Below, piece by piece: positions 1-64,000 of a stretch of 64,000 nucleotides of DNA. The stretch lies in contig JBMFRB010000009.1 in assembly GCA_049968255.1 (NCBI GenBank), positions 64,001 to 128,000 of the forward strand, given 5' to 3'. Numbering within the stretch: the stretch's first letter is position 1; each line of letters begins with the position of its first letter. A program made the translations under genes and the position numbers. This DNA is from Candidatus Sumerlaeaceae bacterium. GTDB taxonomy: Bacteria; Sumerlaeota; Sumerlaeia; Sumerlaeales; Sumerlaeaceae. Under the pieces are notes generated by a model. That model was not told where the DNA came from and searched no databases. It worked only from the letters and a program-made list of their open reading frames with translations.

Positions 1-48
1 TGAACATTCGTTGCCGGCAATGTTTGCCCGAGTCGGTCACGGCAACTC

Positions 49-495
49 TTATCGCTGATCGATCAGCTCAAGCAGCTCATGGATGCGCTGGAAATGTCCA
101 ACAAGCTCTTCTCGCTCCTCGGGGCTGAGTTTTGAAAGGATCTCGCGGAAACGCCGCTCGTGAACACGATTCAATTGCCTAACCACAAGCCGTCCCTTCG
201 GTGTAAGGTCCACTCGCACCACGCGTCGGTCGCTGGGATCTGCCGAGCGTTTCACGAGCTTGCTTTCGACTAGTTTTTCCACGGTAATCGTCGCTGCGGG
301 GAGTGACACACCCACCAGGCGCGCGATGTCGGACATCCGCTGGGGACCTTGCAAATCCAAATAATAAAGAATGCGTTTCTGCGCACCGGTCATCTCGTTG
401 AGCGGACGTGACGACGATGGGGAAAGAAAAATCCGGCTCAGCACCCGCAGAAAGAGGTAATTCAGCGAAGTTATCTCGCGAACATCGAGTCTCAC
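49..495 (-). CDS. MarR family transcriptional regulator
   Basis: 148 aa; wHTH 'MSDIARLVGVSLPAATITVEKLVESKLVKR' and MarR wing motif 'DPSDRRVVRVDLTPKG'. Confidence 0.9.
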   Translation of the reverse strand: MRLDVREITSLNYLFLRVLSRIFLSPSSSRPLNEMTGAQKRILYYLDLQGPQRMSDIARLVGVSLPAATITVEKLVESKLVKRSADPSDRRVVRVDLTPKGRLVVRQLNRVHERRFREILSKLSPEEREELVGHFQRIHELLELIDQR

Positions 496-775
496 TTTAT
501 CCTAAAAACCATTTTGTTTTCTAAATATGCTTTCAACGTCGTCGCCTGTGCAAGCTAGTTAGTCTCAGTCCACGATGCAAACAGGAAATGCGACTGCTCT
601 TTTCGTCATGATCACCTAAACCGAACTCCGGCTATCCGAGCGCTTGTCCGTCGTGGGTGCTTATGCGGTGGAGCTTTACTCCATGTGAGGCGCACCGCTC
701 GCCGCCATCGCTCGAACCCAATGATTTCAGTCGCGAGAGTTCCTTGCAGCTGGGAGCACGGTAAGCGCGCCCGAA

Positions 776-3394
776 TTATTTATCGTCTTCGCTCTCGCTA
801 CGCGTAAGTGTAGGCGCGATCTCTTCCAACTTATAAGCTTCGATGATGTCACCTTCTTTGATGTCATTGAAGTTCTCGATCCCGAGGCCACATTCTTCGC
901 CTGCGCGCACGACTTTCGCATCGTCCTTGTAACGCTTCAGGCTCGCCAGCTTGCCTTCGTAAATGATCACGTTGTTTCGCAGGACGCGCACTTTTGCGTC
1001 GCGCGGGACTTCCCCCTCCGTAACGAAGCAACCGGCCACTGTGCCAACCTTGGCAATCTTGAATAACTGGCGCACCTCGGCATGGCCAAGCACCTTTTCT
1101 TCGTACTTCGGCTCGAGCATGCCCACCATAGCCCTTTCGACTTCGTCGAGCAGGTCGTAAATAATGCGATAGGTTTTGATCTCCACGCCGCGCTGCGCGG
1201 CAAGCTCTGCTGCTTTGGTATCCGGCCGCACATTGAAGCCAATGATAATCGCATCCGAGGCATCTGCTAAATTCACGTCGCTCTCGATGATGCCGCCTAC
1301 GCCGGCATGAATAATTCGGACCCGGATTTCCTCGGACGAGAGCCGCTGGAGAGCTTCGGAAATAGCCTCGACGGAACCTTGAACGTCCGCCTTTAGCACG
1401 ACATTGAGCTCTTTGACCTTGCCTTCGCTCATCAGGGCACTCAGCTTCTCCAGGCTGATGTGCTCCGCAGGCTTGGCGTGTCCCATGCGGCGACGTCGCT
1501 CTCGGCGTTTTTCGGCGATATCCCGCGCGATGCGCTCATCGGGTACGACCACAAACGTTTCCCCCGCCGATGGTGCTCCATCCAGTCCGATGATCTCCGC
1601 CGGAAACGAAGGCCCTGCTTCCTTGATCTGGCGCCCGCGGTCGTCAATCATGGCGCGCACACGACCACTGATCTCGCCCACAACGAACACATCGCCCACC
1701 CGCAGGGTTCCTTTTTGGACGAGAATGGTGGCTACCGCGCCGCGCTGAGGATCCACGTGGGATTCAATAACAGTGCCCACTGCATTGCACGTCGGGTCAG
1801 ATTTCAGGTCAAGAATCTCAGCCTGCAGCGCCAGCATTTCGAGCAAGTGGTCCACGTTCTTGCCGTGCTTGGCGCTGATATCCACGAAGATTGTATCACC
1901 GCCAAACTCTTCTGGCACCAGCGAATACTGCAGTGCTTCCTGACGGATGCGTGCTGGGTCGGCGCCGGGCAGGTCAATCTTGTTCACAGCAACCAGGATG
2001 GGCACCTTCGCCGCCTGTGCGTGGTGAATCGCTTCTACTGTTTGGGGCTGGAAGCCGTCGTCGGCAGCCACAACAAGCACGACGATATCCGTGACCGACG
2101 CCCCGCGTGCACGCATGGAGGTGAAGGCCTCGTGGCCAGGTGTGTCGAGGAACACAATGTCGCCTTTTGGCGTACTCACGTGATAGGCGCCGATGTGCTG
2201 TGTGATGCCTCCGAACTCGCCTTCAACGATGTTTGATTTGCGAATGCGGTCCAGCAGTGTGGTTTTGCCATGGTCCACGTGGCCCATAATCGTGACCACG
2301 GGTGGCCGCCGCTTCATGTTCTCCGGCTTTTCCTGCGGCAGGTACTTAGAGATATCGTACTCGTCGGTATCGAGCACGAATTCTAGCTCGACGCCGAAGT
2401 CCGTGGCAATGAGCTCCATAAGCTCGGGTGTCATGTCCTGAGTCACTGTCAGGCGTTCGCCGAGCAGGAGAATCTTTTTCATGATTTCCGTGGCGGGAAC
2501 CCCGAGCTTTTCTGCGAACTGTCCCACAGTGAGGACGGAGTCTACCGTGAGCTTGCGGGCCTTAGGCTGCGGAGGTGCCACCGGTTTGGGCGGGGGCGCT
2601 TCGAGCACTGGCACAGTAGGCGCTTTGCCGCCCTTTTTCACCGGCGGACGGCCTGTGGTGATTTCTTCCTCAAGCTCGAAAATTTTGGTTGGGCGAGGCT
2701 TATCGCCGCGACGTCGATCTGGCGTCTTGCCCTGACGTGCGGGCTTATCTGTCCGCCGTGGCGGAGTCGTCGTCGGCATCACGCGCAGAAGATTCTTGAG
2801 CTGGTTCTCATCGAGAACAGGCACGGGTTTGGGGCCTGCGGCTTGTTTGCCGCTGCGCTCGGGTTTGCCATGGCGCCTCGGCTGCTCCGCACGCTTAGGA
2901 AGAAGATGTGGCTGGGTGGCCTGAGGTGCGCTGACGGGGGGTTGTGCCTGGGTTTTTGCGGCTTCGCGCTTGTGCCGCTCTTCTTCTTCACGCCGCCGCC
3001 GTTCTTCCTCTTCGCGGCGTTTGCGTTCCTCTTCTTCGCGTTTGCGCCGTTCTTCTTCTTCACGCTGCCGCCGTTCTTCCTCTTCGCGCTTGCGCCGTTC
3101 TTCCTCCTCACGGCGTCGGCGCTCCTCTTCCATCGCACGCCGTTTTTCCTCAAGCTTGAGCCGGCGCTCTTCCTCTTTGCGCTGCCGCTCTTCCTCTTTG
3201 CGGCGCTTCTCTTCCTCTTCTTTGGCCTTGAGTTCCTGCTTATATCTTTCGATTAGGGGCCAAAGTTTTTTGACTTCCTTGTCATCCAAACTGGCGCTCG
3301 CGCTTTGCTTAACAGCAAGACGGTGCTTTTTGGCGATCGCCAAGACGTCCTTGCTCTGCAATCCAGCCGCTTTTGCTAACTCGTGTACCCGCAT
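776..3394 (-). CDS. infB: Translation initiation factor IF-2
   Basis: IF2 N-terminus 'MRVHELAK' (ATG 3394 preferred over ORF start 3532); G motifs 'GHVDHGKT', '[10 protein letters not shown]', 'DTPGHEAF', 'NKID'; C-terminal '[17 protein letters not shown]'. Confidence 0.98.
2966..3230 (-). repeat. Intragenic imperfect tandem repeat in infB encoding an E/R/K-rich (single alpha-helix-like) segment
   Basis: Protein '[52 protein letters not shown]' with ~8-residue (24-nt) period; repeated 'cgttcttc(c/t)tcttc' on the + strand. Confidence 0.8.
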
Positions 3395-3826
3395 TCGTAC
3401 CCCACAGATATTTGTGCGGGGCGCAACAACGCTCCCGCCATCTTTCGAATGAAAATAATGCTGGCAGACAGTGCTTAGCGGGGGAGTCGGGGAAGGGACT
3501 GCACACTGTGAAGAGAAGGCCGACTTTAGCACCTCCGCGTGGTTTCACCACGGAGGATTCAACGAGCGGATATCATCCGTTGCGAATGTCGTGTCAACTT
3601 CTCATCGTTTGCTGCCCTCGCTCGACTTTCCCGCAAGCCTTGCTCGCGCATTCATTCCGTGAACCTTTACCGACTGGCGCTATCTCTCTTCACAGAATCT
3701 CCCCCCAGCCGATTGTTCGTCCTTGCTTTCTCCCTGCGTGTCCTGTGCCAGTGAGACGATATTTCGCACGTCGAGGTGGCCAGTTTGCTTTTTCAAAATT
3801 CGCAGCAAAGCCTTCCATCAGCAGAA

Positions 3827-5512
3827 ATGTCGTGGGAACCTGCTCATGCGTCGTCGCCTTCACGCCTGCGGATCATTCCGCTGGGAGGTCTGGGCGAAGT
3901 TGGCATGAATATGATGGTTTACGAATACGACGACGACATTTTCGTCGTGGATTGCGGACATACCTTCCCCGAGGACGACCTCCTGGGAATTGATCTTGTC
4001 ATTCCCGATCTCACCTACCTTGAAGAGCGCGCTTCGCGTCTGCGTGGTGTCGTCATTACCCATGCCCACGATGACCATTTAGGAGCGCTTCCTTACTTTC
4101 TGCGCAAATTCAACGTGCCTGTTGTCGGCACGCCGTTGGTCTGCGGCATTCTCCGCGAGCGTCTTGGGGAATTCGAGCTTGATTTTGAGCCAAAACTCCG
4201 GGAAGTTCAGGCCGGTGAGACGTTCGAGCTTGGCAAAGCGCAAATCGAGTTTATTCACGTCACGCACAGTGTGCCTCAGAGTGTCGCCCTGGCCATTCAT
4301 TTGCCCATAGGCACGATTGTTCATACGGGCGATTACAAAATAGACACGAGCCCCATCGATGCACGGCCCTTTGATTTCTATGCATTTGCGCGTTTAGGCC
4401 AGCGCGGCGTTCTCGCCCTACTCGCTGACTCGACGAATGTCGAGCGGCCGGGGCGAACGCCATCAGAACGGACGCTTTATCAGCCGTTGGACGAAATTTT
4501 CGAGCAAGCCCCGCGCACAATTTTTTTCTCGTGCTTCGCCAGTGCCCTGCACCGCATGCAGATAGTGCTCGACCTGGCGGAGCATCATCGGCGCAAGGTG
4601 TTCGTTGCCGGCCTCAACATGAACCGCAATCTTTCCGTGGCGCGTGAGTTGGGGGTCATCAATCGCGCTACCGGCGTGCTCGTCGACCTTGGCCACTTCA
4701 AGAAGGTTTCACCCGACAAACGTGTGGTGCTCACCACGGGTAGTCAGGGCGAACCGCTAAGCGCCCTTAGCCGCATCGCCGTAGGAGAGCACCGTGAGGT
4801 CAAAATTCACAAAGGCGACGTCGCCGTGTTGTCGTCGCGCATCATTCCCGGCAACGAGCGGGCCATTTACCATGTGATCAACCACCTTTTCCGTCGAGGG
4901 GCCGACGTCTATTACGAAGGCGTCGCCAACGTCCATGTGTCCGGACATGCCTATCGCGACGATATGGCCACGCTCATCGCCCTTTGCAAACCGAAGTTCC
5001 TTATCCCCATTCATGGCGAGTTGCGCCATCTCGTGCTGCACAAGCGCCTTGCTGTGGAGATGGGATATCCCGAAGAGAACGTGTTTATCCTGCAAAACGG
5101 TGATGTGCTCGAACTCGGCCGCGAACACGCCCACTATTGCGGACGCCTGCAAGTGAGCCGCGTGTTGGTCGATGGCTACGACGTCTCGAGCTTTGACGAA
5201 GTGGTCTTGCGTGATCGCCGCCGCCTCAGTGAGGACGGAATGCTCTTGGCTGTGTTGGCAGTCGAGCAAAGCACGGGTAAACTCGTGGCAGGCCCTCACG
5301 TTGTCTCGCGTGGGTTTTTGCGCGAAGAAGAAAACGAAGAGTTCTTCAAACAATGCGAAGCCGTTGCCCGCGCCGCCTTCGAGGAATGTGCCCGCGAGGA
5401 AAAGCAGGAGTGGAGCATCGTGAAAGAAAAAGTACGTGCGAAACTCAAACGCTTCATCAAAAACGAAACCGGACGTTACCCCTACATTCTCCCGGTGGTT
5501 CTGGAGATCTGA
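3827..5512 (+). CDS. rnj: Ribonuclease J
   Basis: 'IIPLGGLGEVGMN', MBL motif 'THAHDDHLG', 'HTGDYKID', 'TGSQGEP', 'HVSGHA', 'PIHGE'. Start 3827 (ATG) or 3776. Confidence 0.96.
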   Translation: MSWEPAHASSPSRLRIIPLGGLGEVGMNMMVYEYDDDIFVVDCGHTFPEDDLLGIDLVIPDLTYLEERASRLRGVVITHAHDDHLGALPYFLRKFNVPVVGTPLVCGILRERLGEFELDFEPKLREVQAGETFELGKAQIEFIHVTHSVPQSVALAIHLPIGTIVHTGDYKIDTSPIDARPFDFYAFARLGQRGVLALLADSTNVERPGRTPSERTLYQPLDEIFEQAPRTIFFSCFASALHRMQIVLDLAEHHRRKVFVAGLNMNRNLSVARELGVINRATGVLVDLGHFKKVSPDKRVVLTTGSQGEPLSALSRIAVGEHREVKIHKGDVAVLSSRIIPGNERAIYHVINHLFRRGADVYYEGVANVHVSGHAYRDDMATLIALCKPKFLIPIHGELRHLVLHKRLAVEMGYPEENVFILQNGDVLELGREHAHYCGRLQVSRVLVDGYDVSSFDEVVLRDRRRLSEDGMLLAVLAVEQSTGKLVAGPHVVSRGFLREEENEEFFKQCEAVARAAFEECAREEKQEWSIVKEKVRAKLKRFIKNETGRYPYILPVVLEI

Positions 5513-5623
5513 ATAGCCAGAGGTGTTGCACGACGCGCAAACAGAACTTGGCTCACAGTTCGGTAAATCATTGCAAGCACCCATGGCACGCAATTAGATT
5601 TTTAGGCTAAGGAGTACCAACAA

Positions 5624-6685
5624 GTGGAAATAGCGGATCTCTTACGTCAGACTGTAGATCTTGATGCCTCGGACTTGCATTTGGCAGTGGGGCGCCCACC
5701 GGTGGTGCGCGTGCACGGCAAGCTGCGCAATCTCGAAGGGCCGCCGCTCACCGCGGCGGATACTCGCCGGCTTGTTTATGGCATCCTTACCGATTCGCAA
5801 AAACTGCGCTTTGAAGAAAATCGTGAGCTCGATTTTTCCCTCAGCATTTCGAGTATTAGCCGTTTCCGCGTGAACGTGCATTTCCAGCGCGGCAGCGTTG
5901 CCGCAGCGTTCCGTGTCATTTCCGCCGCTATTCGCTCTTTCGAAGAGCTGCACCTTCCTGTCAAGGTTTGCGAACGCTTTGCCCGTCGGCCTGCAGGACT
6001 TGTGCTTATTACGGGACCGACGGGGTCGGGAAAATCGACCACGTTGGCCGCTCTTGTTGACCTGATCAACAGCGAGCGCGAATGCCACATCATCACGATC
6101 GAAGACCCGATTGAATACCTGCACTCCCATAAAAAGGCGCTTGTCGAACAGCGCGAGGTCGGCGAGGATACTCTCTCCTTTGCCAATGCACTCAAATACG
6201 TGCTGCGCCAAGACCCTGATGTCATTATGGTCGGCGAAATGCGCGACCTAGAAACGATCGGCGCCGCGCTGACTGCCGCCGAAACGGGTCACCTCGTCTT
6301 TTCAACCCTTCACACTGTGGACGTGCCGCAGACCATTGACCGCATCATCGACGTGTTTCCGCCCCACCAACAGGAGCAGGTCCGAATTCAGCTCGCTGGG
6401 GTGCTCGAAGGCGTGATCTGCCAAACATTGCTCCCGTCGGCCTCCGGCCGGGGACGCGAACTGGCATGCGAAGTCATGGTTTGCACCGACGGCATACGTA
6501 ACCTTATCCGCGAGGCAAAAACGCACCAAATCTACACTCAGATCGAGGCAGGTGGCGCGCTGGGAATGCAGACGATGGACCGTGCCATTGCCGACCTCTT
6601 CAAGCGCGGCCGCATTTCACGTGAGACAGCGTTCCTTTACGCACGCAAGCTCGATGAGTTCAAACGCCATGTGTCGGTGATCTGA
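5624..6685 (+). CDS. pilT: Type IV pilus retraction ATPase PilT family
   Basis: 'ASDLHL', Walker A 'GPTGSGKSTT', 'TIEDPIE', 'LRQDPDVIMVGEMRD', 'AETGHLVFSTLHT', 'GMQTMD'; RBS AAGGAG upstream. Confidence 0.93.
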   Translation: MEIADLLRQTVDLDASDLHLAVGRPPVVRVHGKLRNLEGPPLTAADTRRLVYGILTDSQKLRFEENRELDFSLSISSISRFRVNVHFQRGSVAAAFRVISAAIRSFEELHLPVKVCERFARRPAGLVLITGPTGSGKSTTLAALVDLINSERECHIITIEDPIEYLHSHKKALVEQREVGEDTLSFANALKYVLRQDPDVIMVGEMRDLETIGAALTAAETGHLVFSTLHTVDVPQTIDRIIDVFPPHQQEQVRIQLAGVLEGVICQTLLPSASGRGRELACEVMVCTDGIRNLIREAKTHQIYTQIEAGGALGMQTMDRAIADLFKRGRISRETAFLYARKLDEFKRHVSVI

Positions 6686-6712
6686 ACAAAGCAAGTCCCG
6701 AAAGGGGGCTCG

Positions 6713-7240
6713 ATGATGAACGAGGATTTCAGACGAGTCGAACTCCGCGAGATCCACATCTTGCAGGATCCCACTAGCCCTCAGGTTATCGTTCTTGCAG
6801 AAACAGAGGGGCCACGGAGTTTTCCAATTTTTATCGGTGCCAATGAGGCCGCAATGCTTGACATGGCCGTGCGAGGACACACTTCGCCGCGCCCGCTGAC
6901 GCACGATCTCATCCTTAACGTCCTGGAAGGCTTGGGCGCTCAATTGCTTCGTGTGCTCGTGACCAAGCTCGAAAATGACACGTTCTATGGGGCACTCGAA
7001 GTGCAGTCAGCCGATGGCTCCATTGTGAGAATTGATGCACGGCCCAGCGACTCGATTATCCTCGCCACGAAATGTCAGGTTCCGATACTTGTCGCGGAGC
7101 GAGTGCTCGATGAAGTCGGAGTGATTGCGGGCGACGAGGAAGACGACGAGATGACCTTCGACTCCGATGAGGACTCAGACTTAGGCTTCAACGAGGACGA
7201 CGAGCCGGAGGATCCCGATTTTCCTGATGAGCAGCGGTGA
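6713..7240 (+). CDS. Bifunctional nuclease family protein (DUF151)
   Basis: 'FPIFIGANEA', 'RPLTHDL', 'IDARPSDSI' motifs; acidic tail. Confidence 0.9.
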   Translation: MMNEDFRRVELREIHILQDPTSPQVIVLAETEGPRSFPIFIGANEAAMLDMAVRGHTSPRPLTHDLILNVLEGLGAQLLRVLVTKLENDTFYGALEVQSADGSIVRIDARPSDSIILATKCQVPILVAERVLDEVGVIAGDEEDDEMTFDSDEDSDLGFNEDDEPEDPDFPDEQR

Positions 7241-10200
7241 TATTTCTGCGCGGACCCAACGAGGTGTGCTGTCTGTGCGGCTTCTCGCGTTTCTTGTGTG
7301 CTCTCTCATGGCATCTGTGGTTCTTGCGCAACGCCATCGCGTCCTGCCCACGCCCTCTCCCGCCCCTGCTCTCCAGTTGCGCATTGTGGGTCAGAGTCAG
7401 GTCTTCATCGGTTCGATGGTGATTGCCAACGCTCCTGCTAACCGTCGCCCCCTTTTCCAGAGTTGCCGTTACGGCCGCGATTTTCACTACGTGCTCGATC
7501 ATCTTGCTCCCCATCAACAACTGCGCATTGAATTAGGCTTTGCAGAGCTTTTTGCCGAAACGGCCGGTGAGCGTGTGATGGCAGTCGAGGTGAACGGCCG
7601 TGTGTTTCGCGACAATCTCGATATTATCGCTGAAGCGGGAGGACCGCGCAAAGCGCTTGTCCTGAGCTGCGACATAGAGCCGACTGCACGGCTCGACCTT
7701 CGCTTTGTGGGAATAAAAGGTGAAGCGCTTATCAACTACGTGCGCGTGGAAGGCGCTGGCCAGGAAATTGTGATTGGCCCTGGCGCAAAGCTTCTGCTTC
7801 AGCCTGACAACGGCGCTTCCTACGATCTCGCGCACGGCGAGCTTTGCGTGGACGACAAACTCGTGGCCCCCATCCACGGTATGCCTTTGGGCGGCATCGG
7901 GACCGGCTCTTTCGAAATTCTGGCCGACGGCACATTTGCGAACCTCACGATCGGCAATTCGTGGGCGCAGGCCGTGCGCGGATTGCAGGGCTCGTTCCTG
8001 GCGGTCAGAGCCAAGCTTCGCTCATTTTCCGGCGAGGCACGAATTCTCTCAGTGGGGGCGCGCTCTCATCCCTTTGCAAATGCCCAACCCATGACGGCGA
8101 GCCGCTACCGCGCACGTTATCCCTTTTGCCAGATCGAGTTCACCGATCCGACTTTTCCTCTCGAAGTATCAGTGGAAGCTTTCGTCCCCTGTGTTCCTTA
8201 CGATCTCAATTCGTCTTCCTTGCCGGTGGCTATTGTATTTGTTCAGGTACGCAACCCCAACACGTACCCCGTCGCGGCTAGTGTCGCACTCTCTTGGGAG
8301 AACATTATAGGCCGTGGCACCCTGGGATTTCCGCCGCAGGTTTTTCCGCAGTCTAGTGCAGTTGCCCACAATGATGCGGGGTCCGGTGAGCTTCTCGGCG
8401 TGCATATGAGCTCGCTCGAGGCCCCTTTGGGCGCACGTGCCACTTTCCTGGGCGATCAATTTGTCGGCACTGTGACGACAGGTGTCGTTGTGTCGCGATT
8501 GCTCTTCTGGGATCCCTCCGCGCCGACGATTCCGTGGTGGAGGGAATTTATCCGCTCCGGACGCTTAGGGCATCGGCCCGAGCGTTCAGAATTTTGGAGC
8601 ACGTCGCTCGCGCGGGAAGGCAACTGCGCGGCAGCTGTGGCCGCAGCCTTCAACCTTGCCCCAAGGGAATCGCGGCGCATTCCCTTTTTTATTGCTTGGT
8701 ACTATCCTCACGTTGCAGCTCCTGACGGCAACTCGATGCACACCAATGCCTATGCTCAACGTTTTGCCTCGAGTGTGGGCGCTGCTGTCTACGCGCTGAG
8801 CCGCTTGGAGTGGCTAGAGTCTCACTCACGCGCCTGGCGCGATGCCCTTGTAGAAAGCGACCTTCCTGGCTGGTTCACGCAATCGCTGCTCGATGCAGCG
8901 GCGCGCAGCGCGGCCAACACAGTGTGGTGGAAGGGCGAGCCTGTACGCTGGTTTGCCACGGTCGACAATGGCAAGCTCGAGTTTGCACCCCCATCACTTG
9001 ATCCTTTAGTCCACGCTTGGGCCGACACGTTCTTCCCCACTCTTGGCTTACCATCCGGCAGCCGTCCCACTGCTGCACTGAATGCGGGAACCTCGTGCCC
9101 GTTGCAAAAATCGCAAGGAAATGCATACGAATCCGATGCTCACGCTGGCGTCGAATTGTTAGCAGCTCAGGCCTCACGAGCTTGGGCGTATGCGAACTTT
9201 ACTGGCGAGAGTGCGGCAATCAACGAAATGATTTCGCCTCTCGAGACAGCTTTCCAGAAGCTTGTGCAACACCCGAGCTTTACCTCGCCGAACGCTGAAG
9301 GTACACTCTTTTCGGATTGGCCCAGCACGATTGCGGCAGACCTGCGCCCCTACAAGGCCCTTTATGCCGCAGCAACCGCAGAGTTGCTAGCCGAGCTTGC
9401 ACAAGCAACAGGTGACCAGAACCGTGCACAGCTTTGGCGGCAGCAACGGCGCGCGTGGGAGAAAAACGCCCAAACCGAATTCGCCTCCATCGAGCACACC
9501 TGGCTTTCTTCGAATTCTCGAGCAGGACGTAGTTTTGCCACCTATTTTGCGGCGGATTGGCTGCTGCGCAGGGCGACGGGGAGCGGACTTCTTGGCGAGT
9601 CGCTCAGCTCGCTCGTGCAGCAAACTGTGGCGCGCCATCTGCCTTCGGACACAATAATTCCCATCGAAACGCCGCCGGCCACTGCCGGTCTCACAGCACC
9701 GCCCCTTCTTCACGCTTGGCTTGCCGCGGAAGCAATCGCAGCGGGGCTGCCCAATGCCGGATTCGAGCTCTCAGCGCGCTTGGCACAATTGCAGCAGGGG
9801 CGCGCAAATCCTTGGGGAAATGCGTTCTTCTATGACGAAGTGACGGCCATGCCCGCGGGCGAAAACAATCACGCTGCTGTCGCCAGCGTCTGGAGCGTTT
9901 TGCACGCGATTGTCGGGGTTCACTACGACCGCCAGCGCGAAACACTCATTGTGGCGCCGAGTCTGCCGTTTGAGCTGGGCAATCAAGTTCTCCTACCCGT
10001 TTTGACCCCCTTCTTCAACGGCTGCCTCGATTTCGATGCACAAGAACACGAGTGGACTCTTTCGATCACTCGCGTGGCCGCAAGATTCGAGAATGAGCCC
10101 CTAAGGGTGCGAAGGTTATGTGTCCAGGACCCGGATTATCCAGGGGCGCGCCGTCAAATAGAGCTTCCAGCGCCGATGGGGCTTTGCGCCGGCGACGAGC

Positions 10201-10304
10201 TCCATTATTATTCCGGGCGCTGCGAACAAAAGTCAGCTTCCTCAAGCACTCCGGCAATAACTGTGACTGCGCCGGTTAGGCTTGGAGCTGCCGTGGCGCC
10301 GTAA
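7227..10304 (+). CDS. Secreted malectin-domain + GH116 (GBA2-like) protein, catalytic region divergent
   Basis: Signal peptide; malectin-like 'LGFAELF..AGERVMAVEVNG..LDIIAEAGG'; GH116 N-domain 'GMPLGGIGTGSFEI', 'YRARYPF', 'SSLPVA', 'IPFFIAWYYP'; helical-barrel-like C-terminal half. Confidence 0.75.
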   Translation: MSSGDISARTQRGVLSVRLLAFLVCSLMASVVLAQRHRVLPTPSPAPALQLRIVGQSQVFIGSMVIANAPANRRPLFQSCRYGRDFHYVLDHLAPHQQLRIELGFAELFAETAGERVMAVEVNGRVFRDNLDIIAEAGGPRKALVLSCDIEPTARLDLRFVGIKGEALINYVRVEGAGQEIVIGPGAKLLLQPDNGASYDLAHGELCVDDKLVAPIHGMPLGGIGTGSFEILADGTFANLTIGNSWAQAVRGLQGSFLAVRAKLRSFSGEARILSVGARSHPFANAQPMTASRYRARYPFCQIEFTDPTFPLEVSVEAFVPCVPYDLNSSSLPVAIVFVQVRNPNTYPVAASVALSWENIIGRGTLGFPPQVFPQSSAVAHNDAGSGELLGVHMSSLEAPLGARATFLGDQFVGTVTTGVVVSRLLFWDPSAPTIPWWREFIRSGRLGHRPERSEFWSTSLAREGNCAAAVAAAFNLAPRESRRIPFFIAWYYPHVAAPDGNSMHTNAYAQRFASSVGAAVYALSRLEWLESHSRAWRDALVESDLPGWFTQSLLDAAARSAANTVWWKGEPVRWFATVDNGKLEFAPPSLDPLVHAWADTFFPTLGLPSGSRPTAALNAGTSCPLQKSQGNAYESDAHAGVELLAAQASRAWAYANFTGESAAINEMISPLETAFQKLVQHPSFTSPNAEGTLFSDWPSTIAADLRPYKALYAAATAELLAELAQATGDQNRAQLWRQQRRAWEKNAQTEFASIEHTWLSSNSRAGRSFATYFAADWLLRRATGSGLLGESLSSLVQQTVARHLPSDTIIPIETPPATAGLTAPPLLHAWLAAEAIAAGLPNAGFELSARLAQLQQGRANPWGNAFFYDEVTAMPAGENNHAAVASVWSVLHAIVGVHYDRQRETLIVAPSLPFELGNQVLLPVLTPFFNGCLDFDAQEHEWTLSITRVAARFENEPLRVRRLCVQDPDYPGARRQIELPAPMGLCAGDELHYYSGRCEQKSASSSTPAITVTAPVRLGAAVAP

Positions 10305-12255
10305 TCTGTGCCTCCCGCTCCTCCATAGAGCGAATCTCGATAATGAACCGTGCTCCGCCAGTGGCAACGTTTTCCGCTGTCACCCGCCCGCCGTGAAAAC
10401 TCTCCACGATTGTGCGCACCCAAAAGAGCCCAAACCCCTCAGAAAAATCCGATTTTGTAGAATACCCGTGGTGAAAAATTTGCTCGATTTCACCGCGCTC
10501 CAAAAGACGTCCGCTAGCGTCGCGAATGCCTGGCCCATTATCCTCAACCTCGATGCGGAACGTTTCGCGTTCGGCCTCATAGCGTGTACGCACCACGACC
10601 CATGGCGGCCGCTCAGATTTTCTGCGCTGGGACCGAAAGGCATCTATCGCGTTCGTAAGGACGTTAAAAAGCGCAAGCATAAGCAAACGCCTCTCCACCA
10701 CTGGCTGGGGCGAACCAGCTGCAAGATCGCGTTCGAATGTCACCCCTAACGATGTCGTTCGATCGAATTTTGTTAACAAATCGCTCACGATGGCGTCAAT
10801 GGACCAGCGTTTGTATTCGGGGCGACGCAATGAGCCGAACGAACCATAGAGGTCCACAATGTCCTGCATCAGCCGCATTGTATCTGCGATGGCCACCACC
10901 CCCTCGCGTAGCAGTTGCCACTGTTGGGCATCCAGCTCGTGAGGCTCGCGTTCCAAAATATCCCGCGCTGTGAGTGTGTCGAGACGGACCGACGCCAGCA
11001 CGTTTGTCAAATCATGCGCTATGCAGCGGGCTAGCGAGATGTTTGCTTGGCGTCGCTGTTCGGATATGGATTGCTCGAGAGCTGAAAATGCCAGCAACCC
11101 TCGCGCGATAGCCTCACAGCCCAACCGCAGACCCTCGAGACGCGTTGCGGGATCTAGCGCCGGGTGTTGGAGCTCACCCTTGATAACGACGATACTCGGC
11201 CCAACATTGGCCGCGAAACGAAATTTCCCATGTTCACCTGCAACGAAATTGCTGACCCTTGCCGTGTCGGGCAAGAGCGCCCGGGCGGTTTCGGGCCACG
11301 TTTGTGCAGAGTGCTCAGCATCCGAACTCACAGAACGATTCTCGGGCGGATAAGCAAGTGTGCGCGCGAGCAGAAGGTCGTCGCCTTGGTGCGACAGCTC
11401 AGCTAGTGTCAGCGAGCTAGCCCCGAAACCCGTGGCGAGAAGTTCCAAACCGCCAAGCAGAATGGCAGGCTCAACCACAGGCTGGTTGGTTCTCCGCAGC
11501 AGCTCGCTCATCGTCTCGTCCAACTCCTGAATAAGTGCCCGACGGGCCATTTCGTTGTAAGCAGCCTCGAGACCAGCTGCGGGCTTGGCGATGAGCTGCG
11601 GTCGTGCCTGCTGTGCCCCTTGCAGGTGCACGGTCACGTTATGCATTGGCCGCAAAATGTAGCGATAGAGGAAATAGTAGCCCACTACCCACAGCGCGAC
11701 CAAAGCAGCCGCGATCATCCAGTAGCGGCGTGTGAGCTCCTCGATGGGTGGGTAATGAGCCGGTGTCGTGTAACGCGCCACGAGTCGCCCACTGCCAGGC
11801 AGGCCGCGCTCACGTTTCACCCCCAGGTCCGTGATTCTCTCGAAATTGCGCAAAAAAAGACTGTTGCGCCACGTCTGTAAACGCCGCGGTTTGTCGGGAT
11901 CGACCACCCGCAAATTGTCCACAACCTGACGATTCGCATCAAGAAGCTCGAAAAGGAAAATGCTTGTCGGCCCTTCGACGATCTGCTGCATTTCTTTGCG
12001 CAGACGTTCCGCAGCCAGTTTGCGACTGGCCGGTGTCGTGGCGAATAACACATCGCCTGCGTACTCCGCCAAGGTATCGGGTAAGTTGAAAATTTCCCGG
12101 AAATGTTCGCGAATCAGCGCTTCCTTCTCGCCCGTGTAGTGCTGGCGGTCCAGCTCGTAGAGCACTAGCGCAAGAATGAGAAAGTACAGCGCCGTGACGA
12201 CCGTGTTGAGGATGCGAGTGCGTCGGCTGTAATCAAATTTCGCTGTTGAGTGCAT
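10276..12255 (-). CDS. Membrane sensor histidine kinase (no cognate regulator in window)
   Basis: Two TM segments; H-box 'IAHDLTN', N-box 'NVLTNAIDA', G1 'VEDNGPGI', G2 'GFGL'. Confidence 0.9.
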   Translation of the reverse strand: MHSTAKFDYSRRTRILNTVVTALYFLILALVLYELDRQHYTGEKEALIREHFREIFNLPDTLAEYAGDVLFATTPASRKLAAERLRKEMQQIVEGPTSIFLFELLDANRQVVDNLRVVDPDKPRRLQTWRNSLFLRNFERITDLGVKRERGLPGSGRLVARYTTPAHYPPIEELTRRYWMIAAALVALWVVGYYFLYRYILRPMHNVTVHLQGAQQARPQLIAKPAAGLEAAYNEMARRALIQELDETMSELLRRTNQPVVEPAILLGGLELLATGFGASSLTLAELSHQGDDLLLARTLAYPPENRSVSSDAEHSAQTWPETARALLPDTARVSNFVAGEHGKFRFAANVGPSIVVIKGELQHPALDPATRLEGLRLGCEAIARGLLAFSALEQSISEQRRQANISLARCIAHDLTNVLASVRLDTLTARDILEREPHELDAQQWQLLREGVVAIADTMRLMQDIVDLYGSFGSLRRPEYKRWSIDAIVSDLLTKFDRTTSLGVTFERDLAAGSPQPVVERRLLMLALFNVLTNAIDAFRSQRRKSERPPWVVVRTRYEAERETFRIEVEDNGPGIRDASGRLLERGEIEQIFHHGYSTKSDFSEGFGLFWVRTIVESFHGGRVTAENVATGGARFIIEIRSMEEREAQITAPRQLQA

Positions 12256-12360
12256 GACTACGTCTTGAGTACTCTCGTGCGCAGCAAAAGATTGGCTGGG
12301 CTGTTGATGCGCCGCCTCTATCCTTTAAAAGGCCACACTCGGCGTGCAAGGCTGAAGCAT

Positions 12361-12777
12361 ATGATCGAAGACAGCATTTTCGAGTACCTTGAAAGGACAA
12401 AGGCTGTGGACTACACGCTCGGAGTCCTGGCCATCGTCGGCCCGCTCATTGTGGCCGCGATCTTACGCTGGGGCCAAGGCCGTGCCTTTGTTGAGAATCA
12501 TCGGCCTGACTGGTGGCTAGGACTTGTGGCCGGTCCATTGGTCTACGTCTTGTGGCGCGTTTACAATGCGATTATGGATGCGTTTGGGCTCGACAGTGTT
12601 TACGCCCTAGTGCTCAACGCGTCAATTTTTCTTTGTGTGGGGCTTGCCCTCGCGTTGGCCCGAACTTGGCTTTGGCGGTCCACCAGAGGAGCGCCTCCTG
12701 CTAGGATTTCTCCCCAGCAGCGAGCGGCTACTTCTGACGACGGCCCCACGGCCGATTTGCGTGTAAAAGGTGAATGA
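12361..12777 (+). CDS. Hypothetical small membrane protein (~3 TM)
   Basis: Three hydrophobic segments; abuts the next gene; start chosen at ATG 12361. Confidence 0.65.
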   Translation: MIEDSIFEYLERTKAVDYTLGVLAIVGPLIVAAILRWGQGRAFVENHRPDWWLGLVAGPLVYVLWRVYNAIMDAFGLDSVYALVLNASIFLCVGLALALARTWLWRSTRGAPPARISPQQRAATSDDGPTADLRVKGE

Positions 12778-12778
12778 A

Positions 12779-13822
12779 ATGATCTTTGCAAAATCACTGC
12801 GGCGAAAACAACGGTATGTCGTTGTGGCGACTATGTGCCTCTTCGCCGTCTCCGTTGGCTTGGCGCAACGCCAGGGGAGCTCTCTCATTAATGGCGTGGA
12901 AGTAGTGGCAGAACTCGACAAAACCGAGCTGCTCGTGGGCGAGCCCCTTTTTCTAAAAATCAGCGTGGCAAATCGCAACGCCCCCTTGGTGATTGGCAAT
13001 TTTATCTCCGCCCTGCACTTTCCCGAGGGCGGCGACATCGAACTTTACGTGCAGCCGCCCAATGAACTCGCCTATCGCTACCAAGCCCACGAAGATCCTG
13101 CGGTGTTCGCTACCGTCGAGATCGGAAACAAGAAGGGCGCCTCCACTCATTTCGAGCTACCGATCATCTACGAACGAAAATCACCCACCGGCTACCTTTT
13201 CGATAGGCCGGGCGATTATGTCGTGTCTGGGAAAATTTGGCACAGCATCATGCGCGATCCCACGCGCACGTTCACGGAGATCCCGCCGACAAAAATCACC
13301 GTGCGGTCACCCGAGGGCGACAATCAGCAGGCGTTCCGGTTGATCGACGGCAAAAAGTATGCACTCGCGCTTCAAGAGCAGGTCACCGACGACAAAGACA
13401 TCATCGAAAAATGTCTCGCCGTGGCGAAAAGATATTCACATTCGGTTTACGCCCCGATGTGCGCGTATGTGGCAGGGGCGTCGATGGTGCTTGACAAGCA
13501 GAGGCTCGAAGAGGGCGTCACGCTGCTTCGCGACTTTGCCAAGCGCTTTCCCACTCATCCAATGGTGGGCAATGGCATCTACTCCATTTTCTTCGGCTAC
13601 CACATGGCCGGGGATCAAGACCGGGCCCGTGAATGGTTCTATTACCTTATGGATTTCGACCCGTCTTATCGCCTTCTGCGCGAGGAAAACAAGTTAGCAT
13701 CATATTATTATTTTGGACGCATCGAGGAATTGCAAAATCGCCGTTGGTGGATGTACGACAAGCCGTGGCTCCTTCCGAAAGAATTGCCCGTGCGTAAAGA
13801 AACTCAGGGAGTGCCTCAGTGA
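12779..13822 (+). CDS. Hypothetical secreted protein, beta-rich N-domain with TPR-like helical C-terminus
   Basis: Basic N-terminus plus hydrophobic signal 'YVVVATMCLFAVSVGLA'; 'LLRDFAKRFPTHP' TPR-like; stop overlaps folP start. Confidence 0.7.
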   Translation: MIFAKSLRRKQRYVVVATMCLFAVSVGLAQRQGSSLINGVEVVAELDKTELLVGEPLFLKISVANRNAPLVIGNFISALHFPEGGDIELYVQPPNELAYRYQAHEDPAVFATVEIGNKKGASTHFELPIIYERKSPTGYLFDRPGDYVVSGKIWHSIMRDPTRTFTEIPPTKITVRSPEGDNQQAFRLIDGKKYALALQEQVTDDKDIIEKCLAVAKRYSHSVYAPMCAYVAGASMVLDKQRLEEGVTLLRDFAKRFPTHPMVGNGIYSIFFGYHMAGDQDRAREWFYYLMDFDPSYRLLREENKLASYYYFGRIEELQNRRWWMYDKPWLLPKELPVRKETQGVPQ

Positions 13823-14673
13823 CCGAATGGCCGTGGATTGTGCGCGGTCGGCGCGTCCTGCCCGCTGGCCGCTCGCTCGTGATGGGGATCCTCAATGTTA
13901 GCCCCGATAGCTTCTCTGATGGCGGACGTTTTCGCGATGCACAAGAAGCCGTGGACGCCGCGCTAAAGATGCTTGCCGATGGGGCCGACATCATCGACGT
14001 CGGTGGAGAAAGCTCGCGTCCTGGCCGCTCGGGGCCTGTGCCCGCGCAGGAAGAATTGCGCCGCGTTCTGCCTGTGGTGAAGGCGCTGCGCGAAAAGGCG
14101 CCTCAGGCGCTCATTTCCGTGGACACCTATAAAGCCGAAGTCGCCGAGCAGGCGCTCGATGCGGGGGCGGACATCATCAACGATATTTATGCTCTCCGCT
14201 ATGCCCCGAGCGTCGCTGATCTCGTCGCGCGTCATAAAGCTGGACTTGTTCTCATGCACATGCAGGGCACGCCCGAAACCATGCAGGTGAATCCGACTTA
14301 CCAAAACGTCGTCGTTGAAATAAAGAATGAGTTGCGTCAAGCTTTACAACTGGCGCTTGAACGCGGGGTGCCGGAGGAAGCCATAGCCATCGATCCCGGT
14401 TTCGGTTTTGGAAAAACCGTCGAGCACAACGTCGAACTGCTAGCCCAGCTCGAGTATTTTCGCCTACTCCAGCGACCCATTTGTGTCGGCGTGTCGCGCA
14501 AGCGTTTTCTTGGTGCTCTGTGTGGCGGGCTGGATGTCGATGAGCGCGAGGAGGCTACCCTCGCTGCAGTGACCATTGCAGTTCTTCACGGTGCAGCAAT
14601 TGTTCGCGTGCACAACGTCAAAGCCGCCAAACGCGCCTTAGCTGTGGCGGATGCCGTGTTGGCGCGTTTGTAA
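13819..14673 (+). CDS. folP: Dihydropteroate synthase
   Basis: 'VMGILNVSPDSFSDGG', 'DVGGESSRPG', 'ISVDTYK', 'DPGFGFGKT', 'SRKRF', 'RVHNV'. Confidence 0.97.
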   Translation: MTEWPWIVRGRRVLPAGRSLVMGILNVSPDSFSDGGRFRDAQEAVDAALKMLADGADIIDVGGESSRPGRSGPVPAQEELRRVLPVVKALREKAPQALISVDTYKAEVAEQALDAGADIINDIYALRYAPSVADLVARHKAGLVLMHMQGTPETMQVNPTYQNVVVEIKNELRQALQLALERGVPEEAIAIDPGFGFGKTVEHNVELLAQLEYFRLLQRPICVGVSRKRFLGALCGGLDVDEREEATLAAVTIAVLHGAAIVRVHNVKAAKRALAVADAVLARL

Positions 14674-14908
14674 ATCATCGTCCTCGTTCTGTCAATCCCA
14701 GCAACGGTCTGGTTTCCCCCTGGCCTGTTTCTTCCCGTCGCTCCAGGCACTCGCTCGGGCTTTTCATTTGTCATTACGTCATTTGGGTGCCGTTGTTACA
14801 TCATCAAAAGAAAGACTTGCAATCGGAACCGGTTTTCGTCTATATGGCAAATTGGCCTGCGAAAAGGCGAGTCGCTATTGGACCTCATGGCAAAGGAGGA
14901 AAACTACC

Positions 14909-15727
14909 ATGAAAAGGATCGCTTTGGCAGCGATGATGCTGCTTGCATCAGTGTCAATGTGGGCGGCGAAAACCTACACCGTGCCCTACACGACTCAAAC
15001 GATTACGCTCGATGGCGTGGCTAGCGAAGTTGCTTGGGCAGCTGCCGCCATCGCAGGCGGAGATTTCGTTGCCCACGATTCGGGAGTCCCTGGAACACTG
15101 TCCACACAGCAGACAACTTTCAAAGCGCTGTGGGACGACAACAATCTTTACATCTATGTGCAGACTCAGGATCTGGCGCCGGTTTTCGACGTGAACCTCA
15201 CAACAAACAACCAGACCCTGACATTCTCCAAGGACGACTTCGAGTTTTTCCTGGACCCGATTTCGGCGCGCAACAACGAGCCCAATCCCACGCACAAATA
15301 CCAGCTTGTCATTTTCCCCCAGACCGATGCGGCTGGTTTGATGTCGAATCCTCCGGCGGCGTTCAAGTGGGTTGCGGCGGGCAACACCGACTTCCCCTTC
15401 CCACCGACAAGCTGGCCCTCAGGCGTGAATATCCAGGTCGCAATAGTTCCGGTTTCTTCGCCTGCCGGCTATGCGGCTGAGCTCGCAATTCCGTGGAGCG
15501 TATTTGATGTTGCGCTCGTCAACACGGAGCCCTTCAGCCTGCCACCCCTCAACGGTGACACATGGTCCGTGCAAGTGTGTCGCCTCCATGATTCCGGAAA
15601 CAACACGGCGGCGAGTAAATGGAATCCTACATCAACAGCTGGCTTCCGCACCAAGCCATGGGGACTTTGGATCTTTACTGGCAAGCCAGCACCTACGCGC
15701 GCCGTGGATTGGCAACTTCTCGAGTAG
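14909..15727 (+). CDS. Secreted CBM9/DOMON-like carbohydrate-binding protein with C-terminal DWxL tail
   Basis: RBS AAGGAGG at 14893; signal 'MKRIALAAMMLLASVSMWA'; CBM9-like 'ITLDG', 'KALWDDNNLYI', 'DDFEFFLDP', 'YAAELAIPW'; ends 'PTRAVDWQLLE'. Confidence 0.8.
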   Translation: MKRIALAAMMLLASVSMWAAKTYTVPYTTQTITLDGVASEVAWAAAAIAGGDFVAHDSGVPGTLSTQQTTFKALWDDNNLYIYVQTQDLAPVFDVNLTTNNQTLTFSKDDFEFFLDPISARNNEPNPTHKYQLVIFPQTDAAGLMSNPPAAFKWVAAGNTDFPFPPTSWPSGVNIQVAIVPVSSPAGYAAELAIPWSVFDVALVNTEPFSLPPLNGDTWSVQVCRLHDSGNNTAASKWNPTSTAGFRTKPWGLWIFTGKPAPTRAVDWQLLE

Positions 15728-15750
15728 CAGCGCAACGCCACAAATCACCC

Positions 15751-15805
15751 AAAAAGACGGCAGCGAGGCGCTGAAGTTCAGCGCTTCGCTGCTTGCTACT
15801 TTTCT
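15751..15805. terminator. Probable bidirectional intrinsic terminator
   Basis: Stem GCAGCGAGGCGCTGA / TCAGCGCTTCGCTGC with an A-tract before and T-rich sequence after, between convergent genes. Confidence 0.7.
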
Positions 15806-15930
15806 AACACATTAAATCTAATTCACATTAAAACGTGCCGTCAAGTGACTCGTGCAGCAAGCCCCGAAGCGCTGACTTGCGAACCTACGTGAAGGCAAAC
15901 GTGGTGGGCAGCGAACGTCGCGTCTCGGCC

Positions 15931-16842
15931 TCAGGGATCGAGCTGTCGGTCCACCACCCAGACGTCAGGCTCTCGTGGGGCACTGCTGTAACGCGGCGCG
16001 TGGGCGAAAGCTCCCTCGTCACTGAGCAAGGGAGCGAGAGTCGGATTTTGCAGGAGTGCAGACAGGCGGTGCAGCTTGCCATCAACGAGCACATCGTTAG
16101 CCACAAGGCGAATGCCGTGGCTATAGTCGGCATACGTGGCCTTGTGCACCAGCGACAGCGGTTGGATCGCCGTCCCGACGGGAAGATGCCATCCGTAAAT
16201 TGCAACGCGCGGGGGCGATGAACGCTGCCACAGCTGGGGTGTTAGCACGATATCTTTTTTGACGCCGCTCACCAACAGACCAAGCGCGCACTCGGCCTGC
16301 GTCCTCTGCTCTTCGATCATCAGCTGATGCCTGAAAAACGTTTCGACCGTAACCATCTCCGGCGAAGGGGGAAGCGGTCGTGGGAGAGCTCTCCACGCTG
16401 CCGCATTGCAGATCGCATCGACCATCGTGCGCGTCGGAAGCGAACAGTCCGTGCGATCACAAATCCACTGAGCGAGATGCGGCGTCGCGGGGATGCGCAG
16501 AAAATCTTCGTCGCTGCCCACCGCAAGGTAGTCGGGCGTCACGGCGAACCGCACCGTAGATTTCGCGCCATCGGCCCATACCTCTCTTTCGACCGGGGCA
16601 AGCCAACGCAAGAAATTGGGAACATTACCTTGCGCCACCTCGCGGTAAATTTGGCGCTCGCGCTCCTCGAGCGAAAGCAAAGCAAACTGCGCAGCAAGAG
16701 CTTTTCCACCCAAAGCATGGGCCGGACGAGGGGGCAGGATCAACTGGGCGCGGGGCAGAAGCTCCGTCGCAGCTCGGACCTGCCACGTGCTTGTGAGAAC
16801 AAAAAAAAACATGCCAACGGCTAGCCACTGGAACCGTTTCAT
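15931..16842 (-). CDS. Hypothetical secreted protein
   Basis: Signal peptide; motif-like blocks 'GNVPNFLR', 'PDYLAVGSDEDF', 'VAIYGWH', 'YADYSHGIRLV'. Confidence 0.75.
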   Translation of the reverse strand: MKRFQWLAVGMFFFVLTSTWQVRAATELLPRAQLILPPRPAHALGGKALAAQFALLSLEERERQIYREVAQGNVPNFLRWLAPVEREVWADGAKSTVRFAVTPDYLAVGSDEDFLRIPATPHLAQWICDRTDCSLPTRTMVDAICNAAAWRALPRPLPPSPEMVTVETFFRHQLMIEEQRTQAECALGLLVSGVKKDIVLTPQLWQRSSPPRVAIYGWHLPVGTAIQPLSLVHKATYADYSHGIRLVANDVLVDGKLHRLSALLQNPTLAPLLSDEGAFAHAPRYSSAPREPDVWVVDRQLDP

Positions 16843-16970
16843 CTTCCCGCCCCTTGCCGAATGTTGTCGCCATCAGGGGTAGGCAACAAGAACGCTGCAG
16901 CCCCCGAGGCTTGATAATGCGCCTATGTCCTCATCCAAACCAGCTGTTCGGCAAACTTGCAAGGAGTCAT

Positions 16971-17669
16971 TCATTCGGCATCGGGGGCACTCGCGGCCTG
17001 CGAGTTTCCGCTGCGCATGATCCGTTTGTGCACGTATACGTATGCAACGAAAAACATCATGCAGCCAAGGAAAATCCAGAGAAGGTTTTGGTGAATGATC
17101 TCTTTGCCGTGATGGACCAGCTCGGCATAAGTCATGTGTGCGGTTTTTCGTCCGAAGTAGTAGCCGATCCCTGTCAAGATCGCGACCCAAATTCCTGCAC
17201 CGAGACCCGTGCAAATCGTAAATGTCCGCAAGCGCATTCCTGCAATGCCGGCCGGAATCGAGATGAGTTGGCGAATCTCAGGCAGCATGCGACATACGAA
17301 GGTAATGCCCGCGCCATATTCGCGAAAGAGCTCTTCTGCACGTTGCAAGCTCTCCGGCTTCAGGAAAAAAAACTTGCCATATTTGTAGAGAAACGGTCGC
17401 CCCAGCCAGCGTGCAAGATAGTAGTTGACGAAGGCGCCGGTCAGAGATCCGAGCACACCTACAAAAACGGCCATGGCTGCGTCCAGGGGCGGGTTGTGAA
17501 AGGTCAACGCCAGCCGGGCTGCGAGGAAACCTGCGGGAATCATGACCACCTCGCTTGGGAACGGAATGAACGAGCTTTCGATGGTCATGAGCACAAAGAT
17601 AATGACATAACCCCATGTTGGGGCATGCTGAGCGGCCAGCTCGATGTAGCGAATGAGCAGTTCAGTCAC
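16971..17669 (-). CDS. DedA family membrane protein
   Basis: 'IESSFIPFPSEVVMIPAGF', 'RMLPEIRQLISIPAG' DedA signature. Confidence 0.92.
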   Translation of the reverse strand: MTELLIRYIELAAQHAPTWGYVIIFVLMTIESSFIPFPSEVVMIPAGFLAARLALTFHNPPLDAAMAVFVGVLGSLTGAFVNYYLARWLGRPFLYKYGKFFFLKPESLQRAEELFREYGAGITFVCRMLPEIRQLISIPAGIAGMRLRTFTICTGLGAGIWVAILTGIGYYFGRKTAHMTYAELVHHGKEIIHQNLLWIFLGCMMFFVAYVYVHKRIMRSGNSQAASAPDAE

Positions 17670-17909
17670 AGGGTTGTCCTCACGCGTGATTGCGCATTCT
17701 GACTCACTAAATGCGTCAGCACTCGATGATATTCTCCAAAATCGATCAAGAGAATCTCAACTCGTCGTCCTTTTCGCAGCTACTTAGAGCGTTTGACATG
17801 CGTACAATTTGGTGCGTTATTCGACGAATTCGTACACTCAAACCAGAGACATTCCGGCGAACAAGTCCGTAAGTCAATGTTTGTCAATAATCCAATTTGT
17901 TTTTTTCCG

Positions 17910-17926
17910 CTGGCACACGTTGTGCA
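17910..17926 (+). promoter_or_regulatory. Sigma54 (-24/-12) promoter candidate
   Basis: CTGGCAC-ACGTT-GTGCA has the GG-N10-GC spacing with a near-consensus match to YTGGCAC-N5-TTGCW, ~45 nt upstream of the 17971 start. Confidence 0.6.
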
Positions 17927-17970
17927 AATCTCTAGCGACAGCACACTCTTACTGAAAGGAGTACCGAAGA

Positions 17971-18231
17971 ATGAGAGCAACCACTCTCGCAGTTGCAGCA
18001 GTTGTCGCGTTGACCGTTGCGGCTTGGGCTGGACCGGGTGCGGGCCAAGGCGGTGCGGATGGCCAAAGGAAAGGTCGTCCTGATGCAGCATGGAAGCATG
18101 GCGCGGCGAGCGATAGCTCGACGACTTGCCCGGCCACCCATGAGCGCAAGCACAAGCGCGAGCATAAGCGCCAGCAAACGCAGACTCAACAGCAGTCTGC
18201 TCAACCGTCTGGCGTGCAGCAAAACCAATAA
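17971..18231 (+). CDS. Small secreted low-complexity (G/H/K/Q-rich) protein
   Basis: RBS AAAGGAG; signal 'MRATTLAVAAVVALTVAAWA'; 86 aa. Confidence 0.65.
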   Translation: MRATTLAVAAVVALTVAAWAGPGAGQGGADGQRKGRPDAAWKHGAASDSSTTCPATHERKHKREHKRQQTQTQQQSAQPSGVQQNQ

Positions 18232-18263
18232 GTAGCACAAATCTGAGTCGAGGAGATGATCCT

Positions 18264-19058
18264 ATGCGGTACGTTACTCTCACAGCGGTGTGCGTCCTTG
18301 CAGCGAGTTCTCTACTCGCTCAACCTGGTGCAGGACGCGCGGAAAGGCGGGGAGAGGCTGGACGCGCTCGGGCAGCGGTGCGGGCTGATCGCGAAACAAC
18401 GCGTCCGCGAGCATGGGAACCGGGCGAGCGAATGCGGGCATTTGCCCAGCGGCGCGATGTTCCCACCTCGCGAATTTTGCAGCGGATGAAAGATTTCCTG
18501 GCTTTGACTCCCGATCAGGAGTCAAAGGCACGTGAAATTCTTGAAAAAGCAAAATCCGAGGTTGGTGAAAGCGTAGGATCACTTCGCGAGCTCGGAGAAA
18601 AAACGCGTGAAAAACTTCGGGAGATTCTCACGGAAGAGCAGCGCATCAAATTGGACAAGCTCCGCAAAGATGCGCGCGAAGTCGGAGCGCAGATGATGCA
18701 GGAGCGCGGCCCACAAATGCGCGAGGCCTTGGGACGGGCCGGAGAAGAAGCACGCTTGCGGATGGCTTTGCGGGCTGTCAATCTCACCGAAGAACAGCGC
18801 AAAAAGGTCCAAGAAATCGAAAAAGAGACCCACGCAAAGCTCCAAGCTATCCAGAACGAGGTCCGACCGAAGATAGAAGCGACACGAGAAGAAGCCAAAA
18901 AGAAGATCGAAGAGATTCTCACGCCTGAGCAGCGAGAACAGCTCAAGAAGGAGCTCGAAAAACTGCCCAAAGCCATGGAGCCTGCTCGCGGTGGTCCGGC
19001 GCACATGCCCGGTCCTCCTGCTCACCCACCTGCGGGTCCGCAGGAACCGGCCATCTAG
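18264..19058 (+). CDS. Periplasmic Spy/CpxP-like LTXXQ-repeat protein
   Basis: Signal peptide; four LTxxQ motifs (LTPDQ, LTEEQ, LTEEQ, LTPEQ) in charged helices. Confidence 0.8.
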   Translation: MRYVTLTAVCVLAASSLLAQPGAGRAERRGEAGRARAAVRADRETTRPRAWEPGERMRAFAQRRDVPTSRILQRMKDFLALTPDQESKAREILEKAKSEVGESVGSLRELGEKTREKLREILTEEQRIKLDKLRKDAREVGAQMMQERGPQMREALGRAGEEARLRMALRAVNLTEEQRKKVQEIEKETHAKLQAIQNEVRPKIEATREEAKKKIEEILTPEQREQLKKELEKLPKAMEPARGGPAHMPGPPAHPPAGPQEPAI

Positions 19059-19329
19059 GCCTCTCAGTTGCAGCACAAATGCTTGGGCCGTCTGCTAGCC
19101 CTCGCAGCCAATGAGGCCAGAGCATATCGGTTCCAGAGAATCGCCGGTGGTGCAGGTTGCGCTCCAGGTGACGTTATGCCGGCACCACCGGGGAAGATGC
19201 CGCCCGCGCCGCGTGCGGAGCGACGACAAAAGGTTGCTGACTGCGGTGGCATGCGGGTCTCAGTGCCGTAGGATCGTTGGCCGGCACGGCAAGGTCTTCG
19301 CAAGGTTGCGGTGGAATGTGTTGCATGAA

Positions 19330-19403
19330 AATCTCCCCCGAGCATCCTGAGTGCTCGTCCCCGCCAAACTGCCCCGGCTCCTCCCACCGGGGCAGTCTCT
19401 TTT
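19330..19403 (+). ncRNA. Candidate small RNA or terminator: two hairpins, the second with an anti-SD loop CTCCTCCCA
   Basis: Hairpin CGAGCAT/GTGCTCG (19339-19357); perfect 10-bp stem ACTGCCCCGG/CCGGGGCAGT (19368-19396) with loop CTCCTCCCA; then CTCTTTT. Confidence 0.35.
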
Positions 19404-19543
19404 AACTCTGTCCGTGGAGGTGAGTCGGGCACGCTTTTTACTTGTCCGTTCCAATACATTTCACTTACGAACATCACCACATTGGGTCGGCAGTGCCGAC
19501 GTGGTAGTTATGGCCCCAACGCCTCATGGGAAGATTCTCAATC

Positions 19544-20497
19544 ATGCGATTTTTCGAACAGACCCGTAAGCTGATTTGCTTGGGTGCCTTTTTTGCCTCG
19601 CTGGTGGAAGGCCTTGCGGTCGTGTCGCCTCATGATGTGGAGCTGGGCGCCCCCGCCGCGCCACTGCAGAACATTGATTGGGTTACGACACCGCCCGCCT
19701 CCCTCGAGTGGGGCAAAATCGGAAAAATTGCCATCGTAGAATTCTGGGCCACCTGGTGTGGGCCATGCCGCATTAGCATTCCGCACCTCGCAGAACTCCA
19801 ACGCAAGTATGCCGCGCAAGGAGTGACAATTGTCGGAATCTCCGACGAGCCGAAAGACACAGTCCAGCAATTCGTTGCCACCCAAGGCGTCAGCATGCCC
19901 TATGCCGTTGGGGTTCAGGCCACGCGGCAGCTTTTCAGATCGTATATGGGAGCGTTCGGGGTTCGCGGTATTCCTCACGCTTTTATTGTTTCGGCTGACG
20001 GCAGGATTCTCTGGCACGGCCACCCCATGATGATGGACAAACCGTTGGAAGACATTATCAGCGGGCGTTATGATTTGGAAAAAGCCCGCCTTGCTGATCG
20101 AGCCCAGCGCGCTCTTAGCAAGCTCCAACATATTCTCACGCGCGGTCCTGCGAGCCAACGCGAGGAGGCGTTGAATGCCATGGCGCAACTCGCCGAGCAG
20201 TTTCAAAGAGATCCCGCCTACGTATCGGAGCTCGCAAAGATCTTACGAGCCACCGCTGTGCTCAATCCTGGACTCTCAGCGCGTTACGTCGACATTGCCC
20301 GCCAGATCTATCGGCGCAATCCCCGTTTGGTAGATGTGGCGGAAGTTTATACCGAGCTTCTTCGCCGCGACGGCCGCACCACGGAAGCCGACCAGATGAC
20401 ACGAACGGTTGTAGAAATGCGAACGAAAAGCCTCGTCCGGCCAGTTCTTCCGCGTCCTGTGGCAAGACAAGAAACTTTTATGTCTCAGTCGCGGTAA
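19544..20497 (+). CDS. Exported TlpA/redoxin family thiol-disulfide oxidoreductase with helical C-terminal extension
   Basis: 'VEFWATWCGPCRISIPHL', cis-Pro motif 'GIPHAFIV'; N-terminal hydrophobic segment. Confidence 0.88.
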   Translation: MRFFEQTRKLICLGAFFASLVEGLAVVSPHDVELGAPAAPLQNIDWVTTPPASLEWGKIGKIAIVEFWATWCGPCRISIPHLAELQRKYAAQGVTIVGISDEPKDTVQQFVATQGVSMPYAVGVQATRQLFRSYMGAFGVRGIPHAFIVSADGRILWHGHPMMMDKPLEDIISGRYDLEKARLADRAQRALSKLQHILTRGPASQREEALNAMAQLAEQFQRDPAYVSELAKILRATAVLNPGLSARYVDIARQIYRRNPRLVDVAEVYTELLRRDGRTTEADQMTRTVVEMRTKSLVRPVLPRPVARQETFMSQSR

Positions 20498-20650
20498 TTT
20501 GTTTTCTTCGCGCTGAACGCCGGCGCCTCCTTTCACAGGTTCCCCCTGGCTTTTATCGGTTTCCGAAGATTTCGCTTGCCAAATTTCCTCCCACTGCCTG
20601 CACAATGGCGGTGGTTCTTTTTACGAATGCTCCGAGTGGAGGACAGACGT

Positions 20651-21769
20651 ATGCGTAGGTTTGGCTATGCCGTGGGAATTCTCGCAATTGCCAGTGTCAG
20701 CTTAGCGCAGCAGACGCTTGTGCCGAAAAAAACTTCTCCGATTCGCTCCTGCGAATCGGCGTGGGCTTATCGCCCGCAGGTTGCTGTCTGTCCTCCGGGT
20801 GATAGCAAGGCTCCGATCCCAGTCGAGGAAACGCGCCGCGTGCTCAATGAAATCATGGGCTCGCCGCTGCTCAGCAAATCCATCGCAGAATGGGTGGACC
20901 TCGGCCTTGGTGCTTGCCATGGGCTGAACAAGGAAGATGTGGCGGTGGCGTACTTGCTCATCTCACGCGAGAATCACGGAGCTCCCCATTTGGGTCATTT
21001 CCGTGGCGAAGAGCCAATGTATGCTTCGAGCATAGCCAAGCTCTTCTACGCTGTTGCGGCGTACAAGAAAATGCAGGATCGCTGCATTCGCGACTCGAAG
21101 ATTGAGAGCGATATTGTGGCCATGCTGCGCGACGATGACCACGAGGCGGCCAACCGTGTGGTGGATTTCATCAGCGGCACCGAGTCGGGCAATGAACTGT
21201 CCGGAGGCGATTTCCGCGCCTTTGCTCGTAAGCGCAATTGGGTCAATCGGTACTTTGAAAGCGTCGGTTTCGAAGGCCTCAACGTAAACCAAAAGTTCTG
21301 GATGGACAAGCCGAGCCCGCGCGATCTCCAACTGCTCGGTACGAAGCTCAATCAAAATTACGAGAACAGCAACCGTGTGACCGCGGCGCAGGCCGCTGAG
21401 CTTCTTTACCTTGTTTATGCCGATGCCATCGTCTCCCAACACGCCTGCGAGAAAATCAAAAAGGCAATTGAGCGGCGGGTTGACGATGCGAAGATTGGAC
21501 CCCTGCAAGGTATCGCGGCTGGTTTGCCTAGCGGTTCCAAGATGTGGAACGTGAAGGGTTTCACCTATCAGAACTTCAACGAGGTGGCGCTCGTGGAGCT
21601 TCCCAACGGCCAACTCTACGTGCTGAGCGTGCTCACCCGCTACGCTGATCACGTGAAAAATTTTTCCACTCAGGTCAGCCGGGTCGCCGCCCATCGGGCG
21701 ATGGTACACACGGCTGATGACGATGTGAACAACGCCTATCTGCTTTCGACCCGATCAGGTGCCCAGTGA
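20651..21769 (+). CDS. Secreted class A beta-lactamase-like serine hydrolase fold protein, degenerate active site
   Basis: RBS GGAGG; signal peptide; 'YASSIAKLFY' (SxxK); SDN position reads 'DDH'; KTG position reads 'VKG'. Confidence 0.75.
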   Translation: MRRFGYAVGILAIASVSLAQQTLVPKKTSPIRSCESAWAYRPQVAVCPPGDSKAPIPVEETRRVLNEIMGSPLLSKSIAEWVDLGLGACHGLNKEDVAVAYLLISRENHGAPHLGHFRGEEPMYASSIAKLFYAVAAYKKMQDRCIRDSKIESDIVAMLRDDDHEAANRVVDFISGTESGNELSGGDFRAFARKRNWVNRYFESVGFEGLNVNQKFWMDKPSPRDLQLLGTKLNQNYENSNRVTAAQAAELLYLVYADAIVSQHACEKIKKAIERRVDDAKIGPLQGIAAGLPSGSKMWNVKGFTYQNFNEVALVELPNGQLYVLSVLTRYADHVKNFSTQVSRVAAHRAMVHTADDDVNNAYLLSTRSGAQ

Positions 21770-21950
21770 GTAAACTTGGCGCTGTGCTGGGCTGAGTCCG
21801 TGTGCGGCAAATCGCCGACATGGCAGCGGGTGTCGGTTTGCTGGCCCGCCAAACATAGTGCGTGAGCAAGCCGCAACATGGGTGACTCCCCTTGCGCGAG
21901 ACACGCGGCATTGTCGTTGTGCGGCACAGGCCACGAGTGGTTTGGTCTCA

Positions 21951-22424
21951 TCATGATGGCAAATACGTGCCATTTTCCTGCAGCAGGACGCGCACCTCGT
22001 GGCTGAACTCGCTCACGTCACGGAACTGGCGGTAGACGCTGGCGAAGCGAACATAAGCCACTTCGTCCACTTCACGTAGTTTCCTGAGTACGATCTCGCC
22101 AATCTTGAGCGAGCTCACTTCCTTTTCCATGCTGTTGTAGAGTTGCTTCTCCACAAATTGCACGATCCGCTCGACCTGTTCAAGCGTGACGGGGCGCTTT
22201 TCGCATGCGCGGAGGATACCCGCAGCGATTTTTTGTCTGTCGAAAGCCTCACGCTTACCGTCGCGTTTGATGACGACGATGGGAACTTTTTCGACAACTT
22301 CGAAAGTTGTGAATCGGTGTCCGCACTGCAGGCATTCGCGGCGCCTGCGGATGGAATCACCCCGCGGGCTTTGCCGCGAGTTCACAACCTTGCTTTCCGT
22401 GTGGCCGCAAAAGGGGCACAACAT
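21951..22424 (-). CDS. nrdR: Transcriptional repressor NrdR
   Basis: 'MLCPFC', 'IRRRRECLQCGHRFTTFE', ATP-cone, 'VAYVRFASVYRQF'. Confidence 0.97.
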   Translation of the reverse strand: MLCPFCGHTESKVVNSRQSPRGDSIRRRRECLQCGHRFTTFEVVEKVPIVVIKRDGKREAFDRQKIAAGILRACEKRPVTLEQVERIVQFVEKQLYNSMEKEVSSLKIGEIVLRKLREVDEVAYVRFASVYRQFRDVSEFSHEVRVLLQENGTYLPS

Positions 22425-22463
22425 CTATAATCACCTGGGCTCAGTAGGTACAAGATAGGGTAG
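22416..22463. promoter_or_regulatory. Tandem NrdR-box-like sites overlapping the nrdR start
   Basis: GCACAACATCTATAAT (22416) and GTACAAGATAGGGTAG (22448) partly match acaCwAtATaTwGtg and are 32 bp apart. Confidence 0.45.
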
Positions 22464-22495
22464 TTCCGTCAAGCCAATTGTTTCTGGTCAAGGCT

Positions 22496-22548
22496 TTTTC
22501 CACAGAAAGGCGCCCTCCTGTGGAAAAGTTGTGGATGAGTGTGGATAT
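22496..22548. promoter_or_regulatory. Cluster of four DnaA-box-like 9-mers
   Basis: TTTTCCACA (22496), TGTGGAAAA (22519), TGTGGATGA (22530), TGTGGATAT (22540); each is one mismatch from TTATCCACA/TGTGGATAA. Confidence 0.6.
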
Positions 22549-22689
22549 TTCTCACTGCTTTGTCACTTCTCGGGCATAGGCGTTTCGCGCCTGCCTCATC
22601 GAATGAGAGAAAGTTTGCCCCGACCCGACGACAGAGCGCGCGTCGTCGGGTGCAGCGCGAGCCCTGCGCTCGGGGCCGAACGTGCGCCT

Positions 22690-23994
22690 CTATTGCTCCA
22701 CAGCGCAAGCGGGGGCCGCTTTGCGCGTGGTCGGCATGCGATCGAGCCGTCCGAACGCGCGCAGTTCAGGGAAGATTTTTGCGCACACAGCCACAACGAC
22801 AAGCGTCCCGATCCCACCGAGCACCACGGCCGGCACTGTTCCAAAGAGGTGTGCCGTCACACCTGACTCGAACTCGCCGAGGTTGTTTGACGCACCTATG
22901 AAAATGAGGTTTACTGCGCTAACACGTCCTCGCATTTCAGGAGGCGTGACGAGCTGAACCACAGTGTGTCGGATTACTACGCTCACCATGTCCGCCGCAC
23001 CCAGAACCATGAGCGCCGCCATAGAAAGTGGAAAACTTTTCGATAGGCCAAAGACGATCGTCATGAGCCCAAATACGGTGACGGCGCGGAGCATAGCTTT
23101 GCCCGCTTGCTGCATGGGAGGCAAATGCGCGAACACAATGGCCATGACACCTGCGCCGACCGAGGGTGCCGCTCGCAACAGGCCATAACCCATTTCTCCA
23201 ACGCAGAGAATGTCCTTTGCGTAAATCGGCAGCAAAGCCACGGCTCCTCCGAGCAACACTGCAAACAGGTCCAACGTCATGGCCCCCAAAATGATTTTAT
23301 TTTGCCACACATAGCGGAAGCCGGCGAAGAGCGTATCGCACGAAATGGGAGCCTGTTCGAGCCGATCAAGCCGCGTGCGAATGGATGCCATGAAGAAAGC
23401 AGCCGTCAGAGCAAAACCTGCATCCCAAGCATAAACGACCGCGGGATTCTTGAAGAGAGCTAATAGTAATCCCGCAAATGCGGGTCCGGCGATGGAGGCG
23501 AATTGCCACAACGAGGAGTTCCATGCCACCGCATTGCTGAAAATCTCGGTAGGAACAAGGTGCGGCAGCAGCGCTTGGCTAGCTGGTCCAGCGAAAGCAT
23601 GCGCGGTTCCAATAAGAAAAATCAGAGCAAAAATCAGGGGCACTGTGATCAGTCTGGTGTGCGTCAAGACCACCATCGTTGTGGAAAGCAAGGCCAGCAC
23701 GCTCATGCATGTGGCCACGACAAGTTTGCGGTCGTAGCGATCGGCCACGTGACCGGTGACGAGAATCAGCAAAACCGCGGGGAGAAATTGCACCAGGCCA
23801 ATAAAACCCAACGCCAACTTGCTGGAAGTCATCTCGTAAATTTGCCAGGCAACGGTCGTCCCCTGCATCTGCCAGCTTATGACGAAAAGCAGGCGGGCTA
23901 GTTCGAACCGACGAAAATCAGGATAGCGAAACGCAGCAAAGCCTCGGCTCTTAGCCGAGGCACTCGATGATTGGTCACTCGACGGCTCGGGCAT
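22690..23994 (-). CDS. MFS transporter (MFS_3/EntS-like)
   Basis: ~12 TM; motif A 'GHVADRYDRK'; 'TPPEMRGRVSA'. Confidence 0.92.
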   Translation of the reverse strand: MPEPSSDQSSSASAKSRGFAAFRYPDFRRFELARLLFVISWQMQGTTVAWQIYEMTSSKLALGFIGLVQFLPAVLLILVTGHVADRYDRKLVVATCMSVLALLSTTMVVLTHTRLITVPLIFALIFLIGTAHAFAGPASQALLPHLVPTEIFSNAVAWNSSLWQFASIAGPAFAGLLLALFKNPAVVYAWDAGFALTAAFFMASIRTRLDRLEQAPISCDTLFAGFRYVWQNKIILGAMTLDLFAVLLGGAVALLPIYAKDILCVGEMGYGLLRAAPSVGAGVMAIVFAHLPPMQQAGKAMLRAVTVFGLMTIVFGLSKSFPLSMAALMVLGAADMVSVVIRHTVVQLVTPPEMRGRVSAVNLIFIGASNNLGEFESGVTAHLFGTVPAVVLGGIGTLVVVAVCAKIFPELRAFGRLDRMPTTRKAAPACAVEQ

Positions 23995-24100
23995 TTCGCC
24001 AACACTTTACCATGGTGAAAGCATTTCGTGCGAACATGAGCGTTGCGCAACACAAGTGGCGCGAGTTCACAGGAACCATTACTAGTCTTTTTCCCGCGAA

Positions 24101-25165
24101 TCAGAACGGCATAGCCTCGTCAGGTGGTCCGACCTTTAGCTCGCCAGCAAACCCCGGATAAATCAGATAAATCCTGGGGATCGTGGCTTTCTCGACGTAA
24201 CAGGTTACAGGAGCAGTCTCACGTGAGGACGCTGTATCGCGCAAAAAATGGTAAATTCGTTCCACGCCATACTGCTCGCGCCGATCTTCTCCGATGTATT
24301 TCAAGCGTCGTGAAAGCGTGCGTTTTGAGCCCAGGATCTTATAGTCAGCCGTAAGTTCATAAAAAACCTGGCCGTTGTCTTCCGTCACGGTGGTGAGGGC
24401 CACAGTTCCATTGCCGACTTTCAGTCCGTGCCATCGCCACTGCGAGAGTTGGCTATAATCAATTTGGGGAGCGTTTTCCTTCGCAGCAGCGCGCTGCTTT
24501 TCTTGCTCTTCTTCATCATCGGCCACAGGTAACACGCCCAGGCGCTCGCCGATGATTTCTTCATCCATGATGATGTTGGCACTTTCCTTGAGTTTGGTGA
24601 GCACCTGCGACGCTACCTCGCGCAAGCTTTCGCGCACGCCGATGCCTTCTGTGGCCACCGCTTCGAACTCTGCGAATCGCCCGAGGGGATTGAGATGCGC
24701 CCGCAGTTCTTCCACGGGCAGCGCGTTGGGTAAATCCCGCTTGTTATACTGCATCACGAAGGGAACTCGGTCCAAGCTCAAGCCGTACTCGCGCAAATTT
24801 TCCTCGAGGTTTGTCAGGCTCTCAATGTTGTCCTGGAGCCGATCAGCTTGGGAATCAGCCACGAAAACGATGCCATCCACACCGCGAAGCACCAACTTGC
24901 GTGTCGCATTGTAAAAAACCTGACCAGGCACCGTGTAGAGTTGAAACTTCGTTTTGAACCCTTTGACGTCGCCGACATCCAGCGGCAGGAAATCAAAGAA
25001 CAACGTCTGATCCTGTTCGGTTGCCAGCGACACAAGCTGTCCCCGATGTTTTTCTGGAACATTGCTATGCACGAACTGCAGGTTTGTCGTCTTGCCCCCA
25101 AAGCCGGGGCCATAGTAAACAATTTTGCATGCAATTTCACGAAATGCGTAGTTGATGTTGGCCAT
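24101..25165 (-). CDS. mglA: MglA-like small GTPase with C-terminal extension
   Basis: '[16 protein letters not shown]', 'TLFFDFLPL', '[30 protein letters not shown]', 'QYNKRDLP'; ~160 extra residues. Confidence 0.85.
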
Positions 25166-25243
25166 AATTGCGCCTCGCGCTTGATGCGCTACCTTATTTC
25201 AATTCGATTCAACTAGCAGGGCGACGGTAGTAAAGCGCAAAAG

Positions 25244-27016
25244 ATGAAATCAAGAGACGATAAAGACTCGAACTGTTTGGAATTACAGTTTCCGGAGAGT
25301 TCGACGGGGCTGCCTCATCCGTTGGCCGATTATCCGCTCGTGCGCGATTGGTTGGCTGGCGATGACAAGGCGCTGGAATTGTGCGAACCTTACGACCCCA
25401 CATGGCAGCGGGCGATTGAACGGCGTGACCGAAACTCGCCCGAACCACTTTCTCCGGCCGAAATCCAAGAGCTCACACAGTTCAATCTTGCCTACGGCAA
25501 TGTTGCTGGCGCGGCGCTCATTCCTGCGCTTGGCGTAGCGGGAACCCTCGCGGTCGTTGCTGGTCAACAGCCAAACCTCCTGGCCTCACCGCTTTTTATC
25601 CTCGTCAAAGCCATCGCCACGGTCGACCTCGCCAGGCAGATTTCGCAAAGGACAGGACGTCGCGTCGTGCCGATTTTCTGGGTGGCCTCTGATGACCACG
25701 ACTTTGCGGAACTGGCGCAATGCTATGTGCTAGGGCGCAGTGGTGCTCTGCGGAATCTGGCCGTTCTCGTGGTGCGCCACGGTGCGTTCGCAGAAGCCTC
25801 GCCGGCATTCGCATGGAATCTTGATCCTGTTGCGCCAGCCATCACGGCCGCCCTGCGTGGCGAATTGCCCACGGGGGTCGCGCGGGCGAACACTCTTGAT
25901 GCTGTGGAAAAAGCGCTCGTTGGCCCCGCCACATTCGAGAGCGTTTTTTGCCGCCTGCTTGCGGCGTACCTCGAAGATCATCCCATTATTTTTGTCGCGC
26001 CTCGCCTTCGATTCCTGCGACAGCGCCAACGTCCGCTTCTCCAAAAAGAACTAGAAAATTTCGAAAAGACAAACTTGGCCGTTGCAGAAGGCGGACGCAA
26101 TCTGAACCGCCACGGTTACCGGCCCCAGGTGCATCGCCGCGTCCACGACCTCAATTTTTTCTACATGCTTGATTCATTGCGCTGCCGCCTCGTTCACCGC
26201 GGCAAACGCGTGCACGTCGAGCATCCTCTGAAAAAGCAGGTGTTGAGTACTTTCCTTGTCGACGATCTACTCGGCCATGCTGAACGGCATTGGGAAAATT
26301 TTTCGCCGAATGTCGTTTTGCGTCCCCTGGTTCAGGATTATGCTCTGCCGACAGTCGCCTATGTTGCAGGACCGGCTGAGTTTACTTATCTCACCCAAAT
26401 TCGCCCAGTCTACGAGCTTTTCGGTGTGGAGCCAGCGCCGCCGGTGCTTCGGCCTATGCTCACGTTGCTCAGCAGCGCGACTCGGCAAACACTCGAGAGG
26501 CTCGGTGCTTGGGAAGCTTTTTTGCGCGGCGGGCTCTCGGCTGTTGTCGAGCATGTCGTCGAGGGTGATGCCCAGTTTGGGGAGACGCTGCGCCGCCTTC
26601 GCGCTCACGAAGACATGCTGCAGCGGGAGCTTTCGGCCCTTGGCACTAACCTGACGTTGCGCCATGCACATCTGGCTGTTGCGTTTGAAAAAACACGCCA
26701 TCACATTTCGACCGGCCTAAAAAAGCTTCGCCATCGAATTTTGCGACAATTCCGGCCACCCGACGACGACATGTGCCGCGACCTGTGCAGCGTATTCACC
26801 GAAGTCGCTCCTATGGCGACGGTGCAAGAGCGTGTGCTGAGTCCCCTGAGTTTTGGCAACGAGCTCGACCCACGGCAACTGGCAAATGCCATTGCAACTC
26901 TGCTCAAGAACTGGCATCCAACGGCAGACCCGCACGTTGGGGCAATCACTCCGCCTGGCTCGACACGCCGCAAAATTGCGCCAACGCCAACAAGTCAAGC
27001 CCTGACCACAGAATAA
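25244..27016 (+). CDS. bshC: Bacillithiol biosynthesis protein BshC-like
   Basis: 'VVAGQQ', 'VPIFWVASDDHDFAE', 'FSPNVVLRPLVQDYALPTVAYVAGPAE', 'QERVLS'. Confidence 0.85.
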   Translation: MKSRDDKDSNCLELQFPESSTGLPHPLADYPLVRDWLAGDDKALELCEPYDPTWQRAIERRDRNSPEPLSPAEIQELTQFNLAYGNVAGAALIPALGVAGTLAVVAGQQPNLLASPLFILVKAIATVDLARQISQRTGRRVVPIFWVASDDHDFAELAQCYVLGRSGALRNLAVLVVRHGAFAEASPAFAWNLDPVAPAITAALRGELPTGVARANTLDAVEKALVGPATFESVFCRLLAAYLEDHPIIFVAPRLRFLRQRQRPLLQKELENFEKTNLAVAEGGRNLNRHGYRPQVHRRVHDLNFFYMLDSLRCRLVHRGKRVHVEHPLKKQVLSTFLVDDLLGHAERHWENFSPNVVLRPLVQDYALPTVAYVAGPAEFTYLTQIRPVYELFGVEPAPPVLRPMLTLLSSATRQTLERLGAWEAFLRGGLSAVVEHVVEGDAQFGETLRRLRAHEDMLQRELSALGTNLTLRHAHLAVAFEKTRHHISTGLKKLRHRILRQFRPPDDDMCRDLCSVFTEVAPMATVQERVLSPLSFGNELDPRQLANAIATLLKNWHPTADPHVGAITPPGSTRRKIAPTPTSQALTTE

Positions 27017-27201
27017 CCGAGAATAAATCTGCAAACGGCGGATATTATGGCTTTCGCTGCACTTTGCCTAATGCGCAGAGGTAAAGCTCCTATTACAGCA
27101 CAAATCGTTAGAATAACACCACTTCAAAGAAGCCAACGCGCGTTCATGATGCCCAACAGTTGCTCCAGAAGACCCGGAGCGCCGAGGAGGATTTTTGCCT
27201 A

Positions 27202-30200
27202 ATGGTCAAACTAACCAACCGTAGCCTTCCCACCACACCCACGGGTCGCGTCAATTTCTCCCGTCTTAAGGAGGTTCTCGATGTTCCCTACCTGCTTGAG
27301 ACGATGAAGAAAAGCTACGACGAATTTCTGCAGGCGCATGTGCCGCCCGATATGCGGGAAAACGTGGGTCTCCAGGCCGCCTTCACGAGTATTTTCCCGA
27401 TCAAAGCCGCTAATTCTGAGACCAGTCTCGAGTTTGTGGAGTACACAATTGGCCGGCCCAAGTACACCGAGCAGGAGTGCTTGGAGCGAGGGTTGACCTA
27501 CGCGGCGCCTCTGCAGGCTAAGCTCCAACTGTGCGTGCGAGAGCGCAACCCTGAAACTGCCGAAGTGGACATTCGCGACATTCGCGAGCAGAACACCTAC
27601 ATTGGGGATATCCCGCTGATGACCGATCGGGGCACGTTCATCATCAATGGGGCCGAACGTGTCATCGTGTCGCAGTTACATCGTTCGCCGGGCGTGGCTT
27701 TCGGTTCGACGGTTCACTCCAATGGCAAAACCCTTTACGAAGCACGCGTCATCCCGAATTACGGGGCATGGATCGAGTTCAAAGTGGACATCAATGACGT
27801 CATGTACGTCGAGGTGGACCGCAAACGTAAAATGCTGGCCACGACCTTCCTGAAGTGTTTCGGGATGAGTGACAACGACGAAATTGCGCGGCGCTTCTTT
27901 AGGCTCAAGAAAGTACCCCTGGACGACTTCTCCCAGGGGGCTGTCCTTGTTGCTGAAGCCGTTGAAAAATACCTTGGCGCTCATTTTGTGGAGGATGTCA
28001 TCGATCCAAAAACGGGCGAGCGCCTCATTGAGAAGGGGGCGAAAGTCACAAAAAAGGCCGTCCAGCTTTTGCAATCGCATGGCATCAAGAAAGTGCATCT
28101 CGATGTGGCGCCTGCCTATGAGGGACTCATCGGCGCAGTGCTTGGGGCCGAAGTTGTTGATAAAAAAACTGGCGAAGTTTTGGGCGAGTGCTTCGAGAAG
28201 ATCACCACGACGCATCTGCGTCAGTTTGCGCTCGCTGGGGTGAAAGAAATCACCATCATCGACGTCCTCGAAAACGAAACCAACGTCATGCTTGCCACGG
28301 TGATCAAAGATAAGGTCACCACACGCGAAGAAGCTCTTGGCGAGCTGTTCAAACGTATGCGTCAGGGCACGCCCGTCACGCCTCAGGGAGCTCGGCGGCT
28401 ATTTGAAGAATTATTTGAAAATCCGCGGCGCTACGACCTCGGCTACGTCGGCCGTTATAAACTCAACAGGCGTTTTGGCCTCAACGTGCCCGAAGATTGC
28501 CGGTTGCTCACCGTCGACGACGTGGCAGCCATCATGAAGCATCTTGCGCAAATGGCTAAGGAAGGGCTCGAGGAAGACGATATCGATCATCTTGGCACTC
28601 GCCGCGTGCGCAGTGTTGGCGAGCTCTTCCAGAACCAGTTCCGTGCCGCGCTGGCGGAGCTCGAGCGCACAGCACGCGAAAAGATGAATCAGGGTGCTGA
28701 GCTTGAAAATCTCAATCCTCAGAGCCTGATCAATGCCAAGCCGATCATTGCTGCGGTTCGTGAGTTCTTCGGCCGTTCACCGTTGAGCCAGTTCATGGAC
28801 CAGATCAACCCGCTGAGCGAGCTTACCCATAAGCGGCGTCTCAGTGCGTTGGGACCAGGCGGCCTCAGCCGTGAACGCGCTGGCTTCGAAGTGCGCGATG
28901 TCCACCACACCCACTACGGCCGTATTTGCCCCATTGAGACGCCCGAGGGTCCAAACATCGGTCTGATTTCGTCGCTCTCCACCTATGCCCGGATCAATGC
29001 TCTTGGATTCATCGAGACGCCATATCGCCGCGTCGTGAAGGGCGTTGTGACCGATGAAATCGTTTACATGACCGCGGACGAAGAAGACAAATATGTCGTG
29101 GCCCAAGCCAACGCACCAGTGGATGAACAGGGGCAGCTGCTTGGCGAGCTGGTGTTGGCTCGTCGCCGGGGCGATTTCGTCGAAGTGCCTCCGCAGGAAG
29201 TGGATTTTATGGACGTGTCGCCAAAGCAGCTTGTCTCGGTGAGCGCTGCCCTTATTCCCTTCCTCGAGCACGACGACGCTAACCGCGCTCTCATGGGGTC
29301 GAACATGCAACGCCAGGCTGTGCCCCTTCTACGCACAGAAGCCCCCATCGTGGGAACTGGCCTCGAACATCGGGCTGCAGTGGATTCGGGTGCGTGCGTC
29401 CTCGCCCGCAACGATGGAATCGTTGAACGCGTCACAGCCAGCGAAATCGTTGTGCGCAACGAACTTGGGCAGCTCGATTACTACCCCCTGCTCAAGTACC
29501 GCCGCTCAAACCAAGATACCTGCCTGAACCAAAAGCCCATCGTCAACGAAGGCGATCAAGTGGAGGCAGGACAGGTCATTGCCGACGGTCCGGCTACGGA
29601 CCATGGCGAGCTGGCGTTGGGCCGCAATCTCCTGGTGGCCTTCATGCCATTTGGTGGCTACAACTTCGAAGACGCCATTGTCATTAGTGAGCGCGTGGTA
29701 AAAGATGACGCTTACACCTCGATCCACATCGAAGTCTTCTCCCACGATGCGCGTGAAACCAAGGCCGGCAAAGAGGAAATCACTCGCGACATTCCTAATG
29801 TGGGAGAAGAAAAACTCCGCAACCTCGATGAGAACGGCCTGATCATCATCGGCTCCGAGGTGAAACCGGGCGACTATCTCGTGGGCAAGGTCACGCCACG
29901 GCCTGAGCAGGAGCGTGGCCCTGAGGATCGCCTGTTAGCCGCCATCTTTGGCGACAAGAGCCACGACGTTCGGGATGCGTCATTGAAAGCTCCAGCGGGG
30001 TGCTATGGCACAGTCGTGGACGTGAAAATGTTCAGCCGCAAAGAGCGCTCTGCACGCTCGGACAAGCTCGACAAACAGGAAATTGAAAAAGTCGAACAGG
30101 AAAAAATGCGGTTGCTCGAAGATGAAGAAACAAACTTTAGCCGTCGGCTGACGGAGTTGCTCGCCAAAATCTCAAAGCCCATTGTCAATTATGAGACCGG

Positions 30201-31398
30201 CGAGGTTGTTCTCAAGCCCGGCCAGCGCGTGACCGAGGCAGCGGTCGATTATGTCAAACGCAGTCTTGCCGTCGGCGGCGTGATTCCCGTAGAAGGCGAG
30301 CTGGGTACGCGGATCAAAATCGCTTACCAAACCTACTTCACTCGCAAGCAGCAGATCGAGGAAGATGCGCGCAATCGTATTGACCGCATCAAAGCCGGCG
30401 AAGAGTTGCCCATGGGCGTCCTCAAAACCTGCAAAGTCTATGTGGCGGTGAAGCGCAAGCTTCAAGTGGGCGACAAGATGGCCGGTCGCCACGGAAATAA
30501 GGGGGTGGTAGCGAAGATCGTGCCGGAAGAAGATATGCCTTTCCTTGCAGATGGGCGCCGAGTGGATATCGTCCTCAACCCCTTGGGTGTGCCGTCGCGC
30601 ATGAACGTCGGCCAAATTCTCGAGACGCACCTCGGTTGGGCCGCTCAGGCACTTGGCTTTAAAGTGGCCACGCCGGTGTTCGACGGCGCCAAAGAGGATG
30701 AAATCCGCGAATTGCTCATCAAGGCACGCAATGAAAAACTCCGGCAAAGTGGCGACCATCGTGCGTTTGAAGAATTGTCGGATGCCGAGAAGATGCTAGA
30801 CCTGAATCCCACAGGCCAGGTTACGCTTTTCGACGGGGCGACAGGTGAACCCTTCGATACGCCGGTTACCGTGGGCTACATGTACATGATGAAACTGGCC
30901 CATCTCGTGGACGACAAGATGCATGCTCGCGCCACCGGCCCGTACTCGCTTGTCACGCAGCAACCGCTCGGCGGCAAGGCACAAGCGGGAGGCCAGCGCT
31001 TCGGCGAAATGGAGGTGTGGGCACTAGAAGCCTATGGCGCGGCTTACACCCTCCAGGAGATGCTGACCGTCAAGAGCGACGACATCGTGGGCCGCACCAA
31101 GATGTACGAGAATATCGTCCACGGGACGAACTTCCTCGAAGCAGGAGTCCCCGAAAGCTTCAACGTCCTTGTCAAGGAGCTCCAGGGCTTGTGCCTCAAC
31201 CTTGAGCTCCTGTGCGAAGAGGAAGAACTGCCCACCGTGAGCACGGCACTTGACGAAAGCATTCTCGCTCAGCGGCGCGAGGCCGGTGACTTCGACAGCG
31301 ACGATGATTTGGCCTCGACGTTTGCCGCGGCCGATGCAGAGGATGAAATCGAAGGCGAGCTCGATTCGGATGACTCGAACTCCGACGACGAGTTATAA
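27202..31398 (+). CDS. rpoB: DNA-directed RNA polymerase subunit beta
   Basis: RBS GAGGAGG; '[15 protein letters not shown]', '[19 protein letters not shown]', '[12 protein letters not shown]', 'GGQRFGEME'. Confidence 0.99.
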
Positions 31399-31510
31399 GT
31401 TTCACGCCGACGCGAGAGAGGCTAAAGACCGGCTTGGCCTTGTCTTGACGAATCTCGAAAGCCGGTAAACGCATTCAAAAACTAACACAAACCCGTAAGG
31501 GCGGAACACT

Positions 31511-34500
31511 ATGGCGAAGACCAACGATAGCAGCCAGGAAAAATCTAAGCGTGTTACGACGCGCAGCTCAAAACGCATTCAGCGCGGAACCAAACTCGAA
31601 AGCCTAGCCTTTGAAGGAGTGCGCGAACTCGACCAGGCGGAGATGCCTCAATACCGCCCCATCCCGATTGGCGGCGAATCGGATGAGCGTGTCAATCTCA
31701 ATGAGCTGACACCGATTGCGCGCATCTCGCTGGCGTCGCCCGAGATGATCCTGAGCTGGTCGCAGCGTCACGCACAGTTGGGAGCACTGCGGTCGGCGCG
31801 GCTCTTCGATGACCATGGCCGCCTCATTGAATCGCTGAGCTTCGGCGAAGTGCGTAAGCCAGAAACAATCAATTACCGCACCTTCAAGCCCGAGCGCGAT
31901 GGCCTTTTCTGCGAACGCATTTTCGGCCCAGTGAAGGACTGGGAGTGCTCCTGCGGCAAGTACAAGAAGATCAAATACAAAGGCATCGTCTGCGACCGCT
32001 GCGGCGTGGAAGTCATCGAGTCAAAAGTTCGCCGCGTGCGGATGGGCCACATCAAGTTGGCTTCGCCTGTCTGCCACATCTGGTATTATCATGGCACGGG
32101 TTCGCGGATCAGCGCACTGCTTGACCTCAGCGCGAAAGAATTGACCGAGGTCGTCTACCTGCAGAAGTACATCGTCGTGGATCCGGGGGACACGCCGTTG
32201 GCTGAGCGCCAGATCCTGACCGACGCCGAAGCGCGCCAGTATCGCGAAATGTACGGCGACAAGGTGAAAATTGGCACCGGCGCCGAGGCGATCAAAGAGT
32301 TACTCAAAAGACTTGATATCGAGCAGTTGGCCCGCGAGCTGGCGCTCGAAATGCGCAAGACCCCGTCGCAGCAAAAGCGGGCCCGGATCATCAAGCGCTT
32401 GAAGGTCGTCGAGGCTTTCCGCGGCTCAGGAAACCGACCCGAGTGGATGGTCATTGATGTGTTGCCAGTCATACCGCCCGATCTGCGCCCCTTGGTGCAG
32501 CTCGACGGGGGGCGGGTGGCGACCACGGACCTCAACGATCTTTACCGCCGCATTATCAACCGCAATAACCGCCTTAAGAGGATGCTTGAGCTGCAGTCGC
32601 CCGAAGTGATCATCCGCAACGAAAAGCGTATGCTGCAAGAGGCGGTGGACGCGCTCCTGGACAACTCCAAGCGCGCGCGCCCGACCAAAGGCCACAACAA
32701 CCGACCATTGAAATCACTCAGCGACTTGCTCAAAGGCAAGACCGGGCGGTTCCGCCAGAATCTCCTGGGTAAGCGCGTGGACTATTCTGGCCGGTCGGTG
32801 ATCGTGGTCGGCCCCGAGCTACGCTTCAACGAGTGCGGGTTGCCCAAGAAAATGGCCCTCGAGCTCTTCGATCCTTTCATCATCGGGGAGCTTCAGCGGC
32901 GCGGAATTACCAACAATATTAAAGCAGCAAAACGACTCATTGAGAGTGAAGCGCCCGAGGTCTACGACTGCCTCGAAAGCATCATCGCCGATCACCCTGT
33001 GCTGCTCAACCGCGCACCTACCTTGCACCGCTTGGGCGTGCAAGCCTTTATGCCCAAGCTCATCGAGGGAAAGGCTATCCAGCTTCACCCGCTGGCATGT
33101 GCCGCGTTCAATGCGGACTTCGACGGCGACCAAATGGCTGTACATGTGCCGCTCTCGGTCGAGGCAATCCTCGAGGCCAAGCGCCTCATGATGGCGGAAA
33201 ACAATATCCTCCTGCCCGCCAGCGGAAAGCCCGTGGCTGTGCCCTCGCAGGACGTCGTGCTGGGGCTCTTTTATCTGACGAAGCTCGTTCCTAACACCGA
33301 GCGTTATGCCAATGCTAAAGATGACGAAGAGAAAAAGCTGCTCAAGCCGAAGTTCAGCTCCCCGGACGAGGTTGTCATGGCCTTCAACTACGGCCGGGTG
33401 AAGCTGCACGAAGAAATCACTGTGCGGCTGGCCGATGGACGGCGCATTGCGACCACCCCTGGTCGGGTCATCTTCTCGCAGATGCTTCCGCGCGAAATCG
33501 AATTCTTCGACACGGCAAAAAACCCAACGTTTGCTAACCAAGTCCAGACGAAAAAGACGCTTGCGCAGATCGTAGCCCTTGCGCACAAGCGTGTCGGCAA
33601 GAAGCGCACCGCCGAAATGCTTGATCGCATCAAGGACCTTGGGTTCTCCTATGCCAAGCGTGCCGGCATCTCGATGTGCATCGATGATTTGGTCATTCCC
33701 AAGAGAAAGGAAGAGATCATTAAGCGGGCACGTGAGCGCGTGAAAAAGATTGAGCAGCAATTCCGGCAAGGGCTCATTTCCAACAGTGAGCGCTACCAGA
33801 AGGTCATTCACGAATGGAACCTCGCAGCCGAGGAGGTTGCTCGCGAGCTGCTGACACAGCTGTCGCAAGATCAAAATGGCCTCAATCCCGTGTTCATGAT
33901 GGCGCATTCGGGGGCCCGGGGCAACGAGTCGCAGATTCGTCAGCTCGCCGGCATGCGCGGGCTCATGCAGAAACCGACGAAGAAAATCACCGGTGGCGTC
34001 GGCGAAATTATCGAATCGCCCATTACGTCGAATTTCCGCGAGGGACTTACCGTGCTCGAGTATTTTATTTCGACGCACGGTGCGCGCAAGGGTCTTGCCG
34101 ACACAGCGCTAAAGACCTCCGACGCCGGCTACCTCACGCGTAGGCTCGTGGATGTGGCTCAGGACCTCATCATCCGCGAGCACGACTGTGGCACACTTGA
34201 CGGCATCGAAGTGTCGGCTCTCAAGGAAATCACCCACACGGGCGAGCGCGAGCTCGTGCCGCTGTCTGAACGCGTCTTGGGCCGCGTCGCAGCAAGGACA
34301 GTTGTTCACCCGAAAACGGGTGCAACGATTGTCGCACGCAACCAAGAAATTACTGAGGAAATCGCACGCGAGCTTGAGACCGCGGGCATTGAAAAATTGA
34401 TGATTCGCAGCGTTTTGACGTGCGAATCTCGGCGCGGCATTTGTGCTCTGTGTTACGGCCGGAATCTCGCGACGGGTCGTTTGGTCGAGCCAGGCGAAGC

Positions 34501-35896
34501 TGTCGGCGTTATTGCAGCGCAGTCCATCGGCGAGCCCGGAACGCAGCTCACCCTGCGCACGTTCCACATCGGCGGCATGGCCTCGCTCACGGTGGAAGGA
34601 TGGTACCAGGCTTCCGCGGATGGTCGCGTCAAGTTTGTGGGGCTCGAATATGTGGAGCGCGCCGAGGGCGACCCTGTCGTGATCAACCGTGGCGGAACGA
34701 TCCTCGTCGAGTCAAACGACGGTGTCATTCTCCAGACGATGCCCAACGTGCCCTATGGTGCGCGTCTGAAGGTCAAAGATGGCCAAGAGGTGAAAAAGAA
34801 TCAGCGATTGGCCGAGTGGGATCCACACTTCACCCCCATCCTCAGCGAGAGAGATGGTTATGTGCGCCTGCACGACATCATTCCTGGCGTTACCATGACG
34901 GAAGAAGAGGATCTTACAACTGGCGCAAGGGTGCGCCTCATCACCGAACATCGCGAGGACCGTCATCCCTCTGTCGAAATTTGCGACGAGCAGGGCAATA
35001 AGCTGGTATCCTACGCCTTGAGCTCCGGAACAATCCTTGATCGCGATTTGGTCGACGGCCGCTTCGTGCGCGCTGGCGACATTCTCGGCCGTATTCCACG
35101 CGTCCATGCAAAATCGAAAGACATCACAGGCGGCCTGCCGCGCGTGGAAGAACTTTTCGAAGCCCGAAAGCCCAAAGATGCTGCCGTTGTCGCGGAGATT
35201 GATGGCCGCCTTGAACTCCGCGGTGCCCACCGGGGCACGCGGCGCGTGGCTATTGTTAGCGACGAGGGCCAAGAGCGCATTTATTCTATCCCTGCGAACA
35301 GGCACCTCATCTATTCGGATGGCCAACGGGTAAAAGCTGGCGACCCGATTACCGACGGCACTGTTTCGCCGCATGATATCCTCGACATTCTCGGCGAAAA
35401 AGCCGTCATGGAATACCTCCTCTCTGAAGTTCAGGAGGTTTATCGCCTGCAAAATGTGAGCATCAACGATAAGCACATCGAGTGCATCATCCGTCAGATG
35501 CTCAAGAAAGTGGTCGTGACCGAAGTCGGCAATACCCGGTTCTATTACGGCCAGCAGGTGGACAAAGATGAATTCGAGGAAGAAAACCGCATCACTGTGA
35601 GCAAAGGCGGCACGCCTGCCAAGGGCAAGCCGAAACTCTCGGGTATCACCAAAGCAGCGCTCGAAACCGAGTCGTTTATCGCGGCTGCCAGCTTCCAAGA
35701 AACACCACGAGTGCTTGCCGATGCTGCCGTCCGCGGCCGATACGATTACCTGCGCGGCCTGAAAGAAAACGTGATCATGGGCTTGCTCATCCCGGCTGGA
35801 ACAGGACTGCCCGTGTATCGCAATATCGAGGTGAAACCGAAGAAGGAAGAAGAGACTCTCGGCGCTGGAGTGGGTCAGCTTGCCGACGCTCAATGA
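31511..35896 (+). CDS. rpoC: DNA-directed RNA polymerase subunit beta'
   Basis: '[13 protein letters not shown]', Zn-binding 'CSCGKY..CDRC', catalytic '[12 protein letters not shown]', '[13 protein letters not shown]'. Confidence 0.99.
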
Positions 35897-35927
35897 GAGC
35901 GGTTGATTCCGCAACGTTGGAAAATCT

Positions 35928-35963
35928 GGGCTGCAGTTGCAAAAACTGCAGCCTGTTTTTTTT
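35928..35963 (+). terminator. Intrinsic terminator of rpoBC
   Basis: Stem GGCTGCAGTT/AACTGCAGCC followed by TGTTTTTTTT. Confidence 0.85.
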
Positions 35964-36187
35964 CGAAGGTTTGCCTTCGGAGTAATTTTCAGTACCATAG
36001 TCGGTGGCGCACAGAAACATCCGTTGCATAAAACGTGACTGTGCACCAATACCACCTTGCAAGATAGGCGAAGCTCCTTCGAAAAATGCTAACAAAAGAG
36101 ACAATCTCTCGTTTGCATTTGACACTCCGTCGCGCGCTTTTACGGGTAATGCGTTGTATTGATTTCCGAGGAACACCGACGCACAGA

Positions 36188-37291
36188 ATGGAAAACTCAG
36201 CAGCGATGAAATCCTCTCACGCCGTGAAATCATGCGTTGTTTTTGCGGCACTTTTGCTTGTGGTTGCCTGCAATTCCCCGGACGATTACCGTCGCGCCAA
36301 AACATATCTCGATCAGGGGGACTTGGCGCGTGCAGAGCAGCTCTTTCTCAAAGCAGCTGCAAAGGACCCAAAAGATGCCCGACCGCTTCTGAAATTAGCC
36401 ACTATCTATTTCCGCGAGGAAAAGTTTGAAGATGCGGCCAGAACCCTCGAAAAAGCCCGGGCGCTTGTTCCCGAAGATGGTGAAATTGCAGCGCGCTTGG
36501 CTCTTGCGTTGCAGAAATCCGGACGGCCCGGCGATGCAGCGACAGTAGCGCGAAAAGCGCTCCAGCTTGATGATGTGCAAAAGGATAAAAAGATGCGCGA
36601 ACGGCTGGAGAAATTGATAACTGAACTGGAGAGTGAGATTCCCGTTACTGAGCAGGCTCGACAGGGTGAAAAAACAGTGCAACAAGACCAGACCACGACA
36701 GGTGCAACTGGCGCTGACCGCGCGACGACAGAGACTGCCGCGCGCGACGTCTCTCCCTGTGCCCCGCTGCCCACGCCCCCAATCAAACGCGAAGATCTTG
36801 CTAAACTTATTCCTAGCGACGCTCCGGGACGTGTCATCATCCGCTGGCGCACGGAAACCCAAGAGGAAAACCTCGGCTTCAATATCTACCGAAGCGAAAA
36901 CCCCGAAGGTCCCTACCAGCGCATTAATCGCTCGCTCATACCGGGCGAAGGCTCAACGAATATTCCCAAAGACTATTGTTTCGAAGACAAACCTCTGCCG
37001 CGCGGAAAAGTCTTCTACTACTATATCGAAACAGTCTCTGTGAATGGAGTGCACGAAGTTCTCGAAGGCACCAAAGGCACACGAGTAAAAGTGAAAACTG
37101 TGGAAGAGGAACGCGAGTGGCTTTGGAAGAAAGTCATGGGTGAAGATCATCCGAGCACACCCACTTCCGAAGCACGATCTGTCCTTCAGCAGCGCCAGAC
37201 GGCAACGACAAGATCGTCCACTGTTGCTTATTTCACCCTGAAATCGGACCAAGAAGCAACCACGCCAGCTGTGGCCGATCCCATCTATTGA
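36188..37291 (+). CDS. TPR-containing lipoprotein with C-terminal Fn3/Ig-like domain
   Basis: Lipobox 'LLVVAC'; TPR-like repeats; Thr-rich linker; 'WRTETQEENLGFNIYRS'. Start 36188 or 36206. Confidence 0.75.
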   Translation: MENSAAMKSSHAVKSCVVFAALLLVVACNSPDDYRRAKTYLDQGDLARAEQLFLKAAAKDPKDARPLLKLATIYFREEKFEDAARTLEKARALVPEDGEIAARLALALQKSGRPGDAATVARKALQLDDVQKDKKMRERLEKLITELESEIPVTEQARQGEKTVQQDQTTTGATGADRATTETAARDVSPCAPLPTPPIKREDLAKLIPSDAPGRVIIRWRTETQEENLGFNIYRSENPEGPYQRINRSLIPGEGSTNIPKDYCFEDKPLPRGKVFYYYIETVSVNGVHEVLEGTKGTRVKVKTVEEEREWLWKKVMGEDHPSTPTSEARSVLQQRQTATTRSSTVAYFTLKSDQEATTPAVADPIY

Positions 37292-37314
37292 GAAAAGGAG
37301 CAGACAACTAGGTC

Positions 37315-38265
37315 ATGCCCGTTACCTTGATTACAGGTGGAGCAGGTTTTATTGGCTCGCATCTGTGCGAACGTTTTCTTGCCGAAGGCCACCACGTGAT
37401 TGCGATGGACAACTTGATAACAGGTTCCGTCGCAAACATTGAGCATATCCGCGATCCTCGGTTCCACTTTATTCATTATGACGTCACTGAATACATCTAC
37501 GTGAAGGGGCCTGTCCACAATGTGCTCCACTTTGCGTCGCCGGCGAGTCCCGCCGACTACATGCGCATGCCCATCCAAACACTGAAAGTGGGGTCGCTGG
37601 GAACCCACAAGGCCCTCGGCCTGGCGCGTGAGAAAAACGCGCGCTTCCTCTTGGCGAGCACAAGCGAAGTTTATGGCGACCCGGAAGTTCATCCACAGCC
37701 GGAGACCTATTGGGGCAACGTCAACCCCGTGGGGCCACGCGGTGTTTACGACGAGGCAAAGCGCTTCGCCGAAGCGATGACAATTGCCTATCACCGCTAC
37801 CATGGTGTGAATACACGAATTGCCCGCATCTTCAATACCTACGGGCCTCGTATGAGAATGCATGACGGCAGGGTCGTGCCCAGTTTTATTGCCTCGGTGC
37901 TTCGCAATGAGCCTCTGACCGTTTATGGTTCAGGCAAGCAAACGCGCAGTTTTTGTTACATTGACGACCTTGTCGAGGGCCTCTGGCGCCTGCTCAATTC
38001 CGACGAGGTTATGCCCGTCAACCTGGGCTCCGAGTTCGAAATGACCATTGAGGAGTTCGCGCATCTCATCAAACGGCTGGCCAACAGCAATGTGCCCATC
38101 GTCTACGCACCGCTGCCGGAGGATGATCCCAAAACACGGCGGCCGGACTTGACAAAGGCGCGCACGCTGCTCGGTTGGGAGCCTAAGGTCTCGCTCGAAG
38201 AGGGGCTGCGGCGCACCATCGAGTACTTCCGAGAGAACTACGAGCGCACCCACCCCCAGGGTTGA
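37315..38265 (+). CDS. UDP-glucuronic acid decarboxylase (UXS-like extended SDR)
   Basis: '[12 protein letters not shown]', 'ASPASP', '[10 protein letters not shown]', 'YDEAKR', '[10 protein letters not shown]', 'DDPKTRRPD'. Confidence 0.9.
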
Positions 38266-38342
38266 AGGTTGCCAGCACAAAAATGCTCGGCTCCCGAAAT
38301 CCACCGAGGTGGCCAAACTTTAGAGGTGAGGGTTAGGGCCTT

Positions 38343-39635
38343 ATGAGTCAACCAGCGAAGACATATTCCTACGAACTTCTCGACAGCATTGCGTCAAAAA
38401 TCGGCACCCCGTACTGGCTGCTCGATGCGGGGCTGTTGCGCGCCCGCATTGCCGAAGTCAAAGCGGTCACCGAGCCCGCTGGCGTGCGGGTGCGCTATGC
38501 GATGAAGGCGCTTTCAAACACCCGCGTCCTTCAGGAGATGCGGGCTGCTGACTTATGGATCGATGCTGTTTCGGGGAACGAAGTTCTGCGGGCTTTGCAC
38601 GCTGGTTTCCCAGCTGGACAGAAGCCCCCCGTTATCATGCTAACAGCGGACGTGTTCCGAAACAATGCGCGGGACGTCGTCCTAGAGCATAACATCTTCC
38701 CCAACATCGGGTCCCCTGGCATGATCCACGCTTTGGCCGAAGCCGGTTACCAAGGCGACATCGCCGTCCGCCTCAATCCAGGGTTTGGGCACGGGCATGT
38801 GAATGCTTGCGACACCGGCGGGCCAAGCTCGAAACACGGCATCTGGCACGAACGCCTTGCGGAGACAGTGGAAGAAGCACGCCACCACGGCATGCGTGTG
38901 GTTATGCTCCACGCTCACATCGGTAGTGGTCCAAAGATTACAGAACTTCTTCAAAATTTGCGACGATTGACGCGCGAATACGCAACGCTTCTCCAGAAAT
39001 TCCCCGACGTGGAAGCCGTGAGCCTCGGTGGCGGCATTCCTCACACTTACAAAGAAACCGAGCCGCCAGTTGACATCGTGCCGCTCAGGGAGCTTTTCCA
39101 GGAGGCCAAGACAGAACTCGAAAAAGCTGCGGGAAAGCCTCTTCGCGTCGAGATCGAGCCCGGGCGCTATTTTGTCGCTCCCTGTGCCACTCTGGTCACT
39201 CGCGTGATGGACGTAAAGAGAACCGAAACGAATCCCAAAGGACCGGGGCGCACGTTTGCCATGGTGGACGCCGGTTTTGTGGATCTGGTGCGTCCTGCCA
39301 TGTACGGTTCGTATCATCGCATCACCGTTATTGGAGCTAGGACATCTAATCCGGTGCAAGAGATCGTGGTGGCGGGGCCGTTATGTGAATCGGGTGATGT
39401 TTTCACTCGCGATGCGTCAGAGCTATTGGCACCGCGCCGTCTTCCTCGCCCCGAGCCTGGCGATCTCATCTGCATCCACGACGGCGGAGCGTACGGCTAC
39501 GTCATGAGCTCGAACTATAATTCAATCGGCCGTGCTCCCCAAGTTTGGCTTGAAGAGGATGGTGGACTGCGCCTTATCTCGCGGCGCGAAACAGTAGAAG
39601 ACCTGCTCCGCATCGAAACGGACGACGCGCTCTAA
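38343..39635 (+). CDS. lysA: Diaminopimelate decarboxylase
   Basis: PLP lysine 'YAMKA', 'SKHGIW', 'HAHIGSG', 'IEPGRY', 'GPLCESGDVFT', 'MSSNYN'. Confidence 0.93.
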   Translation: MSQPAKTYSYELLDSIASKIGTPYWLLDAGLLRARIAEVKAVTEPAGVRVRYAMKALSNTRVLQEMRAADLWIDAVSGNEVLRALHAGFPAGQKPPVIMLTADVFRNNARDVVLEHNIFPNIGSPGMIHALAEAGYQGDIAVRLNPGFGHGHVNACDTGGPSSKHGIWHERLAETVEEARHHGMRVVMLHAHIGSGPKITELLQNLRRLTREYATLLQKFPDVEAVSLGGGIPHTYKETEPPVDIVPLRELFQEAKTELEKAAGKPLRVEIEPGRYFVAPCATLVTRVMDVKRTETNPKGPGRTFAMVDAGFVDLVRPAMYGSYHRITVIGARTSNPVQEIVVAGPLCESGDVFTRDASELLAPRRLPRPEPGDLICIHDGGAYGYVMSSNYNSIGRAPQVWLEEDGGLRLISRRETVEDLLRIETDDAL

Positions 39636-39675
39636 GCACAAGCACACGGCTTCGGCAGGTGCAAGGCCTCTGCTG

Positions 39676-41118
39676 CTATTGGTAAAGCGACCAATCGTCC
39701 CCAACGCTTGACGGCGGCGCATCAAAGGCTGGATAATTCGTGAACTCGACCGTTACGCGCCCGCGCCAGTCCGCCGTTTCGAAATCATAGGTGCCCGGCG
39801 TCTGTGTGGACACGGTAAGGGTCGTATCAGCAAGGTTATCATACGCATTCGTGATGTCTTCCGTGATCCCGTAGAGCAGGTCGTAATCAATCTCCTTTGT
39901 GTTTGTCTTGAGCACAAGCTGCGTTTCTCCCGGCAAAATCATGTCGTCGAACCAGAGAGCATCAAGGGTATGGGTGGTCTGTGCCGAAAGGCGGTAGTAA
40001 GGGAAATTCGTGTCATCGTAGCGATACTCGTGAATCGGGTCTGTGATCCCATAGAGTACCTGCGCCCGCGGCGAAAAAACGGAGACGCCGAACACGTACT
40101 CGCCGTCTCCGAGCCCAGAACGCTCTTTTGAGTTTTTGATAAGCACCTGCGCCAAACGGACGGTCACGCGTCGGCGCCCAAAGAGATCCGCCGCGATTCC
40201 GGCGCGCAATCCTTGGTTGTCTTTGCTACTTTCGTGAGTTGCGTGCACACAGCTTCGTGTGGGCCAAAGACCCAGGTATTTCGATTGTGCGCTGAGCTTG
40301 TGAAAAAAGGTGTCGCGCAAGAGTTGCACCCCATCATTGGGTTTTTGCGCTGCCAGCGTCAACGCGTAGCTATTTAAATTGTCATCCGATGGAATCCAAA
40401 TATGAATCGGAATAAGGCCAAGGAAAGGATTATCCGCTTCGTCATGCGGAGTGTAGATGTGGGCGTCTATCCAGCTATAGCTCATGTGCTCGAGATCTAT
40501 GGGATTCAGGTCTAGGACGTCGCTCATGAAATTCCGCAGCGAGCTGCCCCCCTCGCTGGCAATCCAATTGCCTGCCACCACTCCCTCGACCACAATCCAG
40601 CGAGCGATTTTGCCGCTGCTCACCAGCTGCTCGACGTCCTTCTCAACAATCCACCGTGAGACGAGTCCGCCCATACTCACCCCGAATAGGTTGATCTGCT
40701 GAGCCCCGGACCGCCGCATAACCTCCTTCGCATACTTCGCGGTGATGAGTGCGTAGCGGGGAACCCCTCCGCCGTAAGTGGATGTGACGGCTTCAAGATC
40801 GGCGATGTCTTGCGCTGTGTAGTAGGGGGGCGGCGTCTCGCCGTAATAATTTGCGAAAGCGACCTGATTTGGTGCGTAAGGGGCTACGTCCGCCGTGGGG
40901 AGTCCCACGGTCGCTGCTAGAGCTGTCACCGTCGGTGATGCAGTGTCTGCACCAAACACCCCATGGCTGCTGGCTCCGTCTTTATCAAAACCTCGCACCA
41001 CAATGGTTGCTGTGTGACTTGGCGGAGCGACTGCATGCAAAACCCCTGGGCTTATTGATAGTCCAAGAACGCCCATTGCACCCATGAGTACCCGCACACT
41101 CGAGTTCATCGCGCTCAC
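39676..41118 (-). CDS. Secreted alpha/beta-hydrolase (lipase/esterase-like) with C-terminal DWxLY tail
   Basis: Signal peptide; nucleophile elbow 'GVSMGG', 'NDGVQ', 'ATHES'; ends 'PSSVGDDWSLYQ'. Confidence 0.7.
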   Translation of the reverse strand: MSAMNSSVRVLMGAMGVLGLSISPGVLHAVAPPSHTATIVVRGFDKDGASSHGVFGADTASPTVTALAATVGLPTADVAPYAPNQVAFANYYGETPPPYYTAQDIADLEAVTSTYGGGVPRYALITAKYAKEVMRRSGAQQINLFGVSMGGLVSRWIVEKDVEQLVSSGKIARWIVVEGVVAGNWIASEGGSSLRNFMSDVLDLNPIDLEHMSYSWIDAHIYTPHDEADNPFLGLIPIHIWIPSDDNLNSYALTLAAQKPNDGVQLLRDTFFHKLSAQSKYLGLWPTRSCVHATHESSKDNQGLRAGIAADLFGRRRVTVRLAQVLIKNSKERSGLGDGEYVFGVSVFSPRAQVLYGITDPIHEYRYDDTNFPYYRLSAQTTHTLDALWFDDMILPGETQLVLKTNTKEIDYDLLYGITEDITNAYDNLADTTLTVSTQTPGTYDFETADWRGRVTVEFTNYPAFDAPPSSVGDDWSLYQ

Positions 41119-41312
41119 CTACACTAAAGTGCCTTTAGAATCTAATTATTTATAGCCCGGGAGCGAAAAGAAAACTCACGGGCGCATGCGGCTCGTGGCT
41201 CGATGCTCCGCACGAGCGCTGGTGGGTGCTTTTTCGTGCGAATTTTGACAGGCAAAGTCGGTAAACCAAAACCGTCCGGAAAGAACGAACCAAGCGAGTG
41301 GATTAGAGAACG

Positions 41313-41468
41313 ATGAAACGTACCTTTCAACCAAGTCTACGCAAACGATGGAACAAACACGGTTTTCGCGAGCGCATGAAGACAAAGAGCGGGCGTGCTG
41401 TGCTGGCGCGTCGACGGGCAAAGGGACGTCATCGTCTCACGGCATCCGACTCGCGGTCGGCTCGTTAG
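41313..41468 (+). CDS. rpmH: 50S ribosomal protein L34
   Basis: Not in the ORF track; manual translation [51 protein letters not shown]. Confidence 0.97.
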
Positions 41469-41491
41469 ATTCGTGGCGATGCCGGTGGTGA

Positions 41492-41872
41492 GTGGGTGAC
41501 AGGAAAAGCCGCTTCTTTTTTCGTAAAGAGAACCGCGTTCGCAAGCGGCGCGATTTTCTTGATGCGTATGAGCGTGGCACCTCCTATCGGCGGCGGGGAG
41601 TTCACGTGTTTATTTGCCGGCGCGAAACCCGGGATCTTCCCACGCGGCTAGGCATCACGGTCACCCGAAAAGTGGGGCGTGCTGTCGTCCGTAACCGCCT
41701 GAAACGACTCGCCCGAGAAGCTTTTCGTCTTGTCTTGCCTTTCCTTGAGCCAGGCTACACGATCGTCGTGAACTTCGGGCCTGCTGCCAGGGAGATGAAG
41801 TTTCGGGATGTGCAAAAGCAGTTGTACTCGGTCTGGAAAGAGGCCGGAATCTTGAAAGATGACGCTGGGTGA
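41492..41872 (+). CDS. rnpA: Ribonuclease P protein component
   Basis: 'RLGITVTRKVGRAVVRNRLKRLAREAFR' RNR motif; located after rpmH. Confidence 0.95.
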   Translation: MGDRKSRFFFRKENRVRKRRDFLDAYERGTSYRRRGVHVFICRRETRDLPTRLGITVTRKVGRAVVRNRLKRLAREAFRLVLPFLEPGYTIVVNFGPAAREMKFRDVQKQLYSVWKEAGILKDDAG

Positions 41873-42125
41873 GCACATCGAGCGCCCCTTCAAGCTGCTA
41901 GTGAGCGGGATGATTCGTGGCTACCAGCGGTGGGTGTCGCCGCATTTTCCGCCATCATGCCGATTCTATCCAACATGCTCGAATTATGCGCTGGAAGCCC
42001 TCCAGTGTCGGCGCTTGTTGCCCGCACTTGGTCTCATCGTGTGGCGGGTCCTCAGGTGCCAACCCTTTTGCCGTGGCGGTTACGATCCCGTGCCTCACGC
42101 ACATCAGTCCGGAGAAAGCGAGTGA
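41859..42125 (+). CDS. yidD: Membrane protein insertion efficiency factor YidD
   Basis: 'YQRWVSP..CRFYPTCSNYA..RCQPFCRGGYDPVP'. Confidence 0.95.
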   Translation: MTLGEHIERPFKLLVSGMIRGYQRWVSPHFPPSCRFYPTCSNYALEALQCRRLLPALGLIVWRVLRCQPFCRGGYDPVPHAHQSGESE

Positions 42126-42140
42126 GTAAGTAAGGCGAGC

Positions 42141-44081
42141 ATGGAACGACGTTGGCTTCTCTTTTTCCTCCTCTCATTCTTGATCATCCAGGGCTTCATG
42201 CTGTGGGACGATGCTCGCCATCCGGAACGGCGTCAGCGCGCGCAACGCATCCGACTGGATCAAACGACGGCAACTCTGGCAGTGGACCGACTTTCGACCG
42301 CCGCCCGGCAAGCTATCATCGCTGCCACGGAGGAAAGCACGTCTTCGCAGGTCGGCCCCCTTGTTCTCACGCGAACGGTCGAAAACACTTCTCTCACCGT
42401 GGCCATGCATCCAGGCGAAATCACCACAGTCACCACGGAGAAATATGCGCTAGGGCTGGACCATGTTGGAGCTGTGGTGAACAGTTGGCGGCTTCTTGAT
42501 CCTGGAAGTCAGTCGTTCACCCGCCGCCTTGATGAGCGCGAGGGATTGGAACTCGTCCGACGGATACCGCAAAAATCACTCTACGAGCCCGTCCTGCAAA
42601 ACTGGCCACTTGAACTCAGCTTCCAGGAACGCAGCGCGTTTAGCTACGAAGACTTCAACAACGTGGCGTGGAAGATCGAGCTTCCCCCTGATGCAAGTGG
42701 CAAACGCAATGTGGTGATCAACTGCTTATCGCCCACCATTCGCGGCGTGCGCGTAAAAAAAACACTGATCATCCCGCAGAACCAGTACTATGGCACGCTG
42801 CGCATTACCCTCGTGAACGAAACGAGTTCGCCTATCACCGTAACCGACGAAAATGGATGGGGATTGCTGTTGCGCTGGGGACCCGGACTTGTCGAGCGAC
42901 ATTTCGGTGAGCCTGATCCCAATGTAGGCTACGATAGCGCCGTCTATCGGAAGGACGGTGTGGTCTATTCGGCCCATCCAGCTCCCAAGAAGGATCCCAT
43001 CATTGCCGATGGACGCATTGAGTGGGCGGGCGTCGAGGCAAAATTCTTCGCTGCGATCATCGTTCCCGAGCAGCCGGATGACGCTGCAAAGAAACGCATA
43101 TATTATGTTCGCGCACTTGTGCCCGCTCGGCACGATCCTGAAATCAAAGGTTTTGTCCCGCCGCTGACGCTGGAGCTGGCTACATCGAAGTTCGATATTC
43201 CCCCGTCGGGTGAAGTCACCCTAAACTATGGACTCTACGTGGGGCCCAAGAAATATGAAATCCTCAAGCAGTATGGGCACTCGCTTCAATCGCTCATGTT
43301 CCACAGCTCGTGGAGCTTCATGCGCGCCCTTTACTTGCTTCTTACGGACGTCCTCAACTGGATCTATAAGCTGGTCGGCAATTACGGTGTCGCGATCATT
43401 ATCCTGACCATCCTTGTTCGAATTGTCCTTTTCCCGCTCGCCCAGCACAGCCTGAACATCAACGCCAAGACCATGGCGGAGCAGGCGAAAATCAAGCCCT
43501 ACATCGATGCAATCAACGAGAAATATAAAAACAACCCGCAAGAGAAGAACCGCCAAATTTGGAAGCTCTATCAGGAGCATGGCATTTCGCCGTTTGCCCC
43601 GTTGCGCGGATGTTTTCCCCTTCTGCTTCAGTTCCCGATCTTCGTTGCGCTCTATCGCGTGTGTAACGACACGATTGATTTGCAGGGGGCACATTTCCTC
43701 TGGATTCGCGACCTCTCTCAGCCCGATCGCCTCTTCCCCCTAGGCTTCGCCATGCCGTTTTTTAGCTGGACTCATTTCAACCTGCTTCCTGTTCTCATGG
43801 CCCTCACGCAATTGCTGGCTACTAAAATCAGCATGGCGCGCATCAAGGTGCAGGATCCAAGCCAGAAGCAAATGATGTACATGATGCCCATTATCATGGT
43901 GCTCATGCTCTATAATCTGCCCTCTGGCCTCATGCTCTACTGGAATGTCTCTAATGTTTGGCAGATTTTCCAGACGATTTACACGAATGCGGTCATGGCG
44001 AGAGAAGAGCAACAACGTGGCACTCTCCACCCGGCCGCTATTTCTCCGCCGCAGCCATCGAAGAAAAAATCCAAGAAATAG
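42141..44081 (+). CDS. yidC: Membrane protein insertase YidC (long periplasmic domain)
   Basis: 'LYVGPK', 'GNYGVAIIILTILVRIVLFPL', 'GCFPLLLQFPIF', 'FLWIRDLSQPD', 'LPSGLMLYW'. Confidence 0.96.
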   Translation: MERRWLLFFLLSFLIIQGFMLWDDARHPERRQRAQRIRLDQTTATLAVDRLSTAARQAIIAATEESTSSQVGPLVLTRTVENTSLTVAMHPGEITTVTTEKYALGLDHVGAVVNSWRLLDPGSQSFTRRLDEREGLELVRRIPQKSLYEPVLQNWPLELSFQERSAFSYEDFNNVAWKIELPPDASGKRNVVINCLSPTIRGVRVKKTLIIPQNQYYGTLRITLVNETSSPITVTDENGWGLLLRWGPGLVERHFGEPDPNVGYDSAVYRKDGVVYSAHPAPKKDPIIADGRIEWAGVEAKFFAAIIVPEQPDDAAKKRIYYVRALVPARHDPEIKGFVPPLTLELATSKFDIPPSGEVTLNYGLYVGPKKYEILKQYGHSLQSLMFHSSWSFMRALYLLLTDVLNWIYKLVGNYGVAIIILTILVRIVLFPLAQHSLNINAKTMAEQAKIKPYIDAINEKYKNNPQEKNRQIWKLYQEHGISPFAPLRGCFPLLLQFPIFVALYRVCNDTIDLQGAHFLWIRDLSQPDRLFPLGFAMPFFSWTHFNLLPVLMALTQLLATKISMARIKVQDPSQKQMMYMMPIIMVLMLYNLPSGLMLYWNVSNVWQIFQTIYTNAVMAREEQQRGTLHPAAISPPQPSKKKSKK

Positions 44082-44114
44082 ACGAGCAAATCGCGCGTCA
44101 GGACTTTTGAGAGG

Positions 44115-44149
44115 AAACCAGCCCTGCGCCTCGCACAAGGCTGGTTTTT
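44115..44149 (+). terminator. Probable terminator after yidC
   Basis: AAACCAGCC/GGCTGGTTT outer stem with an inner TGCG/CGCA stem, ending in a T-run. Confidence 0.55.
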
Positions 44150-44327
44150 GTGAACCACCCGTATAAGCCTCCCAACCGCTCAACATTGCGCGCTTCCCCG
44201 CCTGTTCTTCCTTCTCTCTTCAGCTTCTGATGTCATGCACTTTTCACTTGAGAACTTCGACTTGTGATGATTATAGAAAACTTCGCGATGGAGTAAAAGT
44301 CCCATAACTTAGTCGGAGGATTTAGTG

Positions 44328-45200
44328 ATGAGTAATAAGAAATGGCTGTCAGTCAGTGCGTCTCTTTTCTTTTTAGCGCTCGCGTTCGATGTATGGGCCG
44401 GTGCGTATTTGCGCGTGGTCTCATGGAACCTGCGGCACGAAGGCTGGAGTGGCGAAACCGATTATGCCGGAGATGCCGCACAGATTTGGAACCAGTTCGG
44501 CTCCACCTCCACATCGTCGAACGGTTGTGATGTGGTTTTCTGTCAGGAGGTTATGTATGAAAGCGCGGCCCAAGGTCTGGCCAGTGCTTTGACGAGTCTG
44601 AGCGGTGTGACGTGGACCTATGCGGTGAGTCCTGCGCTTGGGCGTTCGTCCTACAAGGAAATGTATGCTGTGATTTATCGGACTGACAATGTTCAGTTGC
44701 TTTCGAATACGGTGTGGAACGATGTGGGCGACAAGTTCGAGCGTGAACCGCAAATCGTCAAGTTGCGCGATAAACGGACCCTTGCAGATTTTACATTCAT
44801 CAACTGGCACACAATTTGGGGCACGAGTACGCAGCGCCAGGCCGAAATCGCGGAAATCGCCAATGTGTTCAAATCTGTGCAAAATAGTGACCCTACCGAC
44901 CAAGATGTGATTCTTTTGGGTGATCACAATACCGACGCCACCTCGACGTGGTGGGCCGACCTTACCTCGACCGCAAACATCTCGCCCCAGGTTTCTTATA
45001 AGGTGAACGACCCCACGACGATCAGTTCTTCTGGATCCTATGTAAGCGCTTACGATCACTTCTGGTTCCAGGCAACCTACGTAACTGAGTATTCCAGCTC
45101 GGGACGCGACTATATCGCTGATACGGTGAATTTCTACAACGGGCTATCGGACCATGCTCCGATCTGGCTAAAGCTGTACTCGAGCAGCGATACAGACTAG
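44328..45200 (+). CDS. Secreted DNase I-like endonuclease/exonuclease/phosphatase
   Basis: RBS GGAGG; signal peptide; 'SWN', 'CQEV', 'LGRSSYKEMY', 'FEREP', 'NWHT', 'GDHN', 'AYDH', 'SDHAPI'. Confidence 0.88.
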   Translation: MSNKKWLSVSASLFFLALAFDVWAGAYLRVVSWNLRHEGWSGETDYAGDAAQIWNQFGSTSTSSNGCDVVFCQEVMYESAAQGLASALTSLSGVTWTYAVSPALGRSSYKEMYAVIYRTDNVQLLSNTVWNDVGDKFEREPQIVKLRDKRTLADFTFINWHTIWGTSTQRQAEIAEIANVFKSVQNSDPTDQDVILLGDHNTDATSTWWADLTSTANISPQVSYKVNDPTTISSSGSYVSAYDHFWFQATYVTEYSSSGRDYIADTVNFYNGLSDHAPIWLKLYSSSDTD

Positions 45201-45222
45201 GTTCCTTTCACACTCACAGACA

Positions 45223-45258
45223 GTAAGGCCGAAGCCTTCTGCTTCGGCCTTGCTTTTT
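45223..45258 (+). terminator. Intrinsic terminator
   Basis: Stem AAGGCCGAAGC/GCTTCGGCCTT followed by GCTTTTT. Confidence 0.8.
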
Positions 45259-45363
45259 GACGTCGCTGCTGCCAGCGACTCATCAGCTTCGCTCGTAAAA
45301 GGAAGCTGCTTGCGCCTCTATGAAAGGGTTTCTGGGCCGAGAGACAGGAGCTTTGAACAAATC

Positions 45364-47202
45364 ATGAACCGCTACCTTCAATGGCTTTTCGTGAGCATAG
45401 CCCTCGGCCTTGCTCTCGTCATCGTTGCATGGGTGACAGTGCGCCCTGTCCGTCGAACTTTTCCGCCCCAGCAGGCGGAGCGCTCGCAGGAGCGCAAAGA
45501 ACTTGCACCCGAACCTACGCCCACGCTCACCGCGCCAAGAGTCAACCTAGCCCCGCCGTCAACTCGTGGGCGCACTCCTGTCGCATCGGCCCGCGTTCAA
45601 CCGCCAACGGCGCACACTCTTTCGTCTTTGCCACAGCGAAGTTCTGTGCTCATTTCTGCACGGCTAAAGTGTCCTACTGGCAGCACTCATTGCGCTGCGG
45701 CAACACAAGGCCGCGTGGGGATCGGAACAATTGATGACGAAAATCTCGGCGAAATGGCGGGGCAAACAGGGCGCGTCGGCCCTGCCACGCGTGAGGACCT
45801 CGTGAACATTCGTGAGTGGCGCCATGCTAACGTGGCAGCTTCGCCAGAGGGCGATGCGATACTTGGGCCGGTCGAATTGCCCCTTGCCGATGCTTACCAT
45901 GTCCTTGCATGGAACAACGAGGCACTCGTTTACTATGACAAGCGTGTGCTGGCAGCTGAACTAGGCGAGACGTCCGGCGTCGTAGACCTTGGCGAACTGG
46001 TCCCCCAGTCCTTCACTGGCGTGCGCATGATGTTCCAGGGGCAGATGGATCAGCCAAACATACGAGCGATTCTTCACCGCGTTCCGTCTGCCGAGGCAGA
46101 AAAGAGCTCTCGCTTCTTGCTTCTGGCGCAGATCATCGCGCCTGAACTTACGGAGTCCGTTCTCACAGCTGAGCCGATCAGCCTGTCAGTCGAGCAACCA
46201 ACCATCATCGCACCCCTGCCGCCCGACGAAGCGCTACGTGTCACGCTCCTGTCACCCGCTGACGTTGAGGCGGAGCCAGTCGAAGTTCCTCTTGTCGAAG
46301 GGGAAATTGTGGATGCCACGATTTCTTTTGACGACGTTTTTCCCGAGGGCGCGAGGGCCACAATCGGACTAGAAGGCGAGCTCCACATCGGTTCGACCGG
46401 ACGCCCCCTCGCCGGCGCAAATGTTCTGCGCGCCCTGGACGGTCGAGGCGAGGTTTACCCGACCGACGACCAAGGGCGCTTCCGTGTTCCATCGCTCCCC
46501 ATGGATCGCATCACATCTTTTGAGGTCGAGACCTCGCGCGGCACCTACGCAAGGCCCCTTGTCCCCGAGCGATGGCATTTTGATTTTGCGCCGCCATCGA
46601 TTACGACGGGCTCAGTGGTCCGAATGCGCTGGCAGGTCCCGGCCTATCGGTATCTTGTGCTCGATCTGCGCTCGCTGGGCACACAGGATCTTCTTGTACT
46701 GTCTCAGCCTCCTTATCCCGTCTACGTCGTCGAGCGAGAAGAGAACGGCCGTTGGCAAACAGTGCCCATCGATTTCTTCGATATTTCGCGAATCGAGGTG
46801 GCTGCCGCGATCGAGGAACCGGGACGCTACCGAATGCTTTTAGCAGCTAGTCCGGTGGCTCTATGGCAGTCGGAACCAGTTGTCGTCGATCAGGGATCCG
46901 CAGAAACCCATGCGCGTCTTCGCGATCTCGCGGTGGAATTCAATAAGCTCAAGGTCCGCCTCGTAGACGCTCACAGCGGAGACCCCATTGGACGCGCCGC
47001 ACTCACTGTGAGCGGGCCAAATGGATCGCTGCCCCCTATGCGCGTGCTGACCAACGACGACGGCATGGCTGACGTCCCCAATCATGGAGTCTCCACCGTT
47101 GCAGTGTGGGTAGAAAAGCGCGGCTACGCGCCCACGCAACGCACTCTCTCAGCAGGCGAACTCACCGGCGAGGTCGAAATTCGTCTCGTACCAGAAGACT
47201 GA
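45364..47202 (+). CDS. Membrane-anchored hypothetical protein with carboxypeptidase-regulatory-like beta-sandwich repeats
   Basis: N-terminal TM, Pro-rich linker; 'GRPLAGANV..TDDQGRF', 'GDPIGRA..TNDDG..EKRGYAP'. Confidence 0.7.
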   Translation: MNRYLQWLFVSIALGLALVIVAWVTVRPVRRTFPPQQAERSQERKELAPEPTPTLTAPRVNLAPPSTRGRTPVASARVQPPTAHTLSSLPQRSSVLISARLKCPTGSTHCAAATQGRVGIGTIDDENLGEMAGQTGRVGPATREDLVNIREWRHANVAASPEGDAILGPVELPLADAYHVLAWNNEALVYYDKRVLAAELGETSGVVDLGELVPQSFTGVRMMFQGQMDQPNIRAILHRVPSAEAEKSSRFLLLAQIIAPELTESVLTAEPISLSVEQPTIIAPLPPDEALRVTLLSPADVEAEPVEVPLVEGEIVDATISFDDVFPEGARATIGLEGELHIGSTGRPLAGANVLRALDGRGEVYPTDDQGRFRVPSLPMDRITSFEVETSRGTYARPLVPERWHFDFAPPSITTGSVVRMRWQVPAYRYLVLDLRSLGTQDLLVLSQPPYPVYVVEREENGRWQTVPIDFFDISRIEVAAAIEEPGRYRMLLAASPVALWQSEPVVVDQGSAETHARLRDLAVEFNKLKVRLVDAHSGDPIGRAALTVSGPNGSLPPMRVLTNDDGMADVPNHGVSTVAVWVEKRGYAPTQRTLSAGELTGEVEIRLVPED

Positions 47203-47400
47203 GCGATTCGTGGCAAGTTAAAGACCATCAATGAAACAATCGTAGTAAATTCAAGTTCAATGTGGCTCTGTGGGGCATCCACGTCGCCCACGCATTGCCC
47301 AGCTTCTGCATTAAGGTTGACGCAACGAATCGTTCTCGTGGCCGGCGTTGAAGGAAAAGGGGGCGAACATGTGTCTACCGCGATTCCCAAAAAGGAAAGC

Positions 47401-47477
47401 TGGTACCCGGTACGGGATTCGAACCCGTGATCTTCGCCGTGAGAGGGCGATGTCCTGGACCGCTAGACGAACCGGGC
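47401..47477 (-). tRNA. tRNA-Glu (anticodon CTC), CCA encoded
   Basis: Reverse complement GCCCGGTTCGTCTAGCGGTCCAGGACATCGCCCTCTCACGGCGAAGATCACGGGTTCGAATCCCGTACCGGGTACCA; anticodon stem TCGCC/GGCGA; T-loop TTCGAAT. Confidence 0.97.
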
Positions 47478-47617
47478 ACGAGGGTGATCGCACAAATCAT
47501 ACAAAAGTGCTCAGACACCTATTCGCCGCGGAAAAGCCTTTGTCCATGATATTATGCTACCATGTTATAAGCATGTTTTTGCCCACATGCAAAAGCGTCT
47601 TCCGCCACATGAGCGCT

Positions 47618-47660
47618 AAAAAAAAAACGGAGGCGGAGCCGCCGCGATCGGCTCCGCCTC
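47618..47660 (-). terminator. Strong intrinsic terminator ending the sugar operon
   Basis: 12-bp stem GAGGCGGAGCCG/CGGCTCCGCCTC followed by a T10 run on the minus strand. Confidence 0.85.
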
Positions 47661-47695
47661 TTCTCGGGAGGGGTAAGGGAGGTAAGGGGAAATTA

Positions 47696-48853
47696 TTAGT
47701 AGAGGCTCCAGTCGGACACACCGGCTTTTTGCACTTTGATGTTGTCGAAGCTCACATTGAACGTGCCACCTGTGCCGGTGCCATTGTTCGATAAACCCAG
47801 CCGCCATTCAACGATGTGCGACAAGTCAAGCCCAGGGGTCGAGCCAGCCTGCTGTACATACCAGCTCGCAGGATTGCCAAAGCTCACTGTTGTCCATCCG
47901 CTCGATGTTGGCACGGCTTGGTCTGTGGTGGCCAAATACGTCCCGTCAGCATCGATCAGCCCCAACCAGATCTGCTGATTCGTCGCAGCCGGGTCGCCTT
48001 TTACATCCACGAGGACGTTAGCTGCGCCGCTGATATTCGCTGCTTGGCTAATCCGGCGTGCAATTTGAGCTGTAACCCAGGCAGTGTTGCCCATGGTAAA
48101 TGTGCCTTTGATGGCATAATCTCCAGGGCTGCCAGAGACACCGATGGCGGAGTCAGCGACCACACTGCAACCTGAATCCACAGTTCCCGGGTGGGTGCGC
48201 TCCTGCGCATTAGCTGTGGAATCAAAAATATCGCAGTTATCGAGCACCGCGTTGAAGGGCGGGACTCCAGGGTCCGGCTCGAGTGTGTAAGTAACGGCGC
48301 CAACGGTGTCCCAGTTGGAACTATCGCCGACCACAAGCTGAATAGTCGAGCCAAGTCCACCGGGGAACGCAGCGGAGATGTCGCCAGGAATCAGTGTGTT
48401 GAGGGGGATAGAAATTTCGACATTGGTTGCAGCCTGCCAGGGGTAAAATGCAGCAACACTCGCGGGGGTTGCTGAACCATTATTGAAGGTTGCTGTAGTT
48501 TCGCCGTACATCGAGGCGCCAGCGACCAACAGATCCGAGCCGATTCCCGAGGCGAAGAGATTATACCCTGTACTTGAGGTATTATCCCCATCGATGCCGA
48601 TGAGGTCGTTGCCACTGAAGGCCACCGAGTTGTAGCTTTCGATGCGCACGTAGAGATTGGTTGCATCGTTAGCCACATAGATGGCCTTCAAGTCGCGGCC
48701 GGAGCTCTGATCCTGAGCATCCGTCCCCAAGGGGGCAATGCCATACCAGTCGTCGGCGTAACCATCGACTCCGATACTGGCAAATGTTCCTGCAAACGTC
48801 GTTGCAGAGAGAGCTAGAGCTAGAGTTGCGATGAGGGTAACGCGTGTATTCAT
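47696..48853 (-). CDS. Secreted two-domain carbohydrate-binding-like protein (DOMON-like + CBM11-like) with C-terminal DWxLY tail
   Basis: RBS AAAAGGAG; signal 'MNTRVTLIATLALALSATTFA'; 'VDGYADDW', 'VANDATNLYVRI', 'IDGDNTSSTGY', 'GWTTVSF..LDLSHI..VSFDNIKV'; ends 'AGVSDWSLY'. Confidence 0.75.
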   Translation of the reverse strand: MNTRVTLIATLALALSATTFAGTFASIGVDGYADDWYGIAPLGTDAQDQSSGRDLKAIYVANDATNLYVRIESYNSVAFSGNDLIGIDGDNTSSTGYNLFASGIGSDLLVAGASMYGETTATFNNGSATPASVAAFYPWQAATNVEISIPLNTLIPGDISAAFPGGLGSTIQLVVGDSSNWDTVGAVTYTLEPDPGVPPFNAVLDNCDIFDSTANAQERTHPGTVDSGCSVVADSAIGVSGSPGDYAIKGTFTMGNTAWVTAQIARRISQAANISGAANVLVDVKGDPAATNQQIWLGLIDADGTYLATTDQAVPTSSGWTTVSFGNPASWYVQQAGSTPGLDLSHIVEWRLGLSNNGTGTGGTFNVSFDNIKVQKAGVSDWSLY

Positions 48854-48901
48854 GGTTCTCACTCCTTTTAATCTTTCGTAAAAATGTGTCAGTCTGCTTC
48901 G

Positions 48902-50053
48902 TTACAATTCGTCAGCGACATTGTCGTTTAACGGAAGCCAGTCATCGCTGTTCACCTCCTTTCGGAGAAGCTTGCAAAGCTCGGCGGAAAAGCCGAGAAG
49001 GCCAGGTATACACCACATGTTTTCAGGATGGCAATGGGGCGGCGCATTTTGCTGCATAATAGCATAGGCGATTGCCCAGCCATGCCGGCGAAAAAATGCC
49101 TCGTTGTGGGCTCGCGTACACCCCGTGCGAGGGGGAACAATAGCTTCACCCGCCATTTCAATGACCCCCACGCCTTCGCTCTTGATCTGCTTCAAACGTG
49201 GCGAAGACACGTAAAGAGGGTGACGGAAAATAAGATGAACGATAAGCTTGCCCTCATCCATGCGCATAAGGTAGTTGAACGTACATTTTCCCACGTCGAG
49301 CTGCTTCCATTTCGCGACGATTTTTGAGGCCAAGGCCAAGACGGCTTTCGCTGTGCCTTTGAGTCGAGCGACCGGTGCAGGCCAATCGAGTAGCTCAATT
49401 TCAACGTCTTCCTGAGTTCGACATTCGAGAGGGCGAGCTTGCTCCAGGGGCAACAAAAGCGATCGGAAGATCTGAAAATGATGATGTCCCAACACCGAGG
49501 CTCCTGCCCAGGCCACGTCGCTGTTCGAGGCAAGAAGCCAGTGCGGGGCTTGGCGTACGAAGGCGGCAGCTTCCCTCAACGATTGCTCATTCACTCGCAT
49601 CGGCTCGTGAGCACGCAAATTGAGCACAAAATGACCAGGATGCAGCGGGAATGGCGTTGGGTGCGCAAAGTACGGCGTGCCCGCCAAATCGCATTCCAAT
49701 ACGCGGAGCTTTTCCTTACCGGGAGAACCGATGTTCTCGTAACATAGCGGACACGTTTGCGCCCGCGCGCCTTCCGGCAGACGATAGCTCAGGCGCGAGT
49801 AATTGACCTGCAGTCTGAGGCTGGGCAAATTCTCACGCGGTGCAAAATCGAGAAAAATGTTTGTCTCCGTAAGATGGTCGAAATAACCAACCGAGGCGAG
49901 CCACATTTCCAGCTCGTGCAAAGCCGCCTCGAGTCCTTGTGCCCGGTAGAAAGCTCCAAGCAACTTCTGCACGTCCGCCTGTTCGAGGAGCTGGCCTTGG
50001 GGGAGGACCTCATGCAGTTTGGATGCCGCGCTCATGAGCATCTCCTCGGTCAT
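48902..50053 (-). CDS. Hexose-1-phosphate uridylyltransferase, class II GalT-like
   Basis: 'AGASVLGHHHFQ' resembles Firmicutes GalT 'GGSILSHDHFQ'; 'KSEGVGVIEMAGEAIVPPR' resembles 'KKENIGLIEVMGLAVLP'. Confidence 0.7.
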   Translation of the reverse strand: MTEEMLMSAASKLHEVLPQGQLLEQADVQKLLGAFYRAQGLEAALHELEMWLASVGYFDHLTETNIFLDFAPRENLPSLRLQVNYSRLSYRLPEGARAQTCPLCYENIGSPGKEKLRVLECDLAGTPYFAHPTPFPLHPGHFVLNLRAHEPMRVNEQSLREAAAFVRQAPHWLLASNSDVAWAGASVLGHHHFQIFRSLLLPLEQARPLECRTQEDVEIELLDWPAPVARLKGTAKAVLALASKIVAKWKQLDVGKCTFNYLMRMDEGKLIVHLIFRHPLYVSSPRLKQIKSEGVGVIEMAGEAIVPPRTGCTRAHNEAFFRRHGWAIAYAIMQQNAPPHCHPENMWCIPGLLGFSAELCKLLRKEVNSDDWLPLNDNVADEL

Positions 50054-53000
50054 CGCGCTTCGACCTCCCGGAGCCAGAGTATGCCTTTTCTGCGTGGGGG
50101 ACCGTCGCCTGCCGCTTGATAGATCCGCAGAGCCGAAGCCTCGATCGGCGGGAAGCTTACCACGGATTCAGGAGTCTCTTCCTGCGTCTCCGCCACGCCC
50201 ACCGTTTTCCACTCAGCGGAACCCAAAGGCCGGACCTGGATTTCCACCTTTTTCGAGCTCCAGTAGTGGCCGTCGTCGAAGGCCCAGTAGAGTCTAACCT
50301 CCTGGAGGACGGCAGGCTCGGGAAACTCGAACTGGGCCCAATGGGGAACACTGCCCTCATCACTGGCCCACGCCGCATTAGCCCAATCAATGCCAGTGGT
50401 GGAGGTGGCCCCGTCATTCAGCGGTTTCTCTGAGTAACCGAGATAGCAAGAATCCACAAGCACCTGGAGGTCGGACCTGCGGAGAATCGAAGCCTTTTGT
50501 GCCAGAATTGTCACAGGGATCTCAACCTGCGTGAATGTGCCATTCTGATGACGGAAGGCCAAATTCAGCAGGCACTTCGCGTCCTCACTGACGGGGCGCT
50601 TTCCCTCAAGCTTGACTTCTATTTTTGCGTGGCCTTCGGCATCAAGTTTGATCGGCGCTACGGGACCAACGCGCAATTCGTTACACCCGGACGATGCAAC
50701 CAGAGAGACGTCTATCGGTTTGTTCAAATTATTGATCAGTTCTATATCGAGGATCGCCTTGTCGCCAAGGACGACCTTGTTCGGAATCCCCGTGACAAGA
50801 ATAGGAGGAAGCACCGGCACCGTCGTCACATAGTAAGGCGCCAGGCTGTTGGCATCAGTATTAGCAATCCGCCAGGTGAGGAAGGTGCCTGGTTGCGCGT
50901 CGCGGGGAATGGTGATCGTGAATTGCTTGCTCGCGGTTCTTTGCAAACCATGGGCTGGGCCGAGAGCCCACTCGAACGAAAGCTCCTGGTGCCGGCTGTT
51001 CCCAACTAACTCGATGGTATAGACCGTGCCCGGAACGGCAGCTTTTGGGTAGTTCGCCGCGAAGCTCTGCTTGCTTACGAGTTCTTCGCGGGCAGCCGCA
51101 AGGCTTAGCCATGCCGAGAAAGCTCGAAGCCACTCTTCCCGGTAAAGCTCAGGCAATGTTGGTAACGTCTCTGCAAGAAGCTGGCGCAACTCTGCACTGC
51201 GCTGCGGATCTGCGCTCAACGTGGCGATTTGCTTTGCGATGTCTGCACTCAAGTGCCCATACCGCACCTGCTTGCGCGACAGAAACTCGATCTCCTCCAA
51301 TTGCTCAGCTATAGCTGTGCTCAGAGCGTCCTGATCTCGTCTCACGAATTGCAGCGCCACCGATCGGTGGGCTCCCACAGGGCAATCGACCGTGGTGACT
51401 TTCCCGCTGGCAAGCATTTGCCCGCTGAGCGCTTCAAGAACAACGTACGGACTATCGCCCGTAAGGCGCGGATCCAATCTGACCTTTACAGGAACAGTCG
51501 TTTCGGCCGTGTTGAAGAGAGTGAGATAAAAGTTTGGTGCGGCTAATAGGCCTGACAGCCACGGGCCACCTCCCCAACGTTCGACGAGGACACTTGACGC
51601 GTCGACCGAAGCCAACGTCACGGGCTCCCATCCTGCTGCCGTCGTTCGTTGCTGCACTCGCATGTACTTCAGGAAGAGAGGCCGATCCTCGTTATAGAGC
51701 GTCGGCTGCTCCCAATAGGGGTTGTTAGCCGCATCATGACTGAAAAAACCGGGCCAAAAACCGTAATGGAAACAATGCGCAAAGTATTCCTCGACTTTTT
51801 CGCCACGAAAATCGGCGAATGCCACATTGAGAAGGAAACAATAGGGCTTGTGGTAGAGCATCGTGCGGATAAAGTCGAGGTTTTCTGTTCGCGCCCAATG
51901 CCCCCAGGGAGTTTCGATCCCAAGAATGTCGAGAAAATGCACACTCCACGGCCATTGATAAAGCGCCGTGTTGGCCATCAAAAGGGCTCCGCGCTCGTGA
52001 AGCCTTCGCCCCACCTCTGCCGCAAATTCGAAGTTGTGCATCATGATGACTTGAGCGGCGGCCCCTGATTCGCCATCAAACGTGAGGGGAAAATCTGAGG
52101 CAACCAGATGCTCATGACGGAAATTCAATCGGTACGAATCCCAACCCTCGAAGCTGTCCATGTAGAGTCCGGCTGGCATTTCGGGATCGAAAGTCCCCTG
52201 CTCGAAGTCTGCGTTCGCTAATGGCAGCGAGGACGATTGAACCTTCGCAATCCAGACCTCTCCTGAGGGGGCTGCGAGGCGTAGCCCTTTCAGCTTCTGC
52301 TGCGGAAGCACAAATTGATATTCACGGAATGTGCCTGCGAGAACCTCTTCCCCCACGGTCAAGGTTCCATTTTCCGTGAGAACATCGATTTTTAGCCGGC
52401 CGTTTTGGCGTCCTTTGGCCGTAACTCGGAGAGTCTCGCCGGCAGGAGAAGCCACGACCTCCTTGAATTTTTGCGTAATGTTTTCCCCCGTCGCTAGATA
52501 AACAGCACGTCCTCGCGCGCCCACAACACCGTCGGTCAAAACGCCGCCACCCACCCACTCGGCGGGAGAGTCGTTGGCGCGGCGTCGCATGAGCTCGATG
52601 TACGGATTCCAGTTGAGATCAAACGCTGTGACTGGATTTTTGTCAGTCCGCAGCAAATCCGGATCGCAGTTGGTAGGAATCCTTGCCCCTTTTGCCCAAG
52701 GCGTGTTGACCCATTCGAGCAAAAGTTGTCCCTGAGCATCGAAGGCTGCTCCCGAACGCACCGCGGACCCTTGCGGTGTGTCGAGTGATGCAAGGTAGTC
52801 GTTTAGCTTACTCAGTTGTCTCGGGAACGAATCCTCCAACGAGATGTATTGCACGGGCGGTTCGCAGTAAACTAGGGGTTTGACCCCATTCGCATGATCC
52901 CAAGCCACCGACACATCCGGATGATACTCGTGGAAAGCGAAACCAAAATCCTCCACCCGCTCGACCTTGTCCAATTGCGTGAAGGGCATCCACTGGCCTT

Positions 53001-53808
53001 CGCGTTGGACTCGTTTGGCGTACGATGCTGAATTCAGTTGATAGTAGATTTGCGCCAAGCCACGGAAACCAAACTCGCGGGGGGCATCGAAAAGATCGAA
53101 TGCAAAGGGCACTCGACCCCGGAGCTTACGTGGTCGCTGGCTCAACGTCACGTCGCATTCGGCCACCAGTGCCCCTCTTTTTCCATCCCAGCGAATTCGG
53201 TGAATCCGTGGCTCGTTGAGAGGCAAGCCAACCCCTAAGGCCCCATGGAAAGTGTTGATCCCCCCGAACGAGTAGCGAGACATTGCTTTGTGCGCTCCCG
53301 CAGGCGTAAATATCGCCACGCATTTCTCTTCTCCGGGCGAGACTTTCTCTACTCTGTGCAAGTCAACAAGCCACAGCGGGGCGCGGTCGCTCACCGGCAC
53401 AATCATGGCGAAGGTAAGCGGAATATCCTCGGCTGACTCAGTGACAAGTTCCCCTTCAGCCCTGAGCGCTCCAGATTTCTCATGCCACGAGGCTCGAACG
53501 GTAAGCTGCGAGTCGAACTCTAGCTCTTGACGGATTACCCCGTTCTCGTTTTTGACCGAAATACGTTTTGGCGCAATCTCGGCGCGCGACTCGCCATCCT
53601 GCGTGGGCTTTTTGCCGAGCCAACGTTTAACGGCGAAGCTGACAGGAGCTTCTGAAATGGCACGTCCATTCTGCACGACAAGCACCTTGTTGCCATCATG
53701 CAGTTGCATGCTCAGTGCCGCGTAAGCAGCATCACCAGCAAATGCCAAGGTGGCAGCTAGGGCAGCCGTTCGTACCAACTCTTTGAAAAGATTCGTACGC
53801 ACTTTCAT
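50050..53808 (-). CDS. Large secreted glycoside-hydrolase-like protein with C-terminal discoidin (F5/8C/CBM32-like) domain
   Basis: Signal peptide; barrel-like motifs 'GLYMDSFEGW', 'LLMANT', 'DILGIE'; C-terminal 'AWASDE..HWAQFEF..LRIYQ..LREVE'. Confidence 0.65.
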   Translation of the reverse strand: MKVRTNLFKELVRTAALAATLAFAGDAAYAALSMQLHDGNKVLVVQNGRAISEAPVSFAVKRWLGKKPTQDGESRAEIAPKRISVKNENGVIRQELEFDSQLTVRASWHEKSGALRAEGELVTESAEDIPLTFAMIVPVSDRAPLWLVDLHRVEKVSPGEEKCVAIFTPAGAHKAMSRYSFGGINTFHGALGVGLPLNEPRIHRIRWDGKRGALVAECDVTLSQRPRKLRGRVPFAFDLFDAPREFGFRGLAQIYYQLNSASYAKRVQREGQWMPFTQLDKVERVEDFGFAFHEYHPDVSVAWDHANGVKPLVYCEPPVQYISLEDSFPRQLSKLNDYLASLDTPQGSAVRSGAAFDAQGQLLLEWVNTPWAKGARIPTNCDPDLLRTDKNPVTAFDLNWNPYIELMRRRANDSPAEWVGGGVLTDGVVGARGRAVYLATGENITQKFKEVVASPAGETLRVTAKGRQNGRLKIDVLTENGTLTVGEEVLAGTFREYQFVLPQQKLKGLRLAAPSGEVWIAKVQSSSLPLANADFEQGTFDPEMPAGLYMDSFEGWDSYRLNFRHEHLVASDFPLTFDGESGAAAQVIMMHNFEFAAEVGRRLHERGALLMANTALYQWPWSVHFLDILGIETPWGHWARTENLDFIRTMLYHKPYCFLLNVAFADFRGEKVEEYFAHCFHYGFWPGFFSHDAANNPYWEQPTLYNEDRPLFLKYMRVQQRTTAAGWEPVTLASVDASSVLVERWGGGPWLSGLLAAPNFYLTLFNTAETTVPVKVRLDPRLTGDSPYVVLEALSGQMLASGKVTTVDCPVGAHRSVALQFVRRDQDALSTAIAEQLEEIEFLSRKQVRYGHLSADIAKQIATLSADPQRSAELRQLLAETLPTLPELYREEWLRAFSAWLSLAAAREELVSKQSFAANYPKAAVPGTVYTIELVGNSRHQELSFEWALGPAHGLQRTASKQFTITIPRDAQPGTFLTWRIANTDANSLAPYYVTTVPVLPPILVTGIPNKVVLGDKAILDIELINNLNKPIDVSLVASSGCNELRVGPVAPIKLDAEGHAKIEVKLEGKRPVSEDAKCLLNLAFRHQNGTFTQVEIPVTILAQKASILRRSDLQVLVDSCYLGYSEKPLNDGATSTTGIDWANAAWASDEGSVPHWAQFEFPEPAVLQEVRLYWAFDDGHYWSSKKVEIQVRPLGSAEWKTVGVAETQEETPESVVSFPPIEASALRIYQAAGDGPPRRKGILWLREVEAR

Positions 53809-55289
53809 TTCTCAGGGTAAGCAAATGGTGCTCCGTCAGGCAGCGTGTCTGCCGTGTTCCACTTTGCGTCGGTGGTTGCGAACCACATTTTGATCTTTTT
53901 GCCCGAACTCAGGCCAATCCGCGATTTAGGGATCACATAAATGACGCTGTTGCCGCTTCCTTGTGGCCCAGGGGTAAGGGACCCTAACTGATCCCAGCCC
54001 CATCCGGTTCCCGCGTTCTTCTGATGTTTAAAAAACGTCGTTCCCTCGACCATAAAATCGGCACCCGAACGGGTTCCGTCACTATAACCGGTTGCGTCAT
54101 CACCGTCGGCATTGATAAAAATGTGGATGCCGTCGAGCTTAGGGGTTGCTGCAAACTTGAGTTTGATTGTGAGTTTATCGGCCGATTCCGCTAGCTCGGC
54201 GCCAACGAGATCGAGAGTGGGATCGGACGCATCTCCTTGCGGATCGGTAAGGGACGTGACGTTCTCCCCGGTCAGGGACTGTGCTGTGCCCTTGTTGCCA
54301 CCGGTTTCTGCAGCGGGCTTTCCCTTACTCGTCGGCGAACTTTGTTCCGCTACTTTCGAAGATGCTGGCGCGGCTGGTTTCTCCGCACTTTCTCCTTGGC
54401 TAGCTGCTGGCGCAGCTGGTCGCGCATTCGAAGAGGCTTTGTTGGTCACAATGAGAGGCGAGCCCTCAGGGGCCCAGTCCGCTGGTTGCCAGTTCGATGT
54501 TTGGCTACCTACCCACAGTCGGACTTCCCCAGCCAGCGGCTTCAACAAGTTCGCTGGGACAGAAAACCGAAGTGAGGAACCCTTCACTTCGACAGTCACC
54601 GCGCTGACCTGGTCAAACTTCCACTCGACCGAGTTATTGCCAGAAAATTTGTAAAGGAATCCCCCCTGGATGACGTAATCGGCGCCTTTGAAAGTGGCTG
54701 TCGCATAGCCCGTGTCTTCATTATCGTCGGAATCTATGAAGATGTTGAACCTTGGCGATGTCTGAACGGATGGCGAATCTGATACATCAACTCTCACTCG
54801 GAGCTTATCGCTTAGCGACGCGCAGACTCGCAGCACATCGAGATCGCCGCTTGGCGCATCGTTGGGGTTGTCATCCATGCACGCCATTACTGCGTCACTG
54901 GTTGCCCCACCCATTCCGCTCGCCTGGCCTGCCCCCGCCTGAGCCACTTGTTTCCCATCGAGAAAAGTGAGCAGCTCAGCAGGCGTGTGGATTCTTTCTG
55001 CTCGCCGAAGCTCTTTTCCCTCCGCAAAGAGCACAAAAGTCGGGGTCCACGGGACATTGGCTTGAATGGCTCTCTGCATACCTTCTGAAGAGTCTGTGTT
55101 CACGCGCTCGAATCTGAGGCGAGCAAGGTGATCGCGCACACGGTGATCCGTAAGAGCGTCTTCACGCACCTCCCTACTGAGCACACTTTTTGGGGATTCG
55201 AAATAAATGAGACTTTGACTCGCGCCACGAATCCCCATAGGGATGAGCAGCGCACTTAGGCACAGTGAACTATAACGATAAATCTTCAT
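53805..55289 (-). CDS. Secreted protein: CxxC-less thioredoxin-like domain + two DOMON-like repeats
   Basis: Signal peptide; 'VPWTPTFVLF..GKEL'; repeats 'IFIDSDDNEDTGY..GADYVIQG' and 'IFINADGDDATGY..GADFMVEG'. Confidence 0.7.
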   Translation of the reverse strand: MKIYRYSSLCLSALLIPMGIRGASQSLIYFESPKSVLSREVREDALTDHRVRDHLARLRFERVNTDSSEGMQRAIQANVPWTPTFVLFAEGKELRRAERIHTPAELLTFLDGKQVAQAGAGQASGMGGATSDAVMACMDDNPNDAPSGDLDVLRVCASLSDKLRVRVDVSDSPSVQTSPRFNIFIDSDDNEDTGYATATFKGADYVIQGGFLYKFSGNNSVEWKFDQVSAVTVEVKGSSLRFSVPANLLKPLAGEVRLWVGSQTSNWQPADWAPEGSPLIVTNKASSNARPAAPAASQGESAEKPAAPASSKVAEQSSPTSKGKPAAETGGNKGTAQSLTGENVTSLTDPQGDASDPTLDLVGAELAESADKLTIKLKFAATPKLDGIHIFINADGDDATGYSDGTRSGADFMVEGTTFFKHQKNAGTGWGWDQLGSLTPGPQGSGNSVIYVIPKSRIGLSSGKKIKMWFATTDAKWNTADTLPDGAPFAYPEK

Positions 55290-56413
55290 GACGCAACCTC
55301 TCTAAAAAGAAATCCTTCCGTGATAGGCCCAATTTGCACTCCGTGGGAAGGACGGACAACCCAGGCTCGCAAATGATGTTCTTCGATAAAGTAACGCCGG
55401 ATGCGCTCAGCGTGTTGCTGGGCCAAAAAGAAAAAGGAACCACCGCAACCGCTCCCATTGATTTTGCCCCCCAAGGCACCCTGTTGGAGCCCAGCGGCAA
55501 GGTACTCATCGATGCGCGGGTGTGACACCTTGATAAGCTTGGAAAGATTGAAATGATGCTTGTTGAGCAATTGCCCTAGCAGCGTTTGGTCCACTGGTGA
55601 GCTTTTCAAAAGCTGGCGGGCTGCGTTCGTGAGGTGAGCATTTGCGATAGAGCCCTCTAAGAGTTCGAGTGCATCGTTACTGTAACGACGTGTCAAATGA
55701 TCGAGCGGCGGATACCCCGATTGTTTCCATCCCGCGAAATCAAAGCCCAACGCTTCTAGCGCTTGCCGCCGCTGCCGTAGCAGTCCGTTCGTGTCCTTTG
55801 GAATTCCGCTGTCGACGAGCACGAACTCGCCAATGGTCGGCAGCAGACGTTCGAAGGCAAACGGCGGTGTCGTATCGAGCCAGATTACGCCCCCCAATGC
55901 GCTCGCGAAATGATCCATCATCCCCCCAGGAGCTCGGAATTCAAGCACCTCAGATTCGTAAGCCAGTCGCGCAATAGCTGTTGGCTGTGCGGCACGGGGG
56001 TCCCCCGCAGAAGCAAGCAGGAACGCACACCAGGCGACTTGCAAAGCACTCGAACTCGATGCCCCACTATTGATGGGAATTGTGCTCCGCACGGTGACGT
56101 CGTAGCCACGTGGCCAACTCACGCCCTGGCGCAAGAGGATATTGATGGCGGCAGGCAGGTAGTCCCGTTCGTGCTCATAACGATTTTCTTCGCTCAACGA
56201 GAGAACCCGATGTTCGCCGATGTCGGGGAGATGAACAACGCAACACAGCTTGTCCAAAGGCAGTGCGCGGACTGTCACTCGAAGATCAACTGCCGCCGCA
56301 ATGACGGGCAACCCTAAGTAATCCTGATGTTCGCCGAATAGGCAAATGCGGCCTGGCGCGGATGTTTCGAGGGCCTTGCCAGCAAGAAGAACGTTTGGCT
56401 CAAGCCGTTGCAT
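55286..56413 (-). CDS. Galactokinase-like GHMP kinase
   Basis: 'SAPGRICLFGEHQDY', 'PINSGASSSSA', 'GMMDH', 'GKINGSGCGG'. Confidence 0.85.
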   Translation of the reverse strand: MQRLEPNVLLAGKALETSAPGRICLFGEHQDYLGLPVIAAAVDLRVTVRALPLDKLCCVVHLPDIGEHRVLSLSEENRYEHERDYLPAAINILLRQGVSWPRGYDVTVRSTIPINSGASSSSALQVAWCAFLLASAGDPRAAQPTAIARLAYESEVLEFRAPGGMMDHFASALGGVIWLDTTPPFAFERLLPTIGEFVLVDSGIPKDTNGLLRQRRQALEALGFDFAGWKQSGYPPLDHLTRRYSNDALELLEGSIANAHLTNAARQLLKSSPVDQTLLGQLLNKHHFNLSKLIKVSHPRIDEYLAAGLQQGALGGKINGSGCGGSFFFLAQQHAERIRRYFIEEHHLRAWVVRPSHGVQIGPITEGFLFREVAS

Positions 56414-57512
56414 GGCTCCCCTCCTTGGCGAACTCTGTCAGTTCAACCACTCGATTCTCGCGGATTGAGCGCTCTGCGGCCAGCGCGACGACGAGCGAGC
56501 TTCGTCCCACGGCTCCGTTGGCAGCAGGTTCCTCGCGCGTCTCCAGGCAGCGCAAAAACTCGCGACGTTGACGCTGACAGCCGATGTGGCCCAGCCCCTC
56601 GCTATCAAGCACGGGATCAATGACCTCTTCTCGCCAGGGCTCACCGGCACCCCCACAGCCTAGCCGAGTGTCTCGATAAGCGCACATTTGGCTGCCGTCG
56701 GCAAACAGAGCCCCAATCTCGAGCCCCTCAGGCATGACGTTGTGGGGCTGAAGATACATGCACAGCAAAAGCGCCGCTCGTGCCCCATTGGCATATTCGA
56801 CAATCACCATCGCATGGTCCACGGTATCGATCTGTTCGATCACCCGTGGTGGATCCGGGCAGTAATCACACGTGACCAACGTGCCAGACTTCAGCACGTG
56901 CTGGCCTCCCCGCGCGACGACCCGCAGAGGGGGGCTCCCAATCATCCAATTAAAGATGTCAAAATGATGACAGTCCTTTTCGACGATGGTGCCCCCCGTG
57001 GCCTCTTGTGAGTAGAACCATGGCTTCTGAGGGAAAGGCTGGCGCAACTCTTTGCACCACATGAACAGTGCCGGGGCTTTCTTCAGGTGTGCGAGCTCCG
57101 TCATTCGCCGATACAAGGTGGCATAGCGATACACCAATCCGATCTGGAGAATCCGCCCTGCCTGTTTCGCGGCCGCAAGAATCGCATCGCAGTCTTCGAT
57201 CGAAGTTGCGACGGGTTTTTCCAAAAAAATGTCGCAACCTGCTTCCAAGGCCATTTCCGCCACCGGCCGATGCAGCCGGTCGGGAACGGCGATCACGCAG
57301 GCATCGGGCTTCACGCTGCGTAGCATTGTTTGGGTATCTAAAAAATGCGGTGGACCGGACTCGTACCACTCCACGCCGTATCGGCGCAGTGCGTTTGGGT
57401 CCGGATCCACGGTGGCAACCACTTCACAATTCTCAAGCTTGGCGAAGCCACGAACGTGCGCGCTGCCCATGTCTCCGCATCCGATCACGGCTATGCGATG
57501 GCGTTTGCCCAT
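56400..57512 (-). CDS. Gfo/Idh/MocA family oxidoreductase
   Basis: 'IAVIGCGDMG', 'VPDRLH', 'LEKP', 'GGTIVEKDCHHFD'. Confidence 0.9.
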   Translation of the reverse strand: MGKRHRIAVIGCGDMGSAHVRGFAKLENCEVVATVDPDPNALRRYGVEWYESGPPHFLDTQTMLRSVKPDACVIAVPDRLHRPVAEMALEAGCDIFLEKPVATSIEDCDAILAAAKQAGRILQIGLVYRYATLYRRMTELAHLKKAPALFMWCKELRQPFPQKPWFYSQEATGGTIVEKDCHHFDIFNWMIGSPPLRVVARGGQHVLKSGTLVTCDYCPDPPRVIEQIDTVDHAMVIVEYANGARAALLLCMYLQPHNVMPEGLEIGALFADGSQMCAYRDTRLGCGGAGEPWREEVIDPVLDSEGLGHIGCQRQRREFLRCLETREEPAANGAVGRSSLVVALAAERSIRENRVVELTEFAKEGSHATA

Positions 57513-57538
57513 AACAACCTCTCGGTAGATGGCTTGGT

Positions 57539-58135
57539 TTAGTCGTTCGACCTGAAGAAACGGATCCCGCCACCCGCACGCAGGACGTCGCCATTGGACA
57601 CCGTGCCATTCGTCGGGTCATATTTGCCGTTGAGCGGCTCGGCGATATCATTGTCCGATGCGCACCCAACGAGATCGAAGTCCAGATCTGGCCCCATGCA
57701 GCGAACCGTCCACCCCGATTCGCCATTTAGCAGGAACGTGTTCGTCGAGTAGAGGAAATAGCGGGGATAGGGGCCGTACCAGTCGTCATAATTTTTCGCA
57801 GCGCAAGTCCCCGTTGCAGCAGGATATTTCTTTGGCTTTCCCGCCTGGAATACATCCTGAGGAACCGACGAGATGTAGGCCACGGGCGTGGTCACCAAAT
57901 GGATCTGCTGCTCACCCAAAAGGCCGCGGACAAAGACCGTGAAAGGCGGATAATGGTTGTTGTCCACGTAATAGGACTCGAGAGCTGTCGCGATCGAACG
58001 CAGATCCGACTTCGCGCGCGAAACCTTTGATCGCGTCTGAGCCTCGAGGAAATTGGGAACCGCAATTGCGGCAAGGATCGCGATGATGGCCACCACGATC
58101 AGCAGTTCGATGAGCGTAAAGCCTGAGCGCTTCAT
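57539..58135 (-). CDS. Prepilin-type N-terminal cleavage/methylation protein (GspG/pilin-like)
   Basis: RBS GGAGGA; 'MKRSG|FTLIELLIVVAIIAILAAIAVPNFLEAQTRSKVSRAKSDLRSIATALESYYVDNNHYP'; 'TTPVAY', 'GPD', 'YDPTNGTVSNGD'. Confidence 0.9.
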   Translation of the reverse strand: MKRSGFTLIELLIVVAIIAILAAIAVPNFLEAQTRSKVSRAKSDLRSIATALESYYVDNNHYPPFTVFVRGLLGEQQIHLVTTPVAYISSVPQDVFQAGKPKKYPAATGTCAAKNYDDWYGPYPRYFLYSTNTFLLNGESGWTVRCMGPDLDFDLVGCASDNDIAEPLNGKYDPTNGTVSNGDVLRAGGGIRFFRSND

Positions 58136-58180
58136 GTGAATCCTCCGAAAAATTGGAATTAATGCCACTTGTGCTACTTC

Positions 58181-58238
58181 ATATTTTTCACACGCCAAAA
58201 AAATCGCAAAAATCTTCTTCATTCGTCAAGATGAAAAA
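58181..58238. promoter_or_regulatory. Candidate ROK (NagC/Mlc-type) operators upstream of the pilin-headed operon
   Basis: ATATTTT-TCACACGCC-AAAAAAA (TT-N9-AA, 58181-58203) and TTCTTCAT-N8-ATGAAAAA (58215-58238), which covers a minus-strand TTGACG. Confidence 0.4.
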
Positions 58239-58548
58239 ACACCCTCGGAAGCAATAATCTGTGACATATTGAAAGAATAATAGTTACGCTATTGCTCGGG
58301 GTGGTGAATTGAGCTTTCGTGTGTGGGAAATCATCGGGAACATCCTCGCATTATGGAGCAGAGCAACGGGGAGCGTGATATGATCGGTCACGTGATAGAG
58401 ATAAATAGAAATGAAATTATTGTGTTAATAAGAAATACACTCATGAGCATTCGCGAGCGCAGTGCTTGCACTCCTCGCAAACAAAAAGAACTGATTGAGC
58501 GGGCTTAGCTAGCCCATCTCTTTTGAGCCTTCTACGGGGATAGATTGA

Positions 58549-59799
58549 TCAGATGAGCTCGTGAACCTCGATGTGGCTAGCCTGAAAAATGTGATGCATC
58601 ACGCATCCCACAGCACCGAGAGACGTGAGGTTCACGTCGAGGTGACTGACCGAGATTTGGGTGTGATGGAAGATGGGGGCAAGGGTATGGCGCTCAGCTT
58701 CTTTTAGACTTTGCTCGAAAAATAAATCGTAGGAGCGGCAGATGCGGCCGGCCAAGATGACCGCTTCGGGATCGAAAAGATTCATGACGGTGGCCAAAGC
58801 GCGACCGAGAAAGTCGGCGAAAACCTGAAATATCTCACGCGCGGTTTGTTCACCGTCGCGCGCCTTGCGTGCCAACTCTTGCACGTTCTCCACTGCCAGC
58901 CCTCGTTGCCGAGCGAGTCGCATGAGTCCCGCTCCCGAAGCGGTGTTTTCGAGAGCCTCGGGATGGCCGAGAAAACCGGGAACGTCGTGCTGCCCAGCGG
59001 GGACGTAGCCAATTTCACCGGCAAAGCCGTGCGTTCCACTATAAACGCGGCCCTCGAGAAACAGCCCCAAGCCCAAGCCTTGCCCAACGTTGAGGATCGC
59101 GAAAGAAGTATGTTGGTGGCCATCGCCGAACCAATACCAACCATAGGCCATCATGCGAGCGTCGTTATCCACGATCGTCGGTGCGCCGGTTTGGCCTTCC
59201 ACCCATTCGCGCAGCTCGTCGGCCAGCTCGGGATCACCCGAAGGACGACCGTGTGAGGAAGCGACCAAGCCGGGGAGCGCCACACCTATTCCAGCGACGG
59301 GGGGAGAGCCCGAATCGGCACGCTGACCAACCAGGGCAAGGATGTGTTCTAACCACTGTCGATAGCTAGCCGGTGTTGCGAGCGAGGGCGTTGGCTCTTC
59401 GAAACGTGCCAGGATTTCCCCGCCTAAGTTCGTCAAGATGGCAATTGTGGCTGTTCGTCCGATATCAATGCCTAGGATTGAAGCCGCGCTCGCGTTCATT
59501 CTGAGCGGAATGGGCCAGCGCCCTCGCGGAATCACGCGAGGTTTCTCTTCATAAACGAGCTTTTCCGCCAGAAGATCCTCCACAAGCTCGGAGGTGTGAG
59601 GCACGTTGAAGCGGAGAATCTTCGCGATTTCGCTGCGCGATATTGGCCCTTTCTTGCGAATGACGTTGAGCACGGCGTGTTTGCGCACTCGCCGTTGTTC
59701 GGCCGAGCGCTCCGCAGGAGTCTTTGTGCTAGGGCGGATCACAAGGTCGTTGCGGACATGGAGTTGCCAAAGCTTTTCGGGTTCAACCCTTGAGGCCAC
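58549..59799 (-). CDS. ROK family transcriptional regulator (NagC/XylR-like)
   Basis: HTH 'GPISRSEIAK', 'RGRWP', 'GIDIG', 'GIGVALPG', 'VDNDAR', 'GLGLG', 'GEIG'; start uncertain (GTG 59799). Confidence 0.9.
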   Translation of the reverse strand: MASRVEPEKLWQLHVRNDLVIRPSTKTPAERSAEQRRVRKHAVLNVIRKKGPISRSEIAKILRFNVPHTSELVEDLLAEKLVYEEKPRVIPRGRWPIPLRMNASAASILGIDIGRTATIAILTNLGGEILARFEEPTPSLATPASYRQWLEHILALVGQRADSGSPPVAGIGVALPGLVASSHGRPSGDPELADELREWVEGQTGAPTIVDNDARMMAYGWYWFGDGHQHTSFAILNVGQGLGLGLFLEGRVYSGTHGFAGEIGYVPAGQHDVPGFLGHPEALENTASGAGLMRLARQRGLAVENVQELARKARDGEQTAREIFQVFADFLGRALATVMNLFDPEAVILAGRICRSYDLFFEQSLKEAERHTLAPIFHHTQISVSHLDVNLTSLGAVGCVMHHIFQASHIEVHELI

Positions 59800-60628
59800 T
59801 TGTCGCGATCCCTTCAACAAAAACTTTTTGGCTGGCGTAAAAAACAAGCAAGATCGGAATAATCGATACCACGGCGCCCGCCATCATCATCGGCCAGTTG
59901 CTGCTGTACTGCGTTTGCAGAAAGCTCAGTCCAGCAGTGAGGGGCATCTTTTCGATCGTGTCAATGTAAATCAAGGGACTCAAGAGATCGTTCCAGCTCG
60001 TGATGAATGTGAAAACACCCAGCGTTGTCAAAGCTGGTTTGGCGAGAGGGAGATAAATTCGGAAGAGCACGCCTCCCGGCGTCAGGCCATCCACCAGTGC
60101 TGCCTCGTAAAGGTCGCGCGGAATGGCCAGAAAAAACTGCCTGAGAAAGAACACCGCGAAGCCTCCCCCGAAAAACGCCGGTACCCACAGGGGATAATGA
60201 CTGTCTTTCCAACCGAGTTTCTGAAAAATAATGAAGACGGGAATGAGCGTGGTTTGCCACGGCACCATCAGGGTGATCAGTGCAGCCGCAAAAAGAAGCG
60301 TCCGACCGGGAAAACGTAAGCGTGCTAACGCAAAAGCTCCCATGGAACAAGAGAGAAGCACCCCGACAACATTGAGTGTCGTAATTTTCACGCTATTGAA
60401 GAAAAAGCGCTCTATGGGCAGAGTTTTCCTAAGAAGCTGGTAGTTTTCGAAATGCCAATGCTCGGGAAAGAGCATGGGAGGATAGCGAAACGCTTCCTCC
60501 ATCGTTTTGAATGATGTGGTGACCATCCACACGAAGGGAAAGATCATCACGACTGCGATAAAAAGCAGAAGGGCGTATATGCCGCCGGCCCAAAGCAACT
60601 TTTGCCAATTCTTGCGATTCTTTCTCAT
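59783..60628 (-). CDS. Carbohydrate ABC transporter permease (MalG-like)
   Basis: EAA loop 'IPRDLYEAALVDG', 'FITSWND'; ATGA overlap with the upstream permease. Confidence 0.93.
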   Translation of the reverse strand: MRKNRKNWQKLLWAGGIYALLLFIAVVMIFPFVWMVTTSFKTMEEAFRYPPMLFPEHWHFENYQLLRKTLPIERFFFNSVKITTLNVVGVLLSCSMGAFALARLRFPGRTLLFAAALITLMVPWQTTLIPVFIIFQKLGWKDSHYPLWVPAFFGGGFAVFFLRQFFLAIPRDLYEAALVDGLTPGGVLFRIYLPLAKPALTTLGVFTFITSWNDLLSPLIYIDTIEKMPLTAGLSFLQTQYSSNWPMMMAGAVVSIIPILLVFYASQKVFVEGIATSGLKG

Positions 60629-61557
60629 GTGTGAACCCACCGGCGTTGCAAAACAATCTGGATGCCCGTGACAGCGCCAATCAGCACAAACAGCGCCATG
60701 CCGATTGTACATGCGTAGCCCATGTCGAGGTAGCGAAATGCGTGATTGTAGAGATAGTAGACAATCGTCAGTGTGGAGTTGGCGGGGCGCCCATCGCGTG
60801 CCATGATGTAAACTTGATCAAAAACTTGGAAGGCGCCGATGAGCGACGTGACCAGCACGAAGAACATCACTGGCGAGATTCCGGGTAAAGTCACGTGAAT
60901 GAACTGGCGAAAACGGTTCGCCCCGTCAATCGCTGCCGCTTCGTAGAGCTCGCGTGGCACATTCTGCAGGGCGGCAAGGAAAATCACCATGTTGTAGCCG
61001 AGGCCCTTCCACACACTCATCGCGATGATGGCGGGCATCGCGGTCCGGGGATCATTGAGCCACGCCACGGGCTTCAACCACGGAATTCCCAGCAGCCGCC
61101 CACCTTGCTCGAGGAGATAATTCAGGATCCCATAGTTGCTGTCGTAGAACCATGTCCACACGAGGGCTACTGCGACAGTGGAAGTGACCACCGGCGTGAA
61201 ATAGAGGGTGCGAAAGACCTGAATGGCCGGCAAGCGCACGTTGACCACCACGGCCAGAGCTAGAGAAAGCACAATGCCCGTCGGGACAGAGCCCGCCACG
61301 TAAAACAAGGTATTGCGCAAGGCTTTCCAAAAGAGCTCGTCTGTCCAAAGCCGCTGCCAATTGGCCAGTCCAACGAACTTCGGTGGAGTGAGGTTGTCCC
61401 AGTGGAAAAAAGCCAACCCCAGTGCGGCTGAAATAGGACCTAAGGAGAAGAAAAGAAGTCCCAACGCAAAGGGAAGGCTCAGCAACCATCCCCATAGCCG
61501 CTCAATGCGTGCCAGCGGCGAGGAGGGGCGTTTTCGCAGAAGTTGCGCTTCGCCCAT
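60625..61557 (-). CDS. Carbohydrate ABC transporter permease (MalF-like)
   Basis: 'FVGLANW', 'LQNVPRELYEAAAIDGA', 'FQVFDQVY'. Confidence 0.93.
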   Translation of the reverse strand: MGEAQLLRKRPSSPLARIERLWGWLLSLPFALGLLFFSLGPISAALGLAFFHWDNLTPPKFVGLANWQRLWTDELFWKALRNTLFYVAGSVPTGIVLSLALAVVVNVRLPAIQVFRTLYFTPVVTSTVAVALVWTWFYDSNYGILNYLLEQGGRLLGIPWLKPVAWLNDPRTAMPAIIAMSVWKGLGYNMVIFLAALQNVPRELYEAAAIDGANRFRQFIHVTLPGISPVMFFVLVTSLIGAFQVFDQVYIMARDGRPANSTLTIVYYLYNHAFRYLDMGYACTIGMALFVLIGAVTGIQIVLQRRWVHT

Positions 61558-61559
61558 CT

Positions 61560-62873
61560 CTACTTTCCCGGTTCGGTTTGTGGCCTCTCGGCCAGGATTT
61601 TGTCCACCGCTTGGGCGGCATCTTTGGCAGCAGAGTCAATGTCCTTGCGCCCGAGCCACACTGCTTCAAGTTCTCCTCGAATCGTCTCTTCAATTTTGGC
61701 AAAATTGCGGGTGAAATCCAGGGGTTGGGCATAGGCTAGCTGATCGAGGAAGAACTGTTTTCCCTCAACGCTTCCGTCGAGGTACATGGGCGATTCAGCC
61801 ACTTCGCGCATAGCAGGAATCGAAGTTCCGGATTTGGCAAGTTGCTCCTGGTACTCGCGAGAGGCCAGAAATTTCAGAAACTCCCAAGCCGCCTCTTTGT
61901 TTTTGCTCTTGGCGTAGATGGCGTTGCCCAGGCCATTGACAGGGGCCGCCTTGCGTTTGCCTTTCGGTAGCGGCGCGATCGCCCACTGGAAACTTTTCGC
62001 CTCCTTGAACGATTTGATCATCCAGGATCCCTCGGGCGACATCGCCACACGCCCCGTCAGAAACATGTTGCTGCCGAATGTCGAGCTTTGAGCTACGTCG
62101 GGAGCGACCTTATGCTTCACCACCAAATCGGAATAGAACCGCAGTGCTTCGATCGCTGCAGGCTCTGCCAGCATGCATTTCGTACGAGTTTTGTTCAGGA
62201 TCTCTCCTCCATTTTGCCACACCCAGTATCCCCAGTGTACTTCCATGGAGTCGTAGCCGGCGTTGAAGCCGAAGATATCCGTGCGGCCATCCTGATTTTC
62301 GTCCACAGTGCAAGCTTTCGCCTTTTCGAGGAAATCTTTCCAATCCCAGTCGGGCTTTGGAAACGCAACACCACGCTTTTGAAAAATTGATTTATTATAA
62401 TAAATCGCAACGGTGTTACAGTCGCGAGGCAGCGCCCACAAAGCGTTGTTCTCTTGGAAAATGGACACAGTCTGCGGATAATAGCGGTCAAGCGAAAGAG
62501 AGGTGTCGCGGTCGACCCATGGCTTGAGATTTTCAAGTTGGCCGCGTGCCGCATAGTCATTCGAGTAACCGCCATTGAGAAGGAAAACGTCCGGGGCTGT
62601 CCCGGCGGCCATCTGCGCCTGGAGCTTATTCCAGTATTCTCCCCACGACGCAAACTCGAGCACCACCTTAATGTTGGGATGTTTTTTCTCAAATGAGCTC
62701 AGAAGCTGGCGCTCCGCTTCGATTTCTTCTGGAAGTCCCCAGCGCGAGTATCGGATCGTTGTCACACGAGCCTCTGCTGGAGTCCCGGCGTGCTGCTGCG
62801 AGCATCCGCCCAATGCCAACACGAGCGCCGTTGCCATGGTTGCTGCCGCCACAAACCCAGCGTAATTCATCAT
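61560..62873 (-). CDS. Carbohydrate ABC transporter substrate-binding lipoprotein (CUT1)
   Basis: Lipobox 'LALGGC'; 'AGTAPDVF', 'IYYNK', 'WDWKDF', 'SKNKEAAWEFLKF'. Confidence 0.92.
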   Translation of the reverse strand: MMNYAGFVAAATMATALVLALGGCSQQHAGTPAEARVTTIRYSRWGLPEEIEAERQLLSSFEKKHPNIKVVLEFASWGEYWNKLQAQMAAGTAPDVFLLNGGYSNDYAARGQLENLKPWVDRDTSLSLDRYYPQTVSIFQENNALWALPRDCNTVAIYYNKSIFQKRGVAFPKPDWDWKDFLEKAKACTVDENQDGRTDIFGFNAGYDSMEVHWGYWVWQNGGEILNKTRTKCMLAEPAAIEALRFYSDLVVKHKVAPDVAQSSTFGSNMFLTGRVAMSPEGSWMIKSFKEAKSFQWAIAPLPKGKRKAAPVNGLGNAIYAKSKNKEAAWEFLKFLASREYQEQLAKSGTSIPAMREVAESPMYLDGSVEGKQFFLDQLAYAQPLDFTRNFAKIEETIRGELEAVWLGRKDIDSAAKDAAQAVDKILAERPQTEPGK

Positions 62874-63796
62874 TGTTCTCCCTTCTTTTGAGAAAGCATC
62901 CATTCATAGGTTTTCTGAAGGCCGTCATGCAGGCTGATTTGCGGCCTCCACCCCAAGGCCGCCAGTCGCTCGATCGCCCCCCGCGAGTGACGCACGTCCC
63001 CTGGTCGCTCCGCTGCATGCACGATGGGAGAATTCGAGCCTGCAATTTGCCGGATTGTCTTGGCAAGTTCGTTGATGGTGATTCGTCGGCCAGCAGCCAC
63101 ATTGTACACTCCTTCTCCCTTCTCGGCGGCCAGCAAATTCGCGCTCACGACATCATCGACGTAAATGAAATCCCTGGTCTGCTCACCATCGCCGAAGATC
63201 GTCAACGGCTTGCCTTCAATGGCCCGAGCAAAAAAAATGGAAACAGCTGCGGCATAGGGACTCGTGGGATCCTGACGCGGCCCAAACACATTGAAATAAC
63301 GCAAAGCCACAGTTCGCATCCCGTTCCTTCCATTCGCTAAACTAACATAGTATTCCCCCGCAAGCTTTGAGATGGCATAGGGCGAGACCGGCGCGGGGAG
63401 ATCACTCTCCGAATGTTGAGGGCGATCGACATTGCCGTAAATTGCTGACGTAGATGAAAAGACAAAAGCTTTCACACCTGCCTGGGCTGCTGCACTGAGC
63501 AGAACAATGGTGCCAATCGTATTGATCTGCTCCGCCTCAATGGGGTGTTCCACGCTCTCAGGCACGCTCACCAAAGCCGCGAGGTGGTGAACGACATCCA
63601 CGTCGGCTACGGCCTGCTCCACCATCGCTGAATCTGTCACGGATCCTTGAATCAGCTCAACGTCCAGGCCAGCGAGGTTTTCCCTTTTCCCCGTGCGAAA
63701 ATTGTCAAGAATTCGTACCTGCGCGCCTCTTTTTAGCCAAGCATGAGCAATGTGGCTCCCGATAAATCCCGCGCCGCCTGTCACAAGGACTTTCAC
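62870..63796 (-). CDS. NAD-dependent epimerase (UDP-glucose/UDP-GlcNAc 4-epimerase-like)
   Basis: RBS GGAGG; '[13 protein letters not shown]', 'SVPESV', 'SPYAISK', 'LRYFNVFGPRQDP', 'RDFIYV'. Confidence 0.9.
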   Translation of the reverse strand: MKVLVTGGAGFIGSHIAHAWLKRGAQVRILDNFRTGKRENLAGLDVELIQGSVTDSAMVEQAVADVDVVHHLAALVSVPESVEHPIEAEQINTIGTIVLLSAAAQAGVKAFVFSSTSAIYGNVDRPQHSESDLPAPVSPYAISKLAGEYYVSLANGRNGMRTVALRYFNVFGPRQDPTSPYAAAVSIFFARAIEGKPLTIFGDGEQTRDFIYVDDVVSANLLAAEKGEGVYNVAAGRRITINELAKTIRQIAGSNSPIVHAAERPGDVRHSRGAIERLAALGWRPQISLHDGLQKTYEWMLSQKKGEQ

Positions 63797-64000
63797 GCAA
63801 CCCAACCTCCGACTAGATTTACTGGAACACAACTCTAGGAGGCACAAACAATTTTTCCAGAAAAATAATCTTCTCCTCTTCCTCGATCTGTGCCATGTGC
63901 TTCTGTTTCTTTTGGATCACGTAGCCTGCCGCGGGCGCTCAACTCTTAGAGCCAATCACAGCGGCCAAGCTCACTCTTCGCCCAGCGAACTTCCAGCAAT

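Follow-up and report, generated by a model that had tools for sequence, protein, structure and literature searches.

The T9SS C-terminal domain (CTD; Pfam family PF18962, Por_Secre_tail) folds into a beta-sandwich of some 80 residues, and the WxL domain of the Gram-positive cell wall is a C-terminal module of about 150-200 residues that carries two WxL motifs. The outer-membrane beta-signal is the last strand of the beta-barrel and has a terminal aromatic residue. End-on codes at the C-terminus include PTS1, which is bound by the TPR domain of Pex5, and the ligands of PDZ domains, such as the YxF tails of OMPs that are bound by DegS. For type II secretion, the signal has long been sought, and we know of no such short tag produced so far. 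Tripartite C-terminal sorting signals are characterized by eight attributes in section 5 of a recent preprint (bioRxiv 10.1101/2023.06.07.544157).

The tail analyzed here was encountered in a 64,000-nucleotide stretch of DNA (the window) from a Candidatus Sumerlaeaceae bacterium, where a sequence-only reading had proposed that three otherwise unrelated secreted proteins end in the same DWxLY-type motif and that this motif is a sorting or anchoring signal. Translation of the three open reading frames (ORFs) verified these ends, and each product was found to carry the classic N-terminus of a Sec-type signal peptide, as proposed (Table 1). The hydrolase tail was correct in sequence; the range given for it, 39676-39711, was one codon short, since 12 residues and the stop codon extend to 39714. 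No further example of the tail was found among the 45 non-overlapping ORFs listed for the window. Several large exported-looking proteins of the window are without it, and thus the tail is not required by every such protein.

Table 1. Tail-bearing genes of the 64-kb window and the codons of their tails.
Feature	Positions	Strand	Details
Focal gene	47696..48862	-	GTG start 48862, 388 aa; ATG start 48853, 385 aa (47696-48853)
Focal tail AGVSDWSLY	47699..47725	-	followed by stop codon 47696-47698
Alpha/beta-hydrolase-like gene	39676..41118	-	480 aa, exported; end ...PSSVGDDWSLYQ
Hydrolase tail SSVGDDWSLYQ	39679-39711 (codons)	-	
CBM9-like gene	14909..15727	+	272 aa, exported; ends PTRAVDWQLLE
CBM9-like tail TRAVDWQLLE	15695-15724 (codons)	+	

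The bodies of the three proteins were compared to known families. The CBM9-like protein matched CBM9_1 of Pfam (E 6.8e-10), and its ATG, the start of the signal peptide, lies within a longer ORF (14651-15727); the hydrolase protein matched Abhydrolase_1 below the cut-off. The focal protein had no Pfam family above the cut-off. It is an exported, two-domain beta-sandwich protein with a Sec-type N-terminus, and its C-terminal domain resembles carbohydrate-binding modules of the CBM11/CBM4/CBM27 type (Foldseek top match 1v0a, a CBM11, E 9e-8). In the AlphaFold2 model of this protein (mean pLDDT 73.4), the final strand stops at residue 376 of 385, and pLDDT is below 50 over residues 380-385. Thus, the tail is predicted to be free and disordered and not to form a strand of the domain.

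Across the genome, 24 of 10,369 stop-to-stop ORFs (100 aa or longer) were found to end in a tail of the V-x-[D/E]-W-x-L-[Y/F]-(E/Q)-stop type, a set collected by the expressions [DEN]W.[LVH][YFL][EQD]?$ or DWSQFE$, which were both composed post hoc from the hits, such that the presence of W in 24/24 tails is true by definition of the set. The core [DE]W.L[YF] occurred 18 times at no more than one residue from the C-terminus compared to 8 times elsewhere (992,148 residues). When every 3-residue pattern over the C-terminal 7 residues was counted, blind to the motif, for 2,483 non-overlapping ORFs (a gene set obtained by a greedy ORF pick), the leading patterns were all derived from the Trp-Leu-Tyr tail, with V..W..Y$ observed 12 times versus 0.072 expected. 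The terminal and internal counts, together with the motif-blind ranking, exclude chance, and the shared tail is confirmed as real and far above chance expectation. The codon spelling varies between tails, and thus they are not a DNA repeat.

Within the set of 24, V was found at W-3 in 15 tails, D/E at W-1 in 23, L at W+2 in 20 and Y/F at W+3 in 23. The Y/F residue was 0 or 1 residue from the end in all 24, with no residue after the aromatic in 13 and a single E/Q/D in the other 11. In this family, a short Pro-, Ser-, Thr- and Ala-rich linker lies upstream of the tail. Of the consensus first drawn from three genes, the core V-x-[DE]-W-x-[LIV]-[YF] was conserved, whereas the upstream [ST/A] positions proved to be linker only.

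The proteins that carry the tail have little else in common. With the last 12 residues removed, the carrier bodies fell into 21 unrelated families, and 273 of the 276 carrier pairs gave no BLASTP match at E 1e-3, leaving 3 similar pairs; this agrees with the earlier view of different bodies, and the freedom of the tail in the AlphaFold model speaks likewise for no common last strand. The Pfam families detected on carriers included a GH18 chitinase, GH57 with CBM53/25, a CE4 deacetylase with Golvesin_C, two S8 subtilases, Kelch, FG-GAP, fn3, CBM9 and a weak hydrolase match; lipase-like bodies also occur, and no Pfam family was assigned to 10 of the 20 carriers outside the window. The proposed enrichment on proteins with signal peptides was borne out, with a signal peptide flagged on 19/23 tail ORFs compared to 617/2,460 other ORFs (Fisher p 1.4e-8), as called by a crude heuristic under which about one in four of all ORFs is positive and by which the count for tail ORFs is 19-20/23. 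Two of the remaining tail ORFs are truncated at a contig end or by a stretch of N, and the N-termini of the carriers were additionally inspected by eye.

The range of bodies bears on the alternative that the tail binds a polymer directly (lipopolysaccharide, capsule, peptidoglycan or a polysaccharide substrate) and serves as a minimal self-anchor with no protein receptor. Trp and Tyr are the customary sugar-stacking residues, and many of the carriers are carbohydrate-active or CBM-bearing, as this alternative would have it. The tail is also present on proteases and a lipase-like protein, however, and 8 residues would provide a tiny binding surface. Neither the strict terminal position (18 terminal versus 8 internal occurrences) nor the near-invariant acidic residue before Trp (23/24) would be explained by polymer binding, which we regard as quite improbable.

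Homologues of the three window proteins were examined for retention of the tail. Seven homologues of the focal protein (52-100% identical) retain V-x-[DE]W[SMA]LY, and all 11 ORFs orthologous to the hydrolase (10 genomes) end in W-x-[LIV]-[YFH]-(E/Q/N/P)?. The tail was similarly present in 8/8 complete ORFs orthologous to the CBM9-like gene, with Trp in 7 and Phe in its place in 1. While orthologue bodies diverge to 25-45% identity, the tail is retained, and 8 sequences with bodies of down to 25% identity share the same V, D, W, N and L without exception. These alignments show purifying selection on the tail.

The tail is also exchanged for other C-termini on related bodies. A second tail, P-V-x-x-S-x-[FWL]-x-[LVI]-E, was found at the end of in-genome paralogues and distant homologues of the focal protein. 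In the form [LV]-P-x-x-[LVT]-S-x-[FWL]-x-[LVIF]-E-stop, it was detected on 9 ORFs of the same genome, compared to 24 for the Trp-Leu-Tyr tail. The second tail is likewise short, is present on exported proteins and replaces the Trp-Leu-Tyr tail on related bodies; it differs in sequence and spacing and is equally unnamed. Among the 120 listed homologues with S8 and P-domains, 17 had a [DENQ]W-type end, 10 matched an expression for a helix plus basic cluster, and about 20 further S8 homologues were judged by eye to have a helix and Arg cluster. In other lineages, S8 homologues were found with a membrane helix and Arg cluster at the position of the tail, or with no tail. An NCBIfam search of seven S8 homologues with helix and Arg ends, together with the query protein, gave no match to a CTERM model. 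The presence of another C-terminal signal at the same spot on homologues provides a 'choice of anchor' argument that the tail is a sorting tag.

The tail was next traced at the DNA level by its D-W-x-L-[YF]-stop pattern, with the reversed pattern as control. In 75 Sumerlaeota genomes, 356 sites were detected compared to 139 for the control. Genomes of the same family had 144 versus 21 sites, two genomes of another class had 10 versus 0 each, and elsewhere the pattern occurred at 7-31 sites per genome. In some Sumerlaeota families, the tail takes variant forms (DWNTFQ and EWMTME, for example); since these families seem free of the tag when scored by D-W-x-L-[YF]-stop, its presence or absence by this pattern was considered unreliable and phylogenetic profiling with it was dropped. 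A search of 185,579 species for the exact G-V-x-D-W-x-L-Y-TAA pattern gave 46 matches, 19 of them in open frames, with 10 in Sumerlaeota and 8 in seven genomes of a second lineage. These seven genomes had 12-31 sites each compared to 2-5 control sites, and in one of them 19 tail ORFs were recovered from 20 fetched loci, on CBM9, GH5, Laminin_G_3, CAP and unknown bodies. The RpoB of the second lineage is just 52% identical, a distance at the level of phylum. Viral contigs gave 2 pattern matches, 0 in an open frame. Thus, the description of the tail as lineage-specific was too narrow: it is distributed over most Sumerlaeota families, in variant forms, and over this second lineage.

With regard to the envelope in which such a tail would be read, the genome encodes Omp85, LpxC and three secretins, and the cell is a two-membrane cell with an outer membrane. 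Exosortase (PF09721) gave 0 matches in this genome and matched 9/75 genomes; sortase (PF04203) gave 0 matches in this genome, with the control positive in 3 genomes. The T9SS component SprA/Sov (PF14349) was not matched in the genome, and likewise in none of 14 control genomes, so this search was uninformative.

The sequence-only reading had suggested that a PDZ/TPR-type binder or a component of type II secretion or pili reads the tail; among the PDZ/TPR proteins, pilins and type II secretion parts, none was found to track the tail. The secretion loci consist of a T2SS-like operon, a PilMNOPQ cluster and a 1,608-aa TPR-secretin fusion. Homologues of the fusion were detected in 65/75 genomes, tag-poor families included, and outside the bacterial family of this genome conservation is limited to the secretin-proximal part; the T2SS marker GspK (PF21687) was present in 62/75 genomes. 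As secretins and GspK are found in tag-rich and tag-poor families alike, they provide no co-occurrence signal and were rejected as parts that track the tail. The pilin-like proteins include about 12 paralogues with one GspG-like N-terminal helix motif (20 matches to the expression in total) and showed no systematic adjacency to tail genes, with computable distances of 1.3 kb to more than 200 kb. The PDZ proteins form an ordinary set, HtrA-like included, of which 0 adjoin a tail gene.

The gene neighbourhoods were also analyzed. In this genome, the neighbours of tail genes are unrelated housekeeping or generic families, and when the 224 ORFs located up to 6 kb from tail genes were clustered by BLAST, generic recurrent families alone emerged (GAF histidine kinases, sigma-54 regulators, GT4 glycosyltransferases and ABC ATPases). 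The assignment of two neighbour clusters as GspE/GspF was wrong, the recurrent clusters being generic families. A gene for a PrsA/parvulin-type foldase follows one tail family, in 6/6 of the genomes in which the foldase was found, out of 13 genomes of the bacterium's own family. Complex prediction for the foldase with the 374-aa tail protein gave scores of 0.07, 0.78 and 0.17 against a mark of 0.32, and hence no verdict.

The foldase gene is among the evidence for an alternative in which the tail is a handle for maturation or quality control, bound by a periplasmic chaperone or a PDZ protease (an HtrA-type enzyme, say, or an S41 C-terminal processing peptidase) whose role would be to fold or activate the tail enzymes or to set the time of their degradation. 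Aromatic-rich C-terminal peptides are ligands of SurA-type chaperones and of the PDZ domains in envelope proteases, and HtrA-like and other PDZ proteins are encoded in the genome. Against this, the foldase partner is tied to one cargo family and was not found in 7/13 genomes of the bacterium's family, the cargo consists of extracellular-type enzymes and is no cross-section of the periplasm, and alternation with tripartite surface-sorting signals on homologues would not be expected of a quality-control handle. We consider a role of this type unlikely.

Taken together, the results favor, at a probability of roughly 0.6, an as yet undescribed, short C-terminal tag by which exported proteins would be sorted or anchored and which would be read after Sec export. 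The cargo would pass the inner membrane by Sec, as its signal peptides indicate, and would fold in the periplasm of the two-membrane envelope evident from gene content, while the unstructured final 8-10 residues are predicted to remain exposed. An envelope receptor may then grip the tail end-on, a mode suggested by the rule of position, as it would require Trp and Leu-Tyr no more than one residue from the carboxyl end. The cargo would finally be handed across the outer membrane or retained on the cell surface, because it is composed of extracellular-type enzymes and binding modules and has homologues with tripartite surface-sorting signals at the same spot. Without a transmembrane helix, the tail would offer no membrane-held precursor to an intramembrane enzyme, and thus sortases that act within the membrane (exosortase or rhombosortase type) are excluded as the reader. 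The reader is instead expected, by analogy, to be a soluble or outer-membrane receptor with a logic like that for the T9SS CTD, PTS1 and PDZ-ligand peptides. Secretin-based machinery is the sole evident route for folded proteins in this genome, and its link to the tail is putative. The more specific proposal that the tail is a linear, portable address that passes folded periplasmic proteins to a secretin-based (T2SS/pilus-like) outer-membrane machine or to one of these bacteria's many pilin-like proteins is speculative and, in our estimate, has only a small chance of being correct; if true, it would be the first simple peptide signal for such secretion, common to two phylum-level lineages and readable from sequence alone.

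No description of such a tail was found in the literature searched on Sumerlaeota, Sumerlaea chitinivorans, Hinthialibacterota, sorting signals and the motif strings, nor is it mentioned in the available portion of PMC8092238. Should the tail prove to be a sorting tag, sequence alone would suffice to recognize the digestive enzymes that two uncultured lineages export, among them chitinases, amylase-like enzymes, proteases and lipase-like proteins; a two-membrane bacterium would then address folded proteins by about 8 residues with no membrane anchor, which falls outside the catalogue of tripartite signals. The tail is a concrete bait for finding the receptor, and, being short and portable, could be adapted for display or secretion, given a tractable host or a reconstituted reader.

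A last alternative is that the tail belongs to a named system (T9SS CTD, PEP-CTERM or another tripartite signal, WxL, beta-signal), is a strand of a shared domain or arose by chance. It shares its location with such signals, includes a W-x-L string and, like many outer-membrane proteins, has an aromatic residue at its end. We nonetheless judge this highly improbable. In agreement with the earlier view of an unnamed signal, no Pfam or NCBIfam model covered the tail in the 23 proteins scanned. Each refuting test set out with the sequence-only reading came down on the side of that reading, which is supported in part. The WxL domain differs in that the tail has a single W-x-L in 8 residues, no match to the WxL family of Pfam and an outer-membrane organism as its host. 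The beta-signal differs in that the tail bodies are soluble enzymes and CBMs of 21 families, the tail is modelled with no strand, and 11/24 tails extend by one residue past the aromatic. PTS1 and PDZ ligands resemble the tail in that each is a very short motif at a free carboxyl end, from which the tail motif is 0-1 residue removed (the extra E/Q/D); those systems are of the eukaryotic cytosol or are stress sensors, whereas no matching TPR or PDZ reader was found here.

The tripartite signals (LPXTG/sortase, PEP-CTERM/exosortase, GlyGly-CTERM/rhombosortase and MYXO-CTERM/myxosortase) share with the tail 6 of the 8 attributes set out in that section of the preprint (bioRxiv 10.1101/2023.06.07.544157): a position at the extreme C-terminus, many copies per genome, few near-invariant residues, carriers with signal peptides, otherwise unrelated bodies, and homologues with another or no signal. 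The two attributes that set them apart are a hydrophobic segment of transmembrane length and a basic or Arg cluster; as had been noted, the tail has neither, with at most one residue after the motif and ends in Y, F, L or E/Q/D, never Arg/Lys. Tripartite systems have, in addition, a cognate enzyme, whereas searches of this genome for exosortase and sortase gave no match. The T9SS CTD differs from the tail in form, a fold of about 80 residues compared to 8-10 residues that are disordered in the model, with no match to PF18962 or TIGR04183 in the 23 proteins. It is alike in logic, and in logic only: both would be anchor-free C-terminal signals carried by digestive enzymes that a two-membrane bacterium exports by Sec, and both would be recognized in the periplasm for passage and attachment to the surface.

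Three genes of the window encode proteins that end in a DWxLY-type tail, as the sequence-only reading had claimed, and reading of the ORFs recovered all three with these endings; none of the remaining listed window ORFs ends in this way. In each of the three proteins, a basic N-terminus is followed by hydrophobic residues and a cleavage region rich in Ala. By Pfam search, the CBM9-like protein matched CBM9_1 (E 6.8e-10), the hydrolase-like protein had only a sub-threshold match to Abhydrolase_1, and the protein of the focal gene had no family above cut-off. On the strand of the focal gene and 40 bases upstream of it lies the end of a 383-aa ORF, for which Pfam gave no family; this ORF is preceded by a gene whose product has an F5/8 type C domain, and the three genes may be co-transcribed.

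Features of the window and of other contigs (C) of the same genome
Feature	Position	Strand	Remark
Focal gene	47696-48862	-	385 aa counted from ATG at 48853; C-terminus ...KAGVSDWSLY
Alpha/beta-hydrolase-like gene	39676-41118	-	C-terminus ...SSVGDDWSLYQ
CBM9-like gene	14909-15727	+	C-terminus ...TRAVDWQLLE
383-aa ORF	48902-50053	-	
F5/8 type C gene	50050-53811		1,253 aa
GspG-like pseudopilin gene	57539-58225	-	
L006, tail-bearing	C2:35507-36508		C-terminus ...ACDWMLYD
TPR-secretin ORF	C2:23470-28296		1,608 aa
Foldase operon	C2:112933-117219		loci L206-L211
Second-tail ORF	C4:241266-244103		
Second-tail ORF	C1:118386-120971		
Second-tail ORF	C9:128203-130770		203 bases beyond window end
Second-tail ORF	C2:232-2361		
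Second-tail ORF	C10:25534-27600		
Second-tail ORF	C16:6712-8439		
Second-tail ORF	C1:130926-131987		
Second-tail ORF	C8:83538-84599		
Second-tail ORF	C4:115051-115815		

The tail recurs at the C-terminus of many proteins of this genome (G000, a Sumerlaeota MAG of 3.12 Mb in 31 contigs, with the window on C9). Among 10,369 ORFs (stop-to-stop, at least 100 aa), 24 matched [DEN]W.[LVH][YFL][EQD]?$. This regular expression was composed after the first matches had been seen; therefore, a motif-blind count was added, in which all 3-residue patterns within the seven C-terminal residues were scored over 2,483 non-overlapping ORFs. By this approach, the top-ranked patterns all belonged to the Trp-Leu-Tyr tail, including V..W..Y$ (12 observed vs 0.072 expected) and.DW..Y.$ (7 vs 0.044). 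The core [DE]W.L[YF] was found 18 times at most one residue from the end compared to 8 times elsewhere in 992,148 residues. When the 24 tails were aligned on Trp, V (15) or A (5) prevailed at W-3, D (18), E (5) or N (1) occupied W-1, L was at W+2 in 20, and Y (18), F (5) or L (1) was at W+3, followed by no residue (13), E (8), Q (2) or D (1). A short Pro/Ser/Thr/Ala-rich stretch precedes the motif, and the codons of the tails differ among the genes.

The carriers have unrelated bodies and signal peptides. With the last 12 residues removed, 3 of the 276 pairs among the 24 carriers were similar (E 1e-3), and thus 21 body families are represented. Pfam families included GH18, GH57 with CBM53/CBM25, Kelch, FG-GAP and fn3 as well as the CBM9 and hydrolase of the window. 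Golvesin_C was found in a polysaccharide deacetylase and in one of two S8 subtilases, the other of which has a P-domain. Of the 20 non-window carriers, 10 had no Pfam family; the domain preceding the tail varies. The expected enrichment on signal-peptide proteins was borne out by a crude heuristic, which scored 19 of 23 tail ORFs positive vs 617 of 2,460 others (Fisher p 1.4e-8). Two of the negative tail ORFs are truncated, at a contig end or at a run of N, and the 24th tail ORF, outside the greedy gene set, nevertheless has a clear signal peptide. One carrier, L006, matches pseudopilin (T2SSG) weakly and contains a TIG domain, with an ordinary signal peptide instead of a prepilin leader. The genes ahead of it encode a GAF kinase, a sigma-54 regulator, a GT4 and a FemAB-like acyltransferase; this gene order is reminiscent of exopolysaccharide loci.

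An alternative raised at the outset was that the tail is simply the last strand of a shared domain. An AlphaFold2 model of the focal protein (14 sequences, mean pLDDT 73.4) consists of two beta-sandwich domains, of which the C-terminal one resembles CBM11, CBM4 and CBM27 modules (best Foldseek match 1v0a, E 9e-8). No strand extends beyond residue 376 (of 385), and pLDDT is below 50 over residues 380-385. The tail lies outside the strands of this model and is predicted to be free rather than part of the fold.

The tail is spread across two lineages. In 75 Sumerlaeota genomes, the DNA pattern for D-W-x-L-[YF]-stop was found 356 times vs 139 for the reversed control, with 144 vs 21 in the family of G000, 25 vs 1 in family f10, 32 vs 7 in f11, 51 vs 9 in f15 and 10 vs 0 in each of two genomes of another class. 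No excess of this pattern was detected in f2, f7, f8 and f16, at least some of which have variant tails. Among 185,579 species (one genome each), G-V-x-D-W-x-L-Y-TAA occurred at 46 places, 19 of them in open frames: 10 in named Sumerlaeota, 8 in seven further genomes (G075-G081, 4.6-8.4 Mb) and 1 in a Caldicoprobacterales record. These seven genomes have 12-31 tail sites vs 2-5 control sites, compared to 1 vs 4 and 3 vs 3 in two chance-match genomes. RpoB of five of the seven is 79-82% identical mutually and 52% to that of G000; the nearest named records (81-83%) carry Candidatus Omnitrophota as the label deposited. In G081, 19 ORFs in 20 loci (one only 76 aa) end in [VI]-x-D-W-x-L-[YF], most with signal peptides and with CBM9, GH5, Laminin_G_3, CAP or unknown bodies. 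Viral contigs gave two pattern matches only, both out of frame. Exosortase (PF09721) was confined to 9 of the 75 Sumerlaeota genomes (G057, G059 and G013-G019 of f8), and f8 is the sole family with it in all genomes (7/7).

Tails are conserved among orthologues and swapped for other tails in more distant proteins. V-x-[DE]W[SMA]LY was kept in seven homologues of the focal protein (52-100% identity), while five more distant ones have P-V-x-x-S-x-[FY]-x-[LV]-[ED]-type tails instead and one ends in TDWMVID. Endings of focal homologues include GVTDWSLY and SVNEWSLY in the own family, SVTDWNTFQ and AAVGNWLSFQ in f13, and GVAEWMTME and SVSDWMTLE in f15; own-family paralogues end in LPVTTSSFQLE and LPVVTSCLEFE. 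All 11 hydrolase orthologues (10 genomes, to 42% identity) retain W-x-[LIV]-[YFH], in some cases plus one further residue, the residue before Trp being variable. The tail is likewise kept in 8 of 8 complete CBM9 orthologues, with Phe for Trp in one, and five tail positions of a fourth family (V, D, W, N and L) do not vary among 8 sequences at body identities down to 25%. For the tail-bearing S8 and P-domain protease of G000 (L021), regular expressions detected a [DENQ]W-type tail in 17 of the 120 best homologues and, in 10, a basic cluster behind a hydrophobic helix; about 20 more with helix and Arg cluster were seen by eye, and others stop directly after the P-domain. The helix-bearing homologues are mostly 'Hydrogenedentes' where the source names them, and seven tested matched no NCBIfam CTERM model. 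Many of the L021 homologues (among P0040-P0105) have a V-P-x-x-x-[WP]-like motif, hydrophobic helix and Arg cluster, a tripartite-type signal.

A second short tail, [LV]-P-x-x-[LVT]-S-x-[FWL]-x-[LVIF]-E-stop, was found on nine ORFs of G000 and matched no model; where the focal protein has its Trp-Leu-Tyr tail, paralogues and distant homologues have this one instead.

G000 has a two-membrane envelope, with genes for Omp85 and LpxC. It also encodes three secretins, located in a T2SS-like operon, a PilMNOPQ cluster and a TPR-secretin fusion. Exosortase and sortase were not found in this genome, PF14349 of the T9SS component SprA was matched neither here nor in any of 14 control genomes, and the recurrent neighbours of tail genes were generic families only. 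The TPR-secretin and GspK are phylum-wide, the PDZ proteins are an ordinary set and pilin-like paralogues are scattered. The TPR-secretin ORF lies downstream of a PilM-like gene, and most Sumerlaeota genomes have ORFs of 1,200-1,900 aa that share its secretin-proximal region. About 12 paralogous GspG-like pseudopilins (215-260 aa; one in the window, about 11 elsewhere) share a near-identical N-terminal helix and have divergent heads. One gene pair was conserved: the gene of a 374-aa tail protein stands directly ahead of that of a PrsA/parvulin-type foldase in each of the six genomes in which the foldase was found, among 13 of the own family. In this operon the foldase is 531-613 aa and the 374-aa protein is of unknown fold; in G000 and G055, both of the own genus, a tail-bearing paralogue follows the foldase, and in the third genome of this genus the contig stops before this position.

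The tail was proposed to lie outside named families, and this is upheld by the absence of NCBIfam matches at the three window tails and of any description in the literature covered, including passages of PMC8092238 and bioRxiv 10.1101/2023.06.07.544157. Section 5 of the latter gives homologues with a different C-terminal signal at the same place as attribute 8 of sorting signals. The tail displays six of the eight attributes in that preprint and lacks only the two of a membrane-held precursor, which argues for a tag of a different mechanical kind. We consider it probable (roughly 0.6) that the Trp-Leu-Tyr tail is a sorting or anchoring tag. After Sec export, the exposed peptide would be read end-on by a soluble or outer-membrane receptor, a putative component, and tail-bearing proteins would be exported or retained at the surface. 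Such a tag would be mechanically unlike the sorting signals described in the texts covered, which have a helix and basic cluster that hold the precursor in the membrane, whereas the Trp-Leu-Tyr tail has neither.

Follow-up and report, generated by a model that had tools for sequence, protein, structure and literature searches.

Why should a gene for a type IV pilin-like protein stand at the head of a sugar-catabolic operon? The question is raised by a locus within a stretch of 64,000 nucleotides from an uncultured Candidatus Sumerlaeaceae bacterium (hereafter the window), the features of which are collected in Table 1. All seven ORFs of the operon are carried by the minus strand, in the order pilin, Gfo/Idh/MocA oxidoreductase (GFO), GalK-like kinase, 494-aa protein, 1252-aa protein, GalT-like protein and 388-aa protein with a DW-x-LY tail. 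Genes for GalE, a sugar ABC importer and a ROK regulator were found close by, upstream of the pilin operon. An earlier note on this DNA had described an AT-rich spacer of about 410 bp, followed by a compact seven-gene run that is headed by the pilin and ends, past its last gene, in a strong terminator, and all of this was recovered. The spacer between the ROK and pilin genes measures 413 bp (58136-58548) and has a GC content of 0.448, compared with 0.52-0.60 nearby. The pilin and GFO genes are separated by 26 nt, the GFO and kinase genes overlap by 14 nt, three overlaps of 4 nt occur in the operon, and 39 nt separate the GalT-like gene from the last gene. No terminator was found between the pilin and GFO, and the pilin is almost certainly co-transcribed with the genes of the locus. 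The promoter-like element of the spacer is a candidate promoter upstream of the pilin, although it was absent from the consensus-scan listing. A search of the locus for ROK-like operators returned weak inverted repeats and nothing more.

Table 1. Features of the pilin operon and of the transport/regulator block upstream of it (window coordinates).
Feature	Coordinates	Strand	Basis and remarks
GalE-like NAD-dependent epimerase	62870..63847	-	Pfam Epimerase 4.4e-64; first gene of transport/regulator block
Sugar ABC solute-binding protein, lipobox LGGC	61560..62903	-	Pfam SBP_bac_1 3.3e-43
Two ABC permease genes (60625-61557 and 59783-60712)	59783..61557	-	Pfam BPD_transp_1 3.1e-19, 1.4e-15
ROK-family regulator	58549..59847	-	Pfam ROK 2.2e-43
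Promoter-like element TTGCGA-17 nt-AAATAT	58181..58209	-	Inside AT-rich spacer; block kept in own genome, G002 and G006 (alignment)
Operon-dedicated type IV pilin-like gene, 198 aa	57539..58135	-	Class III signal peptide; NFLEAQTRSKV...YDPTNGTVSNGD family
Gfo/Idh/MocA oxidoreductase, cytoplasmic	56400..57512	-	Pfam GFO_IDH_MocA 1.4e-24
GalK-like GHMP sugar-1-kinase	55286..56413	-	Pfam GHMP_kinases_N/C, GalKase_gal_bdg (galactokinase signature)
Exported 494-aa protein	53805..55289	-	Signal peptide; domain in common with last gene, in two copies; thioredoxin-like N-terminal part
Exported 1252-aa putative alpha-glycosidase	50050..53808	-	Beta-sandwich and TIM barrel, GH129/GH36/GH31 type; C-terminal CBM32-like F5/8-C domain
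Type-2 GalT-like hexose-1-phosphate uridylyltransferase, short	48902..50053	-	NCBIfam NF003629 1.2e-27, under cut-off; Pfam DUF4922 8.9e-5
Exported 388-aa two-domain protein, end ...AGVSDWSLY	47696..48862	-	Orthologue alignment; no Pfam match
Intrinsic terminator, end of operon	47630..47660	-	12-bp stem, 10 GC pairs, T8 run

The locus is a glycan-utilization locus, in which the 494-aa and 388-aa exported proteins are non-catalytic. Judged from sequence, a GalK/GalT/GalE-type route is probably encoded in it: the kinase and the epimerase scored above Pfam cut-offs, and the GalT-like protein, which is shorter by ~100 aa, stayed below the cut-off in all its NCBIfam matches. The solved relatives of the kinase are galactokinases and a GalNAc kinase, those best matching GFO are 8qc3/8qc2 (1.6e-26), and the best solved relative of the solute-binding protein is the arabino-oligosaccharide binder 6rjy (3.8e-46). 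The 1252-aa protein had no Pfam core domain and matched neither PF11308 nor PF19773; the Pfam GH129 model had zero matches in the whole genome. However, its AF2 model (pLDDT 92.9 for residues 80-800) retrieved GH36/GH129 enzymes in Foldseek (E 2.5e-9) and has the three-domain layout of GH129/GH36 enzymes (clan GH-D type), namely a beta-sandwich, a (beta/alpha)8 barrel and a second beta-sandwich. In VIA, the model aligned with NagBb (5wzp; Z 17.5, rmsd 5.4, 443 residues) and with 9ayu (Z 17.2, 483 residues); GH31, GH36 and GH66 followed at Z 13-16, and the scores are close together. D551, E554, D627 and E632 are invariant, and the F5/8 type C domain (residues 1131-1233) matched CBM32 chitosan binders at 8e-6. 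The protein defines an uncharacterized, Pfam-less branch of GH129/GH36-like enzymes, which occurs commonly in Verrucomicrobiota.

In the GNB/LNB-Leloir route of bifidobacteria, a GH129 alpha-N-acetylgalactosaminidase is combined with a kinase, a uridylyltransferase and a 4-epimerase downstream. The locus resembles NagBb (GH129) and the Flavonifractor plautii GH36 GalN-galactosaminidase (9ayu) in the three-domain fold and in the kinase, uridylyltransferase and 4-epimerase downstream. In contrast, the 1252-aa protein is 8-12% identical to these enzymes, much larger and equipped with extra beta-domains and CBM32, and the kinase is of GHMP rather than APH type. The GH129/GH36 alpha-galactosaminidase-like fold fits the Leloir-type genes. 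Since an exported alpha-glycosidase fold occurs together with genes of a GalK/GalT/GalE-type route, an alpha-galactoside or (N-acetyl)galactosaminide polymer is the most likely substrate. The 494-aa protein had no Pfam match and weak thioredoxin matches only; it matches the N-domain of the last gene at 26% and contains an internal repeat detected by tblastn. In the genome, 12 ORFs carry the DW-x-LY tail motif of the last gene.

What kind of pilin heads this operon? The longest ORF runs from 58222, but the true start lies at 58135, where a leader (MKRSG/FTLIELL) is preceded by a GGAGGA ribosome site. The N-terminus, MKRSG/FTLIELLIVVAIIAILAAIAV, is that of a class III signal peptide, with a short basic leader ending in Gly, F+1, E+5 and a hydrophobic helix of ~20 residues. 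The protein matched Pfam N_methyl (PF07963; 1.1e-8, 34.8 bits, cut-off 21.2), NCBIfam TIGR02532 (34.6, cut-off 16.3) and Pfam T2SSG (PF08334; 2e-6, score 28.3, cut-off 21). The match to TIGR01710 (1.5e-15) spans model positions 1-96 of 134 and, with 57.4, stays under the cut-off of 88.85. The earlier note had named identity with the canonical GspG of a T2SS operon as one of the outcomes that would overturn its proposal. This identity was rejected: no gsp operon (GspD/E/F, minor pseudopilins) is present at the locus, and the canonical GspG, of 136 aa, is encoded at C2:451765. The M. xanthus PilA-type equivalog (NF041775) was rejected as well (72.1 bits against a cut-off of 400, residues 3-66 only). 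A profile of the pilin family best matched type IVa major pilins (Geobacter PilA-N 3e-20, M. xanthus PilA 5e-20; GspG 1.8e-10) and matched 8tj2 over positions 11-111. Type IVa major pilins possess a C-terminal disulfide-bonded region; the 10 pilin orthologues contain 0-4 Cys, none of them conserved. The suggested link to DUF1559 proteins found no support in the Pfam and NCBIfam scans, where neither PF07596 (SBP_bac_10) nor TIGR04294 (H-X9-DG) matched at E up to 0.01. By its head, the protein falls into a PilA/GspG-like 'YDPTNGT-S-GD' family, which is most common in Sumerlaeota. No binding site was visible in the head because the AF2 model is unreliable beyond residue 65 (pLDDT <50).

As the earlier note had observed, the locus holds no T2SS/T4P assembly gene, and a PilT-like gene lies at 5648-6472 of the window. 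The operon pilin must use shared assembly machinery encoded elsewhere. Genome-wide, one prepilin peptidase (Peptidase_A24), four GspF/PilC proteins (T2SSF), three secretins and 16 T2SSE matches, comprising seven GspE/PilB-like and nine PilT-like ATPases, were found. The genome is small, with its single prepilin peptidase and four assembly platforms. TonB-dependent receptors, reported as missing from the window, are likewise missing from the 95.75%-complete genome: the PF00593 barrel and the PF07715 plug had no match in either at E up to 0.01, while control models matched. In the SusC/SusD PULs of Bacteroidota, a regulator, surface capture, an exported glycosidase and an importer are encoded together and are specific for one glycan. 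Unlike such a PUL, the present locus has no TonB-dependent transporter, at the locus or in the genome, and inner-membrane uptake is assigned to an ABC system.

About 21 pilin paralogues are scattered over the genome, and their N-terminal 55 residues are nearly identical. The expectation that they would cluster beside sugar genes failed: a GH-type gene lies within three ORFs of 3 of the 20 others, and a ROK/LacI regulator or sugar-binding protein beside none of the 20. Three orthogroups were tested, and one of them (C5:27170) had conserved neighbours outside its own family in 0/8 genomes. Since the other paralogues are mostly away from sugar genes and one orthogroup is without kept neighbours, the pilin family as a whole is not glycan-specific. 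In 8/9 genomes examined, however, a second orthogroup is linked to a 272-aa protein and to an FG-GAP protein of roughly 1260 aa. A single genome contains both module-bound pilin orthogroups and orthogroups that are bound to no module.

The relation of the operon pilin to its locus was followed through 73 Sumerlaeia genomes, which are mutually related, so that the counts overstate independence. Orthologues of the pilin head occur in 11/73 genomes, namely in each of the 10 with the operon and in 1 of the 63 others. GFO orthologues were found in 10/73 and the glycosidase core in 11/73, and the same 10 genomes hold pilin head, GFO and glycosidase. The pilin lies inside the operon in 9/10 genomes from four families, a linkage far beyond chance; in 8/10 it is directly 5' of GFO, with gaps of 21-57 nt, and in G060 and G023 it is placed differently. 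In the tree, the 10 operon-linked pilins group together in a single clade (SH-aLRT 92), outside of which fall 18 other paralogues of the own genome. Relative to the own genome, identity of the pilin head in G002, G006 and G034 is 89, 79 and 68%, compared with 63, 46 and 41% for the glycosidase. At the locus, a GalE-like epimerase orthologue is present in G002, G006, G056, G058, G060, G061 and G070; ROK adjoins the pilin on the upstream side in G002, G058, G061 and G070 and is missing from that place in G006. G026, which lacks the operon, retains an orthologue of the pilin (51% head identity). In G056, the orthologue lies outside the catabolic operon, on another contig and among exported proteins, an arrangement no less compatible with a role in export or display. 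Two Kiritimatiellia loci carry an unrelated prepilin directly upstream of a GFO-like gene, together with homologues of the exported proteins. Co-occurrence in every operon genome, the in-operon position and the single clade reject the possibility that the operon pilin is a stray paralogue. The proposal of a dedicated pilin on shared machinery is therefore upheld by this co-inheritance and by the lack of local assembly genes, but not in its expectation of family-wide enrichment near sugar genes. We consider it highly probable that the pilin functions as part of the locus.

A pilin within an operon for a probable galactose-type polymer suggests a pilus-based step, either in the capture of the sugar or in the export of enzymes. 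In the reading that we tentatively prefer, the sugar of the locus would induce the pilin, and the single prepilin peptidase of the genome would process it. Shared type IV filament machines, encoded elsewhere, would assemble it via the N-terminal helix nearly common to the ~21 paralogues, and the locus-specific head would handle a step at the outer envelope that concerns this glycan alone. The head would most likely bind the polymer, and filament retraction would draw it to or through the outer membrane; the exported glycosidase would cut it there, and the ABC system would import the fragments. In this genome, which lacks the TonB-dependent SusC/D step, the pilin would take its place. As a whole, a sugar-induced pilin on shared machines with its head serving an outer-envelope step for one glycan is given slightly less than an even chance. 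Capture or uptake, as opposed to export or display, is a possible but somewhat doubtful role; the data agree about equally with a part in secreting or displaying the exported proteins and with a SusC/D-like, glycan-binding one.

Export without glycan binding is indeed the alternative that survives best, although we regard it as rather unlikely. Here the pilin would be a cargo-specific pseudopilin in a T2SS-type endopilus or short pilus that exports or displays the glycosidase, the 494-aa repeat protein and the DW-x-LY-tailed protein of the locus. The T2SSG and TIGR01710 matches and the missing conserved disulfide are consistent with this, as is the orthogroup tied to the 272-aa and FG-GAP proteins. 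In G056, moreover, the pilin is flanked by exported proteins, a last-gene homologue on one side and, on the other, three more with W-x-LY-type tails. To our knowledge, however, each T2SS has one major pseudopilin for all cargo, and the canonical GspG is already present elsewhere in this genome. Furthermore, the TIGR01710 score is under its cut-off, type IVa pilins outscore GspG in the profile match, and G058 retains the pilin though the glycosidase is the sole exported protein at its locus. For a cluster with a pulG-like gene, T2SS export of alginases was suggested by the authors of PMC13274419, which adds to the case for a pseudopilin.

Alternatively, the pilin could be co-regulated but non-specific, one of many interchangeable major-pilin paralogues that would increase adhesion or biofilm formation when the sugar is present. 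The scattered paralogues with their nearly identical N-termini, the mostly sugar-unrelated neighbours of the other 20 and the unlinked orthogroup C5:27170 agree with such a role. It is nonetheless improbable, as the pilin tracks a patchy operon in 10/10 genomes of four families, is missing from 62/63 others, and has a head better conserved than the locus enzymes. A pilin-glycosylation or sugar-nucleotide salvage island, in which the epimerase, the Gfo-type dehydrogenase, the kinase and the uridylyltransferase would supply a UDP-sugar for decoration of the pilin, is very improbable: GFO weakly matches the UDP-GlcNAc 3-dehydrogenase model NF040723 (2.9e-26, far under cut-off) and a GNAT acetyltransferase is found at the locus in G058 and G060, but this genome lacks the GNAT, the locus has no glycosyltransferase or oligosaccharyltransferase, and the ABC importer, ROK and exported GH129/GH36-like enzyme with CBM32 point to catabolism.

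Related cases are on record. According to the part of the 2026 report consulted, Verruconatronum alginivorum (Verrucomicrobiota) carries a pulG-like pseudopilin gene, with 67 genomic paralogues, in an alginate-induced cluster; proteomics showed the clusters to be substrate-induced (PMC13274419). Both there and here, a pilin-type gene with many paralogues (~21 in our case) lies in a polysaccharide locus distant from secretion or pilus machinery. That cluster differs in phylum, in its substrate alginate and in its polysaccharide lyases. In the part consulted, induction is stated for the clusters and not for the pseudopilin in particular, no analysis of co-inheritance is given, and T2SS export is suggested. 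CbPilA, the major type IV pilin of Caldicellulosiruptor bescii, is described as xylan-induced, as binding xylan and cellulose and as mediating attachment (10.1101/614800). It resembles the present pilin as a type IV pilin in a polysaccharide response and offers a working example of a glycan-capturing pilin. However, that organism is monoderm, and there a single major pilin is encoded in a complete T4P locus beside CAZyme genes, in contrast to an orphan in a catabolic operon with ~21 shared-stem paralogues. In Planctomycetota and other PVC bacteria, prepilin-like proteins with N_methyl and SBP_bac_10 (DUF1559, H-X9-DG) have expanded into large, genome-scattered families, often beside exported-protein genes, in the sections seen of PMC8567305, PMC2754498 and PMC4807772. 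The pilins of the present genome likewise form a large, scattered family, but the operon pilin has the YDPTNGT-S-GD head in place of a PF07596/TIGR04294 match. Dextran binds pili-like fibres of Planctomycetes, which the passages seen of PMC5394234 tie to no gene.

The locus is a variation on a known, unexplained pattern of pilins in glycan clusters, and it extends this pattern to a pilin family other than DUF1559. More speculatively, and on balance unlikely as a general rule, diderm phyla without TonB-dependent glycan transporters (Sumerlaeota, and Kiritimatiellia, Lentisphaerota and Planctomycetota by parallel recruitment of unrelated heads) would provide each glycan locus with its own pilin. 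Its head would recognize the glycan or the locus enzyme, and its near-invariant stem would allow assembly by a small set of shared, retractile type IV filament machines. The filament would fish the polymer to or through a secretin, much like DNA uptake by competence pili, as a counterpart of SusC/D. The case bears on the passage of large glycans across the outer membrane without SusC/D, and on the role of huge pilin-like families, in PVC and neighbouring phyla. The locus offers a clean and testable case, with one pilin orthogroup, one operon, strict co-inheritance, a predicted substrate class and a small genome.

The operon consists of seven ORFs separated, in order, by a 26 nt gap, overlaps of 14, 4, 4 and 4 nt, and a 39 nt gap. 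The upstream block lies on the same strand and encodes a GalE-like epimerase, a lipoprotein solute-binding protein, two permeases and a ROK regulator. For the operon, ORFs, spacings and families agree with the description in the earlier note. The longest pilin frame opens at 58222, and the signal-peptide start at 58135, with GGAGGA ahead of it, gives a protein of 198 aa. Its N-terminus is a class III signal peptide (MKRSG/FTLIELLIVVAIIAILAAIAVPNFLEAQTRSKV), and the protein matches N_methyl (1.1e-8), T2SSG (2e-6) and TIGR02532 in Pfam/NCBIfam. The spacer between the ROK and pilin genes is 413 bp long with a GC content of 0.448. ROK-like operators had been proposed here. A search for inverted repeats, a three-genome alignment and a k-mer comparison with the sequence ahead of the epimerase gene established no operator; they yielded only a weak repeat of 15 nt and a single 9-mer in common. 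No riboswitch was detected by Rfam, a tRNA gene being the only match.

Coordinates of the features described. Bare positions refer to the window; C, contig of the source genome (G000); L, fetched locus; other G numbers, further Sumerlaeia genomes.
Feature	Position	Strand	Description
PilT-like ATPase	5648-6472		
CarboxypepD_reg-domain protein	45250-47202	+	650 aa; convergent with operon end; likewise in G002 and G006
tRNA gene	47404-47477	-	Rfam, 63.2 bits; just past operon terminator
Terminator	47660-47630		GC-rich hairpin, 12-bp stem and T8 run; operon end
Operon	47696-58238	-	Seven ORFs
Gene 7 (last gene)	47696-48862	-	388 aa; exported; C-terminus AGVSDWSLY (tail at 47696-47722)
Gene 6		-	GalT-like protein; type-2, short
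Gene 5 (large protein)	50050-53808	-	1252 aa; exported; sole Pfam domain F5/8 type C at C-terminus
Gene 4	53805-55289	-	494 aa; exported; matches no family
Gene 3		-	GHMP kinase; carries galactokinase signature
Gene 2 (GFO)		-	Gfo/Idh/MocA oxidoreductase; without signal peptide
Gene 1 (pilin)	57539-58135	-	198 aa
Candidate promoter element	58209-58181		TTGCGA-17 nt-AAATAT; conserved
Canonical GspG	C2:451765		136 aa
Second-orthogroup pilin	C6:75502-76173		
Second-orthogroup locus	C6:67800-76200 (L008:299-8695)		FG-GAP repeat protein ends in ...GSDDWQHYE
Third-orthogroup pilin	C5:27170		653-aa CarboxypepD_reg-domain protein immediately upstream; linkage not kept outside the family
Tailed ORFs, examples	C5:258431-261778, C3:265173-268151, C1:134981-136684		
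GNAT acetyltransferase genes, G058 and G060	L056:15601-16527, L053:5811-6767		Between epimerase and binding-protein genes
GFO orthologue, G070	G070:C33:24463-25536 (L054)		One in-frame TAA; pseudogene or assembly error
Prepilin and GFO-like genes, Kiritimatiellia MAGs	L103:3996-5793, L107:2774-4389		Prepilin immediately 5' of GFO-like gene

The inheritance of the pilin was followed by running three separate queries against each of the 73 genomes of the class in turn. The head of the pilin by itself was found in 11 genomes (E <=1e-15), the GFO protein in 10 (E <=1e-60) and the core of the large protein in 11 (E <=1e-40). All three occur together in ten genomes spanning four families (G000, G002, G006, G023, G034, G056, G058, G060, G061 and G070), a count taken from related genomes. 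In G026 the pilin orthologue stands alone, the sole match in G019 is a distant, partial homologue to the large protein, and the remaining 61 genomes were negative with all three queries. The majority of genomes in each of the four families lack all three; thus, the set was gained or lost together. The order pilin, GFO, GHMP kinase, (494-aa protein), large protein, GalT, (last gene) is found in G002, G006, G034, G061 and G070, mostly with the epimerase-(GNAT)-ABC-ROK block ahead of it. G058 has the same order minus the 494-aa and last genes, G023 has the order 494-aa protein, large protein, pilin, GFO, GHMP kinase, and in G060 the pilin is placed after GalT. Altogether, the pilin lies inside the operon in nine of the ten genomes and immediately 5' of GFO in eight, with gaps of 21-57 nt. 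The 23.5-kb locus of G056 has no pilin. Its pilin orthologue (head 68% identical) is on another contig, between genes for a last-gene homologue, a GHL10 protein, an S13 peptidase and an 839-aa protein; W-x-LY-type tails are present on three of these proteins. Phylogenetic analysis of 50 pilins placed the ten operon-linked sequences in one group (SH-aLRT 92), which leaves out the 18 other full-length paralogues of the source genome. No other product of the locus is conserved as well as the pilin head, which is 89%, 79% and 68% identical in G002, G006 and G034, where the large protein reaches 63%, 46% and 41%, respectively. This one pilin orthogroup belongs to the operon.

A motif scan (NFLEAQ-RSKV...YDPTNGT-S-GD) identified 21 family members in the source genome, counting one truncated copy and one interrupted by a contig end. 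Their first ~55 mature residues are nearly identical, and the heads are 25-38% identical to that of the operon pilin. The idea that aromatic residues are more frequent in the operon pilin head was rejected (11-14% versus 9-16% in other paralogues). Around the 20 other members, 97 ORFs at a distance of up to three ORFs were annotated. A GH-type gene was present near three (GH18, GH77, GHL10), and a ROK/LacI regulator or sugar-binding protein near none; the remaining neighbours are haem, tRNA-modification, hydrogenase, signalling and unknown genes. The earlier note had suggested that the pilin may be part of a sugar-capture system and take a SusC/D-like role. Of this reading the place of the pilin in the operon, which is co-inherited, holds; by these neighbour counts, an enrichment of paralogues near sugar genes across the genome is not seen.

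Two further orthogroups were followed in the class. The pilin of the second is present in 37 of 73 genomes, and the order pilin, 272-aa exported protein, ~1260-aa FG-GAP protein was kept in eight of nine fetched genomes from four families. The third occurs in 33 of 73 genomes; of the genomes fetched, the single one from the same family kept its neighbours and none of eight from other families did. Thus, two of the three orthogroups tested are module-bound. A profile of the whole family retrieved 3,576 cluster representatives at E <=1e-30 and 32,795 at E <=1e-10, and Sumerlaeota is the most frequent source of its Atlas clusters. The motifs specific to the orthogroup of the operon pilin (KNY..WYG, PRYF.Y, NTFLLNG, RCMGPD) were present in only two among the best 150 family representatives. 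Against solved structures, type IVa major pilins ranked top (Geobacter PilA-N, 3.2e-20; M. xanthus PilA, 5.3e-20 over profile positions 11-111), and GspG scored 1.8e-10. The AF2 model of the pilin (27 sequences) had a mean pLDDT of 54.5 with an unusable head, and the Atlas has no structure entry for the pilin or the 1252-aa protein.

The tail [DEN]-W-x-[LIVMT]-[YFE] of the last gene product ends 12 ORFs of at least 150 aa in the genome, most of them also fitting [AS]-[GA]-V-x-[DE]-W-x-L-[YF]. Most have a signal peptide, several have a Pro/Gly-rich linker ahead of the tail, and a GH18 protein of 1115 aa is among them. In other Sumerlaeia families the orthologues finish with ...[DE]WMT[LM]E or ...DWNTFQ. 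The tail may represent a previously undescribed C-terminal tag for sorting or anchoring. Clustering of the tailed proteins with pilins was rejected: three of the 12 have a paralogue at a distance of up to 10 kb, and 21 windows of 20 kb in a 3.1-Mb genome would be expected to contain ~1.6.

Assembly machinery is absent from the locus of the pilin. The genome (3.12 Mb, 31 contigs, 95.75% complete) encodes one prepilin peptidase, four GspF/PilC platform proteins and three secretins. It has 16 T2SSE-family ATPase genes; the full-length GspE/PilB-like ones number seven and the PilT-like ones nine. That the operon pilin is the canonical GspG of a T2SS operon is ruled out, as no T2SS assembly genes are at the locus and GspG is encoded elsewhere. 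The absence of a TonB-dependent receptor, observed earlier in the window, extends to the whole diderm-type genome: barrel (PF00593) and plug (PF07715) searches gave zero matches genome-wide, with positive control genomes.

No Pfam family covers the core of the large protein (residues 80-800), and the Pfam models GH129 and DUF6259, its Atlas look-alikes, did not match the 1252-aa protein. An AF2 fold of the core from 46 homologues reached a pLDDT of 92.9. The top Foldseek matches were GH36 alpha-galactosidases, the Flavonifractor GalN-galactosaminidase and GH129 NagBb (E 2.5e-9 to 5e-7, TM ~0.4). A second structural aligner gave Z 17.5 for NagBb (5wzp; rmsd 5.4, 443 residues), 17.2 for 9ayu (483 residues), 16.0 for ZgGH129 and 13-16 for GH66, GH31 and GH36 structures. 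The predicted fold class is clearly GH129/GH36-like; the Z scores lie close together and leave several families as candidates, and the protein is a putative glycosidase. Its C-terminal module is similar to chitosan-binding CBM32 domains (8e-6). Four acidic residues are invariant in the core (D551, E554, D627 and E632, full-length numbering). Among the other products, the nearest solved relative of the solute-binding protein binds arabino-oligosaccharides, and those of the kinase are galactokinases and a GalNAc kinase. The GFO protein is nearest to 8qc3/8qc2, which we take to be NAD-dependent glycosidases. PDB sequence searches gave no credible match for the 494-aa repeat protein or for the last gene, the latter yielding nanobody-level noise. 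The GNAT gene of G058 and G060 has no copy in the source genome by tblastn, and ORFs of 328 and 246 aa occupy its position in G056 and G070. Its presence hints at an amino-sugar substrate in the G058 and G060 lineages. The substrate of the locus would most likely be an alpha-linked galactose, GalNAc or GalN glycan.

Homologues of the first ~800 residues of the large protein, a Pfam-less family of GH129/GH36-like fold (L066-L111), are common in Verrucomicrobiota, Armatimonadota, Abditibacteriota, Planctomycetota and Kiritimatiellia; in many MAGs of the first four they are proteins of ~840-940 aa. An ORF-based scan detected a prepilin-type gene in four of 46 loci outside Sumerlaeia (L096, L097, L106, L107), and a six-frame scan of ten loci with long homologues added L103. 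In L103 and L107 the prepilin-GFO pair, whose genes overlap by 4 nt in L107, precedes homologues of operon genes 4, 5 and 7. The two prepilins are 56% identical and have only the N-terminal helix in common with the Sumerlaeia pilin. From sequence, this pairing looks like parallel recruitment.

For a pilin with a class III signal peptide, a common stem, no local machinery and an inherited place in the operon, the following route is inferred. It would be co-transcribed with the operon from the candidate promoter element, processed and then assembled by shared machines, and its specific head would act at the outer envelope for the glycan of the operon. The glycan would be cut outside the cytoplasm, the products taken in via the ABC system, and the imported sugar passed along the kinase, uridylyltransferase and epimerase route. 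As to the act itself, we tentatively favour that the pilin captures the polymer and delivers it by retraction. This is because the best sequence-based structural relatives of the family are type IVa major pilins, because PilT-like ATPases are numerous and a TonB-dependent importer is lacking, and because precedents exist: passages of PMC5394234 report dextran bound by pili-like fibres of Planctomycetes, and 10.1101/614800 a C. bescii pilin that is induced by xylan and binds polysaccharide. Alternatively, the pilin may export or display the exported proteins of the locus. This is nearly as likely as capture, and it accounts better than capture for where the pilin lies in G056 and for the module of pilin and FG-GAP protein.

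Related cases have been described. Passages of PMC13274419 report a pulG-like pseudopilin, with 67 genomic homologues, in an alginate-responsive cluster of Verruconatronum alginivorum, and a pseudopilin among three over-expressed genes outside the clusters; there, the authors suggest that alginases are exported by the T2SS. In Tuwongella, 91 N_methyl+SBP_bac_10 proteins are spread genome-wide, often flanked by signal-peptide genes, according to passages of PMC8567305. DUF1559 is termed a solute-binding family in passages of PMC2754498 and PMC4807772 that give no binding data. A literature search, with supplements outside it, found no published account of pilins in Sumerlaeota glycan loci. The pattern of a pilin in a glycan operon is thus already known. 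What the Sumerlaeia case adds is the strict phyletic co-occurrence of pilin and operon, a pilin family other than DUF1559, the cross-phylum parallel, and a TonB-receptor-free background together with a fold-level assignment of the main enzyme.
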